A DNA stretch of 64,000 bases from an uncultured Armatimonadetes bacterium. Lineage in GTDB: Bacteria; Armatimonadota; Hebobacteria; Hebobacterales; Hebobacteraceae. Location: contig OY970296.1 in the NCBI GenBank assembly GCA_963716175.1, forward strand, positions 2,656,001 to 2,720,000, written 5' to 3'. A program made the translations under genes and the position numbers. Shown in pieces: positions 1 through 64,000 of the stretch. The number at the start of each line of letters is the position of its first letter. The first letter of the stretch is position 1. The notes below the pieces were generated by a model. That model worked only from the letters and a program-made list of their open reading frames with translations. It was not told the origin of the DNA and did not search any database.

Positions 1-2
1 CC

Positions 3-389
3 GACTTCGGCATGAGCGAGAACCTGGGGCCGATAGCGCTGGGCCGCCGCTACGAGCAGCCCTTCTTGGGCCGGGACATCATGGAGGACCGCAACTACTC
101 CGAGCAAGTGGCCTCGGCCATTGATAAGGAAGTCTCCACCATCATCGAGGACTGCTACCAGCGGGCGAAGCAGCTCTTGGCCGAGCACGCCGACCAGGTG
201 CGGTCGGTGGTGGCCGTGCTGCTCGAGAAGGAGACCCTCGGCGGGGAGGAGATTCGCGCCCTCATGCGCGGCGAGGAACTCCCCACCGCGCGCACCGAGG
301 GCCCGGCGCCGCAGCCTGCTGCGCCCGCGCCGGTCAGCCCTCCCGCCGGCGGCGCGCCGCGCCCCGGCGAACAGCCCCATCCGGCATGA
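3..389 (+). CDS. ftsH: ATP-dependent zinc metalloprotease FtsH, C-terminal part (gene starts before the window)
   Basis: DFGMSENLGP...FLGRD...YSEQVASAIDKEV...LLEKETL is the peptidase M41 C-terminus; frame is open to the window edge. Confidence 0.92.
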   Translation, partial: DFGMSENLGPIALGRRYEQPFLGRDIMEDRNYSEQVASAIDKEVSTIIEDCYQRAKQLLAEHADQVRSVVAVLLEKETLGGEEIRALMRGEELPTARTEGPAPQPAAPAPVSPPAGGAPRPGEQPHPA

Positions 390-790
390 GCCGAGCAGCC
401 CTAGCGCTAGGCTTCCTGCTGGTCTTGGTAGCCTCCGGGATGGCCTATTCCGTAGCGGTGGGCCTGGTGGCTAACGGGCAGCCGGTCGCGGCTGACGTTC
501 CCCCGCAGATTGCCGGCGGCACCGTCTATCTGCCTCTGCGGGTCACAGCCGAGGCCTTGGGGTTGACGGTGGAATGGATCCCGGAGAGCCGCACCGTGGC
601 TCTTTGCATCGGTGGTCGCTGCCGCCCCGTTCGCCTGGACGACCCGCAGACCGGCGCGAGAATCATCAACGGTCGCATCATGCTGCCCCTGCGTAAGGCC
701 GCCGAGCTGCTGAGATGCGAAGTGGCGTGGGATGAAAAGCTCTTCGCCATCCGCGTCACTTCCCCAAAGAAGGCCCCTGGTCAGCGCTGA
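386..790 (+). CDS. Secreted copper amine oxidase N-terminal (stalk) domain protein
   Basis: Signal peptide; two GTVYLPLR/GRIMLPLR...AE.LG..V.W repeats; ATGA overlap with ftsH stop. Confidence 0.75.
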   Translation: MSRAALALGFLLVLVASGMAYSVAVGLVANGQPVAADVPPQIAGGTVYLPLRVTAEALGLTVEWIPESRTVALCIGGRCRPVRLDDPQTGARIINGRIMLPLRKAAELLRCEVAWDEKLFAIRVTSPKKAPGQR

Positions 791-1875
791 GGACCCAGCT
801 CCTTCGCCACCTCCGCGAGCTGCTCCATGATGGGCAGCTTGTTCGGGCACTTGGGCTCGCAGGTCTCGCATCGGGTGCAGGCCTCGGCGCGCTTCTGCTC
901 TTCCATATCGGCGTACTCCTTGCGCGCCCAGTCCGTCAGCCCGTAGACGCGGGCCATGTTGTAGAGGCGGAAGTTCGCCGGGATGTCCACCCCATTCGGG
1001 CAGTCCATGCAGTAGCCGCAGGCCGTGCAGAAGCGATTCCCGATGGCCGAGAACTCATCCAGGATCCGGTTCATGCGGGCGTGGTCCTCGGCGCTGGCGC
1101 CCTCGAAGGCTTCCACCGTAGAGACGTTCTCCTCCAGCATCTCCAGCGTATTCATCCCGGAGCAGGCGCAGCTCACGTCCGGGTTGGCCAGCACGAAGCG
1201 GAGAGCGGCCGCCGCGGTGGTGGCCGCGCCCCCTGGGATCAAGTGCTGCAGCTGCGGGGCGGGGCTGGCCAGCATCCCTCCGCCCACCGGGCACATCACC
1301 ACCACGCCCACCCCCAGCTCGCCGGCGCGCTTGATGGTTGGCGCATGCTCGCGCTCGAGCATGTTGTACGGGATGGTAAGGCTGCCGAAGAGGCCGGTCT
1401 CGATCAGCTTGGTGAAGTTCTCCGGCGCATCGTGCCCGGTGAACCCGATGTGGCCGATCAGACCTTCACCCCGGGCCTTGTGCAGGGCCTCGAGCGCGCC
1501 GCCCTTCTTGGTGAGCAGCTCCAGCTTGTCCAGGCTGAACCATCCCACCTGGAAGAACTCCAGGTAGTCCACCCCCAGGATCTGCATCTGCAGCTCCATC
1601 TCTTTGCGGTAGCTGTCCGCGGTGGTGTCAGCTCTGACTGCGGCCTTGCCCGAGACGATCAGCCCCCGGCTGCGGCCCTTCAACCCACCGGCCACCAGAT
1701 GCTGGCAGCGGCCGTTGATGTAGCCGCGCGTGGTTTCGAAGTAGTTGACGCCCGCGGCGATGGCGGCGTCCACGACCTGGGCTGACAGCTCCGGATCGTG
1801 CTCCGGTAGCCGCATGCATCCCATCGCCAGCGCGGATACCTGCAGCCCGGTCTTGCCGAGAGGACGGTACTTCAT
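781..1875 (-). CDS. Aldo/keto reductase with C-terminal 4Fe-4S dicluster domain
   Basis: MKYRPLGKTGLQVSALAMGCMRLP start; CTACGYCMDCP and CTRCETCEPKCP motifs. Confidence 0.88.
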   Translation of the reverse strand: MKYRPLGKTGLQVSALAMGCMRLPEHDPELSAQVVDAAIAAGVNYFETTRGYINGRCQHLVAGGLKGRSRGLIVSGKAAVRADTTADSYRKEMELQMQILGVDYLEFFQVGWFSLDKLELLTKKGGALEALHKARGEGLIGHIGFTGHDAPENFTKLIETGLFGSLTIPYNMLEREHAPTIKRAGELGVGVVVMCPVGGGMLASPAPQLQHLIPGGAATTAAAALRFVLANPDVSCACSGMNTLEMLEENVSTVEAFEGASAEDHARMNRILDEFSAIGNRFCTACGYCMDCPNGVDIPANFRLYNMARVYGLTDWARKEYADMEEQKRAEACTRCETCEPKCPNKLPIMEQLAEVAKELGPQR

Positions 1876-2043
1876 CACACACCTCTTTTCCCACTCAGTG
1901 AAATCGCTCAGCTCCTCACGATTTCGACGTACCCACCGGGCTCTCCTGGCGTGCCGTGTCGGCTGCCTCATGATTCCCTGCAGGGTTCGCGGGCCGTGGG
2001 AGCACAAGAGGGGGCTGATGTCACGTGCTCGATAGGAGGTCAC

Positions 2044-2484
2044 ATGGACTACACAGCCGGCAGCCTCGGGCGGGTATTCGTGGCCCGCCTGCAAGATGGC
2101 GAATCGGTCTACGCCGCCGTGCACGAGATCGCACGCCGGGAGGCAGTTTCGTCGGCCCTGGTGTTAGCGCTGGGAGGCATGCGCAGCGGGAAGGTGGTCA
2201 CGGGCCCGGAGCGCCCGACCGGGAAAGTGGTGCCCCACATAGAGGCCTTCGATGACGCCCGCGAGCTGGCGGGGGTTGGCACGCTCTTCCCCCAGGAAGG
2301 CGCCCCCTCGCTGCACTTCCACGCCGCCATCGGCCGCGGCGATTCCGCCCTGGTCGGATGCCCGCGGGTGGAGATGTCTGTCTATCTCGTGCTCGAGGTC
2401 ATCATCATCGAGTTGCTGGGCATCAACGCGCAGCGGACACTGGACCTCGTTTCTGGTCTGCACCTGCTCAGCATCGTCGGGTAG
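2044..2484 (+). CDS. PPC/DUF296 domain protein
   Basis: GRVFVARLQDGE, GVGTLF, LHFHAAIG motifs; AGGAGG RBS before ATG 2044. Confidence 0.8.
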   Translation: MDYTAGSLGRVFVARLQDGESVYAAVHEIARREAVSSALVLALGGMRSGKVVTGPERPTGKVVPHIEAFDDARELAGVGTLFPQEGAPSLHFHAAIGRGDSALVGCPRVEMSVYLVLEVIIIELLGINAQRTLDLVSGLHLLSIVG

Positions 2485-2626
2485 TCCAGACGAGGAGAAC
2501 GGCCGACAGCCTGCGTCTGACCGGGAGGGACCGCCGGCCGCGGAGCGAACATATCGGAGCGCCTCCGCCATGGGCCGGCCGCGAGCGGCCTTGGGCGGAG
2601 GCGGTCGCTGTGGCGGAGGGAACCGC

Positions 2627-3787
2627 GTGAATCGCAATGTGAAGGTCGTGCTCGCCGTCTCGGTGCTCTTCGGCACTACCACCGGCATCTACGAGTTCGT
2701 CCTGCCCTACTACCTGAGGCAGCGGGGCATCTCATTCGAGAGCATGGGCGTCATCTTCGCCACCGCCGCCGCCGGTATGCTGGTGGTGCGAATCGCGATG
2801 GGCCGGCTGGCCAATCGCTGGGGCCGGAAGCTGTTCTACAGTCTCTCCCTGGGTGGAAGCGCGGTGGCCATGGGCCTCACCCCGCTCAGCGCGTCGGTCT
2901 GGGGGCTGTCGGTGCTGAAGACGCTGCGGGAGGCGATGGCTCTCACCCGCGACGTGCTTCACCCGGTGATCCTCTATGAGGAAAGCCGCGGCCAGTTCAT
3001 GAACTTCATCGGCAAGACCCGGGGCTTCGAGTTCCTCTTCCAGGCCGCGGGCACCGTGATCTCCGGGGTGACTTTCACCACGCTGGGGACCGGGGGAAAC
3101 CTGCTTCTGGCCGCAGGCCTGACGGCCTGCGCCTTCTTCGTGTTCTGGATCATCTTCCGGGAACGATGGATCCCCCATCAGCGCCTCGGTCCGGGCGGGC
3201 TGAGAGAGCTGCTTTCCTTCCACATGCACCGCAACCTCAAGATCATCACCCTCTCGATCTTCATCTTCAACATCGGCATGACTACCAGCCACTGCTTCAT
3301 CATGCCCCTTTTCTTCTCTGTGAAGTTCGGCGTGAGACCGGAGACGGTGGCCTGGGTGATGGTGGGACACCGGCTCACCATCGCGCTGCCCCTGCTGCTC
3401 GCCGGCACCATGGCGATGCGCAACCTCAAGGGTGTATACATCTTCGCGCTCAGCCTGGAGGGCGCGATCCAGGCGGCCTCGGCACTGATCCCGAACTTCT
3501 ATGGGGCGGCCTGGGTGTGGCTGCTGCACGATCTGCTGGGGGCTGGGGTCTGGATCCCGGTGCAGAACCTGATCATCCAGGAGCACACTCGGCCGGAGAA
3601 CCGCGCCCTGGAGGTGGGCAAGATTCTCGCCTTCAGCGGCACCGGCACCATCCTGGGCCCGTTCCTGGCAGGTTATCTCACACAGCAGGTCAGCATCAGC
3701 GCGCCCTACTTCGTCAGCGGAGTGGGGATGATGCTGGCCGTGATCCCTCTGGCGTGGCTGCGACTGGAGAGCCAGCAGCGGGCTTGA
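2627..3787 (+). CDS. MFS transporter
   Basis: About 12 hydrophobic segments; motif A-like GRLANRWGRK; GTG start after GGAGG. Confidence 0.85.
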   Translation: MNRNVKVVLAVSVLFGTTTGIYEFVLPYYLRQRGISFESMGVIFATAAAGMLVVRIAMGRLANRWGRKLFYSLSLGGSAVAMGLTPLSASVWGLSVLKTLREAMALTRDVLHPVILYEESRGQFMNFIGKTRGFEFLFQAAGTVISGVTFTTLGTGGNLLLAAGLTACAFFVFWIIFRERWIPHQRLGPGGLRELLSFHMHRNLKIITLSIFIFNIGMTTSHCFIMPLFFSVKFGVRPETVAWVMVGHRLTIALPLLLAGTMAMRNLKGVYIFALSLEGAIQAASALIPNFYGAAWVWLLHDLLGAGVWIPVQNLIIQEHTRPENRALEVGKILAFSGTGTILGPFLAGYLTQQVSISAPYFVSGVGMMLAVIPLAWLRLESQQRA

Positions 3788-3790
3788 CGC

Positions 3791-3819
3791 TTGTACCCTC
3801 CCGCTGGATATGCTAGAAT
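3791..3819 (+). promoter_or_regulatory. Sigma70-type promoter for the T-box/valS leader
   Basis: TTGTAC-17 nt-TAGAAT with extended -10 TGn. Confidence 0.6.
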
Positions 3820-3849
3820 CCGCTTGACGCTTGCACCAGCATCGGCAAC

Positions 3850-4107
3850 GGCTGAGACGGGGAGGAGTACCTGCCCACCACCTGTCAGAGAGGCGGGCTC
3901 TTAGGCTGAAAGGCCCGTTCAGGCAGGAGCAGGGAAGGTCGCCTCGGAGCTGAACTGCGAAGTCCCGCCCAGGCGGACGAAGCAGTTCCGGGTACGCCCG
4001 TTAGCGCGCATGAGCCCTGCTCCGCTCCGGACAACGGAGCTTCGCAGGGGAATCAAGGTGGTACCACGAGATCCCTCTCGTCCTTGGACGGGAGGGTATT
4101 CGTTTAT
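3850..4107 (+). ncRNA. T-box riboswitch (Val specifier)
   Basis: AGTA S-turn 3866-3869, CAGAGAG and GCTGAAA stem I motifs, GAAg-GTC specifier 3938-3940, T-box AATCAAGGTGGTACCACG 4051-4068, terminator hairpin; directly upstream of valS. Confidence 0.92.
4073..4107 (+). terminator. T-box leader terminator hairpin
   Basis: CCCTCTCGTC-cttg-GACGGGAGGG followed by T-rich TATTCGTTTAT. Confidence 0.7.
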
Positions 4108-4115
4108 GTGGGGGC

Positions 4116-4140
4116 GGGGCAGGTCGCGGACCTGCCCTAC
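4116..4140 (-). repeat. GTAG-type REP-like palindrome, copy 1
   Basis: Reverse complement GTAGGGCAGGTCCGCGACCTGCCCC is identical to 50830-50854 and one mismatch from 56078-56101. Confidence 0.8.
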
Positions 4141-4164
4141 GCGGAGGCCGGGAGGGAGGAGCAG

Positions 4165-6867
4165 ATGGGGAGAGCGGAGCTAGCCAAAGCCTATGAGCCG
4201 CACGAGGTGGAGCGGCGGTGGTATGAACACTGGCAGTCGCGCGGCTATTTCCGCCTGACCCCGGCGGCCGCGCGCCCGGGCGCGCCCGCCTTCTGCATCA
4301 CCATCCCTCCCCCCAATGTCACCGGGTCGCTGCATATGGGGCACGCCCTCCAGCACAGCATCCACGATGCTATCGCCCGCTGGCGCCGGCTGTGCGGAGA
4401 TCGGGTGCTGGTGGTCCCAGGCACCGACCACGCCGCCATCTCTACCAACATGAAGGTCGAGCAGGCGCTGGCCGAGGAGGGGGTCTCCCGCCGCGAGATC
4501 GGTCGGGAGGCCTTCCTGGAGCGCTGCTGGGATTGGACGCGCCGCTATGGAGGCGAGATCATCACCCAGCTCAAGGCCTTGGGCTGCTCTTACGACTGGG
4601 ATCGGGAGCGTTTCACCCTGGATGACGGCTACTACCGGGCCGTGCTCCTGGCTTTCGTGCACTTCTACCAGCGCGGCTGGATCTACCGGGGACACCGCGT
4701 GGTGAATTGGTGCCCGGCCTGCCTTTCCACGGTGTCCGACCTGGAGGTGGAGCACAGGGACCAGTCCGGCCATCTCTGGTACGTCCGCTATCCGCTCATT
4801 GGCGAGGAGGGCGCGGTGGTGGTTGCCACCACGCGACCAGAGACCATGCTCGGCGATACCGCGGTGGCGGTGCACCCCCAGGACGCGCGCTATCGCCACC
4901 TCCACGGCAAGCAGGTGATGCTGCCCCTGATGAACCGCCCCCTGCCCATCATCTGCGACGACGTGCTCGTGGACCCCAAGTTCGGCACGGGCGCGGTGAA
5001 GGTGACGCCGGCCCACGACCTCAACGACTTCGAGGCCGGTCAGCGCAACCAGCTCGCCTCAGTCGTCGTAATCGGCACCGATGCCAGGATGACGGCTGAG
5101 GCCGGGCCTTACGCCGGCCTCGACCGCTACCAGGCGCGGGAGCGAGTCCTCGCCGACCTCGAAGCTCAGGGGTTGCTGGAGAAGACCGAGGACTACACCT
5201 ATCCCGTGGGCCGTCACAACACCTGCCGCACGGTGCTGGAGCCGCTGCTCTCGGAGCAGTGGTTCCTGCGCATGGAGGAGCTGGCCCGTCTTGCCCTGGG
5301 GGTGCTGCGGGATGAGGGGCTACAGATCGAGTACCGGCCCGACCGCTTCCGCCGGTACACCCTGGACTGGCTGGAGAACCTGCGAGACTGGAACATCTCG
5401 CGCCAGATCTGGTGGGGGCACCGCATCCCGGTCTACTACTGCCGCCGCTGCCAGCGCACCCTGGTGCAGGTGGAGCCGCCCAGCCGGTGCGACCAGTGCC
5501 AGGGCGAGGTGGAGCAGGACCCCGACACCCTGGATACCTGGTTTTCCTCGGCACTGTGGCCCTTTGCCGTGCTCGGCTGGCCGGATCAGGATCAGCTCAG
5601 CGCGGCCAAGCAGGAGGGCATCTACCCCACGTCCCTGATGATCACCGCCCGCGACATCCTCTACCTCTGGATCGTGCGCATGGTCATGACCAGTCTGGAG
5701 TTCACGGGCGAGATTCCCTTCCACCAGGTGCTGGTCCATCCCACTGTGCTCAACTTGGAGGGCCGGCGGATGAGCAAGTCCCTGGGCACGGGCGTGGACC
5801 CGCTGGAGCTGATTGGCCAGTACGGCTCCGACGCCACCCGCTTCAGCCTGCTCTACCAGTGCGCCTCCGACCAGGACCTGCGGTTCAGCGAAGAGCGCAC
5901 CGAGATGGCGCGCAACTTCTGCAACAAGATCTGGAATGCCAGCCGGTTCGTGCTCATGAACCTGGGGGAGGATTTCAGCCCTGACCGCGATGCTCCAGAC
6001 CACATCAGAGCCGAGGGGTCGCTGGTCGAGCGCTGGGTTCTCAGCCGCTACCGCGCCATGCTCGCGGCGGTGCAGGCGGCCCTCGCCCAGTACGAGATGG
6101 CCGATGCCGCCCGCGCCATCTACACCTTCTTCTGGTCTGAGTTCTGCGACTGGTTTGTGGAGATGAGCAAACCGGCCCTAAGGGCAGGAGGGGCAGAGGC
6201 GGAGCGCGCCCGCCAGGCGCTCTGCTTCGTGCTGGAGGGCACGCTGCGCGCGCTGCATCCCTTCATGCCCTTCATCACGGAGGAGATCTGGCAGCAGCTT
6301 CCGGCGACAGGTGACTCCGTCATGGTCGCCTCCTGGCCGCAGGGCGATCTCTCCTGGCTGGACGAGCAGGCAGAGCGCGAGATGGAGGCGCTGATGCAAG
6401 TGGTAGTGGCGGCGCGGAAGCTGCGCGCCAGCCAGAACATACCGGCCGCGCGGAAGGTCAGCCTCACTATCGCCACCGGATCAGAGCCAGTGGGCCAGGT
6501 GCTGAAAGCCAACCAGGCGGCGGTGCTGCTGCTGACCGGGGGGCGGGAGCTGAGCCTGCCGCCGGATGGCGGCGCCCAGCCCACCCTGGCCGAGGTGGTC
6601 TACTGCCTCGGGGAGAGAGTCGTGGTCTCCGTCGCCGTGGAGGCGTCCGCGGAGGAGCTGTCCGCCCAGCGTGTCCGACTGGAGCGCGATCTGGCCCGCC
6701 TGCAGCAGGAGGAGGCACGCCTGGCTCAGAAGCTCCAGAGCGCTGAGTTCCTCGCCCGTGCCCCCCAGCCTGTGATTGAGCGCGCCCGTGGTCAGTACTC
6801 CGAGGTGCAAGCGCGCCGCAAGACGGCCGAGGCGCAGCTAGCAGGGATCCGGGAGGCTTTGGCCTGA
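4165..6867 (+). CDS. valS: Valine--tRNA ligase
   Basis: PPPNVTGSLHMGH (HIGH), DWNISRQIWWGHRIP, RMSKS (KMSKS), C-terminal coiled coil; strong RBS; Val T-box. Confidence 0.98.
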   Translation: MGRAELAKAYEPHEVERRWYEHWQSRGYFRLTPAAARPGAPAFCITIPPPNVTGSLHMGHALQHSIHDAIARWRRLCGDRVLVVPGTDHAAISTNMKVEQALAEEGVSRREIGREAFLERCWDWTRRYGGEIITQLKALGCSYDWDRERFTLDDGYYRAVLLAFVHFYQRGWIYRGHRVVNWCPACLSTVSDLEVEHRDQSGHLWYVRYPLIGEEGAVVVATTRPETMLGDTAVAVHPQDARYRHLHGKQVMLPLMNRPLPIICDDVLVDPKFGTGAVKVTPAHDLNDFEAGQRNQLASVVVIGTDARMTAEAGPYAGLDRYQARERVLADLEAQGLLEKTEDYTYPVGRHNTCRTVLEPLLSEQWFLRMEELARLALGVLRDEGLQIEYRPDRFRRYTLDWLENLRDWNISRQIWWGHRIPVYYCRRCQRTLVQVEPPSRCDQCQGEVEQDPDTLDTWFSSALWPFAVLGWPDQDQLSAAKQEGIYPTSLMITARDILYLWIVRMVMTSLEFTGEIPFHQVLVHPTVLNLEGRRMSKSLGTGVDPLELIGQYGSDATRFSLLYQCASDQDLRFSEERTEMARNFCNKIWNASRFVLMNLGEDFSPDRDAPDHIRAEGSLVERWVLSRYRAMLAAVQAALAQYEMADAARAIYTFFWSEFCDWFVEMSKPALRAGGAEAERARQALCFVLEGTLRALHPFMPFITEEIWQQLPATGDSVMVASWPQGDLSWLDEQAEREMEALMQVVVAARKLRASQNIPAARKVSLTIATGSEPVGQVLKANQAAVLLLTGGRELSLPPDGGAQPTLAEVVYCLGERVVVSVAVEASAEELSAQRVRLERDLARLQQEEARLAQKLQSAEFLARAPQPVIERARGQYSEVQARRKTAEAQLAGIREALA

Positions 6868-6961
6868 TTTCCGGCATCGGAATCAGGCAGAGAGTTTGGG
6901 CCAGCTCGGTAAATGGGAATCAATACAGCGGACGAGTGGCCGACGAGGGGCGTTTGAACCG

Positions 6962-8098
6962 GTGGATTATTCGACCTTCGACAGCTACATGACTTCCGTC
7001 ACCGCCGCCATATACTGGACGCTGGTGGCATGCTGGCTGTTCATCGTGGTCTTCTACGGGCGCCAGTACCTGCGTTTGAAGCGCGTCCATCCCATGCTCA
7101 CCACCTTGCTGATCGTCCTCTTCATTGATGGCAGCCGCACCCTGATCGAAAGCGTATACTTCGGTGTCCGCTACAGCGCCCAGGTGGGCATGCTGCGGTC
7201 CAGCCTCTACACCCTACTCAGCCACCCCTACTACGTGGCCATTCCCAAGGCGATCAACCTGGTCGCGGCTCTGGTGATCATCCTGGTGATTGTGCGCCGC
7301 TGGTTCTTCAGCCTGGAGCGGGAGGACCACCAGCGACGGGCGGCAGAGCAGTTTCGGTCAGAGCTGATCTCGCTCGCCTCCCACGAGCTGCGCGCGCCCC
7401 TCACCTCCATCCGGGGCTATGCCCATACTCTGGTGAGGGAGTTCGGCCGCCTGGGAGAGGAGACCCAGCGGGAGTTCCTGGAGGGCATCGCCTCCGAGTC
7501 GGAGCGGCTCAGCCACCTGGTCTCCGACCTGCTGGACATGAGCCAGATCGAGGAGGGGAAGCTGCGCATCGAGCGCCGCGCGGTCACCCCTCAGCAGCTC
7601 TGCGCAGAGGCCGTGCGCAGCGCCAGCCACCCCGATCTCAGGCATGTCTTCCGCACCGAAGTCGAACCCGGTCTGCCCGACGTGCTGGCCGACCCTGGGC
7701 GCATCCGCCAGGTGCTGGCCAACCTGGTCAGCAATGCCACCAAGTTCTCCCCGGAGGGGAGCGAGATCACGGTCGGGTCTCGCCGGAACCACGACTCGGT
7801 GGAGTTCTACGTCTCGGACCGCGGGGTCGGCATCCCGCGGGAGGAGCAGAGCAAGCTCTTCTCCCGGTTCCATCGCGCCGCCAACGCCCACAACCCGGAC
7901 GCCCCGGGCGCCGGGCTCGGCCTCTACATCAGCAAGGCGATCGTTGAGTCCCACGGCGGGAAGATGGGTTTCGAGAGCGAGCTGGGCCGGGGCAGCAGCT
8001 TCTCCTTTTTCCTGCCCACGGTGGAGGGGAAGGTGCGCGCCGAGGTGGCCGCACCCGTGGTCCGCGCCGGAAAAGCCGAGCGGGCCCGCGAGACCTGA
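6962..8098 (+). CDS. Membrane sensor histidine kinase (HisKA + HATPase_c)
   Basis: Three N-terminal TM segments; SHELRAPLT H-box, NLVSNATKFS, DRGVGI, GAGLGL; start uncertain. Confidence 0.9.
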   Translation: MDYSTFDSYMTSVTAAIYWTLVACWLFIVVFYGRQYLRLKRVHPMLTTLLIVLFIDGSRTLIESVYFGVRYSAQVGMLRSSLYTLLSHPYYVAIPKAINLVAALVIILVIVRRWFFSLEREDHQRRAAEQFRSELISLASHELRAPLTSIRGYAHTLVREFGRLGEETQREFLEGIASESERLSHLVSDLLDMSQIEEGKLRIERRAVTPQQLCAEAVRSASHPDLRHVFRTEVEPGLPDVLADPGRIRQVLANLVSNATKFSPEGSEITVGSRRNHDSVEFYVSDRGVGIPREEQSKLFSRFHRAANAHNPDAPGAGLGLYISKAIVESHGGKMGFESELGRGSSFSFFLPTVEGKVRAEVAAPVVRAGKAERARET

Positions 8099-8146
8099 TC
8101 TCCATCCTTCGACACCGGCGCCGTGAAGAGCGCTGGGCCCTCGCCG

Positions 8147-8749
8147 CTACCTCTTCGCCGCCGTGCTATCCCAGCGGGCGCGCGATGTTATCAGCCAGGA
8201 CATCACGAAGAGCCGGAAATCCAGCCAGAGACTGCGATGGCGGAGGTAGTAGAAGTCATACTTCAGCTTCTCGGCGGCCTCCGTGTGATAGCGCCCGTAG
8301 ACCTGGGCCACTCCGGTGAGACCAGGACGCACCTGATGGCGCAAGTGGTACCCCGGGATTTCCCTCAGGAAGCGCTGCACGAACTCCGGCCTTTCCGGGC
8401 GAGGACCCACCCAGCTCATGTCTCCCTTGAAGATGCTGAGGAGCTGTGGTACCTCGTCCAGGGCTGTCCTGCGCAGGAGGCGGCCCACCCGCGTGATCCT
8501 GGGGTCATCCACCGCCGCCAGCCGCGGCCCAGATCCCTTCTCGGCCTCTCGGATCATGGAGCGGAACTTGTAGGCGCCGAAGATCCGCCCGCCCCGGCCC
8601 ACCCGCGTCTGGCGATAGAGAATAGGCCGCCCATCCTCCAGCAGGATGGCCGCGCCGACCGCCAGCCAGCAGGGGATGGAGGCGGCCAGCGCGAAGCCTG
8701 CGACCAGCATATCGAGGGCTCTCTTCAGTGCGTCGTTCAGCTTCGCCAT
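8147..8749 (-). CDS. Bacterial sugar transferase (PglC/WbaP-type phosphoglycosyltransferase)
   Basis: KRALD, YKFRSM, LDEVPQL, GPRPERP, PGLTGVAQV motifs. Confidence 0.92.
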   Translation of the reverse strand: MAKLNDALKRALDMLVAGFALAASIPCWLAVGAAILLEDGRPILYRQTRVGRGGRIFGAYKFRSMIREAEKGSGPRLAAVDDPRITRVGRLLRRTALDEVPQLLSIFKGDMSWVGPRPERPEFVQRFLREIPGYHLRHQVRPGLTGVAQVYGRYHTEAAEKLKYDFYYLRHRSLWLDFRLFVMSWLITSRARWDSTAAKR

Positions 8750-8754
8750 GGTCT

Positions 8755-8801
8755 TGGCTAGGCCCCTCGCGCCGCCGGGGCGGCCGCTATGGGCGACCTA
8801 G
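8755..8801. repeat. CTAG-type palindromic repeat (degenerate)
   Basis: TGGCTAGGCCC...GGCGACCTAG resembles 20164-20262 and 44170-44225. Confidence 0.45.
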
Positions 8802-9118
8802 GGGTTGGCTGAACTGCAGCCAGCCGGACCTGGAACGGCCCCATCTAACATCAGTTCGGCTGATGTCGCTGGCGGTCCTGCCTTCAGCGGAGATCAGGCC
8901 AGGGCGATCGCGGTATCGGCCCGAGCCGTCGCTGAGCCCGGCCCGGTCGCCTGGGCAGGAAGTGCCAGCCGGAGCGCCGTATCACAGCTATGAAGGCTGC
9001 ATCAAGACTCGGCGAGCCCTCGCTCGCCGCAGGCGCGTTGGCCTCGATGCAGCCCGGTTGCGGCCTCTGTTAGGGAACCGCGGGACTCGGTCGGCGGGGA
9101 AGCGAGTGGAGGTTAGCA

Positions 9119-11560
9119 GTGCCCAAGAAGCGCAAGCGTGAGGCCGGCACGAAGCAGGCCCCACTCCGCCAGGGCGGGCCAGCCCGCCCCGCTGCCGGCG
9201 GGAAGGCCCGGCGTCAGATCGCCTGGCCCAGCGCCCTGGGCGAAATCGTGGTGATCGCGATGATCCTCGCGGTTCCCATCGTGATCAACGTTAGATCCCG
9301 GAACATCTGCGATGTCAAGGACGTGGTGCTCGGGCTGGGGGTGGCCTTCGGTATTGCCGTCTGGCTTATCGCCAGTCTGGCCCGCGGGCGGATAGCCTGG
9401 AGTGCCTCCCGGCTGAACCTGATCCTGTTCGCCTTCGTGCTCTGGTGTGGGGCCAGCATCCTGTACTCGCGCTATCGCTATGTCACGGCCTCTGAGTTCG
9501 GCCGGCTGGCCGCGAACGCGGGCCTGTTCTGGCTGGCTATCGGCTCTCTGCACAGCCTTCGCCAGGTGCGCCGGGTGATTGGGTCCGCGGCCCTGGTAGC
9601 CATTCCGGTCTGCATCTACGGCTTCTACCAGGCCGCCGGCGTTGACTTCGTGTCCTGGACGGTGCCCACCGTCCGCGTCTTCTCCTTCCTGGGAAATCCC
9701 ACTTACCTGGGCGGCTTCCTGGTGCTGATCATCCCCGTGGTGGTGGCCGCGGCGGTGCCCCTGTCGGAGGCCGACCAACAGCGGGTCGGTCGGCGGCGGC
9801 CCTGGATGAGTTGGCTCATCGCCGGGCTGTTCGGCCTGTCGGCCCTAGCCATGGCCGCCTGTCTCTACTACTCCGTCACGCTGGCGGCGGCCATCGGCCT
9901 GCCTTTCGGCGGGCTGCTGGTTGCGCTGCTGATTCTGCTGCGAGTCGAGCGGCGAGCCCTCCGGGTCACGCTCCGGGCGATGCTGCTAGTACTGGTGGTG
10001 CTTGCATCGGTAGGGTACGGCGCTTACCGGCACTTGGACCCGGTGCAGCAGGCCAGGGTCCAGCAAGTGCTGCACTTCCAAGATCCTTTCGCCGACGAGC
10101 GGCGGCTGCACTGGCAAGTCGCCCTTGACATCTTCAAGGAGAAGCCGGTGCTGGGCGAGGGATACGGCGCCTTCCGCGTCTACTCCCTAGAGAAGATGGC
10201 GCCGGAGTGGTACGCTCAGCTCCCGGCCCGTTCCGGGCAGATGCTGGTGCCCGGCTACGCGCACAACGAGTACCTGCAGGTGCTGGCCGACGTGGGCATC
10301 ATCGGGGGGCTGTTGTTCCTCACGCTCCTGGTGGCCGGCGGCTGGCTGGCGCTGCGGGTCGCGGTCAAGCACCCCAGCCGCGGCTGGGCCGTGCTGGGTA
10401 TGGGCCTGATCGCCAGCATGGTGGCGTTCCTGTTTCAGAACTTCTTCGGTGTGACCTTCCGCCAGACCGGCGTGGTGACGTTCTTCTGGCTCTGGCTGGC
10501 GCTGGTCGTCATTGCGGCCGCGTCGCTGCCGCGACCTGGCCAGGAGGCGGCTGGGCCGCGCCTGCGTGAGTTCCGCTTCTCGCCGGTCCCTATCTCGGGC
10601 TTGCTGTCCGTGGGCTTTGGTCTGGCCATCATGCTGGCCCTCCTTGGCTGGGCCGTGATCCGTCCCGTGATCGCCTCCATGGTGCTGCGGCGGGCCCAGG
10701 GGATGTCTGCTGCCGGTCACTACCGGGAGGGGGCGGAGCTGGCCGACCGCGCCATCAGCCTGTGCCCCTATTCTTCTATTGGCTACTACGTCTCCGCCTA
10801 CGCCTGGGGGCAGGTTGGGGATCTGGACAAGGCTGTCGCGGCCAATAAGAAGGCCCTTGCGCTGCTGCCAGGAAATGCCAGCGTCTACTATAACCTGGGT
10901 GTGAGCTACAAGCAGAAGGGGCAACTGGAAGAGGCGCTGCGGAACTTCCAGCAGGCGGTCAAGCTCATGCCCACCAGCTACAACAACCAGGCCGCGGTAG
11001 CGGAGACACTGGTGCAGCAAGGCAAGGTGAAGGAGGCCGAGCCCTACGCGCGGGAGACCGCGAGGCTTGCGCCTGACGACCCCAGGTGTCACCTTCTGCT
11101 GGCGGACATCCTGAGCAAGCAGGGCAAGGTGAAGGAGATGGTGCCGGAGCTCGACCGCGCCGTCCAACTGTCGCCAAATGATGCCGGCTTGAAGCAGCAG
11201 CTAGTGCAGGTCCTGTTCCGAGTCAAAGATTACGATCGGGCGGCCGCCGTCTGCAGGGAGTGGATGCAGCTGGACCCCAAGGCACCCACCCCCCACAATG
11301 TGCTTGGCACCTACTACTTCAACCACAAGCAGTATGCGGAGGCGAAGGCCGAGTTCCAGCGCGCGGTGGCGCTCGACCCCAGCTACGCCCGCGCCCGTCT
11401 GAACCTCGCCTTTACCTTGGGCCGGCTGAGAGAGTACGCGGGCGCGCGGGAGGAACTGCAGTACGTGGCCAGCCGGGCACCGGGTACGTCCGAGGGGCAG
11501 CAGGCGCAGGCGGTGCTGGACCGGATGTCGAGGGCCGGCCCGCCTAGGCCCACCGGGTAA
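9119..11560 (+). CDS. O-antigen ligase-like (Wzy_C) membrane protein with C-terminal TPR repeats
   Basis: Many TM helices; SFLGNPTYLG, R..HW...P.LG.GYG.F, AHNEYLQ; multiple TPR units. Confidence 0.88.
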   Translation: MPKKRKREAGTKQAPLRQGGPARPAAGGKARRQIAWPSALGEIVVIAMILAVPIVINVRSRNICDVKDVVLGLGVAFGIAVWLIASLARGRIAWSASRLNLILFAFVLWCGASILYSRYRYVTASEFGRLAANAGLFWLAIGSLHSLRQVRRVIGSAALVAIPVCIYGFYQAAGVDFVSWTVPTVRVFSFLGNPTYLGGFLVLIIPVVVAAAVPLSEADQQRVGRRRPWMSWLIAGLFGLSALAMAACLYYSVTLAAAIGLPFGGLLVALLILLRVERRALRVTLRAMLLVLVVLASVGYGAYRHLDPVQQARVQQVLHFQDPFADERRLHWQVALDIFKEKPVLGEGYGAFRVYSLEKMAPEWYAQLPARSGQMLVPGYAHNEYLQVLADVGIIGGLLFLTLLVAGGWLALRVAVKHPSRGWAVLGMGLIASMVAFLFQNFFGVTFRQTGVVTFFWLWLALVVIAAASLPRPGQEAAGPRLREFRFSPVPISGLLSVGFGLAIMLALLGWAVIRPVIASMVLRRAQGMSAAGHYREGAELADRAISLCPYSSIGYYVSAYAWGQVGDLDKAVAANKKALALLPGNASVYYNLGVSYKQKGQLEEALRNFQQAVKLMPTSYNNQAAVAETLVQQGKVKEAEPYARETARLAPDDPRCHLLLADILSKQGKVKEMVPELDRAVQLSPNDAGLKQQLVQVLFRVKDYDRAAAVCREWMQLDPKAPTPHNVLGTYYFNHKQYAEAKAEFQRAVALDPSYARARLNLAFTLGRLREYAGAREELQYVASRAPGTSEGQQAQAVLDRMSRAGPPRPTG

Positions 11561-11570
11561 CTACTCGTTG

Positions 11571-11703
11571 GGCAGGAGCGCAAGCTCCTGCCACACTTGT
11601 AGGGCGGCCATGCCGACTGCTTCGCAGAAGCAGGAGGCATCGCCGCCGGAGGTCCGAACGCGGGCAGGCGGTCCCGCTCCGGGGCGCATGGCCGCCCTGC
11701 AAG
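11571..11703. repeat. Cluster of palindromes / REP-doublet-like element
   Basis: GGCAGGAGC-gcaa-GCTCCTGCC (11571-11592); 18-bp inverted repeat with one mismatch at 11596-11613 and 11686-11703, left arm containing GTAG. Confidence 0.6.
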
Positions 11704-11794
11704 AGCGGCAACCACGCACTGGTAGGAGATGTGACCGCATGGTGACATATCACACCGGGCGTCGAGCTCCTGGCGCAACAGGCAGGGTACGAGG

Positions 11795-12565
11795 ATGAGT
11801 CCGGGCAAAGACAATGAGGCTCGTGACGGCCTCGCGGGGCAGGTCGCAGTAGTGGTGGGCGCGGCGGGCGGCATCGGGCGGGCGGTGGCCGCTCGCCTGG
11901 CGGGAGGGGGATGCCGTCTGGCCTTGGTTGACCTGGATCAGGCGGCGCTGGACCGCTTGCTGGGCGATCTGGGCCTCGGGGAGTCAGCCATTGCCCTGCC
12001 GACCGACATCCGCGATCGGGTGCAGGTGGAGCGGATGGCGGCGGAGGTGGAACGGCGGCTGGGCGGGATCCGGATTCTGATCAACGGTGCCGGGATCAAT
12101 ACTCAGCAGCGCACCCTCGACGACCTCTCGCCGGAGCAGTGGGACCGAGTGATCGCGGTGAACCTGAGCGGTGTCTTTCATTGCACCCAGGCGCTTCTGC
12201 GGTTGATGCGAACGACCGGCGGGACCGTCGTCAACATCGCTTCCACCGCTGGGCGGGTCGCTTCGCCTGGGGGCGGGACCCACTACTGCGCATCGAAACG
12301 AGCTGTGCTTTCACTCACTGAATCCATCAACCTGGAGCAGGGCCGGCATGGGATTCGCGCCTGCGCCATCAGCCCCGGGGAGGTGGACACGCCACTGATA
12401 GACCGCAGGCCGCAGCCGGTCAGCGCAGAGCGCCGGGCGGCCATGCTGCGGCCGGAGGACGTGGCGGACGCGGTCTACTACGTGGTCACCCGGCCACCCC
12501 GGGTGACCGTGACCGAGCTGGTCATCTACCCCTCGGCCCAGGTGTCCGGGCTCTACGTAGTCTAG
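11795..12565 (+). CDS. Short-chain dehydrogenase/reductase
   Basis: GAAGGIG, NGAG, YCASK, PGEVDT motifs. Confidence 0.92.
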   Translation: MSPGKDNEARDGLAGQVAVVVGAAGGIGRAVAARLAGGGCRLALVDLDQAALDRLLGDLGLGESAIALPTDIRDRVQVERMAAEVERRLGGIRILINGAGINTQQRTLDDLSPEQWDRVIAVNLSGVFHCTQALLRLMRTTGGTVVNIASTAGRVASPGGGTHYCASKRAVLSLTESINLEQGRHGIRACAISPGEVDTPLIDRRPQPVSAERRAAMLRPEDVADAVYYVVTRPPRVTVTELVIYPSAQVSGLYVV

Positions 12566-12592
12566 CGAAGCAGCGGGCGGGGAGGAGCCGGG

Positions 12593-13444
12593 TTGGCTGC
12601 GACATCTCCCGATCTGCAGGCACTGGAACGGCGCGCGGCGGAGGTGCGCCTGCAGTTGGTGCGGGCGATGGGCCCGGGGCAGTCCCATCACTTCGGGGGA
12701 TCCCTCTCCGCCGCGGACGTGCTGGTCGCGCTCTACTACTACAAGCTGCGCTACCGCGCAGACCAACCCGACTGGCCGGATCGCGACCGCTTCGTGCTGA
12801 GCAAGGGCCATGCCGTGCCCGCGCTCTACGTCTGCCTGGCGCTGCGCGGCTTCTTCCCCATGTCGGAGCTGACCACGCTGAAGCAGTTCGGCAGCACGCT
12901 GCAGGGCCATCCGGATATGCGCAGGACCTGCGGCCTGGAGGCCAACACCGGATCACTGGGCATGGGCCTGTCGGTGGCTAATGGGATGGCGCTGGCCGGG
13001 CGGGCGGCAGGCCGCAGCTTTCGGGTCTATGCCATGCTGGGAGACGGGGAATGCCAGGAGGGCCAGGTGTGGGAGGCGGCGATGACCGCGGCCCACTACC
13101 GGCTCGACGCGCTCACCGTGATCGTGGATCGGAACCAGCTCCAGGCCATGGGCGCCACCGAGGAGAGGATGAGAGTCGAGCCGCTGGTGGCGAAGTGGCA
13201 GGCCTTCGGCTGGCAGACCTTCGAGATTGATGGGCACAATATGGGTGAGATCTGCCGGGCCCTGGACCAGGCGACCGCGGTAAAGGGTAGGCCGGCCGCC
13301 ATCATCTCCCACACCATCAAGGGCAAGGGGGTCTCCTTCATGGAGGGCCGCCCCGGATTCCATAATGTCATCATCAGCGAGGAGCAGTTCCGCGCGGCCG
13401 AGGCGGAGCTGCAATCCCGACTGTCATCCCTGGGAGGGCGGTAG
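12593..13444 (+). CDS. Transketolase, N-terminal (TPP-binding) subunit
   Basis: DRFVLSKGHA, LQGHP, TGSLGMG, GDGECQEGQVWEA. Confidence 0.93.
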   Translation: MAATSPDLQALERRAAEVRLQLVRAMGPGQSHHFGGSLSAADVLVALYYYKLRYRADQPDWPDRDRFVLSKGHAVPALYVCLALRGFFPMSELTTLKQFGSTLQGHPDMRRTCGLEANTGSLGMGLSVANGMALAGRAAGRSFRVYAMLGDGECQEGQVWEAAMTAAHYRLDALTVIVDRNQLQAMGATEERMRVEPLVAKWQAFGWQTFEIDGHNMGEICRALDQATAVKGRPAAIISHTIKGKGVSFMEGRPGFHNVIISEEQFRAAEAELQSRLSSLGGR

Positions 13445-14392
13445 GTGCAGGAGCTGAAGGCGACCCGGGACGGCTACGGTGAGGCCTTGCTGCAATTGGG
13501 GAAGGAGGAGCCGCGGGTAGCGGTGGTGGATGCCGATCTCTTCCACTCCACCCGCACCGATCGGTTTGCCGAGGCCTTTCCCGACCGCTTCTTCGAAGTC
13601 GGCATTGCCGAGCAGGACATGGTGAGCACCGCGGTGGGGCTGGCGCTGGCCGGAATGATCCCCTTCGCCAACTCCTTCGCCGTCTTCCTCACCGGCCGCG
13701 CCTTCGACCAGATCCGACAGCAGGTCGCGCTTCCCGCGGCGAGTGTCAAGCTCGCCGGGTCCAGCGCAGGCATCACCCAGGGGCCGGATGGGGCCACCCA
13801 CCAGTCGGTGCTGGATGTGGCCCTCATGCGCAGTCTCCCCAATATGTGCGTGGTGGTGCCCTCGGACGTGCAGGAGGCGCGGCTGGCCACCCGCGCCGCG
13901 GCCCAGCGGTCCGGGCCGGCCTACCTGCGCCTCAGCCGGTACGAAACGCCGGTGTGGCGAGAGGCGGGCGCGCCCTTCGCGATCGGCCAGGCGGAGGTGC
14001 GCCGCTCCGGCAAGGATGTCACCCTGATCGCCTGCGGGGTCATCCTCGGGCGGGTGCTGGAGGCGGCAGAGGCGCTAGCGCACGAGGGCATAGCCGCGGA
14101 GGTGATCAACGCCCATACCGTGAAGCCATTGGACGCGGATAGCCTGCTCTCATCTTGCGAGCGGACCGGGGCCGTGATGACAGTCGAGGAGCACAGCATC
14201 ATCGGGGGGCTGGGAAGCGCGGTGGCGGAGATGCTGGCCGAGCGGGCTACCCGGCGCATTCCGCTGCGCAGGCTGGGGGTGGCCGACACCTTCGGGGAAT
14301 CAGGATCGGCGGACGAGCTGCTGGCCAAGCACGGACTCACCGCCGCGGGTATAGCAGCCGCGGGGCGAGCATTGGTGACCCAGAAGCGGTAG
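13445..14392 (+). CDS. Transketolase, C-terminal subunit
   Basis: GIAEQDM, DGATHQ, EEHSIIGGLGS; abuts the N-terminal subunit gene. Confidence 0.93.
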   Translation: MQELKATRDGYGEALLQLGKEEPRVAVVDADLFHSTRTDRFAEAFPDRFFEVGIAEQDMVSTAVGLALAGMIPFANSFAVFLTGRAFDQIRQQVALPAASVKLAGSSAGITQGPDGATHQSVLDVALMRSLPNMCVVVPSDVQEARLATRAAAQRSGPAYLRLSRYETPVWREAGAPFAIGQAEVRRSGKDVTLIACGVILGRVLEAAEALAHEGIAAEVINAHTVKPLDADSLLSSCERTGAVMTVEEHSIIGGLGSAVAEMLAERATRRIPLRRLGVADTFGESGSADELLAKHGLTAAGIAAAGRALVTQKR

Positions 14393-14405
14393 TGGTCGCC
14401 AGGCG

Positions 14406-15353
14406 CTACGGAAGCTTCGACGAGCCCCGCTTGTCCGCCGGCCGTGTGGCGGAGTGGAGCTGGTCGGTGTACTCGCTGGGCCGCATCCACACCACCTGGT
14501 CACCCAGGAACCTCCGAACCCGACCGATCACCTGGGTGAAGGCCTCCCACCCGACGCCGGTGGCGGGATTGAGCCCCTGCCAGTGGGCGTAGAAAATGCA
14601 GTAGGGAGCCTGGCCGCGGACCAGCTCCACGATCCGGCCGGATTCGCCGTCCGCGCTGATGTAGTAGTCGGGGTCCACGTGACTGGGGTCGTTCTCCCAG
14701 ATGCCGAAGCGGTCTCTGGCATTGGGGACCAGATCGTACACCCCGAATTCGCCATCGCTGGCAGTCAGCCGCGTCTGCTGCTCTTCGGTGAAACAGGGCA
14801 CGGTGCACCCGCGAAATCTGCCGTGTTTCGCCAGCTTCAGCAGCGCCTGCCAGACCTTGGGGTTGATGTCGAAGGCGGGACCCTGCCTGAGCTCCGCATA
14901 GCGCCGGGTGCAGGCCTCGCAGGAGCAGCCGGGCCAGGTCACACCAGTGAATCGCACCCCGATCTTCTCGCCCTCGGCGATGATGTGCTCGAAGTAGGAT
15001 TCATAGGTCTCGGCCGAAATGCCCGGCTCGTAGAGCCACAGCCCCTCGTGGATGGCGCCCTCCGGGAGGCGCTGATGCTCGAAGTCGAAGAGCCCGCCGT
15101 GCGTCATCAGCTCCATATGCGTATCGATGCCGCACTCGAAGGCGCGGTGGAGCTGCTTGATGTAGGCCTGCTGCAGGTCGGAGGTGGGCCGGCTCAGCAG
15201 GCCGTTGCTCTCGAAGTCGGCGCCCAGCAAGACCGTGGACTCGCCCTTGATTCCGTTCGCGGAGACGAAATCGAGAAAGCGCGCGAAGGCGTCGGCGGGC
15301 CGGCCGTAGGGGCTGGTATCGTCAACATAGAACGACAGCACAGTCTTGGTCAT
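14406..15353 (-). CDS. Hypothetical protein, possible NodB/polysaccharide deacetylase-like barrel
   Basis: SFYVDD near the N-terminus, HMELMTH, YAHWQG; GGAGG RBS. Confidence 0.55.
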   Translation of the reverse strand: MTKTVLSFYVDDTSPYGRPADAFARFLDFVSANGIKGESTVLLGADFESNGLLSRPTSDLQQAYIKQLHRAFECGIDTHMELMTHGGLFDFEHQRLPEGAIHEGLWLYEPGISAETYESYFEHIIAEGEKIGVRFTGVTWPGCSCEACTRRYAELRQGPAFDINPKVWQALLKLAKHGRFRGCTVPCFTEEQQTRLTASDGEFGVYDLVPNARDRFGIWENDPSHVDPDYYISADGESGRIVELVRGQAPYCIFYAHWQGLNPATGVGWEAFTQVIGRVRRFLGDQVVWMRPSEYTDQLHSATRPADKRGSSKLP

Positions 15354-15382
15354 CACACCTCCTCGCTCGCTCCGCGCTCGCG

Positions 15383-18300
15383 CTACCGCCGATCGCCCTG
15401 GGGGATCACAAAGCCGAACCGGGACTCTGTAGTCCACTTGCGAAAACGCGGGTCGGACGCCCAGTTCGCGTAGCTGTCAACGATCGCCTCGCGGAGCTGA
15501 TAGCGGTCGGTCTTTCCGTTCTCTGACACCGCGGCCTCCCCGCCTACCGGGCCGGTGCGGTCGAAGCGAACCTCGATCGCGCGACCTCCCAGGCTGAGCC
15601 TGACCCCTGCCGCGCGGTCCTCTTGGATGAGCTGCATCGCGGGCAGCGGCGCGTCTCCGCCCCCGGCCCGCATTACCACCAGGTACTCTACCTGGTCGCT
15701 CTGCTCCGCGGGCGCGATCTGGAGCAGCTTCTGGTCCTTCCACACCCATCCCAGGTCCATCGGTGGAGGTGTCGCGATCACCGCGCGCGGGCAGCAGCAC
15801 CCGACCCGTCAGGTACTCCGAGCCGCCTTTCACCGCGAAGGTATCGCCGCTTGCGGTCAGAGTCGGCGCGGTCGTGGCCACCCAGGCCGTCTTGCGTCCG
15901 GCCGGTCCGAGCTTCACCCGATCGTAGATCACGATGAAATCCGGCTTCAGGAAGACCAACTGCCGGTCAATCTGCGAGACCTGGTCCGCCGGCCACGCAT
16001 TCGAGGCGTCACCTGCCACGTAGTCAAGCTGCGGCCAGGTCTGATAGGCGAGCAGTCGTCCCTCCCGCATGAACAGGGTCTCGGTGTGGCCGTGCAGATC
16101 GAGTCCGCCTCCCCAGCCCTGCTCCGCAGGCTTGTAGCCGAACATCTTCTGGTTACGGCCAAGATAAGTGAAGGCGGCCGGCGAGAAGCGGTTGATCACC
16201 AGGTGCTCGCCATCCCGAGGTTGGGTCAGGTTCAGCGCCCACTGTTCCTGCCAGGCATCGTTGACCACCACCGAGTTGGCCCAGGCAGCCACCATGTTGC
16301 CATCGTCCCACAGCAGCGCGGGCGTGCCGATCAGATAGCTGCCGGCCTTGACGACGGTGAAGTGGTTGGGCTTGTGGCGCGTGGTGTGGTCCCTCACTCC
16401 CGAGGCGAAGGTCACCTCCGTCGCCTTTGCCTCCCAGCCGGAGCGCATCATCGCCCAGCCTTCCATATCGAAGACCGCGGTGGTCGGGATTTCCTGCCAC
16501 GTCACCTGCGGCGCCTCTGGCTCGTACCAGCCCAGAGCCAGCGCGACCGGCACCGCCACGCCGGAAGTGAAGTAGTTGACGCCGCCCCTCAGCGGGCCGG
16601 TGAGCGCCATCTTGTCCAGCGCCATCAGCCTATCCACCTGGGCCTGCTCGTCGCCCGTCATGGGGCCGTCCAGCTTTGCGATCCACTCCTCCCACTGATA
16701 GTTTGACTTCTCCAGCGGATGGCGGGAGAGCGTCGAGAGAATCCAGCGCCAGGGCTCACCGCTGGGGCCGCGCCGGCCCGGCTGCAGTTCCTGGATATCC
16801 CGGTAGGGATCGGCATACCGCTGGAAGGTGAGATAGCCGCTGAACAACGGCTTCTCGAACATCCGCGGCTCGCCGAAGATGTTGTGCAGGTACATGAACG
16901 TCAGCATGTACCCCGCGATCGGGCAGTAGCAGCCGGTGTACGGATTGGACCACCACACGCCGCCGCGCGTGCCGCGGTGCGCCTCGAAGTACTGCTCCGC
17001 GTTGCTCTCCAGGGTCATGATCTTGTAGATCAGCGCCCTCTTCTCGGGCGTGAGCGGGTCCTCGAGCGTGACCAGTGTCCACGGCAGCGTGTTGACATCC
17101 CCCGCCGCCGCGGCCATCTGCTGGTACAGCTTCAGGCTCGCCCGCTGCTCATCCGGCGCCAGGTCAACCAGCGACGCCTCCGCGCCTGGGAAGAACGGCC
17201 CGTGGTGATGGTATTGAACGTAGCCGTCGGTCTTCTCCGCGTTCCGCAGCGCCTCCACCTTCGTCCGCAGCTTCTCGCTGTCCGGCTTCAGGAAGATCGT
17301 CGCGAACTCAGCCGCCAGCATCCGCCAGCCCAGCTCGTACATGCGCCAGGCACAGGCCTCGTGCTTATCCCAATCTGGCATCCCCTCGGGCGCGACCGCC
17401 TCCAGCTCCTTTGCCGTCATACCCGCAGGCAGGAATCGCTCCGGAAGTCGGCCTTCCTTCTGGCTCATGCGCTCCAGCCAGTCGGCGTAGCGCCGGAACA
17501 GGTTCGGGTGCTGCGCGATGCGCGCCTGGATTGCTGCCGCCTCCTCCTTCCGCCAGAACATCCGCGGGTGCTCCAGCTTGGGCAGCTTCAGGAAGCGCAC
17601 CTGCCTGGTCACCTGTCCATCCGGCGTGTCAATGGCCACTGTCAGTGTGAAGCGCCCGGTGCCTTTCGTGGCCGGCGCAATCGCCAGGCTCAGCGTCTCT
17701 CCCGAGAGCGGCTCCAGATCGGTGCTGCCGGTGTAGGCAGTCTCGCCCATGTAGTCGCGCAGGGCCCACGACAGCCGCGCAGACAGTGGGACCGGGCCGC
17801 GGTTCGTCACGTGGAGCGTGAACAGGGCCGGTTCTCGGTCGTAAAACACGCCCTGGTACGAGGCCAGTGGTACGTTTCCGTGCACCTGCTGCGGCTTGGG
17901 CAGAAGCGTCACATCGAGCTGCGGCTCCGGCGACCGGCGCACCGCCACTGCCTGGAGCCGGGCGAAGGGGCTGTTCGCCCTCACACGCAGCAAGTGCTGG
18001 CCGGGCTCCACGCGCAGGGCGGGAGCGTTATAGCGCCAGAACTCCTCGCTGTCGTTCACCAGGAACATCTCACTGTCCGGCGCCATCCAGGTCGCCGAGG
18101 CCCAGTTCATCTCCGGGCCGCCGTCAACCGATACGGTGATGGTCCCCGCTTCATCTCTCCCGGTCAGTGGGCGGTCCGGCAGCAGCTGTGGGTCGGCGAG
18201 CGCGCTGAGATCAACCCAGCGCTTCCCGTCCACGCCCACGACTAGCTCGTTGGTCGCCGAGAAGCTCTTGCTCGCGCCGGCGGCTGCCACACTGACGGCA

Positions 18301-19973
18301 CTCCGCGTCCGTGCCGCCTCCGCGGTCTCCACCGGCGCGGGCTTCGGCTGAAGTGTGGCCAGATCGAGCGCCACGGGACGGTACTCCACGGCCACGCGCG
18401 GCTGAAGCGCCAGCGGAATCCGCTCATCCGCCATCACCGGCCACCAACCGGTGTTCGGCATGGCCACGAACTTCACCGCGCGCGCCTCCGCGCCGAGCGG
18501 CACGCGCTTGACGATCTGCTTGGTGGCCAGATCGACCGCCGCGAGATCGTTGCTCTGCCGGCAGATGATGTAGAGCCGATTGACCAGCTTCGGGGGCCAG
18601 GGGTCGCTTCGCTGCGGGTTGACATCACCGACAACGGCGAGACTCCACGGCTGGCCCGGCACGCTGATCTGGGACTCGACCTTGCGCGTCTTCGGGTTGA
18701 ACACGATCGCGCGGCCACCCGCGGCATCCGTTATATATAGCTTCTCATTCGCGAGCGTCATCGCCGAGAGGTAGCCCCCGATCCTGAAGGAGGCGAGCGC
18801 GCCAGACTTGTGGTCATAGACGCCCAGCCTGCCCAGGCTCGGCGCCAGGAACCACGTGGAGTACACCTTGGGATCGCCAGTGCCGTATTGGACGAGCGCT
18901 GCCGGCCCAGGATTGTCGCCGAAGCGGCTGACGATGCCCAGCAGCGCGATCCCGCGGGTGACCTCACTCACGTCGAAGACCCGGCGCGCCTTATTGAAGC
19001 CCACCTCGGCAAACTGGTGTCGTCCCGCGGGCTCGACCCATGAGCAGTCGCAGTCAGGGCCGCCGCACCCGGGCGGCGGCTTGCCATTGGATTCAGTGCT
19101 GACGAACTGCTGCTCGCCAGCTGGCGCCGGCTCCAGGGTGAACACGTCGAAGGGCTGCTGCTGGAAGCGCACGATCAGCCGTGCGGGCGGATTGCCCACC
19201 AGCTCGACGTTGATGGGCTGGGCCGGGAGGTCAACCTCGCGAATCATCTTCCCGGTCGCCGTGTCGAACCCCACCAGCCGCCTGCCGTCGCGGCAAGCCA
19301 CGTAGAGCACGCCGCCATGCAGCGCCAGCGACCAGGGCGTACCTGGCACGCTCATTGCTCCGAGGGCGGTACGCGTGTTCGCGTCGATTGCAACCACTCG
19401 GTCGCCGAGCGCATCGGCGATATACACTCGCCCCTTCTCCCGGTCGGCGACGATGTCGGCGACATAGCCCCCCACCTCGATCGCAGCGATGGGCTTCTCC
19501 GTCGCCGCGTCTATCGCGATCACCCGGCCCGCTGCCGGAGCGCTGGCGAACACGGTTGTGCCCACGCAGTCGAGCGCGTCCGGCCCGGGCTGGCGCACCA
19601 ATGGGTAAGGGAATCGCTTCGCCAGCTTCTGCTCGCCGGTTGGCCACCAGACGGGCCGCACTCGCAGCGTGGCGGGCCGATCAGTCTCGAATGGGAAGAT
19701 GAGCGCCGCGCCCGCCGCCGCGGGGTTGCCCGCCGTGGATGCGGCGGGCTGCAGGTAGCGCTCACCGGCCCCATTGGGACCACCCACCTCCCAGGCGCCC
19801 TCACGATCGGCCTGTTCCGCCGGCCAGATCGTCCACCCAGCCGCCTTGGGCATGGGGAAGGTCTGGGCCGCCGTGGCCTGCCGCCCCGACACAGCACCAA
19901 GCGCGCCCAGCGCTAGGGCGAGGGCCAATGCGGCTGGGAGCAAACGGAACAAAGATCGGCGGTGATGGAGCAT
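15383..19973 (-). CDS. Very large secreted protein: YncE/YVTN-like beta-propellers plus heparinase II/III-like region; frameshifted near 15785
   Basis: Signal peptide; propeller repeats (VG..P..LA, VVAID); GWAMMRSGW, YVAGDASNAW, RQLVFLKPDFIVIYDRV; protein-like sequence continues in ORF 15383-15781. Confidence 0.7.
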
Positions 19974-20163
19974 GGGATCCCTCTCGCGGTCTGGTTTGCC
20001 GGCTCGCAGCAGAGCCGCCAACCTTTCAGGCGGCCCGGGTGGGGCCACCCCCCAGTTGGCACTAGAGCAGGCAGCGATCCGCAACATGATTATAGCAGCG
20101 CTGTCAAGAGGGGAGCTTACGGAACCGCCGATGGACCCGGCAACAGCGGCGGGCATGCAGAGA

Positions 20164-20262
20164 TGGCTAGGTCGCCAAGGGCAACCGCTGGCTAAGCCCG
20201 CCCTCGGCGGGCCGCCATCCCGGCCTTCAGGCCTAGGGACATGGCGGCCGGAGGCCTAGCCA
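20164..20262. repeat. CTAG-type composite palindromic element
   Basis: Bounded by TGGCTAGG...CCTAGCCA; internal units match 44170-44225. Confidence 0.65.
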
Positions 20263-20396
20263 CATGCCCGCCCCACAACCGCTTACAGGATTCTGGGCCG
20301 GCCTGCCGAACTCACAGGAGTAGAGGCGTCCTCCGTGACCGCAGCGAGGCGTTGGTGGCAGAAGGCGTCAGGACGGCAGGACAGGGGAGAACCGCG

Positions 20397-20744
20397 ATGA
20401 AGCAGAGCAGAGTTGAAGAGCCGCTTCTTCCGCCGTGGGTGGCGAAGGCGGCGGCGAGGCTGGCGCCCCTGGCGGTCCTGGTGCTGCTGTGGTGGCTGCT
20501 GAGCAGCGTTTTCAACCTGCCCGGCACGACTCTGACGCTGGTTCTGATCGTACCTGGCTTCGCTGCTCTAGTGTACTTTGGCGGCCGCTTCTACAAGCCG
20601 TTCTACGTGAACAAGGAAGGCCGGTGTGTGGCGGGGGGCGCGAAGGAGAGAGCAGGGTGTCGGCATTACGTCCCTGGGGCCAGGCTGGGGGGTGGGTGTG
20701 GCCGGCTGAGGGAAAACGGCAGGTGCCGCTACGTGACAGGGTGA
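20397..20744 (+). CDS. Small two-TM membrane protein with four-Cys C-terminal domain
   Basis: GGGGAG RBS; two hydrophobic helices; C...C...C...C tail. Confidence 0.6.
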   Translation: MKQSRVEEPLLPPWVAKAAARLAPLAVLVLLWWLLSSVFNLPGTTLTLVLIVPGFAALVYFGGRFYKPFYVNKEGRCVAGGAKERAGCRHYVPGARLGGGCGRLRENGRCRYVTG

Positions 20745-20754
20745 GGGGATTCGG

Positions 20755-21576
20755 TCAGAAGCCCATGCGCAGCCTGTGGGAGATACCGTGCCGGTGCGCC
20801 AGGCGGGATATGGTGCTGCGGAGCTGGTCGGCATAGGCGCGATCGGCATCTCGATCTGAGCCCAACCAGCGGTAGTCCTCCACCAATTCGGGGAAGTGCT
20901 TCCCGGCCATCTCCCTCAGCGAGGCCGCTACCCCGGAGCGGAAGTTGACCCGGTCAACGTAGATGTGGGTTACCGGCAGCTGGGCCACCGCGGAGAGCAG
21001 GGCGCTCAGGTTCTCCTTCTGATCGGTCAGCAGCGGCAAGAACGGACCCAGGAAGGCCCACACCTTGAGACCCCGCTCTGCCGCTTCCCTCAGCACCGCC
21101 AGCCGCTCGCGGCCGGGCGAGGCCTGGGGCTCGATCGCCCGGCACAGACCCTCATCCAGCGTAGTGATGCTGACGCCTATGTCCGCCGGCTTCCCCTCGA
21201 GCAAGGGCAATACCTGCCGCACCAGTGCACTCTTGGTGAGGATGGAAACCGGCCAGCCATTGTCGGCCAGGATGCGGACGCATTCTCCACTCAACCCATA
21301 CCTGGCTTCGAGCGGCTGCCAGCCATCGCACACCGAGCTGAGGATGACCGGGCCCGGCGGCTTGCGGCGCACCTCGCGTGCCAGCACCTCGGGCGCGTTT
21401 GTCCTCGCGTCCACGAACGTGCCCCAGGGCTCGCGGTGCCCGGTGAACCGCTTCATATACCGAGCATAGCAGTACTGGCAGCCGTGCTCGCATCCGACAT
21501 AGCAGTTGATGGCGTAGTCGGCGGGCAAGCCGGTCGCGGTGAGCACAGACTTGCAGATGATCTCGCGCCGTGTCAT
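20755..21576 (-). CDS. Radical SAM protein, SplB/DNA-repair photolyase-like family
   Basis: INCYVGCEHGCQYCYA (CxxxCxxC), SSVCD, ILTKS, SITT, IEP motifs. Confidence 0.88.
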   Translation of the reverse strand: MTRREIICKSVLTATGLPADYAINCYVGCEHGCQYCYARYMKRFTGHREPWGTFVDARTNAPEVLAREVRRKPPGPVILSSVCDGWQPLEARYGLSGECVRILADNGWPVSILTKSALVRQVLPLLEGKPADIGVSITTLDEGLCRAIEPQASPGRERLAVLREAAERGLKVWAFLGPFLPLLTDQKENLSALLSAVAQLPVTHIYVDRVNFRSGVAASLREMAGKHFPELVEDYRWLGSDRDADRAYADQLRSTISRLAHRHGISHRLRMGF

Positions 21577-21616
21577 GTGAGCAGCGATCGTCACCGAGGC
21601 CGCCGCGCCGAAAGCG

Positions 21617-21916
21617 TCATCGTTTGAAAGCGCTCAGCCCCGTGACCAATGCGGGCAGGCCGCCCGCCATGAAAGCCGCGCGCACGGTCTCGGCAATCTC
21701 CTGCTCGCTCGCCCCCTGCTGCCGCGCTCGCTCCGCAATCGCCGCCACCCCGTCGCGGTGGCCCAGGATGGCGTCGCCCAGCATTGACATCAGGGTCTTG
21801 GTCTTAGCATCGAGCGCCCCATCGGCGTCGGCCACTCCCATCAAATCCACCAATTTCGCTGCGAATTCCGGATCCTTCTGATCCAGCGGTTTGAGGAAAG
21901 GGGGAACCTGTACCAT
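21617..21916 (-). CDS. Carboxymuconolactone decarboxylase/AhpD family protein
   Basis: GALDAKTKTL, A...GASEQEIAE; AGGAGG RBS. Confidence 0.8.
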   Translation of the reverse strand: MVQVPPFLKPLDQKDPEFAAKLVDLMGVADADGALDAKTKTLMSMLGDAILGHRDGVAAIAERARQQGASEQEIAETVRAAFMAGGLPALVTGLSAFKR

Positions 21917-22160
21917 TTCCAGCCTCCTGTCCACGGCTATCATACTGTGGCTGGATTCTGCGTCTCGACGCTCTTCTCCCCTTACAAAGACAGCCACTGG
22001 TCACATAGGCCTGGCGAGACAGGCCAGGGGCCGGCAGGCTCAAGGCGCGGCCCGGGCTGACCGACAATAGCTAAGGGTGCCTACGGGCTGTATCACGGCC
22101 CAGTCAGCGAGCGCTGAGAGCGTCTTGCTGGGCTTCGGTTCTGGCCAGCACCACAGGGCA

Positions 22161-25130
22161 ATGCACCATATATCGCATCAGGCTGTTCTGGCGAGTGGGC
22201 TGCTACTGGCTGGCTTGGTGGCAGTCTGCATCATCCTGCTTCTGGAGCGAGCCGAGGCCCGCCGTCGGTGTGCCGCTGAGGTACTCAGGGCCAAGCGAGG
22301 CCTGGAATGCGAGATCGCGGAGCGCGAGCGCGCGGAGCAGGAGGTGCGGGAATCGGAGCAGAGATACCGTACGCTGGTGGACTCCGCGCCCGATCCCATT
22401 TTCGTGCTCAGTGAAAGTGGTGAGTTCCTGGCCGCAAACCAGGAGGCCGGGCGCGTGATCGGCAGAACCGCCGAGCAGGTGGTCGGGTTCAGCGTGCCTG
22501 AGCTGTTTCCTCCGGCGGTGGCCGACCAGCAGATGAGCGCCATTCGGGAAGTGTTCAAGACCGGCATGCCGCTGGTACCGGATACCGTGCTGATCCCCGG
22601 TCCGGAGGGTGATCGATGGTACTCGCCCAGGATCGCCCCCCTTAGAGATGCCCAGGGCAAGATCACCTCCGTGCTGGGCATCGCCCGTGACATCACCAAG
22701 CGCAAGCAAGCAGAGGAGGTGGAGCGAATCAGCAACAGCAGGTACCGCACGCTGATAGAGGCCCTCCCGCAGAAGATATTCCAGAAGGACCAGAACAGCG
22801 TCTACGTGGCCTGCAACGAGAACTACGCGAGGGACTTGGGGATTACCCCTGCCGAGGTTGCGGGAAAGACGGACTACGATTTCTTCCCCAGGGAATTGGC
22901 CGATAAGTACAGGGCGGACGACACGGCAATGATGGCATCGGGGAAGACGGCGGAGTTTGACGAGGCCTATCTCGAAGATGGCGAAAAGAGATTCGTACAT
23001 ACGGTCAAGACCCCGGTCAAAGACGAAGACGGAAACGTCACCGGCATCCTGGGGATATTCTGGGATATCACCGCGCGCAAGCAGGCCGAGGAGAAGCTGG
23101 CGACCGCCTACCGTCAGTTGGAGGAGACCAACAACGAGCTGAGACGCGCCATCGCCCAGACGAACGACTTGGCGATCCAAGCCGAGAAGGCGAGCATCGC
23201 CAAGAGCCAGTTCCTGGCCAACATGAGCCATGAGATCCGCACCCCCATGAATGCCATCATGGGCATGGCGGAGCTGGCGCTCGACACCAAGCTCACCTCC
23301 GAGCAGCGCGAGTACCTGATTGCGGTGCGCGAGTCGGCCAACTCTCTCCTGGATCTGATCAATGACATCCTCGATCTGGCCAGGGTGGAGGCCGGCAAGC
23401 TCGACCTGGAATTCATAGACTTCCACCTGCGGGACAGCCTGGGTGACGCGCTGAAGGTGCTCGCCCTCAGGGCGCATGAGAAGGGGCTCGAGCTAGCCTA
23501 CGAAGTCTGCCCCGAGGTGCCAGATGTGCTCCGGGGCGATCCCAGACGCCTCCGCCAGATCGTCACCAATCTGGTGGGCAATGCCATCAAGTTCACCGAG
23601 CAGGGCCAGGTGGTGGTTCGCGTGGAAGCGGAGTCGGAGACGGAGGAGGAGGTCGGCCTGCACTTCTCGGTCGCTGACACGGGGATTGGCATTCCCGAGG
23701 ACAAGCAGCGGATCATCTTCGAGGCCTTCGCCCAGGTGGACAGCTCCGCCACACGGCGCTATGGCGGCACGGGCCTGGGCCTGACCATCTCCGGCCAGCT
23801 CATAGCGGAGATGGGCGGCCGGATATGGGTGGAAAGCAAGGTGGGGGAGGGCAGCACGTTCCACTTCGCCGTCCCCCTGGGCCGGGGAAAGCCGGTGCCG
23901 GCCCTGCCTGCACAGCCCTCGGACATGAAGAATCTGCCCGTGCTGGTGGTGGACGATAACACCACAAACCGCGGCATTCTGGCACACATGCTCACGAACT
24001 GGGGCCTGAAGCCAAGGACGACCGGGGAGGCGCAGGAGGCGCTGGCCGCGATGCGAGAGGCGACGCAGACCGGGCAGCCCTTCGCCTTGGTGCTGCTGGA
24101 TGTCCAGATGCCGGGGATGGATGGTTTCGCGGTGGCCCAGCAGATCAAGGATGATCCTGAGCTGGCCGGGACCAGGATCATCATGCTCACCTCTTCCGGG
24201 CGGCGAGGCGATGCGGCGCGCTGCCGGAAGCTGGGGGTTTCGGGTTACCTCACCAAGCCGGTCAAGCAATCCGAGCTGTGGGAGGCCATCATGACGACAC
24301 TCGGCCTGCCCGCCTCGGCTACCGAGCCGGCACCTCTCATCACTCGGCACTCGCTGCGGGAGAGCCGCCGCCGACTCCGCATCCTGCTCGCCGAGGACCA
24401 TCCGGTCAACCAGAGGGTCGCGGTCCGGATGCTCGAGAAGCGAGGGCACCTGGTGGTCGTCGCCAGGAGCGGCAAGGAGGCGGTTGCTATCGCCAGGGAG
24501 CAGCCGCTCGATCTGGTGCTGATGGATGTGCAGATGCCGGAGCTGGACGGATTCGAGGCCACTGCCGCCATCCGGGACCAAGAGAAGGCGACTGGAAAGC
24601 ATCTGCCGATCATCGCCATGACCGCTCATGCTATGGAAGGGGACCGAGAGCGTTGTCTCGCCGCCGGCATGGACGGATACGTGGCGAAGCCGGTGACCGC
24701 GAGAGGGCTCTTCGAGGCGATCGAGAGTGTGGCTCCGGCAGCGCGTGGGCCGGAGCTGGCGTCGACCGGAACCGGAGAGGCCGAGGAAGTGCTGGACAGG
24801 GATGCGCTGCTGGGCAGTGTGGAGGGCGACATGGACCTGCTGAAGGAGATCCTCGACCAGTTTGGGGAGGACCGCTCGAAGCTGCTATCAGAGATACGGA
24901 GTGCGATCTCCTACGGAGATGCGGAGGCGTTGGAGCACACCGCCCACACTCTCAAGGGCGCGCTGGGCGCGCTCGGGGCCAAGCGCGCCTTCGATGCCGC
25001 GCTCAGGCTGGAGATGATGGGACGCCGCGGCGATCTCTCGCGGGCGGGTGAGGCCAGTGCCGAGCTGCAAGAGGAAATCGAACGCCTGCAGCCGGCGCTC
25101 GCCGCGTTGGCAACAGGTGAGGTCAGGTGA
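22161..25130 (+). CDS. Hybrid histidine kinase: TM, 2xPAS, HisKA, HATPase, 2xREC, HPt
   Basis: FLANMSHEIRTPMN, GGTGLGL, two DVQMP receivers, AHTLKG HPt; start uncertain. Confidence 0.93.
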   Translation: MHHISHQAVLASGLLLAGLVAVCIILLLERAEARRRCAAEVLRAKRGLECEIAERERAEQEVRESEQRYRTLVDSAPDPIFVLSESGEFLAANQEAGRVIGRTAEQVVGFSVPELFPPAVADQQMSAIREVFKTGMPLVPDTVLIPGPEGDRWYSPRIAPLRDAQGKITSVLGIARDITKRKQAEEVERISNSRYRTLIEALPQKIFQKDQNSVYVACNENYARDLGITPAEVAGKTDYDFFPRELADKYRADDTAMMASGKTAEFDEAYLEDGEKRFVHTVKTPVKDEDGNVTGILGIFWDITARKQAEEKLATAYRQLEETNNELRRAIAQTNDLAIQAEKASIAKSQFLANMSHEIRTPMNAIMGMAELALDTKLTSEQREYLIAVRESANSLLDLINDILDLARVEAGKLDLEFIDFHLRDSLGDALKVLALRAHEKGLELAYEVCPEVPDVLRGDPRRLRQIVTNLVGNAIKFTEQGQVVVRVEAESETEEEVGLHFSVADTGIGIPEDKQRIIFEAFAQVDSSATRRYGGTGLGLTISGQLIAEMGGRIWVESKVGEGSTFHFAVPLGRGKPVPALPAQPSDMKNLPVLVVDDNTTNRGILAHMLTNWGLKPRTTGEAQEALAAMREATQTGQPFALVLLDVQMPGMDGFAVAQQIKDDPELAGTRIIMLTSSGRRGDAARCRKLGVSGYLTKPVKQSELWEAIMTTLGLPASATEPAPLITRHSLRESRRRLRILLAEDHPVNQRVAVRMLEKRGHLVVVARSGKEAVAIAREQPLDLVLMDVQMPELDGFEATAAIRDQEKATGKHLPIIAMTAHAMEGDRERCLAAGMDGYVAKPVTARGLFEAIESVAPAARGPELASTGTGEAEEVLDRDALLGSVEGDMDLLKEILDQFGEDRSKLLSEIRSAISYGDAEALEHTAHTLKGALGALGAKRAFDAALRLEMMGRRGDLSRAGEASAELQEEIERLQPALAALATGEVR

Positions 25131-26056
25131 AAATCCTGGTGGTGGACGACCAACCCGTGTATCGGCGCCTGATCGAGGCCGCGCTGCGGAAAGCGGGCCA
25201 TGGGTTGACGGTGGTGGCCGACGGCGAGCAGGCCTGGGAGACGCTGGAGCAGGAGGAATACGATCTGGCCGTGCTGGACTGGCTGATGCCGGGGATGGAC
25301 GGCGTCACCCTCTGCCGGCGACTGCGGCAGAGAGTGGGGACGCGCTACCTCTACATCGTCATCCTCACCGCCAAGGACGGGCTTGCTGATATGGTGAAGG
25401 GACTGGATGCAGGGGCCGACGAGTACCTGGTCAAGCCATTCAACCCCGAGGAGCTTCGCGCTCGCGTCCGCGCTGGCGGGCGGATTGTGGAACTGGAGCG
25501 GAGGCTGTCCCAGGCCAATGCGCAGCTCGCCGCCCTTGCTTCCACGGACGAACTCACCGGGCTGATGAGCCGCCGCGCCATTCTCCGACGACTACAGGAG
25601 GAGATCGGCCGCAGCCTGCTGGAGCGCCGCCGCCTGAGTGTAGTCCTGGTGGACCTGGACGGCTTGAAGCAGATCAACGACAGGTACGGACATGCCGTGG
25701 GAGATGCTGTCCTGAAGGAAGCCTCCCATCGGCTGACGGCCCTGCTTCGCCGCTACGACAGCCTGGGCCGACTGGGCGGAGATGAGCTGCTGCTCCTGCT
25801 CCCAGGCTCCAGCGAGACCGAGGCCTCAGGGATGGCCGAGCGGATGCGAGCAGCCCTGGCCGGGCGGCCCTTTCCGATGGAGCCGGACCTCTCTGTGCAA
25901 GTCACCGCAGGCTTCGGCGCGGCCGAGGTGGATGAGGCCGGCGATAGCAAGACCGTCTTGCTGCGAGCAGACGAGGCGCTTTACCAGGCAAAACGCCAGG
26001 GCGGGAACGCCGTCGGTGTCGCCTCTTCAGTGCTGGCAGGCGAGGCGACAGAGTAG
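25127..26056 (+). CDS. Response regulator diguanylate cyclase (REC + GGDEF)
   Basis: VVDD, DWLMP; INDRYGH, RRYD I-site, GGDEL; GTGA overlap with the kinase. Confidence 0.9.
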   Translation: MKILVVDDQPVYRRLIEAALRKAGHGLTVVADGEQAWETLEQEEYDLAVLDWLMPGMDGVTLCRRLRQRVGTRYLYIVILTAKDGLADMVKGLDAGADEYLVKPFNPEELRARVRAGGRIVELERRLSQANAQLAALASTDELTGLMSRRAILRRLQEEIGRSLLERRRLSVVLVDLDGLKQINDRYGHAVGDAVLKEASHRLTALLRRYDSLGRLGGDELLLLLPGSSETEASGMAERMRAALAGRPFPMEPDLSVQVTAGFGAAEVDEAGDSKTVLLRADEALYQAKRQGGNAVGVASSVLAGEATE

Positions 26057-26070
26057 GCTGCAACTGCCGC

Positions 26071-27378
26071 TCACCCCAGCAGCCAGCCGAGCATGGCTGC
26101 GGCCAGGTGCGAGATCTCCGCGTGGTCGGAGACTGGCAGGAGCGTCCAGACGAAGGCGTCATCCCAGGTATGCATTCCCTGAAAGTGGGTCCTGGCGAAG
26201 ACCTCTTTTCCCTTCGTGCTGCCCTTGAGATCGAAGCCGTTACGGCCGATGGCCACCAGGTCGGGGCCATGCTGCGACCTTGCTCCCCGGTAGATCTCAT
26301 CCCGGGAGAAGACGCGCTCGATCACGGGCTCTCCCTCCCAGGTCAGATGGCGCAGGCCGTGGGCCAGCTCCTCGCGCAGCGGAGGCGCCTCCTCGGGGCC
26401 TACGCATCCCCTGGCGAAGCGGCCGCGCAGATGGAGGTAGATGCGTCCCGGGTCGAGGGCAAAGGCGCGGGAGGCGGCCGCGAGCTCAGCCACGGAGGCC
26501 GGCTCCTGCTGCTCGTAACTGAGATAGCCGTGGTCCCTCAGCCAGGCATTCACCCTCACCTCGTGCTCGACCGCGGTGAACCCGTGGTCCGACAGCAGCA
26601 GGACTCCCTCGCCCTCGCGGTCCCCCGAGCGGCCCTCGTGGAACCAGTCCCAGATGTCGCCGATCAGCGCGTCCACGGCCCGGTAATAGCGCATCGCCTG
26701 CTGGTGCCGGGGGTGGTCGTCCTGCTCGACCGCGCTCCAGAGGAAGTGGTGCAGGCGATCGGTGCCTGTGAGCACCACCTGGAAGTAGTCCCAGGCCTCT
26801 CGCTCCCAGAAGTACCGCGCCGCGCGTGCCCGCGCGGCCAGAGTGGCATCGAGCTCGGCGAGCAAGGCATCGGGGTCCTCGCGGGCGCGCTCGGTGCTGA
26901 CATCGACGCGGTACCCCATCCGCTGGAGGGCCGGGAGGTGCTCCTTGGGCCACACGCTCTTCGCCAGATCGGGGGCGACGAAGCCGGAGACGAGCGCGCC
27001 GGGCACCGGGCGCGCGGGGTAGGTGGCGGGCTGGTTGATGATGCAGCAGCGCCGCCCGGCCTCGCCCAGCCGATCCCAGAGTGTGGGCACTGCCAGATCG
27101 CCGAACCCCGGGAAGCGCAAGCGGTAGCTGTCCGCGGAGACGTCGGTGAAGCCGAAGATGCCATGCTCCCCCGGGTTGGAGCCGGTCATGAAGGAGGACC
27201 AACTGACGGAGGAAACCGGGGGAAGGGAGGCCCGCATCTGCCTGAGGCCTCCGGCCCGGATGATGTCGGCGGTGCGCGGCATCACGGACTGGTGCGCGAG
27301 CCGTTGCAGCAGCCCGATCGGCACCCCGTCCAGCCCCACCACGCAGACCCGCCTCTTGCTGCGGCGAGAGAAAGGCAT
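26071..27378 (-). CDS. Alkaline phosphatase superfamily / NPP-type protein
   Basis: GLDG, PPVSSVSWSSFMTG, TDRLHH, SDHG, GMH. Confidence 0.88.
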   Translation of the reverse strand: MPFSRRSKRRVCVVGLDGVPIGLLQRLAHQSVMPRTADIIRAGGLRQMRASLPPVSSVSWSSFMTGSNPGEHGIFGFTDVSADSYRLRFPGFGDLAVPTLWDRLGEAGRRCCIINQPATYPARPVPGALVSGFVAPDLAKSVWPKEHLPALQRMGYRVDVSTERAREDPDALLAELDATLAARARAARYFWEREAWDYFQVVLTGTDRLHHFLWSAVEQDDHPRHQQAMRYYRAVDALIGDIWDWFHEGRSGDREGEGVLLLSDHGFTAVEHEVRVNAWLRDHGYLSYEQQEPASVAELAAASRAFALDPGRIYLHLRGRFARGCVGPEEAPPLREELAHGLRHLTWEGEPVIERVFSRDEIYRGARSQHGPDLVAIGRNGFDLKGSTKGKEVFARTHFQGMHTWDDAFVWTLLPVSDHAEISHLAAAMLGWLLG

Positions 27379-27410
27379 GACTCACCCCGGCTTGGTCGCC
27401 TCTGGCGACC

Positions 27411-28013
27411 TCAGATATAGCCCAGGTCGCGCAGCCGCTGCTTGATGCTCTCCTCTTCCTCTTCGCTGTAGCCACGGGTGTCACCGGCCGGGATATACCC
27501 CATCGTCTCCAGCGTGCCGATGATTTTGCCCACCGAGGTGTCAACGTCTTCCCGCCCGGTGTCGCAGACCACCTCGGGATGCTCCGGTGGCTCGTAGGGA
27601 TCGCTGACGCCAGTGAAGTGGGCGATCTCTCCTCGCAGCGCTTTCTCGTAGAGGCCCTTGGGATCGCGCGCGGTCAGGATCTCCAGGTCGCACTTGCAGT
27701 AGACCTCCACGAACCGGCCCACCAGCCTTCGGTTCTCCTCCCGGATCTCCCGGTAGGGGGAGATGGCGGCTGCTATCGCCACCACATCGTTGCGAGTAAG
27801 CAGGTGACAGATGAACCCGATGCGGCGGATATGGGTGTCGCGATCCTCCTTCGAGAACCCCAGCCCCTTGCTCAGGTTCAGGCGCACCACATCCCCGTCC
27901 AGCACCTCCACCTTCATCCCCCGCTCCAGCAGGATGTCGCGCACCTGCTCGGCCAGGGTGCTCTTGCCCGAGCCCGGAAGACCTGTGAACCAGAGAGTGA
28001 ATCCCTTCGCCAT
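27411..28013 (-). CDS. cysC: Adenylyl-sulfate kinase with extra C-terminal RLRDLGYI tail
   Basis: [43 protein letters not shown]. Confidence 0.96.
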
Positions 28014-28023
28014 GTCCCGCCTT

Positions 28024-29403
28024 TCAGATGATGGACTCGCCGATCATGTCCGCTGGCACTGCCACCCCAAACCACTTGAGAATGGAGGGCGCCACATCGT
28101 AGATGCGATACCGCTCGGCCCGCCGCGGCGACCAGCCGGGCCCAGGATCCCAGGCCAGCACTCCGTCCGGGAGGTGGTTGGCATCGTCCGGCCCGGTATC
28201 GTTCTCCCGCTGGTGGACGGCTCCCATCCCCACCGATCCCGCGGAGCGCCAGTCGAGATCGCCGAAGTAGACGATCAGGTCGGGCGCGATGTTGTTCACT
28301 TCCCGGTAGACCTCTTCCGGGCGGAACACCCGGGTGCCGATGGGAGCCTGGCGCTCGTCCCCCAGCGCCTCCAGGCCGGCCTTCACCTCCTCCCGGACTC
28401 GCTCGTACGCGCCTGGAGGAATGCATCCCTGCGGCTCCCGGCCGGCCACATTGAGGAAGATCCGCCCGTAATAGCCTCCCTCTCCCCAGGCCCTGGTATG
28501 GGGCCAGTCAACCATCTGGGGAGCTAAGGGCACTCGCCGCGCGGGCTGCTCTTTCAGCTTCAGGTAGCCCTGCTGCTGGAGCCACTCGTTGACGCAGATC
28601 GCCCCCTGCATCGCCTTCGCGCCATGGTCGGAAACCACCAGGAAAGAGGCGCCGTCCCCGGCCGCCTCCATGGTTCTGCCGATCTCCTCATCCAGGCTGA
28701 GATAGTAATCGTGCAGCACGTGCTGATAGGGATTGCCCGGCTGGTAGAGCCGATGCTCCGGGTCGCAGAACCGCCAGAAGCCGTGCTGGAGCCGGTCCGG
28801 CCCCATTTCCACCATCATGGCGAAGTCGAAATCGTCGCTCTTCAGCAGCGCCCGAAAGGCGCGGAAGCGCGCCGCGGTCATCTTCTTCACAGACGCCAGC
28901 AGGGCTGCTTTGTCCTCGGTGCGGAAGTCCTTGACATCTATCACGTACTCGCCGCCGGCGGCCTGATCCAACACCTCTTGAATCGCGGCCGGATAGGTGA
29001 AGGACACCTCTTTGCTCGGCGTGGTGAAATCGGACACCATGATTCCATGCAGGGGCTGAGGCGGGTAGGTCTGGGGCACGCCCATCACCAGCGACTTCAG
29101 GCGGCCGCGGGAGAGGTAGTTCCATACCGTGCGGGCTTTGATGGCGGTGGCGTTGGTCACGCGCAGAGCGTCGTACTCGTAGCTGGCGCGATTGCGGAAC
29201 CCATACACCCCCAGCATGCCGGGGTCCTTGGAGGTCATCATGGCCGTCCAGGCCGGGACCGTGATGGGGGGGATGGTGGAGTGCAGACGTCCGGATGTTC
29301 CCCGGCTCGCCAGCGCCTTGAGATTGGGCATCTCGCCCAACCAGGCCTCGAGCGCCCACTGGGGAGTCAAGCAGTCCAGTCCGATCACCACCAGGCGCTT
29401 CAT
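28024..29403 (-). CDS. Alkaline phosphatase superfamily / NPP-type protein
   Basis: [30 protein letters not shown]. Confidence 0.88.
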
Positions 29404-30560
29404 GCCTCTTCTCTCCGGCGCATGCTCTCGGTCAGGATCTGAGCCACCTCGGCCCGGGTGAACTGGGCCGGGGGCAGCTCTCCCGCGGCCAGCATCTGGC
29501 GCACCCTGGTGCCGCTGAGCGTGACATGGTCATCGGGGCCGTGCGGGCAGGTCTTGGTGGTCGCCATATTCTCGCACCGCCGGCAATAGAAGGCGTGATC
29601 GAAGAATAGCGGCGTGATCGCGATCTCGTCGGGCTCGAACTCGCCGAAGATGGCGTGAGCGTCGAAGGGCCCGTAGTAGTTCCCCACGCCGGCGTGATCG
29701 CGACCCACGATGAAGTGGGTGCAGCCATAGTTCTTGCGGATGAGAGCGTGGAAGATGGCCTCCCGGGGCCCCGCGTAGCGCATCGCCGCGGGGAACACGG
29801 AGAGCACCACGCGGTCGCGCGGATAGTAGTGCTCGATGAGGGCTTCATAGCAGCGCATCCGCACCTCGGCCGGAGTGTCATCGGCCTTGGTCTCTCCCAC
29901 CAGGGGGTGAATCAGCAGGCCGTCGGCCAGCTCCAGCGCACACTTCTGGAGATATTCGTGGGCGCGATGGATCGGGTTCCGGGTCTGAAAGGCGGCAATC
30001 CGCTGCCATCCCTTGGCGACGAAGAGCACGCGCGTCTCCTTGGGCTGCAGGCGGTAGCGAAGGAAATCCCGGTGTTCCGGCGCGCGAATCAGGTGAATGC
30101 GGCCACCCAGGTAGACGGGCGATATGGAGTTCAGGTACTGCACCCCGGGGTGCGCCCCATCGGTGGTGCGCAACACCAGCTGGGCCTCATGGTCGTGGTC
30201 CACCCGGTAGCGGTCCGCCACCTCCATCACCGCCAGGGCGCGGCCTCCCTCATCCACCAGCGCGGCCTGGCTCCCGGGCTTCAGCTCCTCGTGCTCGGCC
30301 TGCTTCGCCGAAAGCACCACCGGGATGCTCCACACCAGGCCGCCGGCGAGGCGCATGGACTCCACCACACTGTGGTAGTCGGCGCTGGTCATGAATCCTT
30401 CGAGCGGGCTCATGGCCCCATAGGCGATCATCTCAACATCCGCCAGCTCCCGCTCGTTCAGAGCGATCTTCGGCAGATGCTCGGCCGCCTGCGCCAGCCG
30501 CTCCCGCTCTCCGCCCGAGGCGGTGCGGTCAACCAGCTTGCCACCATGTGGGCTGATCAT
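29400..30560 (-). CDS. sat: Sulfate adenylyltransferase (Sat type)
   Basis: PHGG, SPLEGFM, AFQTRNPIHRAHEY, MRYAGPREA, GRDHAG, LSGTRVR. Confidence 0.96.
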   Translation of the reverse strand: MISPHGGKLVDRTASGGERERLAQAAEHLPKIALNERELADVEMIAYGAMSPLEGFMTSADYHSVVESMRLAGGLVWSIPVVLSAKQAEHEELKPGSQAALVDEGGRALAVMEVADRYRVDHDHEAQLVLRTTDGAHPGVQYLNSISPVYLGGRIHLIRAPEHRDFLRYRLQPKETRVLFVAKGWQRIAAFQTRNPIHRAHEYLQKCALELADGLLIHPLVGETKADDTPAEVRMRCYEALIEHYYPRDRVVLSVFPAAMRYAGPREAIFHALIRKNYGCTHFIVGRDHAGVGNYYGPFDAHAIFGEFEPDEIAITPLFFDHAFYCRRCENMATTKTCPHGPDDHVTLSGTRVRQMLAAGELPPAQFTRAEVAQILTESMRRREEA

Positions 30561-30601
30561 GCTATCGCGAGTCCATTCCGGCAACCATAGGGTTGACTAG
30601 A

Positions 30602-30722
30602 GCGCATTTCATAGCCTACCTGCTGGCTGGCCGCACCACGCCCTCGCACGAAATGCGCCTGCCACTGCCTGACGTTGTGCAGTGCTGCTTCATAACCTCC
30701 CCTGGGAAGGTTATGAAACAGC
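30602..30722. repeat. Two inverted repeats upstream of sat (possible IS/MITE remnant or operator)
   Basis: GCGCATTTC/GAAATGCGC (30602-30610, 30650-30658); 15-bp arms with one mismatch at 30684-30698 and 30708-30722. Confidence 0.55.
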
Positions 30723-30775
30723 TTCTAACTGAGAGTCATAGTTTAGCCCACGGCGGGGCAACGTCCTGCCGGCCC

Positions 30776-31597
30776 CTACACCTGCACCCGCAGTGGGCCT
30801 TTGAGGGCATAGCCGAAGATTAGCGACAACACCAGCCAGGGCCAGATCCAGTGCATCCGCCAGCCGCGCAAGCGCAGCCAGGCGTCCGGGTATGAGACTT
30901 CAACCCAGGCTGCGGGCCCAGCCGCGGCCAGGGGAGGCTCCCCCGGGTTGAGAAGCTGCGGCCAGACCCCATCGTCCACGCGCCGCGGTGCCACCCGGGT
31001 CATGTGGTCGCCCACCACGATCTCTTTGGTGAACTCCACTCCCTGCACGGCGAAGCGCAGCTCGTGTCTGCCGGGAGCAACCGCTCGCACCCGCCAGTCC
31101 ACCTCGCCCAAGGCCGGCATGCGCAGCGCCGGCGTCTCTACCCTGATACCCGGTGGTGCGGAGATGGTCACGTCGTCCACCGGCCCCGCCTCCGGACGGA
31201 TCTCCGCCGCCACTATCGCTTGCTCGCCCACGCGCAGGGGCCGATGCCCATAGCGCAGATCGGCCTGGAGAAGGAAGATCCCGACCGGAAGGATCATGCA
31301 GGCCAGCGGCACCAGGGCATAGCCGAGATAGCGCAGATCATCCACGAATACGCCGGCCTGGGAGCGCAGCACCACGGACAGCTCATCGCGGTAGAGCCAG
31401 ACTGCCAGCAGATGGGCGATGATCCGGTCCTTCGCGGCACGGATGCCGCGCTGGTTGGAGGTGTAGCGAAAGATCAGCAGCAGGACCAGGCCGGAAAGCA
31501 GCGAGATCGCCACGATCCCGAGCCAGGGGTTGGCTCGGGCGAAAGGCGCGAAGAACAGGTCGAACCCGCGTGTGATCGCGGCGTTGATCATCGCCAT
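30776..31597 (-). CDS. Membrane protein with EMC3/TMCO1/DUF106-like architecture
   Basis: TM1, charged helical hairpin (SNQRGIRAAKDRI), TM2, beta-rich domain, C-terminal WIWPWLVLSLIF TM; family call is inferred. Confidence 0.55.
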   Translation of the reverse strand: MAMINAAITRGFDLFFAPFARANPWLGIVAISLLSGLVLLLIFRYTSNQRGIRAAKDRIIAHLLAVWLYRDELSVVLRSQAGVFVDDLRYLGYALVPLACMILPVGIFLLQADLRYGHRPLRVGEQAIVAAEIRPEAGPVDDVTISAPPGIRVETPALRMPALGEVDWRVRAVAPGRHELRFAVQGVEFTKEIVVGDHMTRVAPRRVDDGVWPQLLNPGEPPLAAAGPAAWVEVSYPDAWLRLRGWRMHWIWPWLVLSLIFGYALKGPLRVQV

Positions 31598-31602
31598 ATG
31601 AT

Positions 31603-31682
31603 GTAGGGCAGGAGCGGAAGCGGCTAGGCCTGCTTCGCAGGCCGCCGCCCCGGCTGCCTCAGGCAGCCTAGGGGCTCCTGCC
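31603..31682. repeat. Branched palindrome (GTAG-flanked stem enclosing two hairpins)
   Basis: GGCAGGAGC/GCTCCTGCC outer stem; inner GGCCTGC-ttc-GCAGGCC and GGCTGCC-tca-GGCAGCC. Confidence 0.7.
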
Positions 31683-31696
31683 TCCTCCGTCGAAGT

Positions 31697-31888
31697 TCAG
31701 TCCAGATAGCCCAGACCCTGCAGGCGCTTCCTGATCTCCTCCTCCGTCTCGGCCTGCTCCAGCACGGCCGCCGCCTTCTCCAGAGCGTGGCGGATGAACT
31801 CCTCGGTGGAGGAATACCCGGCGGCCTCGGCGCAGCGCGCCAGCCGCTGGTAGAGGTCCCGGTCGAGCTTGATCTTGGGGCCGAACAT
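31697..31888 (-). CDS. 63-aa protein, ribbon-helix-helix-like N-terminus, C-terminal EEEIRKRLQGLGYLD motif
   Basis: GAGGA RBS; in operon orientation; KIKLD..LY..L...AE.AGYSS.EEFI pattern; tail shared with neighbours. Confidence 0.8.
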   Translation of the reverse strand: MFGPKIKLDRDLYQRLARCAEAAGYSSTEEFIRHALEKAAAVLEQAETEEEIRKRLQGLGYLD

Positions 31889-31898
31889 GATCTCATCC

Positions 31899-33938
31899 TC
31901 ACCAGATAGGTTTCCCGGACATGCCCTCCGCGACCGGGAGGCCGAATTCCGCCAGCAGGCTGGCGGTCACATCCGGCAGACCCGGGCTGAGCGCGCGGAT
32001 CGGCTTGCTGGCGAAGAGGATACCCGGCACCAGGGCGCGGTCGACGCAGTGGTCGCCACTCCATCTATCTGTGTTGTCCTCCACCAGGCGGGCCGTCACC
32101 TCGCCCAGCACCGACGCGTCCGAACAGCGGTAGGCATCAGCGTAGCCGATCACCAGGTCTGGCGCCCGATCCGGCACGCTGCCTGAATAGGCCTCATCCG
32201 ACAGGTAGACCTGCGCGATCACGGGCTCACCGGTGTCCGGGTCACGCGCCTGGCGCAGCTCATCCCGGAGCCGACGCGCCAGCGCGGGCCTTTCCGCGGG
32301 ATCCACCGAGCCGTCAACCTCCCTTCCTCGCAGATTGAGGTAGAGGCTGTTGAACCCCAGCCCGTAGGCCGCGGTCTGCCCCCAGTCCGCGTTGGAGAAG
32401 AGGTCGGCGCCGGCCTCCCACTCGGCCTTGCCCGCCAGATATCCATGCTGCGCCAGCCAGCCATTGAGGTTGAAGGCGCGACGGAACGGCGCGAACCCGT
32501 GGTCGGACATGACGATCAGGGTGGTGTCTCCGTCCATTGCCTCCAAGGCCTGACCTACCAGCTGGTCGGCGGTGCGATAGCAGTCCTCGATCACGGAGCC
32601 ATAGTCGCGGGCCAGGCGCGGATCGTAGGCGGGGTGCTTCGGGTCTATCGCCCGCCAGAACATGTGCTGGGTGCGATCGGTGGTGGAGAAGTAGTAGAAG
32701 AGAAGGCCGCGCCGGAACTCTTTCAGCAGGGACTCATACATCCGCCGCCCTTCTCCCAGCACGATGTCGGACTGGTGAAGGTACTCAGCATCATCCAGGA
32801 TGCCGTGCCTGAGGGCCTTGACGTCCTCGGGAAACCCCATGGTGTAGAACCGCCCGAACCGCTCGGCCAGCTCCCGCGCGAAGTCGCGGGGCGCGGCGAT
32901 GGGAAGGGCCGGATCCATCGGATCCAGATTGATGGGCGTGACGTAGAGCTTGAAGTGGGGAGCGGCTTCCTTGAGGTAGAAGCGACAGATGCCGGTCACG
33001 CTGCTGAGATGCGGCATCAGCTCAAACTGCACCGGCAACCAGTCGCTCCACTCCCCTTGGCGCAGCATCACCTGCTGGCCCTGCAGCATGATCCTGGCCA
33101 GCCTGTGCTCGCGGTCCAGCCAGACCTCGAAATCCGCAGAGGCCTGTGGGTTCCCCTCTCGCAGCGTGTTCTCTGGTCCGATGAGGCGAGCCCGCGTGCG
33201 GCCATTTGACATGGTCACGCGGTAGACCGCGCCCCCCGAGATGCCTCTCGCACCCGGCGGCGGCGCGTCGGTGTAGTAAGAGAACTCGCCATAGGTGCCT
33301 CGCAGGTCGGGCGCTCCCAGCCCGGCGAGCTGCTCGGCGCCGGTGTCCTGGGGCGGGAAGTTGGAGGGCACGCGGTAGACTGCGCAGGGCAGGCCTCTCT
33401 CGGTCAGCAGATCCCAGAAAGCCGGGCCGCGGCGGAGGCTCTCCACTCTTCCGTGCGACAGCGGTAGCTTCCATCGGCCAACAGGCAGAGTTCGCTTGGG
33501 CGCTTCTGTCTGCGCGATCGAGAGGTATGGCAGATAGGTCGCGGGATCGCGCTCGATAAAATCGTAGATCCCGTGCCCTCCCGGGTCGCGGCCCGCGATC
33601 AAGGTGGCCCAGGCCACCGGGCTCTGCGGCGGGATGCTGCTGGTGAGCGCGCGGAAGCCGCCCAGCTCCCGCAGCCGCGCGAAATGCGGCAGCTTACCCT
33701 CGGCCATCCAGCGCGCGACCAGCCTGGCGTCGAGGCCATCCAGCCCCACCAGGATCACCTTGCGCTCTCTCGCCCGGGGCGAGAGAGCCTTTCTGCCGCA
33801 CGAGGACAGCGCGGTCAGGTCAAAGGCCGCCAGCGCGCCCAGGGCGGCCAGCTTCTTCAGGGTGGCCCGTTTCGCCGGGTCCCTGGGGCCTCCCGGGTCG
33901 GTGCGCGGCAGCCGTTGCCGTGCTTCGTCTCTACTCAC
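31899..33938 (-). CDS. Alkaline phosphatase superfamily / NPP-type protein with Tat-like lipoprotein signal
   Basis: KRATLKK-hydrophobic-LSSC; GLDG, PPQSPVAW, TDRTQH, SDHG, WSGDH. Confidence 0.87.
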   Translation of the reverse strand: MSRDEARQRLPRTDPGGPRDPAKRATLKKLAALGALAAFDLTALSSCGRKALSPRARERKVILVGLDGLDARLVARWMAEGKLPHFARLRELGGFRALTSSIPPQSPVAWATLIAGRDPGGHGIYDFIERDPATYLPYLSIAQTEAPKRTLPVGRWKLPLSHGRVESLRRGPAFWDLLTERGLPCAVYRVPSNFPPQDTGAEQLAGLGAPDLRGTYGEFSYYTDAPPPGARGISGGAVYRVTMSNGRTRARLIGPENTLREGNPQASADFEVWLDREHRLARIMLQGQQVMLRQGEWSDWLPVQFELMPHLSSVTGICRFYLKEAAPHFKLYVTPINLDPMDPALPIAAPRDFARELAERFGRFYTMGFPEDVKALRHGILDDAEYLHQSDIVLGEGRRMYESLLKEFRRGLLFYYFSTTDRTQHMFWRAIDPKHPAYDPRLARDYGSVIEDCYRTADQLVGQALEAMDGDTTLIVMSDHGFAPFRRAFNLNGWLAQHGYLAGKAEWEAGADLFSNADWGQTAAYGLGFNSLYLNLRGREVDGSVDPAERPALARRLRDELRQARDPDTGEPVIAQVYLSDEAYSGSVPDRAPDLVIGYADAYRCSDASVLGEVTARLVEDNTDRWSGDHCVDRALVPGILFASKPIRALSPGLPDVTASLLAEFGLPVAEGMSGKPIW

Positions 33939-36113
33939 GTGCGAGTTCGTCCTTCCCGCTCGCCGGCAGCAGCGAGTGCCCCTCCATGTAAGCCGGGGCT
34001 TTCACCCCGAAGAGGGCGAGCACGGTGGGTGCGAGGTCAGTGATCGCCGCTCCGGTGGCCTGCAGCGGCCGACTGCAGAAGAGCACGCCGGGCACGCGCT
34101 CCGGGTCCACGCAATGATCTCCGCTCCAGCGCCGCCTGTTGTCCTCGATCACCGGGCCGGCCACCTGCCCTTGAGCTGCCGCCCAGGAGGCGCGATAGCC
34201 GGGGGCATAGCCTACCGTCAGGTCTGGCCCCGCGTCCAGGTAAGGGCCTGGGCTCACGGCCGCGGTGTCGAATACCCGCTCGATGGAAACCTGCCCTGTC
34301 TCGTCATCCCGCAGGCCGGTCAGTCGCGCTATCAGCTCTTGCTTGAGCGCGGCCGCCTCGCCGCTGCTCACTATTCCCTTCGCCTCGCGGCCGGCCAGGT
34401 TGAGGTAGATCCCACTCAACCCGAGCCCGTAAGCGCGCGTGCGATCCCAATCAACCTCGCGCAACCACTCGGCCTCTCCCGCCGCGCCCGGCCTCAGGGC
34501 AAGATAGCCCTCGCGAAGCAACCACACATTCAAGTTTACCCCTCGCCGGAAGGAGCCGAACCCATGATCGGAGAGGATAATGAGCACATCTCTGGGTCCG
34601 AGTTGCGACCGGACTTGGCCCACCAGCGCATCGGCCTGCTCATAGGCCTCCTCGACCACTTCTCCGAAGGCGGTCGTTTCCTTCCCCGGGTTGGCCGCCA
34701 GGCGCTCTTCCCGCTGCCGCCAGAACATGTGCTGCACGCGATCGGTGGTATCGAAAACGCAGACCACGCATCCCTTCCCGCCGTTGCGCAGGGCATCTTC
34801 CAGCATCCTTACTCGCTCGGCAAACAGGAGCTGGCATTGGCGCAGGAAGGAGGCCTCATCCAGGACTCCCTCGTTCAGTGCCCAGGTGTCTTCGGCCAGC
34901 CCCAGGGTAGCATAGCGCCCCAGCCGCTTGGACAGGTAGATGGAGTAGGCGACCGGGTGGGACACCGGCAGGGCAGGCCGCTCGGGGTCAATGTTGATGG
35001 GCGAGATGTATAGCTGCACCTCGGGTGCGAGCTGCTTGAGGTAGCAGCGGACAATGCCGCTGGCGCTGCGGCCAGGCCCCAACCGGAAGCTCACCGGGAC
35101 CCAATCGGAGTACTCGCCCGGGCGCAGGGAAACGCGCTGCCCCGCGATCTCCAGGCGGGCGGCACCGTGGCCGTCAGGTCGAAGCGCGAAGCGCGCCTGT
35201 GCCGGCTTGTCGCTTCCTGGGAGGGGAGGACCGGGAAGGGTGCCGCGAAGCACGCCGTTGTCCCGGGCCAGCGGCAGGCGCTGGCCGCCGATGTGATCGG
35301 CTGACGCCGCGCTCTCGGTAGTGAGGAAAGTGAAAGACCCCTGGGTTCCCCGCAGGTCAGGCACGCACATGCCAGAGAGCAGCAGACCATAGAAGGGCTC
35401 GGGCGGAAAGGTGATCGGCACCCGCAGCACGGTGGAGAAGACGCCGTGCTCCCCCAGCACTGACCAGAAAGGTTTGCTTCTCCGCAGCAAGCGCAAGGTC
35501 GGCTTCGCCAACGGAATCCGCAGACCGCCCAGGCGCAGCACGCGCCGCGGCGGCCGGATCTGCGCGGATGAGAGGTCGGGCAGATAGGTGCGGGGATCGC
35601 GGTGCAGGAAGTCGTAGATGCCATGCCGGCCCGGCCCGGTCCCGGTCATGAAGGAGGACCAGGCAACCGGTGACATGGCGGGACAGGTCGTCTTGAGCCT
35701 GCTATAGGCCCCCGTGTCGCGCAGTTGGGTTAGATGCGGCAAGCGCCCGGCCGCCATCATGGGCTCCGCGATCTTGGGATCCATGCCATCCAGGCCCAGG
35801 ATCACGACCCAATCCACTTGGCTGCTGGCATAGGCTCTCCGCCGCCGGCGCCGCGGATCAGGAATCGGAGCGGCCACGTCAGCAGCACCAGGCCGCCGAG
35901 CACGATGGCCGCCACCATCACGAGGAAGGAGCCAAGCACCGCGAACCCGGCGCCGGGACCGATGTAGGCGTAGGCAGGCGAGGACGAGCAGAGAGCAGCG
36001 AGGATGCCAGTTGCGAGGATGAGCGCGCGCGGCCACAGGCGCGGTGCGGCCGCGGAATGTCCGCGCGAGGATGGCGTTGTAAGACCTCCCCAGAAACCGA
36101 ATCCCTGAGACAC
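33931..36113 (-). CDS. Membrane-anchored alkaline phosphatase superfamily / NPP-type protein; frameshifted at about 35851
   Basis: Signal AYA-YIGPGAG plus TM in ORF 35802-36113 joins RRRRR-AY...GLDG, PAMSPVAW, TDRVQH, SDHG, WSGDH in ORF 33931-36036; start uncertain. Confidence 0.8.
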
Positions 36114-36209
36114 TTCACTTATGGTATTCGCCGGGACACCCGCAGGCCCCTGTTGTCATGCTGCTTTACAGCCCATGCCTGCTGGGGTAAGCTTAGGCCA
36201 GAGCGCTCC

Positions 36210-37697
36210 ATGTCCGGTCAACGACGTCGCTATCTCTGGGTTCTCTGGCTGCTGTTCCTGCCGCTGTTCGCTTTCGCCGTCTACCACGCGTATTCGCGCT
36301 GGCAGGCCTCAGCCTTCGAGGCGGCGCCGTTCACGCCGGATGGACCTGAGGTGTCCCGCCTGCGCGGAGCGGCACAGGATGCCAACCTTGTGGTGTGTTC
36401 GCTTGACGCGGCCCGCGCCGACCACCTGGGCTGCTACGGGTATCCGCGAGACACCACGCCCAATCTCGATCGGCTGGCGCGCCAGTCCCTCGTGTTCCGG
36501 GAGCACTTCACGCAATACGTCTCGACCAAGCCCTCTGTCGCGTCTTTGCTGACGTCTCAATACAGCGACACCCACCTCGCCACCGAAGATCGCACTATGC
36601 TGGAGGGAACTTTCACTCTGGTACGCGGCCTGCGCGCCGCCGGCTTTCGCACCGTCCTGTTCAGCTCGAACCCCAACGCGTCGCCCGGCATGGGGATCGG
36701 CCGCGACTTCCAGGAGATCTACGATCAGACAGATATCAAGCCACTGGTGCGGCGATGGGAGGAGCTGACTCGCCCGGACCCGCTCCTCACCCTCATTGGC
36801 TCCTGGCTGAAGCAGCACGGGCGCTCGCGCTTCTTCGCCTACATCCACTTCGATCCGCCGCACCAGCCCTACCTTCAGCCCGCGGAGATGACGGCTCTCT
36901 TCGCGGGCCGGCAGCCGCCGAACTTCCAGCCTGGCGACTATCCATTCCCGGTCGGTGACAAGAAGACACTGGCCACCGCCGCCCACCCGCCGCTGCCGGA
37001 GTGGATCAACCTCTACGATGCAAATCTGCGCTACGCCGACTGGGCGGTGGGAGAGTTGGAGCGGCTGCTGAAGGAGGCCGGCGTCTTCGAGCATACTCTG
37101 TTCATCGTCACCGCGGATCACGGCGAGGCCTTCGGCGAACACGGCTATATCTGGCACGAGCGCGGAGTGTACGATGAGCTGACTCACATCCCGCTGATCG
37201 TGAAGTGGCCCGGCGAGAGCGGCCCGGCGCGATCGGTGCCGGCGCTGACTGAGAGCGTGGACCTGCTGCCCACGGTGTTCGATCTCTTCAGGATTCGCTA
37301 TCCCCGGGAGGGGGTTCAGGGTCGCTCGCTGCTGCCCCTGATCGCCGGCATCGCTGACAGGGTCCACGACTACGTCTTCTGTCGGTCCGATGGCAAACCC
37401 CCGAGCTATCTGGTGCGGAGCCTTCGTTACACGCTGATCCTGTACGGCAACGGCAAGTGGCGGGCGCTCTACGACTTAGGGGCCGACCCAGGAGAGCGCC
37501 ACGACATCATCGCGGAACAGCGAGGAGAAGCGGAACGCCTGCTCGCGGCCTTCGAGACCTTTGCTCGCAGTCAGCGCAGGCCGCCCGTGGATTTCCTGAG
37601 CCCGGATGCCGAGCCGGCCCCACTGCCGGAGGTGCCCAGGGCAACCTTGACGGAGGAGGAGAAGAAGCGGCTGCGCGGATTGGGCTACCTGCGCTAG
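36210..37697 (+). CDS. Sulfatase-like hydrolase/transferase (Thr at nucleophile position), N-terminal TM
   Basis: SLDAARADHL, TPNLD, STKPSVASLLTS, TADHGEAF; C-terminal EEEKKRLRGLGYLR. Confidence 0.87.
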   Translation: MSGQRRRYLWVLWLLFLPLFAFAVYHAYSRWQASAFEAAPFTPDGPEVSRLRGAAQDANLVVCSLDAARADHLGCYGYPRDTTPNLDRLARQSLVFREHFTQYVSTKPSVASLLTSQYSDTHLATEDRTMLEGTFTLVRGLRAAGFRTVLFSSNPNASPGMGIGRDFQEIYDQTDIKPLVRRWEELTRPDPLLTLIGSWLKQHGRSRFFAYIHFDPPHQPYLQPAEMTALFAGRQPPNFQPGDYPFPVGDKKTLATAAHPPLPEWINLYDANLRYADWAVGELERLLKEAGVFEHTLFIVTADHGEAFGEHGYIWHERGVYDELTHIPLIVKWPGESGPARSVPALTESVDLLPTVFDLFRIRYPREGVQGRSLLPLIAGIADRVHDYVFCRSDGKPPSYLVRSLRYTLILYGNGKWRALYDLGADPGERHDIIAEQRGEAERLLAAFETFARSQRRPPVDFLSPDAEPAPLPEVPRATLTEEEKKRLRGLGYLR

Positions 37698-37718
37698 CGG
37701 AGGGCAGGTGAGTCTGCG

Positions 37719-39146
37719 CTACTTGAGGTACCCCAGGGCCCTCAGCGCCTCCAGCTCGCGCTCGCTGGCGGGCTGAGTGCCTTGGGGTGCGGGCGGGTGC
37801 TGTGCCAGCACCTCGCGTAGGTCTCCCTCCAGGCGCGCTACTGCGTCGGGCCTGGCGGCCGCCAGGTTCGTTTTCTCGCCGGGGTCTTGCGAGAGATCGT
37901 ACAGCTCCACTCCCCCGGGCGATGCAATCAGCTTGAGACTGCCGTCCCGAACCGCCTCCATCTTCCGGGACGGAAGCTCGGCCAGACCGATGCGGGGCGG
38001 AATCTTCTCCCCCTGCAGCAGCGCCTGGTAGAAGCTGTGGCCAGACATCTTCGCGCTGGTCTTGATGCCGGCGGCGTCGAGCAGGGTGGGGACGAGATCG
38101 ATGCCCTCGACCAGCTCCTGCACCTCCTGCCCGCCCCGCAGGCCTGGTAGGCGCAGGATCAGAGGCACCCGGAGCAGCTCCTGGTAAAGCGATCCGCCGT
38201 GCTTGATCTCCTGGTGCTCGAGGAAGGCCTCCCCATGATCGGCGGTGACGACGATGATAGTGTCGTCGTACAGCCCGAGGTGCTTGAGGCGCAGCAGCAG
38301 CTCCTCGATGTAGTGGTCGGCGCAGGCCACCTCGCCATCATAGAGATCGCTGAGGCGCTCCACGTCTCGCCGCGACAGGCCATGCTCGGCGAGAGCCCGG
38401 TCGGTCACCGGGGTCCACTGCTGAGGGTCGAAGACGGCGTTGTAGTCGGCGTTGACTTGGTTGTCCCTGGAGGTATAGCCAGGCCGGCCGAAGGCGGCGA
38501 AGGCCGAAGGCGGCCGGTACTGGTTGTGAGTATCCAGGTAGTGGAGATAGAGGAAGAACGGCCCCTGGCCAGGCCGGTAGCGATCCAGCCACAGCTGTGC
38601 GCGCTGGTTGAGCTTGTCCGCTGATTTGAGCTGCCATACCGAGACCCGCCCGCACTCCTGGTCGAAGTAGTCGAAGCCCCGGTCTACCCCGATGCCGGGC
38701 CCCACCAGCGGACTGGCGGAGATCGCCGCGGTGACATACCCGTGTTTTTTGAGCATCTCGGCAAGTGTGGGAAGGCGCAGGCCCGGGCCCGAGTACACCT
38801 TGCCGTCCAGCTGGACCCACAGCACACCATGCTCCCGCGGCAGCCGGCCTGTGAGCAGGGATGGAATCGAGGTGACGGTCTCTGCCCCCTGGGCCATGGC
38901 GTCGGTGAACAGCACCCCTTCTGCCGCGAGGGCGTCGAGGTTGGGCGAAGTCGGCCGGTCGTAACCATAGCAGCTCAGGCGGTCGGCGCGCATGGCATCC
39001 ACCACGATGAGCACGATGTTGGGCCCCCGGTTCTCGGGTGCGGCCTCCCTGCGCCCACACCCAGGGGCGAGCAGCAAGAGCACCGCCACCAGCGCGGTCG
39101 GGATCAGCCGAGCCCGCCGACCGGTCTTCCGGATGCACTCACTCAT
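37719..39146 (-). CDS. Sulfatase-like lipoprotein (Thr at nucleophile position)
   Basis: LAPGC lipobox-like; VDAMRADRL, ETVTSIPSLLTG, YLHYLDTH, TADHGEAF; C-terminal ELEALRALGYLK. Confidence 0.87.
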   Translation of the reverse strand: MSECIRKTGRRARLIPTALVAVLLLLAPGCGRREAAPENRGPNIVLIVVDAMRADRLSCYGYDRPTSPNLDALAAEGVLFTDAMAQGAETVTSIPSLLTGRLPREHGVLWVQLDGKVYSGPGLRLPTLAEMLKKHGYVTAAISASPLVGPGIGVDRGFDYFDQECGRVSVWQLKSADKLNQRAQLWLDRYRPGQGPFFLYLHYLDTHNQYRPPSAFAAFGRPGYTSRDNQVNADYNAVFDPQQWTPVTDRALAEHGLSRRDVERLSDLYDGEVACADHYIEELLLRLKHLGLYDDTIIVVTADHGEAFLEHQEIKHGGSLYQELLRVPLILRLPGLRGGQEVQELVEGIDLVPTLLDAAGIKTSAKMSGHSFYQALLQGEKIPPRIGLAELPSRKMEAVRDGSLKLIASPGGVELYDLSQDPGEKTNLAAARPDAVARLEGDLREVLAQHPPAPQGTQPASERELEALRALGYLK

Positions 39147-39192
39147 GACGATTCCTGTCTCGGCGCGCCAGCGCAAGAAGCGGGGCGGTCCG

Positions 39193-39900
39193 CTAGCTCC
39201 CAGCCCCGTGCCGACGGAGCAACGCCACCGCCGCCGCACGGCCCTTCGATCGGGCCTCGTACAACGGGGTCAGGCCCAGCTTGTTCCTCGCGTTCGGGTT
39301 CCCGCCCTTGGCCAGCAGGACGGCCAGCACGTCGGTGTGGCCTTCATAGGCGGCATGATGAAGAGGAGTCCAGCCCTGGTTGTCCTGGGCATTGGGATCT
39401 GCTCCTCTGGAGAGCAGGATCTCCGCCACCCGTTTCCGGTCTTCATCGGCCGCATGATGTAGAGGAGCCAGCCCGGCGTCGTCCCTGGCATTGGCGTTCG
39501 CGCCCCGCGTGAGCAGCAGCTCCACCGATTCCGTGCGTCCCATTCCCACGGCCATGTGCAGCGGTGTCCAGCCGCGCTCCTCCCGCGCATTGGCATCGGC
39601 TCCTTTGGAGAGCAGCAGCGCGGCGGCTTTAACCTGCCCCTCGACCGCGGCGTAGTGGAGCGGTGTCATGCCGAACTCATCCCTGGCGTTGATGTTCTCG
39701 CCTCTTGAGAGGGAGGTCTCGAGGGATCTGAGCAATCCCTTCTCTGCCGCTCGGTGCAGCACTGTGAACTGGCCCCTCTCGCAGCTCTCCTCTCGGGTTC
39801 GCGGCTGGCGCGCCCTCCGCAGACCAAGTGCCGTGGCGCCGATGCCCAGAGCCAACAGGATCATCCCGCCAGCGATGAAGAGAATGCGCCGGATTGACAC
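39193..39900 (-). CDS. Ankyrin repeat protein with N-terminal TM/signal
   Basis: Repeated G.TPLH.AA...LL..GA..NA units; start inferred. Confidence 0.9.
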   Translation of the reverse strand: MSIRRILFIAGGMILLALGIGATALGLRRARQPRTREESCERGQFTVLHRAAEKGLLRSLETSLSRGENINARDEFGMTPLHYAAVEGQVKAAALLLSKGADANAREERGWTPLHMAVGMGRTESVELLLTRGANANARDDAGLAPLHHAADEDRKRVAEILLSRGADPNAQDNQGWTPLHHAAYEGHTDVLAVLLAKGGNPNARNKLGLTPLYEARSKGRAAAVALLRRHGAGS

Positions 39901-40141
39901 CCGAACACTCCTCGCAGGTCGGCTCGGTTCTGCCCCGCCAGGCCGCGCGCGACCGCACACTGTATTCTACCCCGCGTTCCGCGCAGTTTCCTCCCTGCGG
40001 CAAGCAGAGTGGCCGCGACCGGTGAGTTGCCATCCCCGCGAGGGCGGGGCTGGGTGTTGCAGGATGGGTGGCAACAGGGCAGAAGTCGAAGCACGACGCG
40101 CGAGTAGTGCACGAATCGGCGCAGCCACGAGGATGAAGACC

Positions 40142-41392
40142 ATGCCTATTGCTGACGGACGAGCGCTGCGAGTGGAAGTCGAGAGTGCGGTGAACGCAGC
40201 CAAGGTGACTGATGTCCACACCCACCTCTACCCGGCCAGCTTCGGCGAGCTGCTGCTCTGGGGGATAGACGATCTGCTGACTTACCACTACCTGATCGCG
40301 GAGACGTCTCGGTGGATAGACATGCCGTACGCGGATTTCTGGGGCCTCAGCAAGCAGGAGCAGGCGGAACTCATCTGGCGCACGCTCTTCCTGGAGAACT
40401 CGCCCTACGCCGAATCCTGCCGCGGCGTGCTCACCGCGCTAAACAGGCTCGGGCTGGATACCGGCACCCGCGATCTCGCTGCCTACCGGCGCTATTTCGC
40501 GGGCCTGACCCGAGAGCAGTATGTGGACCAAGTGTTCGCAGTCGCCGGGGTGAAAGAGGTGGTCATGACTAACGACCCCTTCGACGACGCGGAGCGCCAG
40601 GTCTGGCTGCAAGCCCCCCCCAGCGACTCTCGCTTCAAGTCGGCGCTGCGCCTCGACCCCTTGCTCAATGCCTGGGATCAGAGCTGGACGAAGCTGAAGG
40701 GCTGGGGATATGGGGTAGGGGAGGAGTTGAACGCGGCGGCTCAGCAGGAGGTCCGCAGGTTCCTCACGGAGTGGGCGCGCCGAATTGAGGCAGTTTACCT
40801 CGCGGTGTCACTGCCGCCGACCTTCGACTACCCGGAGGACTCGACCCGCGGCTTGCTGATCAGGGAATGTGTTCTCCCCGTCTGCCAGGAGCTCAACGTC
40901 CCCCTCGCCATGATGATCGGGGTGAAGAAGCTGCTCAACCCGGAGTTGCGTCTGGCCGGGGACGGGGTGGGAAAGGCGCGCATCGAAGCCGTGGAACGCT
41001 TGTGCGTCGCACACCCGAGGAACAAGTTTATGGTCACCATGCTGTCCCGGGAGAACCAGCACGAGCTGTGCGTGGCCGCGCGCAAGTTCCGCAATCTGCT
41101 GGTCTTCGGGTGCTGGTGGTTTCTGAACAACCCCAGCCTGGTGGCAGAGATCACGCGCATGCGCTTCGAGCTGCTCGGCCCCAGCGTGGTCCCGCAGCAC
41201 TCCGATGCCCGGGTGCTCGATCAACTGATCTACAAATGGGAGCACTCCCGCAGGATCATCGCCGACGTGCTCTACGACAAGTACCAAGACCTGCTGGCCA
41301 CCGGCTGGCGAATCGAGCCGGCCGAGATCCAGCGGGATGTCGAGAAGCTCTTCGGCGGCAACTTCCGGAGTTTCCTCAGCAAGACCCTCTGA
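40142..41392 (+). CDS. uxaC: Uronate (glucuronate) isomerase, Bacillus halodurans Bh0493-like type
   Basis: DVHTHL, LLTYHYL, MTNDPF, GCWWF, HSDARVLDQLIYKW. Confidence 0.85.
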   Translation: MPIADGRALRVEVESAVNAAKVTDVHTHLYPASFGELLLWGIDDLLTYHYLIAETSRWIDMPYADFWGLSKQEQAELIWRTLFLENSPYAESCRGVLTALNRLGLDTGTRDLAAYRRYFAGLTREQYVDQVFAVAGVKEVVMTNDPFDDAERQVWLQAPPSDSRFKSALRLDPLLNAWDQSWTKLKGWGYGVGEELNAAAQQEVRRFLTEWARRIEAVYLAVSLPPTFDYPEDSTRGLLIRECVLPVCQELNVPLAMMIGVKKLLNPELRLAGDGVGKARIEAVERLCVAHPRNKFMVTMLSRENQHELCVAARKFRNLLVFGCWWFLNNPSLVAEITRMRFELLGPSVVPQHSDARVLDQLIYKWEHSRRIIADVLYDKYQDLLATGWRIEPAEIQRDVEKLFGGNFRSFLSKTL

Positions 41393-41681
41393 CTCGACTC
41401 GGAGGCCCATGGGCCTGTGGGCCCCTGGGTTCAGTGGCCGTCACGGGTAGGACGGAGAACAGGCTCCTGCCTCCGGGCAGATCGCCCTGCCTGGCCCAAT
41501 CTGACGACACGACGGCCGCTTTGTCGTGTGAAACCACCATGAGTGTGCATCTCCGGTACGGAATCGGTGCAATAATGTTCCCACTCTCTCTGTCCGGAGC
41601 AGGGCCTTCGGAACCCAGGGCGAGTGGGCCCGGCGGGTCCGACACGAGAGCGGCGATCACTCGATGCAGTGACAGGGAGCT

Positions 41682-42998
41682 ATGGGACGTTTGGCGCCTA
41701 TCGCACCGGAAACCACGGCATTCGTCTTCCTCTCCTTCGAAGGTCCAGACCGTTATTCGATGGCTGGGGGACTGGGCACCCGGATCACCCACCTTACCCA
41801 AGCGCTCGCCCATGCCGGCTATGAGACCCACCTCTGCTTCGTGGGAGACCCCGAGGCGCCGGGCGAGGAACACTGCGAAGACGGGCGGCTGGTGCTGCAT
41901 CGCTGGTGCCAATGGATCAGCAGGTACTACCCGCTTGGGGTCTATCAGGGTGAGGAGGGGAAGCGCTACGACTTCACGGACATGATCCCTCACTACATCG
42001 CCGACACCCTGATGCCACATCTCCTCTCAGCGGGCAAGCAGGTGGTGATCCAGGGAGAGGAGTGGCAGACGGCCGAGGCCCTCTGCGCCGCCTCGGACCT
42101 GCTGCACTGGCGGGGCCTGCGGGATCGTGCCTTCTTCGCCTGGAACGCCAACAACGATAACGGGTTCGAGCGCGTTAACTGGGGGAGGCTCTCCTATGTG
42201 GCGCTGCTCACCACCGTCAGCCGCTACATGAAGCATCGCATGTGGCAGGAAGGCGTGGACCCCGTGGTGATCGGTAACGGCATCGCGGAGTCCATGCTGG
42301 AGGCGCCTGCGCCCGAGGCGGCCGAGGCCCTGCGCCGGGCCCTCCATGGTGACACCTTGCTGTTCAAGGTGGCGCGCTTCGACCCGGACAAGCGCTGGGA
42401 CATGGCCCTGGGGGCGGTGGCCGAGATGCGCCGGCGGGGCCGCCGGCCCACCCTGTTGATGAGGGGAGGAGCCGAGCCCCACGGCGCCGAGGTGCTGGCG
42501 CGGGCGGCCCAGCAGGGCCTGCGGGTGTCACCGGTATGGCGGAACGGCGCGGACGGCGAGAGCACGGAGGCATATCTGGCGGCGATTGCGCAGGCGGATG
42601 GCGCGGATGTGATTGACCTGCGTTTCTTCCTGCCCGACAACCTGGTGCGGCTGGGATACCGCGCTGCAGACGCGGTGCTGGCGAACAGCGGGCACGAGCC
42701 CTTCGGCCTGGTGGGCCTGGAGGCGATGGCGGCCGGGGGCATTGCCTTCACTGGGGCTACCGGGGAAGAGTACGCCCGGCATCTCGAGAACGCAGTTGTG
42801 CTCCAGACCAGCGACCCCCGCGAGATTGTCTACTACCTGGAATGGCTGCGCGCTAAGCCGGAGGTGAGCGCCGCGCTGAGAGCGGAGGGGCGGCGGACCG
42901 CTGAACGGCACACCTGGCCCAAGGTCATCACACAGTTGATGGCCGCGCTGGAGTGCGGCTTGTCCGATCGCTTCCCATCTTCTGAGGCGGCACCCTAG
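41682..42998 (+). CDS. Glycosyltransferase family 4
   Basis: SFEGPD..AGGLG, RFDPDKRW, HEPFGLVGLEAM. Confidence 0.88.
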   Translation: MGRLAPIAPETTAFVFLSFEGPDRYSMAGGLGTRITHLTQALAHAGYETHLCFVGDPEAPGEEHCEDGRLVLHRWCQWISRYYPLGVYQGEEGKRYDFTDMIPHYIADTLMPHLLSAGKQVVIQGEEWQTAEALCAASDLLHWRGLRDRAFFAWNANNDNGFERVNWGRLSYVALLTTVSRYMKHRMWQEGVDPVVIGNGIAESMLEAPAPEAAEALRRALHGDTLLFKVARFDPDKRWDMALGAVAEMRRRGRRPTLLMRGGAEPHGAEVLARAAQQGLRVSPVWRNGADGESTEAYLAAIAQADGADVIDLRFFLPDNLVRLGYRAADAVLANSGHEPFGLVGLEAMAAGGIAFTGATGEEYARHLENAVVLQTSDPREIVYYLEWLRAKPEVSAALRAEGRRTAERHTWPKVITQLMAALECGLSDRFPSSEAAP

Positions 42999-44176
42999 TG
43001 GCTCAAGCGTTCGTCCTCTACACCGCGATACACGAGCCTGTGCCGCTTCGCCTACCTTCGGTGCCGCCGCCTGCGGCAGCAAGGCCGGAGGACCTGGAGC
43101 GGTGCATCTTCGACCTGCGCGCGGCCGAGCTGGCCTTCCGCGAGGTGATCGCGCCGGCCTACGGCCCTGCCTTGCGGGAGACCTGCGCCCTGGCTGAGCG
43201 GGGAGTGTCGCTCTCGGTATCGGTCTCTGCTGCTTTCATGGAGATGAGCCGGCGCTGGAGCCCGGAGCTGGTGAGGCCCACCCGCCGCCTGCTGCGCGCC
43301 GCTTGCGTCGAGCCGGTGGCGTCTGATCCGCAGGGCGGCCTGCTCTTCGCCTTCGACATCGAGCGCTTCATGCGCAACCTGGCGAGAGCGCGGGAGGCAT
43401 TGGGGAGGTTGGCGAGACGGCCGGTGACTGCAGCCGAGGTGAGCGGCTTCTGCCTCAACCACGAGATCTATCACGCCTTTCGCCAGCTTGGCTTCGCCGC
43501 CGCGGCCGCGGAAGGGGAGGACCGCGCTACCCAGGGGCGCCATCCCTGCCATTCCGCGCGCTGGGGAGAGGGCCCTCTCATTGCTTACCGGCTGCAGTGG
43601 CTCTCGGATGAGCTGCGCTACCAGCTGCGGAGTGGAGGGCATGACCCGGGCAAGCTCGCCCACACCATTGCCAGCTTGCCCGGCGAGGTGGCGCTGGTGT
43701 CCTTTGACTTCGACTCTCTCGCCTTCGGCACGGGTGGCGCGGCGCGCGCTGCGGGCCTGCTGGGCGCTCTGGCCGAGGCCTGCATCGAGCGCGAGTGCGA
43801 GCCCCTCAACCTGAGCGAGGCGGCGCTGCGATTTGCCTCCCGCGCGGTGGAGCACGCCCCGCCGGTCACCACCGTTGTCTCTGGGTTGTCCATCGAAGAC
43901 CTGGGGCGGGACGGCTGGGTTGAAAGGCTGCTTTTCGGGCGGATGCAGCAGGCCTACCAGATCAGCCGGCTGGTCGAGGGCCGTGGTGTGCGCCGCGTCG
44001 GGGAGTGGCTGCTGCAGAGGACCAACCTCTCGCTGCCCCGCCTGGCGGTGGATGGAGAGGGCCGCCCCCCCAGCTACTGGCGCACGCGCTGGTGGCAGAC
44101 CAATCCCAGTTACGACGACACCGCCGAGCAGACGCTGGCGGTTTACGATAACTTCATCCGCGCCGCGAGTGGCTAG
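42998..44176 (+). CDS. GH57-like protein with degenerate catalytic motifs
   Basis: Colinear paralog of 48048-49349; HEP for HQP, EVSGF for TTEM, FDFDSL for WDFETF. Confidence 0.7.
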   Translation: MAQAFVLYTAIHEPVPLRLPSVPPPAAARPEDLERCIFDLRAAELAFREVIAPAYGPALRETCALAERGVSLSVSVSAAFMEMSRRWSPELVRPTRRLLRAACVEPVASDPQGGLLFAFDIERFMRNLARAREALGRLARRPVTAAEVSGFCLNHEIYHAFRQLGFAAAAAEGEDRATQGRHPCHSARWGEGPLIAYRLQWLSDELRYQLRSGGHDPGKLAHTIASLPGEVALVSFDFDSLAFGTGGAARAAGLLGALAEACIERECEPLNLSEAALRFASRAVEHAPPVTTVVSGLSIEDLGRDGWVERLLFGRMQQAYQISRLVEGRGVRRVGEWLLQRTNLSLPRLAVDGEGRPPSYWRTRWWQTNPSYDDTAEQTLAVYDNFIRAASG

Positions 44177-44225
44177 GCCCGCCTGCGGCGGGCCGCCATG
44201 GCGGTTGCTGCTGGCGACCTAGCCA
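44170..44225. repeat. CTAG-type composite palindromic element
   Basis: TGGCTAGG...CCTAGCCA ends, two internal hairpins; contains the stop codon of the upstream gene. Confidence 0.65.
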
Positions 44226-44252
44226 CCGGCACGCACGGGGGGAGGTATTCGC

Positions 44253-45410
44253 GTGAAAGTCGCTATGCTGAGCTGGGAATCGCTGCACTCGATCCCGGTA
44301 GGAGGAATGGCAGCCCATGTCACGGAGCTGGCGGCCTCCCTCGAGCGCAAGGGGCACGAAGTGCACGTGTTCACGCGCATGGGCAACAACCAGCCGCACT
44401 ACGACCGCGTTGACGGGGTGCACTACCACCGCTGCCCGGTCGATCCAAACCGGGATTTCGTGGAGGAGACACTCAACTTCTGCCGTTCCCTCACCCACCA
44501 CGTCCTCGCCACCGAGGATTACATCGGGCCCTTCGATCTGGTTCACGGGCACGATTGGCTCACCGGCCCCGCGCTGACCTGGATCAAGCGGGGCCGGGGA
44601 CGGCGCACCGCCTGGACCGTGCACGCTACCGAGTACGGCCGCTGCGGCAATCGTTTCTTCGGGGGCAACTCCGAGCGCATCCGCGGCATCGAGCGGGAGA
44701 CCGGGTGGGTGGCGGACCGGGTGCTGGCGGTGTCCAACGCCATCCGGGGCGAGGTGATGTGGATGTACGAGTTCCCGGATGACAAGATCCGGGTGGTCTA
44801 CAATGGCGTCAGCCCCCACAAGTGGGGCCGCTGGCTCGACCCCGGCGCGGTGAAGCGGCGCTATGGCATCGGGCCCCTGGAGCCGACCGTGCTCTACACC
44901 GGGCGCATGGCCTACCAGAAAGGACCGGATCTGCTGGCGGAGGCGGTGCCGATGGTGCTCGACAGCTACCGCAACGCCAAGTTCATCTTCGTGGGGGATG
45001 GCGATATGCGCGGGCACGTGGAGGGGCGGGCCCGCCACAACGGCGGCGGGGGCGCCTCGCGCTTTCTCGGCTACATCTCCGAGGACGAGCTGATCAACCT
45101 CTACAACGCCTGCGACGTGGTGTGCGTGCCCTCCCGGAACGAGCCCTTCGGCATCGTGGTGCTGGAGGCCTGGTCGGCCGGCAAGCCGGTGGTGGTGACC
45201 CACAGCGGCGGCCCCGATGAGTTCGTCTGGCACGACGTCAACGGCTACTTGGTCTACCAGAACCCCCAATCCATCGCCTGGGGATTGGGGACGATGATGA
45301 GGGACTGGGATCACGCCCGCTGGATGGGGCACAACGGCCGCATCTCGGTCGAGACCGCTTTTCACTGGGACCGGATCGCAGACCAGACTCTGGGGGCCTA
45401 CTGGAACTAG
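44253..45410 (+). CDS. Glycosyltransferase family 4 (alpha-glucan synthesis type)
   Basis: SWE...GG, HGHDW, HATEYGR, GRMAYQKG, EPFGIVVLEAW. Confidence 0.92.
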   Translation: MKVAMLSWESLHSIPVGGMAAHVTELAASLERKGHEVHVFTRMGNNQPHYDRVDGVHYHRCPVDPNRDFVEETLNFCRSLTHHVLATEDYIGPFDLVHGHDWLTGPALTWIKRGRGRRTAWTVHATEYGRCGNRFFGGNSERIRGIERETGWVADRVLAVSNAIRGEVMWMYEFPDDKIRVVYNGVSPHKWGRWLDPGAVKRRYGIGPLEPTVLYTGRMAYQKGPDLLAEAVPMVLDSYRNAKFIFVGDGDMRGHVEGRARHNGGGGASRFLGYISEDELINLYNACDVVCVPSRNEPFGIVVLEAWSAGKPVVVTHSGGPDEFVWHDVNGYLVYQNPQSIAWGLGTMMRDWDHARWMGHNGRISVETAFHWDRIADQTLGAYWN

Positions 45411-45412
45411 CC

Positions 45413-46605
45413 ATGCCCAGACTCTACCACGCTCTTGGCTTCCACATGCACCAGCCGCCGGGAAACCTGGAGCTGCTCTGGCGCCACCACGAGTGGGAGG
45501 CGCGGCAGATCGCGCTCTGCTATCAACGGCCTCTCAAGTACGCCCAGCGTTTCGCCGGGTCGGGACGCTTCCATGTGGATTTCTCTGGCATCTTGCTCGA
45601 GCAATTCCTCGACCCGGTGATCCAGAACCTCTATCGGGAAGTGGTGGACTTCGAAGCTATGCTCGCTGGCTATCGCGAGACGGAGAACATCGAGCTGCTC
45701 TCCACCGGATACTACCACCCGATCTTCCCACTCATCCCCGAGCACGATTGGCCGGACCAGCTCCAGCGCTCCATTGACCAGATGGTGCGGGTCTTCGGCC
45801 GCCGCCCGCGAGGCTTCTGGCCCCCGGAGATGGCCTTCTCCATGGAGTTGATCCCGGCCTTGGCGAAGGCTGGGTTCGAGTACGTGGTGGTGGACAATGT
45901 GCATGTGATGCCGGAGGAGGACGCCGACCAGGAGGACGCGGCCACCCAGCCCTATCGCGCCAGCCATCTGGGGGAGGAGATAGTGGTGATCCCGCGCCAC
46001 CGCGACCTATCGAACGCCCAGGAAAGCGGGCTGTCTCCCTCCTGGCTAGCCGACCAGATCGCGCAGCGCGCCGGCCGCGTGCAGAGCCCGGCCCTGTTCA
46101 CCACCTGGTCTGACGGTGAGAACGGAGGTTGGTTCCGCCAGATGGCGGAGGAGGCCGGGTTCTGGGGTCATTTCTACGCTCCCTACATGGAGCAGGTGGA
46201 GGCCGGAAGCTTTCCCTCCGGCCCACCTTGATCAGCGAATACCTGGCCCAGCATCCTGCCCAGCGGGTGGCGGAGGTGAGGACAGGAGCCTGGAATGTCG
46301 GCACCACAGGCGGATTCGATTTCTCGCAGTGGGCGGGCAGCCCGACACAGAAGGCCGCCCTAGAAGAGGTGTGGCAGACCAGCCTGCACTACCATCACCT
46401 GGCGCGGAAGCTGGAATCTCTGCGCCAGCAGGGCAAAGCCTCGGAGGAAGCCGGGGTTCTGCTTCGGTCGGCGCGGGAGTCGCTGCTGCAGGCCGAGACC
46501 TCCTGCTACTTCTTCTGGGGCGATAGCTGGACACCGAAGGCGCGGGAGCATGTGAGGCGCGCCGAGCAGGCGCTGCAAAGGGCGCGGGAACTGGTGAGCG
46601 CATGA
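45413..46605 (+). CDS. Glycoside hydrolase family 57; frameshifted at about 46214
   Basis: HMHQP, YYHPI, FWPPEM, WSDGEN; C-terminal AETSCYFFW in ORF 46129-46605. Confidence 0.82.
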
Positions 46606-46615
46606 GGAGTCTGCG

Positions 46616-47827
46616 GTGAGAATCGCACTCATATCCTGGGAGAGTCTGGGGGGCCCGGCCTGGACGGAGGTGGCGCAGCTGGTGAGCGAGACCGCGCTCG
46701 CCCTCTCCGCCCGTGGCCCCGAGGTCCATGTCTTCACCGGCCGGGGCCCCGGGCAGTCGGCGGACGCCGAGCTCGACGGGGTGCGCTACCACCGCTGCGC
46801 GCACGACCCCGATGCCGACCCCTACGAAGAGACGGTCAACTTCGGGCGGGCGGTGCTTCACCGGATCGGCAAGGTGGAGCCAAGCGGCCGCTTCGGGGTG
46901 GTGCACGGGTTCGAGTGGCCCGCCGCCGGCGTGCTCGGGGAGTTGCGCCGGGAGGGCGGCCGGGTGACGGCATGGTCGTTCCTTCACCCCCACCAGGACT
47001 GGCGGCCCCCACTCTGGCTGCTCGCTCAGCCGGATTCCGAGTCCCGCTGGAGCTACAGCCCGGATGATTTCGCGGACCGGGTGATCGCGCCCTCCTCGCC
47101 GGCGAGGGCCGAGTTTCTGGACCGCTGGAGCATGCCTGCGGAACGCGTCGAGGTGGTTCATCCCGGCGTCAACCCGGGCTGGCCTGGCAACCCGGTGGAC
47201 CCGGCCCGGGTGAAAGCAGGCTACGGCTTCGACGTCCTCGACCCAGTGCTGCTCTTCATCGGCGCGCTCACCCCGAAAGCCCGCCCAGGCTTGCTGCTGG
47301 AGGCGATGCCGCTCGTGCTCGATCAGCACCCGAAGGCGAGAGTGGTGTTCGCGGGGGAGGGCGAGCTGGCCGGGTTCCTGGCCGACCGCGCGCGGGTGCT
47401 GGGGATCGAGTCCGCGGTGCGCCTGCCCGGGGAGCTGCCGGCCTCGGAGCTGGCGAAGCTCTGTCGCTCCTGCGATGTGGTATGTCTGCCCCAGCGCTCG
47501 CAGGCCCTGCACTCGCCCGTGCTCCAGGCCTGGTCGGCGAGCAAACCCGTGGTGATCACACGATCTCACTCCGCGGCCGCTTTCGTCTGGCCCGAGATCA
47601 CCGGCTATCTGGCCGACGAGTCGGGCGAGGGATTGGCGGCCGCCCTGCTGTGGATGTTCTCCGATTTCGATCGCTGCCGCTGGATGGGGGAGAACGGCCG
47701 GCGGGCGGTGGAGGACGCCTTCGGCTGGCCGGCCATCGCGGCTCATCTGCTGGATTGCTACCGGCGGGCGGCGGCGGAGGGGAGGCTGAGCACGGCCCTG
47801 GACCTGCCCACGGGAGGACGAGCATGA
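46616..47827 (+). CDS. GT4-like protein with degenerate catalytic motifs
   Basis: Colinear paralog of 44253-45410; QALHSPVLQAW replaces EPFGIVVLEAW. Confidence 0.78.
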   Translation: MRIALISWESLGGPAWTEVAQLVSETALALSARGPEVHVFTGRGPGQSADAELDGVRYHRCAHDPDADPYEETVNFGRAVLHRIGKVEPSGRFGVVHGFEWPAAGVLGELRREGGRVTAWSFLHPHQDWRPPLWLLAQPDSESRWSYSPDDFADRVIAPSSPARAEFLDRWSMPAERVEVVHPGVNPGWPGNPVDPARVKAGYGFDVLDPVLLFIGALTPKARPGLLLEAMPLVLDQHPKARVVFAGEGELAGFLADRARVLGIESAVRLPGELPASELAKLCRSCDVVCLPQRSQALHSPVLQAWSASKPVVITRSHSAAAFVWPEITGYLADESGEGLAAALLWMFSDFDRCRWMGENGRRAVEDAFGWPAIAAHLLDCYRRAAAEGRLSTALDLPTGGRA

Positions 47828-48042
47828 AATGCTGGTTCTGCGAGAGTGAAGCGCGGGGAACCTGCGCCGCCTGTGGGCGGGGCCTGTGCCATCAGCACGC
47901 TCACATTCACGACGAATTCACCATCGCCAAGAGCGATACCAGCACCGGCTACACCAGCTACTACAACGTCTACGGCGCACTCAAGTGCCAGGACTGCCGC
48001 CTCGAGTGGAAGCATCACATCCCGGAGAGGCAACAGGGGTAG
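47824..48042 (+). CDS. Small Cys/His zinc-binding protein (B-box-like)
   Basis: MKCWFC...CAACGRGLCHQH...CQDC; GGAGG RBS; ATGA overlap. Confidence 0.75.
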   Translation: MKCWFCESEARGTCAACGRGLCHQHAHIHDEFTIAKSDTSTGYTSYYNVYGALKCQDCRLEWKHHIPERQQG

Positions 48043-48047
48043 GCCGC

Positions 48048-49349
48048 ATGCCAGAGGCCGCCGTCATCTATGCTGTTGTCCACCAGCCGCGGCGACCGCG
48101 GCTGCCGGCCGCGCCCCTGTCCCCCGACCTCTCCCCGGCCGAGCTGGCCGATGCCATCTTCGACGAGCCGCTGAACCGCCGCTATTTCCGCAAGGTGGCT
48201 CGCTACTGCTACCACCCCGCGGTAGAGGAGTTCCAGTCGCACCTGGAAGCCGGGCTGAAGCTCAACCTGGGCTTCTCCTTCTCTTTCCTGCGCCAGGCCC
48301 AGGCTTGGGACCCGGGCCTGGTGGACAAGCTCCGCCGCCTGGTCTCCCATCCCAATGTCGAGCTGATCGGCGTCGAGCCCTACCACTCGTTTCTGTTCTG
48401 GCTCGACCTGGAGCACTTCCGCCAGCGCATGGCCTGGATGAGGGAGGCGCTGGGGGACTTCTTCGGCAAGCGGCCGCTGATCACCGACACCACGGAGATG
48501 ATCGTCGCCAACGAGATCTACGTCGCGCTGGAGTCGCTGGGTTTCCACGGCGTGCTGGCGGAGGGTCGTCGCCAGCTGCTGGAGTGGCGCTCACCGGCCT
48601 ATCTCTATCGGCCGCCAGGGCACACGCTCTGGCTGCTGCCTCGCCACAACGCCCTGAGCGATGACGTCGGGTATCGCTTTTCCAACAAGCAGTGGGACGG
48701 CTATCCGCTCCGTGCCAGCACTTACGCGCGTTGGGTGCGGGACACCGGGGGAGACTTCGCGCTGCTGGGCTGGGACTTCGAGACCTTCGGCGAGCACCAC
48801 AACGTGGACAGCGGCATCTTCGAGTTCCTCCGCTGGCTGCCGGGCGAGCTGAGATACCACGGCGTGACCACCCTGGGCGCCAGCGAAGCCCTGGCGCGGT
48901 TCGGCGATCGGGCGCACGAGCTGGAGCTGCCGGTCCCCGCCACCACCTGGGCGGGCAAGGGCGACATGTCGTTCTTCCTGGGCAACCCGGTGCAGCAGGA
49001 GCTGTTTCACCTCATGCGCCACGCCTACCAACTGGCCGTGCTGAGCGGCGACCCGGAGCTGCTGGACATCGCGCTCTGGCTCTGTCAGTCGGACAACCTG
49101 CACGTGTTGGAGTGGTACGAGGAGTTCAGCTCGGAGGCGGAGGTGGCCGCCTACTTCACGGCTGACGAGTGGTGGCGGCTCGGCCACGAGCGGCTGCCGC
49201 GCGAGCTGCGCCAGGTCTACGAGAACTTCATCCTCGCGGTCTCGGCGCGGCTGGCGAAGCGGCCCGCGGAGAGCCGACTCACCGCCGAGGAGGCGGCCCC
49301 CGAGCTATTCCGGGCAGCGGCCGCCCAGGCCTCGTTCGCGTTGCGCTAG
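48048..49349 (+). CDS. Glycoside hydrolase family 57 (alpha-amylase-like)
   Basis: VHQP, PYHS, DTTEM, LSDDVGYRFS, WDFETFGEH, QSDNLH. Confidence 0.9.
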   Translation: MPEAAVIYAVVHQPRRPRLPAAPLSPDLSPAELADAIFDEPLNRRYFRKVARYCYHPAVEEFQSHLEAGLKLNLGFSFSFLRQAQAWDPGLVDKLRRLVSHPNVELIGVEPYHSFLFWLDLEHFRQRMAWMREALGDFFGKRPLITDTTEMIVANEIYVALESLGFHGVLAEGRRQLLEWRSPAYLYRPPGHTLWLLPRHNALSDDVGYRFSNKQWDGYPLRASTYARWVRDTGGDFALLGWDFETFGEHHNVDSGIFEFLRWLPGELRYHGVTTLGASEALARFGDRAHELELPVPATTWAGKGDMSFFLGNPVQQELFHLMRHAYQLAVLSGDPELLDIALWLCQSDNLHVLEWYEEFSSEAEVAAYFTADEWWRLGHERLPRELRQVYENFILAVSARLAKRPAESRLTAEEAAPELFRAAAAQASFALR

Positions 49350-49383
49350 GCCGGCCCAGTCCATCTCCTGCGGAGGCAGACCT

Positions 49384-51408
49384 GTGCCGCGGATTGACTT
49401 CGCCTTTTGCCTGCATAGCCATCAGCCCGCGGGCAACCTCGAGTTCGTGGTGGAGAACGCCTACGAGAAGGCCTACCGCCCCTTCCTGGAGGTGGTTCGG
49501 CGCCATCCCGAGGTGAGAGTCGTGCTTCACTACTCCGGCGCGCTGCTCACCTGGTTTGAGTCTCATCGCCCGGAGGCGCTGGAGATCATCCGCGGGCTGG
49601 TGTCCGAGGGCCACGCCGAACTCATGACGGGCGGCTTCTACGAGCCTATCCTGCCCATCATCCCCGACCGGGACAAGCTGGGCCAGATCGGCGCGCTCAC
49701 TAGCTATCTCGAGCCGCGGTTCGGGACTCACCCCAAAGGCCTGTGGCTGACCGAGCGCGTGTGGGAGCCGGATCTGGTATCGCCCCTGGTCCGCGCTGGC
49801 GTCTGCTACACCATCGCGGATGACAACAACTTCCAGCTCGCCGGGATCTCCGAGCAGCACGGCCTCGGTCACTTCAGCGTGAATGGATCAGAGGGTGAGG
49901 GCCTTCAGGTCTTCCCCATCAACGGCTCGCTCCGCCGCGCCATCCCGTTTCAACCCCCGGAGGCGGTGATAGAGCTGCTCGCGCACCTGGGCAGGCTGCC
50001 GGCCGGCTGGCAGGCCGGGAATGGGAATCGCTTGGCGCTGTTCGCCGACGATGGGGAGAAGCTAGGTGAATGGCCCGGGACTCACCAACTGGTATACTCC
50101 GAGGGTTGGCTGGAGCGCTTCTTCCGGCTGCTGGCAGACAACCGGGACTGGATACACATGACCACTTTGGCCCAGCACCTGGAGCAGGTTCCTGCTTTGG
50201 GCCGGGTGGCGCTGCCGGCCGGATCCTATCCGGAGATGATGGAATGGTCGGGCGGGTCTTGGCGCAATTTCCTCGCGCGCTACCCCGAGAGCAATCTGAT
50301 GTACCGCAAGATGCTCCAGGTCAGCGACGCGGTGGCGAAGATGACAGACCCCCCGGATCAGGTCGCCCGGGCGCGGGACTATCTCTACCGGGGCCAGTCC
50401 AACTGCCCCTACTGGCACGGCGTGTTTGGCGGCCTCTACTTGCTGCACCTGCGGACGGACAACTATCGCAGCCTGCTCACCGCCGAGAAGCTCGCCAACC
50501 CGGGCCAGGGGCTGCAGGTCGAGCAAGTGGACTTCGACGGTGACGGCCAAGAGGAAACACTGGTCAGCTCGCCGCGCCTCAACTGCTACCTGCACCGCAC
50601 CGGCGGCCAGATATTCGAGCTGGATCACCGCGCCCTGGCCTGGAACCTGCTGGCCACGCTGGCTCGCCAGCGAGAGCGCTATCACGAGCAGAGCGGGGAC
50701 GGCGACTATGATTGGTATCTCCGCCGAGCGCTGATAGATCACTTCCTCCGCGATGGAACCAATGCGGAGGACTTCGCCCGCTGCCGATACGGGGAGCAGG
50801 GAGACTTCGTCAACCAACCCTACGAATTCGTAGGGCAGGTCCGCGACCTGCCCCGGCCATCGGACCGCGAACGCGAGGCGGTCATCACGCTCCGGCGGCA
50901 GGGCGGAGTGTGGGTGGGGCAGGAGTTTCTTCCGGTCACGATCACCAAGCGCCTGGCCTTCGGCCCCGACTCGCCAACCGTCGGCCTGGAGTACCAGATC
51001 GAGTGGCTAGGCGGAGCCGCCAGCCCGGCCCAGGGTGCGCAGGGTCAGTCCGCCAGCGAGTCCCTTCCGCTCTGGTTCGCCTGCGAGAGCACCTTCGTGC
51101 TCTCCTCCAGTGACCCACAAGAGCGCTACTATCAGGTCAATGGGTCCAGCAGTAGGCTCCCGCTCTCCTCCCGGGGCAGCCACAGTGGCGTGCGCGAGAT
51201 CGCCTTCATGGATGAGTGGCTGGGCGGCGGGGTGAGGCTGCACTTCGCGCAGCCGACGGAGGTCTGGGTATTCCCGGTCGAGACCGTGTCCCAGGGCCTG
51301 GAGGGTCCCCGGCGGTCCTACCAGGGCAGTTGCGTGGCCGCTCACTGGCGCCTGAACCTGCGCCGCGGCCAGCCGTGGGGGACATCGTTCAGCATCATGC
51401 TGCTGTAG
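49384..51408 (+). CDS. GH57 4-alpha-glucanotransferase/alpha-amylase (DUF1925/DUF1926 type)
   Basis: HSHQP, GFYEPIL, WLTERVWEP, DDGEK, YPESN, YWHGVFGGLY, GDFVNQPY. Confidence 0.92.
   Translation: MPRIDFAFCLHSHQPAGNLEFVVENAYEKAYRPFLEVVRRHPEVRVVLHYSGALLTWFESHRPEALEIIRGLVSEGHAELMTGGFYEPILPIIPDRDKLGQIGALTSYLEPRFGTHPKGLWLTERVWEPDLVSPLVRAGVCYTIADDNNFQLAGISEQHGLGHFSVNGSEGEGLQVFPINGSLRRAIPFQPPEAVIELLAHLGRLPAGWQAGNGNRLALFADDGEKLGEWPGTHQLVYSEGWLERFFRLLADNRDWIHMTTLAQHLEQVPALGRVALPAGSYPEMMEWSGGSWRNFLARYPESNLMYRKMLQVSDAVAKMTDPPDQVARARDYLYRGQSNCPYWHGVFGGLYLLHLRTDNYRSLLTAEKLANPGQGLQVEQVDFDGDGQEETLVSSPRLNCYLHRTGGQIFELDHRALAWNLLATLARQRERYHEQSGDGDYDWYLRRALIDHFLRDGTNAEDFARCRYGEQGDFVNQPYEFVGQVRDLPRPSDREREAVITLRRQGGVWVGQEFLPVTITKRLAFGPDSPTVGLEYQIEWLGGAASPAQGAQGQSASESLPLWFACESTFVLSSSDPQERYYQVNGSSSRLPLSSRGSHSGVREIAFMDEWLGGGVRLHFAQPTEVWVFPVETVSQGLEGPRRSYQGSCVAAHWRLNLRRGQPWGTSFSIMLL
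50830..50854 (+). repeat. GTAG-type REP-like palindrome, copy 2 (inside a CDS)
   Basis: GTAGGGCAGGTCCGCGACCTGCCCC, read in frame as VGQVRDLP. Confidence 0.8.
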
Positions 51409-51435
51409 GGTGGGCGCAGGGCCGCCCTGCAAAAC

Positions 51436-52425
51436 TCATCGCATGCGGGCCAGAAGGTCCCGCACCGCCCTCTCAACCTCGTTCAGAGGATGCTGCAGAG
51501 CGGTCTGCTTGAGTCGCGAGAACACCGGATACCCGGCAGCTTGCTCCAGCTCCCATTCCCGCGCGAACTGCCCGTCCTTGATCTCCGCCAGCGCCTCCTC
51601 CATGCAGGCCCGGAGGCCGGGTGGAAGCGCGCTTTCCATGTGGGTCAAGGTGCCGTACTGGCTGGTCTGGGAATGGAACGAGAGCTGCTGGAAAACGCCC
51701 ACCTCCGCCATCTGTTGTAACACCTCCGACGCCTCCCTGGAGGCCCACAGCTCCATCACCAGAGCCTCCGGCTGGTAGCCGCGGGAGACTAGAAACTCGA
51801 AGGAGCCAACCAGGATGCGGAAGATCGCGGGCCACACGAAATGCTCGTTGAAGTGATCCAGCTCCGTCTCTTCGGCGAAGCTGCTCTCGATGGCGCCGGC
51901 GCGAGTGGAGCCGATGGCGCGGGCGAGGGCCAGCGTCTTGGGCCAGGCCTCTCCCGATCCGTCTTGCTGGACGGCGACGAAGGCAGGCACGCCTTTTCCG
52001 GCCAGGTACATGGAGCGCACGCTCACCCCGATCATGCGCGGCGCCACCATGATCACATCAACCTCCGCGGGGGGTGTGATGAGACCGTAGTGCACGTTGT
52101 ACCCGTGGGCGAAATCGAGCGCCTTGCCTGGCCTGAGGTGGGGCAGGATGTGCTCCCGGTAGGCGCGCTGCTGCACCTCATCCGGGATCAGCAGGCAGAT
52201 GATGTCCCCGGCCGCGGCTGCCTCCGACATCGTCATCACCGGGAAGCCGTCAGCCGCGGCCTGCTCCAGGGTAGCATCGCGTATCCCGCCGACGACCACC
52301 TTCACCCCGCTGTCGCGTAGGTTCAGCGCTTGCGCCCGGCCCTGGTTGCCATAGCCGATGATGGCTACCGCTCTGCCTTCGAGCCGCGCCAGGTCGGCAT
52401 CGCCATCGTAGTAGATCTTCACCAC
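51436..52425 (-). CDS. ilvC: Ketol-acid reductoisomerase family protein (divergent)
   Basis: KIYYDGDADL, IIGYGNQG, NLRDSG, LIPDE, FAHG, MVAP, SQTSQYG; GGGAGG RBS. Confidence 0.8.
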   Translation of the reverse strand: MVKIYYDGDADLARLEGRAVAIIGYGNQGRAQALNLRDSGVKVVVGGIRDATLEQAAADGFPVMTMSEAAAAGDIICLLIPDEVQQRAYREHILPHLRPGKALDFAHGYNVHYGLITPPAEVDVIMVAPRMIGVSVRSMYLAGKGVPAFVAVQQDGSGEAWPKTLALARAIGSTRAGAIESSFAEETELDHFNEHFVWPAIFRILVGSFEFLVSRGYQPEALVMELWASREASEVLQQMAEVGVFQQLSFHSQTSQYGTLTHMESALPPGLRACMEEALAEIKDGQFAREWELEQAAGYPVFSRLKQTALQHPLNEVERAVRDLLARMR

Positions 52426-52454
52426 GTTAGCCTCCCGGGAGATAACTGGCTGGA

Positions 52455-55400
52455 CTACTGCTGAAGCAGGATCCGGATATGCTGCATCCGCGCGCGCTCC
52501 AGGCGGACGCACTGGCGATCCGGCTCGTACTCAAAGGCCGCCTCCTTGCCGTCCACCAGCACTTTGGCCGGCGGCCGATGGCAGTGAATCCGGACCATCA
52601 TGCTGTCGTAGAGGTTCAGCTTCGCCTCCGTGGCGTCGGCGTCGAAGGTCAGCACGGCGTCGCCAGAGCTGCTGGTCTCGAACAGCAAGACCCCGTCGGC
52701 CGAGAGGCGCTGGCCTCGGTGCAGCGCCGCCCGGGTCACCTGTTCGCCAGCGCGGCGCACGAAGCACGATCGCCCCACCGCCTCCACGCCGGCCGCTTTT
52801 ATCTCCGGCTGATCCAGCGCGAAGAGCGCCACATCCCTGGCGGCGGGGGTCACGATGCTTGCCCCGAGCACGTTGGGCTCGCGGATGGGAGCGACTTGCA
52901 CGTCGCTCGTGCTTCGTAGCGAAGTAGCATCGCTACTTCGCAGAGTAGTATCGGGCGAGGCCGAGGCGGGCTTGCCCGCCGGCCGCGTGGCGGGGCGCGG
53001 CGCGAGCACTGACAGGAAGTAGGTTCGCGGCGTCTGCTCGGCGGGCCGCAGCGTGAGTTGGGTGAAGGCCCGGGCGGTCTCGAAGGGCCGATCCGAGCCG
53101 GCCTCCTCGAAGGTCCTCTCCCGGATCTCGGATGCGAAAGCCTGCGGCACGACCATGGTCACGTCCACCGCCGCCTGATCCTGCGTCACGGTGATGCGGC
53201 TCCCATCAACCTTCATGTCGCCATAGGTGTGCAGCAGCCAATCCACGCGGGAAGGCGCGACGGCGTCCACGTCATCGAACAGGACGAAGTAATCCGGCGG
53301 CTGCGCCGGGTCCGCGTGCCTCAGGTACATCACCTCGCGCACGAAGCTGTTCACATCCTTGGGGTCATAGGCGAGCGAGGCATCGCCCACCAGCCCGCGC
53401 GTACCAGGGCGCTTCCATCAGGTCGGAGACGATGCCGCGGTGCCGGGGGTCGCCCCGCGACCCTGCCACGTGCACGTCGCCGAGCTGTTCCTTCCCGTTC
53501 ACCATGATGGTGTTGTGCGCCTCGGTCTGGCAGCCCCAGACCTGATGCGGGTAGAGGAGATCAACGAGCAAGGGCCGGCCATAGGCGTAGAGCACGAAGC
53601 TGTTGGTGTCATGATGGTGGTGGTCCCAGTCCTTCTGGCCTCCCTTGAGCGCGAAGAGGGTGGCCTGCGGGTCGTGCCACCGGCTTCGCACCACGGCCCA
53701 GCTGATGTCCGGGAACAGTTTATCCAGCGGAAGCCCGCTGGGATCTCTCGCCTCCAGCGCCGGATCGCACCACAGGAAGCTGAAGATATCGCCGGAGCCG
53801 CTCCGTTCAGTGATCGTCTGGGCGAACCACTGAGCGTAGCCGTCTCGGTACTCGCGGGCCAGCCGGTAGAGAATGGGCGCGGTTCCGTCGGTGCCCTGGC
53901 CGCAGTTGGAGAAGGGGATGAAGCTCCGCTCGTCCGGCTCCATGATGTTGATGAACCACTGCGCCAAGCGCGGTAGCTTGGCATTCTGGAACAGATTGAC
54001 CTGCCCCTTGGTGACGCGCTGGAGGGCATCGGCATAGAGGACGGCGCGGAACCAGATATAGGTGCCGTAGCTGCCGCTCTCCCCCCATCCGCCTTCCCGG
54101 TCCAGCGCCTGCGGGTAGTGCCAGGTCTTGAGCTGGAAGAGGCGGGCCCAGTCTGCCGCCTGCGGCTCCTCCCCGAGCAGGCTGAGGGCGGCGACACCGA
54201 CCTGCCCGAGGATCACCCCGCCCCAGTTGCAGCGATACCAGTGGGTCCACCACTCTCCCTGGTCAATGGCGGCGAGCATGGGCTTGATGCCATGGTTGAT
54301 CACGGCCTCTCGGATCTGTTCCCGTTGCGCCTCAGTGAGGGCATCGTACATCCAGTCGTAGGCCAGGGCCAGGCTGCAGGTGGCCTCGGCGGTGACCAGA
54401 GCTTCCGCCTGGGGCATGAGCCAGCCCGTGTCGGCTAGCAGCGCCTCCAGCGCGGTCACCGCGCGCCGAGCATAGACCTCCTGGCCGGTGAGGGCGTAGA
54501 CGAAGGCGAGGGTCCGCAGCCGCCGCGAGTTCTCCCAGTGGGAGCCCTCGGCCGTCCACTCGGAGGGATCGCCGCCCGCTAGCTCGTCGGCCTCGGCCTT
54601 GATGTGCTGCCACATCCCCGCCGCAGGCGCCTGCTTGGTCTTCTCGAGCAGCGCCGCTAGTTCGTCGCGGCTGAAGAACAGGTAGGGATGCGGCCCGGGC
54701 GCGGCCAGGCCTGGCCCGTGGGCCTTCAGGTAGGCCGCTCCCAGCCCTTTGGCGCGCACGGTATAGGCCGCATCCACCGGAGCCACGTCGAAGCGGACAA
54801 TGCGCCGGCCCTCCGCCCGCTCGATCCTGGAGGGCAGAGCTTTCCCGGCCGCGTCACACACCTCCAGTGCATCGGCGGCAGGGGGCAGGTCCACCTCCAG
54901 CGTGAGCGGCTCCTTGTAGAAGTCCGGGTCAGTGGCGCAGGCAAGCTGAAGCGCGAGTGTGTCGTCCCCAGTGGGGTGGGCCCAGAGGGCGGCGTTATCG
55001 CGCTCCTGCCAGTACTGGTTGATGGCGCTCATGCCGGCCTGCCAGAGATTCTCCTTCTGGGACTGCACATACTCGAGCAGACGGCGGAAGAGCGGCGGGG
55101 TGATGTGGAGGTGGCCTTCGCCGATGGGATGGAAGTGAAACTGGAGCGAGTCCCCCTCGGCCACGCCCTCGTCCATCCGCTGCTTGAAGGCCTCGAAGTT
55201 GAAGGAGGGGTAATCCTCGCTGCACGACATGGATCGGTAGCTGCCGCGGGAGAGGTCGTACTTGGCGGTGAAGAAGTCGAACGACTTGCGCTGCATCCAC
55301 AGCGTGGCGCCGCCGCTCAGGAAGGTGAGCAGCTTGACGTCTGGCTGAAGGCGGTGCAGGAGCTTCGCTGGCTCCCCGATCTCTCTCTCCGCCTCCCGGT

Positions 55401-55797
55401 CTGTCCTGGCGCCGTTGTGAGTCAGAGTGTGGTCGCCCAACTCGTGCCCCTGCTCGATGACGGCTCCCTCCCAGGTGCTCTTGTACTGCTGATAGCTCGA
55501 CTTGCCGGGATTGACCAGAAAGGTCCCGATCAGACCATATTCGTTCAGCCACGGGACCGCGCGCTCGATGTGGGTGCGATTGGAGTCATCGAAGCGCAAG
55601 CTGAGGGCGGCACGCTTCCCGCCGTACCAGCGGCAGATGTGTGCAGATAGGCGGTCGGAACTCGGCTTTGGGTTACTGCTCATCTCCATCTCCTGACAGA
55701 AACTTGGCCCGGGGTGCACCAGCGCCAGCATCAGGGCAGAGAGAGCGAGGGCCACCCGCGTCATTCTGGAATTCGCCGATGCAGGCACGGGAGACAT
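52455..55797 (-). CDS. Secreted polysaccharide deacetylase + heparinase II/III-like fusion; frameshifted at about 53395
   Basis: SLRFDD, HELGDHTLTH, FHPIG (NodB-like); CNW, GGWGESGSY, HHHHDTNSF, AHNTIMVNG; continues LVGDAS...YFVLFDDV in ORF 52455-53390. Confidence 0.78.
52919..52941. repeat. Perfect 10-bp hairpin inside a low-complexity coding stretch
   Basis: GCGAAGTAGC-atc-GCTACTTCGC. Confidence 0.6.
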
Positions 55798-56077
55798 AGA
55801 GGCCTTCCTTGTAGACCAGCCGGACGCAATTGCGAGGGGCGGGGCCTGCCCGGAGTGACCTGTCCTGCGAAGCTTCAGCCAAGCAGCAAGCCGAGCGGAC
55901 CGCCCCTCGCCGGCTCAGATTCCGCTCCCGGGAGCGGAATCCTTCCCTATCAGCAAGGCGATCGCTCTGGAGCCTCACCGCGCCATCGCCAACACCGGCC
56001 AGCCTCACGATGCCGCGTTGCTAGCAACCCGCCTCCGCCACCAGCAAGCAGGGCCGGTGGGCCCGACCGTCTCTGGC

Positions 56078-56101
56078 GGGCAGGTCGCGGACTTGCCCTA
56101 C
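56078..56101 (-). repeat. GTAG-type REP-like palindrome, copy 3
   Basis: Reverse complement GTAGGGCAAGTCCGCGACCTGCCC, just downstream of the subtilase stop. Confidence 0.78.
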
Positions 56102-56117
56102 CTATTGGCTGTGGCCG

Positions 56118-58145
56118 TCACGGCACGGAGATGGAGTCGCTGGTCTCCAGGTTCGCCGCTGGGTCATAGCTCCAGCCGGCCAGGCTCGCATTGTCCACTG
56201 TGAAGGTGAAAGTGATTCCCCGGGCCGCCCTCTTCACAGAGTTTGACTGAAGCGTGACCCGGCCGCTGGCATTGGTGAGGCCCACGTCGCGATCCCCGGT
56301 CGCTTCGCTCCAGTGCCCGGAAACGCTGGCTCCGGCCACCGGATACCCGTTGCCATCACGGATCGTGACTGTGGCCAGAGCCGAGGTGTTCACCCCCCCT
56401 CTCTTCAGAGCCATGCCAATGTCAGCCACATGCAGTGACCGACCCGCCGGCAGAATGGTCACAGGGGCGGTCCTGACGTTGTCGGCCACCTTGGTCTCCC
56501 CTGCGACCGGGCCTGCCTCCGCCTTCAGCAAGTGGTCACCCGGCGACGCCGACTCGGCGTGCCAGGTGAAGGAGAGGGCCTGGCTCTGCCCCGGTGGCAG
56601 GCCCGCCACATTCTGGCTGCCGATCACAACGTTGTCTGTGGTGTCGGTCAAGGTGACGCCGAAGCTCTCGCTATCGTCGCCGCGGTCGGTCACTGACACC
56701 TGCACGGCAACATCGCCCTGCACGGCCGAGCCAGGAGCGTTCAGGTCGGTGACGGCCACATCGTGCACGGGGGCGAACTCATAGCTGAGCGCGGCATAGG
56801 CGTCCACGATCCCCCACCCATACTGCTGGTCCCAGCCCGCCGGCCCCTTGTCCTCCGCGGTCATCTCCAGGGCCTCCCGCACTCCGTCTGGGTCGGTCAC
56901 ACCGTTGGCGATGAGCAGTGCCGCCACCCCGGAGACATGGGGCGTGGCCATGGAGGTGCCGGAGAAGAACCAGTAGCCGAAGCTCCCGGTGTTCTTGGTG
57001 TTCGGGTTGAAGGTGTTCTGGAGCACCCCGTCACCGTAGCCGTCGCCGTTCTGGTCCACGTTGAGGTCGCCCCCAGGGGCGGCCAGATCAACGTAGGAGC
57101 CGTAGTTCGAGTAATAGGCGCGGGTCTCGTCGTAGCGCGTCGCCGCCACCGCGATGCAGTAATCATCGTAAGCTGCAGGATAAGAAGGCAGGTTCGACTT
57201 GTCGCCGCCGTTGCCGGCGGCGCAGACCACGGTGGCCCCGGCCCCGTAGGCATAGGCGACCGCGTTCTCCAGGGTGCTCGAGGTGCCGGGCCCGCCCAGG
57301 CTGAGGTTCAGCACCTTCGCGCCATGATCAGCGGCATAGTAGATGCCATCGGCGATGTCGGCGTCGGTGCCGAAGCCGTTGCCATCCAACACCTTGACCG
57401 GCATGAGCTTGGCATCGAAGGCCACCCCGGCGGTCCCCAGCCCGTTATTGGTGCTCTGGGCAATAGTGCCGGCGACATGGGTGCCGTGGCTGTTGTCATC
57501 ATTGGGATGCGAGTCGTTGTTGACGTAATCGTAGCCCTGGACGAAGGTCATCGGGTCCAGGTCGGGGGCCCGGTAGTAGGTCTTGCGGCGGTTCCCGATC
57601 CGCTCCGAGTAATCCTCGTAGGCGATGCCCGTGTCAATCACCGCCACCACGGCGCCCGCCCCAGTCGAGATCGCCCAGGCTGGCCCTAGGTTGATGCCGC
57701 CTCCGTTGGCGCCCCCATACGGGTTCGGGGTTGTGCTGTCGTCGAGATGCCACTGATAGGGGTAGTAGGGATCGTTGGGAAAGCCCAGCGCGGAGCGGAC
57801 GAAGTTTGGTTCGGCGTACTCCACTTCTCCGTGCCGCCGGTAGGCGGCCACCGCCTGGGCCACGCTCCGGCCTGGCCGCAGGCGCAAGCGCAGGAACCCC
57901 GCGAAGGGGCTGCGGTAGATCATCGCGGCTCCGTGGCCGCGGTTAATCGCATCAACCGCGGCCGGCGGCGCCCCAGGCTTGAACTTGACGATGATCTCCC
58001 CGGCGACCGCTTGCGCCTGCTCATAGGGGATCATCTGGCTGGCCGACAGATCCTCTCGCGCCTGAGCACCTGTGACGCCCGCGACCAGCAGGGCCAGCGC
58101 CACCAGTATCGCCGCTGCGGTGAGATTGAGCCATCTTGCCGTCAT
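56118..58145 (-). CDS. Secreted S8 subtilisin-like serine peptidase with CARDB/Ig-like C-terminal domains
   Basis: Signal peptide, propeptide (YAEPN), IDTG, HGTHVAG, AAGN, GTSMATPHVSG; HDVAVT domain. Confidence 0.94.
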   Translation of the reverse strand: MTARWLNLTAAAILVALALLVAGVTGAQAREDLSASQMIPYEQAQAVAGEIIVKFKPGAPPAAVDAINRGHGAAMIYRSPFAGFLRLRLRPGRSVAQAVAAYRRHGEVEYAEPNFVRSALGFPNDPYYPYQWHLDDSTTPNPYGGANGGGINLGPAWAISTGAGAVVAVIDTGIAYEDYSERIGNRRKTYYRAPDLDPMTFVQGYDYVNNDSHPNDDNSHGTHVAGTIAQSTNNGLGTAGVAFDAKLMPVKVLDGNGFGTDADIADGIYYAADHGAKVLNLSLGGPGTSSTLENAVAYAYGAGATVVCAAGNGGDKSNLPSYPAAYDDYCIAVAATRYDETRAYYSNYGSYVDLAAPGGDLNVDQNGDGYGDGVLQNTFNPNTKNTGSFGYWFFSGTSMATPHVSGVAALLIANGVTDPDGVREALEMTAEDKGPAGWDQQYGWGIVDAYAALSYEFAPVHDVAVTDLNAPGSAVQGDVAVQVSVTDRGDDSESFGVTLTDTTDNVVIGSQNVAGLPPGQSQALSFTWHAESASPGDHLLKAEAGPVAGETKVADNVRTAPVTILPAGRSLHVADIGMALKRGGVNTSALATVTIRDGNGYPVAGASVSGHWSEATGDRDVGLTNASGRVTLQSNSVKRAARGITFTFTVDNASLAGWSYDPAANLETSDSISVP

Positions 58146-58621
58146 CTTCCTCGCCTCCATTCTCGCCTCGGGAGGACAGCCGTCGCCCGCGCCCGCTCCT
58201 GGGTGTCGCCGCTCGTGCCGCAGAGGCCTCCCGCTCAGGATTATAGCCGACAGGCCGAACAAAGATCAAGCTCGGCAACGGGCCTGCCCAGAACGTAGCC
58301 GAGGGGCTGAGGTATGAGCGGAATGGGTCCGGCGCGGTGTGGGCTCGCACCAGCGGCTGTATAGTGGCGCGCTGGCGGGGTGCGAGAAGCTCGCCGCCAA
58401 TGGTCCGAAATGACAGCCAGAATGTCGCCATGATCAGCAGGATAAGGGCCGCGATCTTCCCAATATCACCTCGGCAGTAGGTCGGCATCATCCTCTCCTG
58501 AGGCGCGGCGGTGCGCCGCTTGGGTCGGGTGCCAGATCAAGGCCCCGACCACTGCCAGTCGGTTTGGGCCTCGATTGGGGTATATTGCGTGCATAAAGGG
58601 CATCGCATGGGAGCTGGTTCT

Positions 58622-58957
58622 ATGAAGCATGCCGTGCTGCTCTCAGCCCTCGGCAAGGTGAGCGGCCACTTTGTGGCGGTGGTATATCTGGTGCTGGGCC
58701 TGGGGGATCTGATCATGTCTCTGGCCGCCTTCCGGCTGGGGGTTGTCGAAGGGAACCCGGTGCTTGCGTTCATGGTTGTCCACGGTCTCTTCGTCCCTGC
58801 CAAACTGATCTTCACCTTGCTCGCTGCGGGTCTGATCGTCATCCTCTACTCTCGGAGTCGAGTGCAGCTCATCTGCTGGTCGGTCCTCATCTTGATGGCG
58901 CTGGTTGACGTGTACCACGTGGTGAGCCTGTCAGCCCGTCTGCAGCTTGGTTGCTAG
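58622..58957 (+). CDS. Small membrane protein, DUF5658-like
   Basis: D...S...G..EGNP..K pattern with three hydrophobic helices. Confidence 0.65.
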   Translation: MKHAVLLSALGKVSGHFVAVVYLVLGLGDLIMSLAAFRLGVVEGNPVLAFMVVHGLFVPAKLIFTLLAAGLIVILYSRSRVQLICWSVLILMALVDVYHVVSLSARLQLGC

Positions 58958-58974
58958 CAGGGGAAGCGGCCGGC

Positions 58975-59140
58975 TCCGCAGAGGCATCGCCCGGCGCTCC
59001 CGGATGAAGCTCTCCGGGACCAGGTCCACGATCTCATGCTCGATCTCGCAATCCCGCGAATTGACAAAGGCCACCCCCAGGGCTTCGGCCAGCACCGGGC
59101 CCAGGTCCTTGGGCTTGACGCTCCCCAGCGCGACTACAGA
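58975..59140 (-). pseudogene. Relic of a GspE/PilB ATPase N-terminal domain
   Basis: Hand translation SVVALGSVKPKDLGPVLAEALGVAFVNSRDCEIEHEIVDLVPESFIRERRAMPLR; preceded by in-frame TAG, no start, no ATPase domain. Confidence 0.55.
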
Positions 59141-59384
59141 CTATGGTCTTAGCGGGGCAGCTGGACAGCGATCAGCTGGATAGCTGACAGGCGACAACTA
59201 AGGTAGCAGTTGAGCAGCAGCCAGCCTGGGTGTGAATACGCCCCGTCTGCCATTATCAGGCCCCCGGCCGAGTCAGTGAACGCCATTGGGCCCGCGGGCT
59301 GCCGATTTCAACGGAACTGTGGCATAGGGGCCTAGGACAAAGGTCTCGTCTCCTGTGACGCGGCCTATCCCCGAGGAGCTTGCG

Positions 59385-60083
59385 ATGACCGTGCGACTAG
59401 AGCAGCCGAGAGTCCGTCTGCGCTGCCTGGTAGTGGCGGCCTCCCCTTCGCCCTTGCTGCGACAGGGGCTGCGGCAGCTGCCGCGCGTGGACCCAGCGCT
59501 GGCGCTGGTGGGGGAGGCGCGGAGCGGAGAAGAGGTGCTGGCCCTGCTGGCCCGGTCCCAGCCGGACGTGCTGCTGCTGGACTCGGAACTACCCGGCGTG
59601 GCCGATCTTGAGCTGCTCAGGCAGGTGCTGTCAGAGCATGCCGGCCTGCGGGTGTTGGTCTTGCTGGGAGCCGAGCCGCCGGATCATTACCTGGGACAGG
59701 CGGCCGCCTCCGGCGCCACTGGGTTCGTGCTCAGAAACGCGGATCTTGCCCTGCTCGCCAAGGCGCTGCGGGCAGTGGCGGTCGGTCGCACCTGGCTCCA
59801 GCGGGAGCTGACCGACAGGCTCTTACGCGACTATGCGATTGCTAGCTCGCCGGCAGTGCACACTCCCGGGGTTGCCCTCAGCCGCCGCCAGCGCCAAGTG
59901 CTCGATCTGCTGGCCCAGGGGCTGCGCACCCGCGACATCGCCCGTCAACTGGCCATCTCCGAGAAGACCGTGAAGGCCCACCTCACCGGGCTGTTCCGCA
60001 AGCTGGGCGTGAGCAACCGGTGCGCAGCGGTCTGCTTCGCGCTCCGCCGGGGGTTGGTTCGCGCCGGGCTGCGAGGAGCCTGA
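59385..60083 (+). CDS. NarL/LuxR-family response regulator with atypical receiver
   Basis: LSRRQRQVL..LAQG....IA..L.ISEKTVKAHL HTH; VGEA, PDVLLLD receiver; GAGGAG RBS. Confidence 0.9.
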   Translation: MTVRLEQPRVRLRCLVVAASPSPLLRQGLRQLPRVDPALALVGEARSGEEVLALLARSQPDVLLLDSELPGVADLELLRQVLSEHAGLRVLVLLGAEPPDHYLGQAAASGATGFVLRNADLALLAKALRAVAVGRTWLQRELTDRLLRDYAIASSPAVHTPGVALSRRQRQVLDLLAQGLRTRDIARQLAISEKTVKAHLTGLFRKLGVSNRCAAVCFALRRGLVRAGLRGA

Positions 60084-60501
60084 TCGGCCCATCTGCTAGC
60101 TGTTCAGTTGCCAGTCGGGAAAGCAAGCGGAGCGTCCGCAGAACTCTCTCAGGAGCGGCCCAGGGAGTGACATGCTTGGCCTCCCGGCCATGAGCTGAAC
60201 AGTTGCCCCATCTTGCCGGGCTTGCCCTTATCTCGACTGCGTGGTACCATGCGGAGCACGATTGCCGCAGTACGGCGAAGCACATTCCCCCCTGCTCAGA
60301 AGGGACCAATCGGGGCCTTGGCGCCTCGGGTCTCGGGACCGCTCTGACGTCAGAGCGAGGAGGAGCAGATAGGGGGGTGGCGAACTGGAGGCCTGCTCCC
60401 TCGGCTGCGCTCGGAGCAGGCCTGAGCGCAGCCGCAGGGGGGGGCGCGTTAGGCTGGGCGGCAGGGCGCCTCAGACGTTCTGCCTAGCAGGGGCATGGTT
60501 G

Positions 60502-61920
60502 ATGAAGCTCGGGGACGTGGAACTGGAGTTCCGGGCTGACCGCGTTGCTATCGTCCAGGGCACCGAGAACCCGACGGTGCGGGTCTGGTTCTCGCTTCGG
60601 CCCACCGCGTCCCAGTCGGTTGGCCGCCAGCCAGCCACCGTTACCGTGCTGCTGGACTGCAGCGGCACCATGCGCAGCTTCCGCATGAACGAGGAGGAGG
60701 CCAGGCGCTGGATCCAGACCGCGCGCGAGCGCTCCGAGCTGCGGCTAGTCGAGTCCGACCGGCGAACCGTGCATCAGCTAACCGGGCAAACCCTGCAGGA
60801 TGTTCGCACCTCGGCCCGCTGCTCCCTCGCGGTGGCAGCCTCGGCGCTGGAGAAGATGGCGGCCGAACTGCACGACAGCGATGTCTGCTGTCTGGTCGGG
60901 TTCGCCACCAGGGCTGGCATCTTGCACGACGGAAGGCGCAGGCTGCGCCGCCAGTCACTCCAGGACGTACTGCACCGGATTCAGGAGGACCCGGCTTCCC
61001 CCGGCCTGGGCGACGATACCCGCATGCAAGAGGCCACCCGGATTGCCGCGACCATGTTGAAGGGCGACCCCAGCGCCCGGCGGGTCCGCCGCCTGATCGT
61101 GATCACCGATGGCATCATCCAGGATGACGTGGATACCCTCCGGGAACTGGAGGAGATCCGCAATGAGAAGATCGGGGTTACCACCATCGGTGTTGGGCAG
61201 GAGTTCAACGAGGAGTTTCTGACCCGGGTCGCGGATTGGACCGGAGGCACCTACCACTACGCCCGGACCGCGGAGGAGATCGAGAAGCGGCTGGCAGAGG
61301 ATTTCGGCGTCTTCCAGTCCATCGCCGGGACCGACCTGACGGTCTCGGCCCGGGGGCTGGAGGGCGCGGTGGTAACAGCCGTGACGCAGCTCACCCCGCA
61401 GACCCGGATGTTCGAGGAAGTGCGACTGAGGGATGATTGGTACCAGGTGGAGGTGGGAGATGTCTACGGGGGTACGGGCCTGGGCCTGATGAGCGAGTTC
61501 TCGCTGCCCTGGCTCTCGACAGGCAAGCACACGGTGGGCGAAATCCAGCTGGAGTGGCGGGACCCCGAGACCCGTGCCACTACCAAGGGCGGGCATCTGG
61601 TCCACGTGGACTGCCTGGCCCCCAACTCCCCCGGTCCTGCCGTTGATCCCGAGGTGGAGGGGATGTTCTTCCGGCTTCAGGTCTACCGCGCAGAGCGCCA
61701 TGCCCAGTGGGCCCAGGAGAGCGGGCGCCCGGGCGCGGCCACCGTGCGCCTGCGGGAGGCGAGCACTATCCTGCGGCATCTGGGCGAGCCCGAGCTGGCC
61801 GAGCGGTTCGAGCAGCAGGCCGCGGACATCGAGGCCGAGCATCCGGACTCGGACCGCACGAAGACTCTCAAGGACTGGGTGCGCCGCCTGGCGCAGCGCA
61901 AGGAAGAGGAACGGGAGTAG
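60502..61920 (+). CDS. VWA domain protein
   Basis: MIDAS LLDCSGTM, ITDG, IGVGQEFNE, GG.Y; helical C-terminus. Confidence 0.85.
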   Translation: MKLGDVELEFRADRVAIVQGTENPTVRVWFSLRPTASQSVGRQPATVTVLLDCSGTMRSFRMNEEEARRWIQTARERSELRLVESDRRTVHQLTGQTLQDVRTSARCSLAVAASALEKMAAELHDSDVCCLVGFATRAGILHDGRRRLRRQSLQDVLHRIQEDPASPGLGDDTRMQEATRIAATMLKGDPSARRVRRLIVITDGIIQDDVDTLRELEEIRNEKIGVTTIGVGQEFNEEFLTRVADWTGGTYHYARTAEEIEKRLAEDFGVFQSIAGTDLTVSARGLEGAVVTAVTQLTPQTRMFEEVRLRDDWYQVEVGDVYGGTGLGLMSEFSLPWLSTGKHTVGEIQLEWRDPETRATTKGGHLVHVDCLAPNSPGPAVDPEVEGMFFRLQVYRAERHAQWAQESGRPGAATVRLREASTILRHLGEPELAERFEQQAADIEAEHPDSDRTKTLKDWVRRLAQRKEEERE

Positions 61921-61946
61921 CTACAGGCCCTGCCCTGCCGCGCCGG

Positions 61947-63533
61947 TCAGCCCCTGAACAGGCGGCGGCCGATCTCGTGCCAGAATCCGGTGCGGACTCG
62001 CAGGGTCAGCCGGACCCCCGTCTGAGAGATGCCGGACTCAGCCCGGAATGACACTAGCAGACTGTGAATGCCGCTGCGCAGCTCCCGCGCCAGAGGCCGG
62101 ATAGAGAACTCCACCTCACTATCTGGCTCGAGAAGGCATTCGGTCGGCGCCACCTGGACCAGTCCGGGGCGGGAGACCTGCACCCACACGCGCTCCCCGG
62201 TTCCACCTTGGTTGCGAACCTTCACCGTCATTCGCTGCACCGTCTCGCGGGTTACCGTCAGGCTGGCCTCGGTGGGGCTGGCAACCAGGGCGATCGGGGT
62301 GCGGGGCCGGCGGCGGAACCGGCAGGTGACCAGAAGGTCGCCCTGGGGCGTGCTCACCAGGATCTCGCCCTGCTCGGCCTGCCCCGAGGAGGGGCGGGCG
62401 TCGGCCACTACCCGCACGGCCTGGACGTTACCGTCAAAGGCGAGCTCCGACACTCGGCTGCCATCGGGGCGCCGAAAGGCCAGACTGGGCTGGAGCGCGC
62501 GCACCGTGCCGGACAGGGACCCGCCCCCGGCGTTGGTGATCACCAGGGTATGCTCCACCTCTCCCCGGCCGGCCGAGAGGTCGAGGTCAACCTCTTGCTC
62601 CCGGAGCGCCGGCCTCGGCGGGATCATCTGCTGCAGGTCGAGCAGCAATTCCTGGGCTGAGGGATATCGGCCCTCGGGATCCAGGCTCAAGGCCTTCCCC
62701 GCCGGACCCGCTAGCTCCACTGCCCGTTGGGCGATCTCCCGCACCGCCTCCTCGATCAGCAGCGGGTTCCGGGCGTCAATATCATCTTGCTTGAGCTGGC
62801 GATTGGTGATGAGCTCATGGATGGTGCAGCCGAGGGCGAACACGTCGAGCCGGTAGTCGGAGGTGACGACATCGGACTCCACCATCTCGCGCAGTTCCGG
62901 CGCCATGTAGCCGGGCGTGCCTGCGATCTGGGAGGCGGTTCCGTCTATGAAGGCCTGCGCCGGCCCGCCCTGGGTGACCGGGCGCAGCTTCTGGCCGGCA
63001 GGCGCGCCGGCAAAGCGCGCCGAGCCCAGATCGAGCAGCATCGCCAGGCCAGTGGCCCCTACCTTCACGTTCGCTGGCTTCACATCGTGATGGACTACAC
63101 CGTGACCATGGAGTGAGGCCAGGGCGCGCGCGAGCTGGAGGGCGAGCGGGCCCACCTCGGAGGGCGGCATCGGTCCCTCCTGGGCGAGGCGATCCCTCAG
63201 CGACTCCCCCTGGATGAACTCCAGCACCAGGTAGTGCATGCCGTCCTGGGAGAAGGCCTCGATCAGGTCCGGCAGGTGGGGATGCAGGCGAAGGCCCCAG
63301 AGCACATCCCGTTCGTGCAGATAGAGGTCGCGGACGTACTCCCGCTCGCTGACCGTGCTGCCGGGGACGAACTCCTTCAGCGCCAGGGCCACCTGCTTGC
63401 TGGACGTGGCGGCGTAGACCACCGCGTACCCGCCTTCGCCGATGACCTCGCCAACGCGGTAGCTGTCCTGTCCTCTCAGGGTCTGACCCGCCAGCAGAAC
63501 AGTGCGGTCATACTTACGGCGGCGAGTCTGCAT
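61947..63533 (-). CDS. Ser/Thr protein kinase with C-terminal Ig-like (BACON-like) domains
   Basis: IGEGGYAVVY, ALKE, HHDVKPAN, DLG, GTPGYMAPE, DVFALG; ITNAGGGSLSG. Confidence 0.92.
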   Translation of the reverse strand: MQTRRRKYDRTVLLAGQTLRGQDSYRVGEVIGEGGYAVVYAATSSKQVALALKEFVPGSTVSEREYVRDLYLHERDVLWGLRLHPHLPDLIEAFSQDGMHYLVLEFIQGESLRDRLAQEGPMPPSEVGPLALQLARALASLHGHGVVHHDVKPANVKVGATGLAMLLDLGSARFAGAPAGQKLRPVTQGGPAQAFIDGTASQIAGTPGYMAPELREMVESDVVTSDYRLDVFALGCTIHELITNRQLKQDDIDARNPLLIEEAVREIAQRAVELAGPAGKALSLDPEGRYPSAQELLLDLQQMIPPRPALREQEVDLDLSAGRGEVEHTLVITNAGGGSLSGTVRALQPSLAFRRPDGSRVSELAFDGNVQAVRVVADARPSSGQAEQGEILVSTPQGDLLVTCRFRRRPRTPIALVASPTEASLTVTRETVQRMTVKVRNQGGTGERVWVQVSRPGLVQVAPTECLLEPDSEVEFSIRPLARELRSGIHSLLVSFRAESGISQTGVRLTLRVRTGFWHEIGRRLFRG

Positions 63534-63897
63534 CCTGGGCCCCTGCCAGGTGGACAGTGAGCACGGAGAGCCGCCCTACGGCCACGCGGTCGCCTTCCTT
63601 CAGCGAGCGGGGTTGGCCCACCGATAGCCGTTCCCCGTTCAGCCAGGTGCCATTGGTGCTGCCCTTGTCCACAAGCGATGCCGTGCCGCCGGTCCAGCGG
63701 ATTTCCGCGTGCTGGCGAGAGACAGAGTCGTCTGGGCTCAGGTCAACGTCCGGGGGCTGGGGCTGCGCGGGATCGGCGCGACCAATGGTCACGACAGGGG
63801 TGGAGAAGCGCATCTCGCGCCGAGACGTGCCTACCCGCACATCCAGTCGCAGCTGACCAGCTTGTGGCCCGGACTTCTCGCCTGACATCTGCACCAC
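63514..63897 (-). CDS. FHA domain protein
   Basis: IGR, VSRQHA, DKGSTNGTWLNG; overlaps the kinase start. Confidence 0.92.
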   Translation of the reverse strand: MVQMSGEKSGPQAGQLRLDVRVGTSRREMRFSTPVVTIGRADPAQPQPPDVDLSPDDSVSRQHAEIRWTGGTASLVDKGSTNGTWLNGERLSVGQPRSLKEGDRVAVGRLSVLTVHLAGAQDADSPP

Positions 63898-64000
63898 TCC
63901 CTCGGCCGTGTCATCCCGTTCTGGCCGGCGCTGGACAAGGGAGTTCTGAGAAACCTGAGCGGAATCCTTCCCGGGAACGCCAGCGCTCCGTCGAAGTCGG

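Follow-up and report, generated by a model that had tools for sequence, protein, structure and literature searches.

What use is made of PAPS at a locus that encodes both enzymes of its synthesis beside NPP-type proteins of the AlkP superfamily? The locus lies in a window of 64,000 nucleotides, the whole stretch analysed, from an uncultured Armatimonadetes bacterium (contig OY970296.1). Our computational analysis identifies a real, undescribed PAPS-linked system: a conserved, multi-phylum cassette that joins PAPS synthesis to four NPP-type enzymes. The cassette points to an undescribed way of PAPS use. A first-pass annotation of this DNA had read it as an envelope sulfation relay, and that reading is partly supported: the link between sat/cysC and AlkP-superfamily genes and the non-reductive use of PAPS stand, while a transfer of sulfuryl groups is not supported.

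Positions 26071-39239 encode Sat, CysC, four PF01663 NPP-type proteins, a 63-aa ribbon-helix-helix (RHH) protein, a 273-aa membrane protein and two Thr-type sulfatase-like proteins, the same genes that the first-pass annotation had recognized. All genes from NPP1 to NPP4, including sat, cysC, RHH63 and the membrane protein gene, are on the minus strand, and they are followed by Sulf1 (plus) and Sulf2 (minus). The sat gene (29400..30584), probably translated from the ATG at 30560, encodes an ATP sulfurylase with a PUA-like domain and a catalytic domain (PF01747, E 1.5e-99; PF14306, E 2.1e-53). The cysC gene (27411..28013) encodes an adenylyl-sulfate kinase of 200 aa with a C-terminal extension (PF01583, E 2e-58). 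Both proteins clear their NCBIfam cut-offs (Sat, NF003166, 559.5 bits versus 387; CysC, NF002059, 255.8 bits versus 244). RHH63 (31697..31888) matches RHH_1 with 24.5 bits (cut-off 20.5). The 273-aa membrane protein (30776..31597) has three hydrophobic stretches, identified by eye, and a beta-rich middle part. It gave zero matches in Pfam and NCBIfam, and 10 homologs from the same cassette position were aligned; in the Atlas, it falls into unnamed clusters only, with a weak EMC3_TMCO1 lead (0.85).

The order sat-NPP2-cysC-NPP1-NPP4-NPP3-RHH-membrane protein recurs on contigs of Latescibacterota and Krumholzibacteriia, and part of this eight-gene order is present in Thermodesulfobacteriota. It is complete in loci L071, L074, and L077, nearly so in L072 and L075, and truncated where the contig stops in L073, L078, and L079. 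Among 40 NPP2 loci of the same phylum, sat and/or cysC flank NPP2 in 18; NPP2 lies between the two genes in 17, and L070 has sat only. The sat-NPP2-cysC order is kept where Sat identity is as low as 40%. Among 80 NPP2 loci from other phyla, sat is found in 27, cysC in 28 and either of them in 37; NPP1 is found in 18 (it follows cysC in 18/80), NPP3 or NPP4 in 17, RHH63 in 9 and the membrane protein in 6. In relatives of several phyla, RHH63 is flanked by NPP3 on one side and the membrane protein on the other. The linkage of NPP2 to sat/cysC is far above chance, and the association drawn by the first-pass annotation is thus real, old and cross-phylum. In the remaining 22/40 same-phylum loci, sat and cysC are not nearby, and the neighbors are mutually unrelated, a point against the coupling proposed below. 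In a phylum sample of 301 genomes, Sat is present in 68/72 and CysC in 70/72 of the genomes with an NPP2 ortholog, compared with 83/229 and 142/229 of those without one, counts that overstate the signal because related genomes are not independent.

The four NPP-type proteins score well over the PF01663 cut-off of 23 bits (NPP1, 130.2; NPP2, 146.1; NPP3, 130.4; NPP4, 108.2). A Ser/Thr nucleophile and D, DRxxH, SDHG and late-His motifs are readable in all four, as described by the first-pass annotation. NPP1 (26071..27378, 435 aa, E 1.7e-37) has the motifs GLDG, PPVSS, DRLHH, SDHG and GMHTW, and its N-terminus has no hydrophobic stretch. In NPP2 (28024..29403, 459 aa, E 2.6e-42), D10, T48, D203, H207, D259, H260 and H410 are invariant across 28 orthologs. 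Thr48 is the presumed nucleophile, and the D and H residues are those that we take, by the general NPP pattern, to be the metal ligands. The structure model of NPP2, the only one of the four that was folded, has a pLDDT of 93.2. Its best Foldseek matches are ENPP1, Xac NPP, ENPP6 and PhnA (probability 1.00, E about 1e-15, TM 0.54-0.61), with ENPP1, Xac NPP and phosphonoacetate hydrolase as the nearest folds at 12-18% identity, and a PDB sequence search found no solved relative. That these nearest folds are phosphodiesterases and a phosphonoacetate hydrolase speaks against the mechanism proposed below.

NPP3 (31899..33938, PF01663 in two stretches) is a predicted exported lipoprotein: its signal is of the KR/RR type, LSSC resembles a lipobox, and a domain of ~200 aa is inserted. 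The signals of its homologs are of either the RRxxLK or the Sec lipoprotein type. NPP4 homologs start with a signal peptide followed by AYIGPGAGFA, after which a TM helix and a basic segment lead into the catalytic domain. In this assembly, the catalytic part (PF01663) is an ORF at 33931..36036, whereas three-frame translation places the signal-peptide and TM segment (35853..36140) in another reading frame. An extra G behind 35851, where the two frames meet, is present in contigs from 4/4 public runs. The signal-plus-TM anchor assigned earlier to NPP4 holds for its homologs and is in a different frame from the catalytic part here. The positive-inside rule places the catalytic domain of NPP4 on the cytoplasmic side. 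The predicted locations are graded, with NPP1 and NPP2 in the cytosol, NPP4 anchored in the membrane and NPP3 exported as a lipoprotein. The differing locations noted at first are retained in this graded form, except that the prediction for the catalytic domain of NPP4 is an inward rather than an outward orientation.

The C-terminal extension of CysC (residues 175-200; 27414..27491, minus strand) contains conserved residues and belongs to a shared tail, a helix ending in LGY[IL]. Across 29 tail-bearing CysC sequences, L194, L197, G198 and Y199 do not vary. RHH63 has the same C-terminal tail (EEEIRKRLQGLGYLD), and the carriers as a whole include RHH proteins, sulfatase-like proteins, a DUF2061 protein and NPP2 paralogs. 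The distribution of the tail is complementary: it is on CysC where cysC adjoins NPP2, and it is fused to NPP2 where NPP2 is alone. Of 120 NPP2 loci, 17 have the tail fused to NPP2, 61 have it on a neighbor within 3 kb and 22 lack it, while 20 are undecidable because the contig is cut. Separately encoded CysC proteins of 179-185 aa without a tail are present in 12/13 genomes with a tail-fused NPP2. Tail density per 10 kb is 1.19 near NPP2, 0.17 farther out in the same loci and 0.026 in the whole genome. When a tail-fused NPP2 was modeled, its tail helix reached a pLDDT of about 90, compared with <50 for the linker.

The modeled complex of NPP2 and CysC scored 0.81, and the best of three controls scored 0.00. 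The score mark, reached by 58/80 solved complexes and 2/110 mismatched pairs, is a rough guide here, where the alignments were self-made. At least 95% of contacts agree between runs, and the partner pLDDT is at least 90. Since NPP2 has no solved relative by sequence, it is unlikely that the score reflects a structure already known to the model. The modeled interface includes NPP2 residues 47-48, 69-70, 204, 207, 386 and 406 and the CysC tail 175-200, which supplies most of the interface. It includes both the tail end (196-200) and the catalytic residues T48, R204, H207, R386 and D406. The CysC tail is thus predicted to sit in the NPP2 catalytic pocket, with Tyr199 possibly at the metal site. 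How the system is organized is most strongly indicated by the tail and by the predicted complex of CysC with NPP2, neither of which the first-pass annotation had noted. A tail that fills the pocket could also block NPP2 instead of feeding it.

We tentatively propose, at less than even confidence, that the cassette as a whole is best explained by a coupling of PAPS synthesis to the four NPP-type AlkP-superfamily enzymes. The PAPS made by Sat and CysC would serve something other than cysteine synthesis. The CysC tail, with its capped helix and LGY[IL] end, would hold the cytosolic NPP2 and reach into its catalytic pocket; a solitary NPP2 would supply this tail itself. NPP2 may then receive PAPS or a PAPS-derived group directly from CysC. 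The paralogs would relay or use this group according to their location, with NPP1 in the cytosol, NPP4 at the inner membrane face and NPP3 outside, and the 273-aa membrane protein would cooperate with them. The small tail-bearing RHH proteins may link the occupancy of the enzyme pocket to transcription. We infer the use of PAPS by NPP2, the group transferred, the order of the steps and the target, which is possibly an envelope glycan or lipid. Envelope-polysaccharide genes recur near NPP2 in several phyla, namely those for Bac_transf, GT2, GT4, epimerases and Wzx-like proteins, and further neighbors of this kind are UDP-glucose dehydrogenase, Wzy_C-TPR and GNVR.

The fate of PAPS was examined at the level of the genome, which is 90.85% complete. 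PAPS_reduct (CysH) gave no match over the cut-off, and the sulfite reductase family NIR_SIR gave zero matches, which argues that PAPS is not made for cysteine synthesis in this genome, in agreement with the first-pass annotation. That annotation had also seen no classical sulfotransferase and had suggested a survey of gene neighborhoods. The 10 proteins of the locus gave no match to a Sulfotransfer family, and the NPP2 neighborhoods are enriched in sat/cysC with no sulfotransferase Pfam match among 71 neighboring ORFs at 13 sat-NPP2-cysC loci. In locus L095, NPP2 and cysC are separated by a gene for a PF00685 sulfotransferase (E 4.2e-11). The claim does not extend to the genome, since a single P-loop sulfotransferase match (PF13469, G000:31693-32106) occurs 2.65 Mb from the locus. 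This classical sulfotransferase could consume PAPS, an observation that, like the L095 gene, speaks against a PAPS-using cassette. In five fairly complete relatives that have NPP2, Sat and CysC (G058, G220, G032, G115, and G002, all except G002 with the sat-NPP2-cysC order), PF00685, PF13469 and PF01507 gave zero matches. PF03567, PF17784 and PF19798 also gave zero matches in these five genomes, absences that are weak because the positive controls were silent.

It is conceivable, although somewhat unlikely, that NPP2 and perhaps NPP1 are housekeeping hydrolases that convert PAP to AMP in place of CysQ, remove PPi to pull Sat, or remove excess APS/PAPS, while classical sulfotransferases elsewhere perform the sulfation. 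The NPP-family fold is one of hydrolases, and this genome does have a classical sulfotransferase. In addition, Inositol_P (CysQ/SuhB, PF00459) has no match in this genome, in any of 14 genomes of the same family, or in the NPP2-bearing f2, f3, f25, and f30, while 14/14 control genomes were matched. NPP2 is commoner among CysC-positive genomes without Inositol_P (28/39) than among those with it (42/173). However, 43/72 NPP2-positive genomes keep Inositol_P too, and in L095 cysC has, besides NPP2, a neighbor with a PHP domain, a kind of protein that can act as a PAP phosphatase. PAP clearance does not account for docking on CysC because the sulfotransferase, not CysC, makes PAP, and the five relatives above have no match to a classical sulfotransferase or CysH that would yield PAP. 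By-product clearance would also need fewer parts than four location-graded paralogs, an RHH protein and a membrane protein.

The position of the tail in the modeled complex, with residues 196-200 and the catalytic residues of NPP2 at one interface, also suits a different reading, which we consider improbable: the tail is a substrate, and NPP2 adds or removes sulfate, or AMP or 3'-phospho-AMP derived from APS or PAPS, at the penultimate Tyr of LGY[IL] or at the C-terminus, so that modified tails act as switches or carriers. The invariance of L197, G198 and Y199 in 29 CysC tails, the same ending on unrelated proteins (RHH, DUF2061, sulfatase-like proteins and NPP2 paralogs) and the synthesis of APS and PAPS by the flanking genes are consistent with this reading. 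On the other hand, the placement of Tyr199 at the metal site is our deduction from a list of interface residues that does not pair them, exported sulfatase-like carriers fit poorly with a cytosolic modifying enzyme, and an enzyme with its own fused tail could use that substrate only once. We know of no precedent for an NPP-type enzyme that modifies protein Tyr.

Sulf1 (36057..37697, plus strand; likely start M52 at 36210; E 5.3e-45) and Sulf2 (37719..39239, minus strand; likely start ATG at 39146; E 1e-50) match PF00884 with 154.4 and 173.2 bits (cut-off 25). Sulf1 has one N-terminal TM helix and Sulf2 a lipoprotein signal; in both, Thr occupies the formylglycine position and the C-terminus bears a tail. 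The formylglycine sulfatase motif is C/S-x-P-x-R, of which the Cys or Ser is converted. We rejected both proteins as formylglycine-dependent sulfatases because of this Thr and the broken Pro/Arg pattern; with the arylsulfatase profile NF010322 (cut-off 481), they score 115.7 and 160.5 bits. They are under all NCBIfam cut-offs, with weak EptA, LtaS and YejM matches. A Thr nucleophile and envelope action on the membrane's outer face are shared with LtaS, EptA and OpgB, but Sulf1 and Sulf2 were also rejected as LtaS/EptA transferases, with scores far under the cut-offs (EptA, 43.5 versus 561; LtaS, 37.4 versus 970) and without the multi-TM N-terminal domain. To our knowledge, no lipid donor has been reported for proteins of this type. 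The first-pass annotation counted both genes as members of the locus; they adjoin the cassette here, but they are tied to it in close relatives only and are sporadic elsewhere (12/80 loci).

These features, a Thr/Ser nucleophile, the missing formylglycine motif and the weak EptA, LtaS and YejM matches, are those expected if the NPP-type and sulfatase-like proteins were LtaS/EptA-like phosphodiesterases or transferases acting on envelope polymers or lipids, with sat/cysC co-regulated and a separate enzyme sulfating the same polymer. NPP2 does occur in polysaccharide loci without sat/cysC, such as those of Verrucomicrobiota, where it is partnered by a GHMP kinase and a paralog, and L095 has its own sulfotransferase. 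We nevertheless find such phospho-group chemistry quite improbable, since NPP2 keeps its exact place between sat and cysC even where Sat identity falls to 40%, CysC and NPP2 alternate as carriers of the tail, and CysC is present in 70/72 NPP2-positive genomes; the modeled complex, moreover, suggests a direct link and not mere co-regulation. Very doubtful is an extended form of the relay of the first-pass annotation, in which NPP-fold, PAPS-dependent sulfuryl transferases would be a new class acting through a covalent sulfo-Thr/Ser intermediate, the invariant LGY[IL] Tyr would be a swinging aryl-sulfate carrier from the CysC-NPP2 complex to the membrane and exported paralogs, and envelope polymers would be sulfated without a P-loop sulfotransferase. 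Nothing supports sulfuryl movement by these enzymes, and the folds match hydrolytic enzymes. As a further point against the coupling that we propose, we know of no AlkP-superfamily enzyme that takes sulfuryl from PAPS, and a literature search on AlkP superfamily, sulfotransferase and PAPS returned no such enzyme by title or abstract.

The proposed coupling of PAPS synthesis to NPP-type enzymes resembles several known systems in part. PAPS-dependent sulfation clusters, in published outline, combine ATP sulfurylase, APS kinase and a P-loop sulfotransferase, e.g., nodPQ-nodH and raxPQ-raxST. They likewise keep Sat and CysC together for sulfation rather than cysteine, usually with envelope or secreted products as targets. 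In contrast, the present cassette has no sulfotransferase-family protein, and what is conserved alongside Sat and CysC is the set of four NPP-type enzymes of the AlkP superfamily together with the RHH and membrane proteins. NPP2 shares the fold, the Thr nucleophile and the two-metal ligand pattern with the NPP/ENPP enzymes (Xac NPP and ENPP1) and PhnA, and ENPP1 hydrolyzes PAPS. It differs from them in its low identity, in being cytosolic and, in the model, bound to CysC, and in relying on a tail that it or a partner supplies. In the O-methyl phosphoramidate pathway of the Campylobacter capsule, a CysC-like kinase makes a PAPS-like cofactor. A CysC-family kinase within surface-polysaccharide modification and unusual transferases are common to both, but Sat and CysC here pass the cut-offs of true sulfate enzymes, and none of the other genes of that pathway was seen here. 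Bifunctional PAPS synthases (Sat-CysC fusions) also couple enzymes physically around labile APS/PAPS, whereas the coupling predicted here joins CysC to a third enzyme via a short docking tail, not by fusion. In L043, a CysC-Sat fusion adjoins NPP2.

The sat-cysC locus is part of a genuine, old and undescribed system of several genes centred on PAPS synthesis. The gene inventory of the first-pass annotation was borne out by listing the ORFs, scanning them against Pfam and NCBIfam, and reading the translations themselves. The cassette genes lie on the minus strand as two tightly packed groups with 191 bases between them. One group consists of NPP4 (33931-36036), NPP3 (31899-33938, overlapping NPP4 by 8 bases), the 63-aa ribbon-helix-helix (RHH) protein RHH63 (31697-31888, 10 bases from NPP3), and a 273-aa membrane protein (30776-31597). 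The other consists of the ATP sulfurylase gene sat (29400-30584; NF003166, 559.5 bits against a curated cut-off of 387), NPP2 (28024-29403, overlapping sat by 4 bases), the APS kinase gene cysC (27411-28013; NF002059, 255.8 bits against a curated cut-off of 244), and NPP1 (26071-27378). NPP1-NPP4 match PF01663, are the strongest four places for this family in the entire 4.56-Mb genome, and their translations all retain the nucleophile (Ser or Thr) together with the Asp and His motifs.

Two PF00884 sulfatase-like genes follow: Sulf1 (36057-37697, plus strand), divergent from NPP4, and next to it Sulf2 (37719-39239, minus strand). Both encode Thr at the position where a Cys or Ser becomes formylglycine in true sulfatases, and both score far under all curated NCBIfam cut-offs. 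Sulf2 is adjoined by a protein with ankyrin repeats and a hydrophobic N-terminal stretch (39193-39960, minus strand), and the same pair stands beside NPP1 in a locus of the same family (L036). The 273-aa membrane protein had no Pfam match even at E up to 1 when 11 homologues were scanned; in the Atlas it fell in unnamed clusters, with EMC3_TMCO1 as the sole named lead (0.85), a fold that we do not claim. Across 25000-41000, Rfam gave no match at E up to 0.1. The promoter scan returned 0 sites, and the 11 terminator-like sites formed no clear pattern.

The cassette is widely conserved. The phylum sample of 301 genomes contained 79 with an NPP2 match at E up to 1e-30, of which 72 were counted as orthologues (E < 1e-100) and 7 weak or broken ones were left out. 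A scan across prokaryotes, with one genome per species, found at least 596 NPP2 relatives, from which 80 loci were kept, many on contigs cut short. The first-pass annotation had proposed a neighbourhood survey, and in these sets sat or cysC flanked NPP2 in 18 of the 40 same-phylum loci retrieved (both genes in 17, sat only in L070, neither in 22) and in 37 of the 80 cross-phylum loci (sat in 27, cysC in 28), which rules out that sat and cysC neighbour the NPP genes by chance. The sat-NPP2-cysC order is kept at Sat identity as low as 40%, and the neighbours of solitary NPP2 genes are unrelated to one another. Sat was present in 68 and CysC in 70 of the 72 NPP2-positive genomes, against 83 and 142 of the remaining 229 of 301, a contrast that is overstated because related genomes are not independent. 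The cross-phylum loci also contain NPP1 (18), NPP3 or NPP4 (17), a sulfatase-like gene (12), RHH63 (9), and the membrane protein (6). The complete order sat-NPP2-cysC-NPP1-NPP4-NPP3-RHH-membrane protein is present in L071, L074, and L077; L072 has everything except sat, L075 everything except the last gene, where its contig ends, and L073, L078, and L079 are cut by contig ends. The two halves are oppositely oriented in L082 and adjacent in varying orientations in the window's own family (L032-L036), while L144 from Thermodesulfobacteriota carries NPP2, a sulfatase-like gene, NPP4, NPP3, RHH, and the membrane protein. According to record titles, the hosts of several of these cassette loci include Latescibacterota and Krumholzibacteriia. 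The cassette links PAPS synthesis to four uncharacterised AlkP-superfamily enzymes in several phyla. In L043 (7554-9254), a 566-aa CysC-Sat fusion (APS kinase followed by PUA-like and ATP-sulfurylase domains) adjoins NPP2 and an EamA-family transporter. Verrucomicrobiota loci (L083-L094, L110) show a variant arrangement, mostly without sat or cysC, in the order NPP2, GHMP kinase, a 575-aa NPP2 paralogue bearing the C-terminal tail described below, hexapeptide-repeat transferase, and GT4.

PAPS is the universal sulfate donor. In the window's own genome (G000; one contig, 90.85% complete), PAPS_reduct had no match over the cut-off and NIR_SIR had no match, which, for PAPS and sulfite reductases, extends the earlier statement that the locus lacks a reductase to the whole genome and indicates that PAPS here serves sulfation or something other than cysteine synthesis. 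The companion statement, that no classical sulfotransferase is present, holds at the locus but not beyond it: a PF13469 protein of 248 aa (G000:31552-32298) lies 2.65 Mb away and is the sole classical sulfotransferase found in the genome. PF00685 had no match in G000; PF03567 and PF09037 had none either, but their positive controls also stayed silent. The PF13469 gene sits in an apparent operon (G000:C1:30554-35795, outside the window) whose other members are a 480-aa cytosolic sulfatase-like protein and three more ORFs. In related loci, the 71 neighbouring ORFs examined at 13 sat-NPP2-cysC loci yielded no sulfotransferase family, but in L095 NPP2 and cysC are separated by a PF00685 protein (E 4.2e-11), and a PHP-domain protein comes after cysC. 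PF00685 was matched in 1 of the 31 genomes of the window's class; within its family, PF13469 was matched in 5 of 15 genomes, G000 included, and PAPS_reduct in 7 of the 14 others. Five genomes that are 81-96% complete (G058, G220, G032, G115, and G002) all have NPP2, Sat, and CysC and gave no match to PF00685, PF13469, or PF01507; PF03567, PF17784, and PF19798 were likewise without a match, with silent positive controls. To our knowledge, all PAPS-using transferases have the P-loop sulfotransferase fold. In some cassette genomes no known consumer of PAPS was found, which makes it likely that PAPS is either used by an enzyme of a new kind or controlled in a new way. The first-pass annotation had proposed a sulfuryl relay onto the envelope; we tentatively favour a PAPS-consuming pathway run by the NPP-type enzymes for envelope modification.

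NPP1 and NPP2 have no signal peptide in their sequences, and NPP3 homologues carry twin-arginine-like or Sec-type lipoprotein signals. NPP4 homologues have, before the catalytic domain, a signal peptide, a conserved AYIGPGAGFA motif, a TM helix, and a basic stretch; by the positive-inside rule, on which this topology call is based, the catalytic domain is predicted to be on the cytoplasmic face. In this assembly, the signal/TM part of NPP4 is in a different frame from the catalytic part. The corresponding contigs of 4 of 4 public runs, which come from different studies and share 90-99% identity with the window, have one extra G behind 35851 in a G/C-rich run of Arg codons of this minus-strand gene; therefore, the break is either particular to this strain or due to misassembly of a G/C-rich repeat.

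Around NPP2, genes for envelope polysaccharides are found repeatedly in several phyla. They include Bac_transf (L060, L068, and L069), GT2, GT4, and GHMP kinase in Verrucomicrobiota, GNVR in L082, and epimerases, Wzx-like proteins, and UDP-glucose dehydrogenase. A Wzy_C (O-antigen ligase-like)-TPR fusion lies directly beside NPP2 both in the same phylum (L047:6616-9126) and in another (L143:11389-14346), and a Wzy_C-TPR protein is also encoded in the window (9119-11560, plus strand).

The NPP-type enzymes might instead be hydrolases that remove a by-product or control a pool, which we consider somewhat unlikely. The Inositol_P family (CysQ/SuhB/IMPase) had no match in G000, whereas 14 of 14 control genomes were positive, and it was matched in 0 of the 14 other sampled genomes of the window's family (f1). 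Among CysC-positive genomes, NPP2 occurred in 28 of 39 without Inositol_P versus 42 of 173 with it. This distribution leans towards a PAP-phosphatase role for NPP2 but is not clean, because 43 of the 72 NPP2-positive genomes have both. As the replacement of CysQ by NPP2 is only partly complementary, we retain it as a rival to PAPS-dependent envelope modification.

Four proteins of the locus (CysC, RHH63, Sulf1, and Sulf2) have alike C-terminal endings in their translations, a helix ending in LGYI or LGYL. The motif occurs at 12 ORF ends across the 4.56 Mb of G000, five of them in this locus, one of which (NPP1) is false; those outside the locus are mostly sulfatase-like proteins. Over 120 NPP2 loci, the tail is fused to NPP2 in 17, lies on a gene within 3 kb of NPP2 in 61, some of these being the ordinary tail-like ending of CysC, and is absent in 22; contig cuts left 20 not judgeable. 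Its density per 10 kb falls from 1.19 near NPP2 to 0.17 at greater distance within these loci and to 0.026 over the whole genome. The carrier varies by lineage: CysC where cysC adjoins NPP2, NPP2 itself where it is solitary, the NPP2 paralogue in Verrucomicrobiota, a separate small ORF in L086, L107, and L139, and elsewhere two kinds of small RHH protein, a DUF2061 membrane protein, and sulfatase-like proteins. Of 13 genomes whose NPP2 is tail-fused, 12 encode elsewhere a CysC of 179-185 aa that has no tail; in the remaining one, CysC bears an unusual extension distinct from the tail. This switching between CysC and NPP2, together with the tail-less CysC proteins, argues that the tail goes with NPP2 function and that either NPP2 itself or a partner can provide it. 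Ordinary CysC without the extension (L064, L063, and L069) already ends in a tail-like helix, ...KLAELGYI, so the extension resembles a second copy of CysC's final helix. In relatives, a second small RHH-like tail protein is encoded just upstream of sat (L031:11876-12121), or of NPP2 where sat is missing (L072:9746-9964), and close relatives have a tail-bearing DUF2061 membrane protein after NPP1; G000 gave no significant match to either.

Structure prediction supports binding of CysC to NPP2. The complex model scored 0.81 (runs 0.79, 0.81, and 0.82), and the best of three controls 0.00; 58 of 80 solved complexes reached the mark, as did 2 of 110 mismatched pairs, a calibration that applies only approximately here because the alignments were our own. 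Contacts agreed by at least 95% between runs, and partner pLDDT was at least 90. In the model, CysC residues 26-34 lie on NPP2 95-101 and 114-120, and the CysC tail (residues 175-200) makes contact through 175-182, 186-187, 189-191, 193-194, and 196-200. The contacted NPP2 residues include 47-48, 69-70, 204, 207, 308-311, 386, and 406, among them the nucleophile Thr48, the ligand His207, and invariant Arg and Asp residues. The model thus places this movable docking tail in the NPP2 active site, and its last residues, GYI, may reach the metal site. Since the sequence search turned up no solved relative of NPP2, the score is unlikely to reflect a memorised structure. An AlphaFold2 model of a tail-fused NPP2, with pLDDT of about 90 for the tail helix and below 50 for the linker, fits a docked tail. 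Placement beside the nucleophile would also suit the tail itself being the thing modified, which we find improbable. The tail may be a general wiring of AlkP-fold enzymes to partners and small RHH regulators, and it offers a simple, testable handle on the predicted enzyme complex.

Among the best 120 of 8,000 database relatives scored, NPP2 identity was 59-99%, the only names were 'alkaline phosphatase family protein', 'phosphodiesterase', and 'predicted AlkP superfamily phosphohydrolase/phosphomutase', and none had a solved structure or a named function. PDB sequence searches with NPP1, NPP2, and NPP3 gave nothing better than E 0.02. The folds closest to the NPP2 model (pLDDT 93.2) are ENPP1, Xac NPP, ENPP6, and phosphonoacetate hydrolase (identity 12-18%, TM 0.54-0.61). 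Phospho-group chemistry that is merely co-regulated with sulfation is the least probable of the rival readings, and the predicted contact between NPP2 and the APS kinase speaks against it. By title and abstract, nothing relevant was found on an AlkP-superfamily enzyme as a PAPS sulfotransferase. Within the literature records covered, searches for the AlkP superfamily together with sulfate adenylyltransferase and for an LGYL ending on sulfatases were empty, and those on COG3379 and on sulfation or APS kinase in Armatimonadetes returned nothing related to this system.

Several other genes surround the cassette. A hybrid histidine kinase (PAS, HisKA, HATPase, two receiver domains, and Hpt) and a receiver-GGDEF protein (22077-26056, plus strand) are convergent with NPP1 and end 14 bases from it; in Chloroflexota (L090, L100-L102), a receiver-domain match comes directly after cysC. 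A 1559-aa ORF with no Pfam match (15477-20156, minus strand) and a 279-aa radical-SAM protein (20755-21594) are also present. On the far side of the cassette, a run of GT4 glycosyltransferases and GH57-family proteins, one of them amylase/4-alpha-glucanotransferase-like (41682-51408, plus strand), looks like an alpha-glucan gene cluster.
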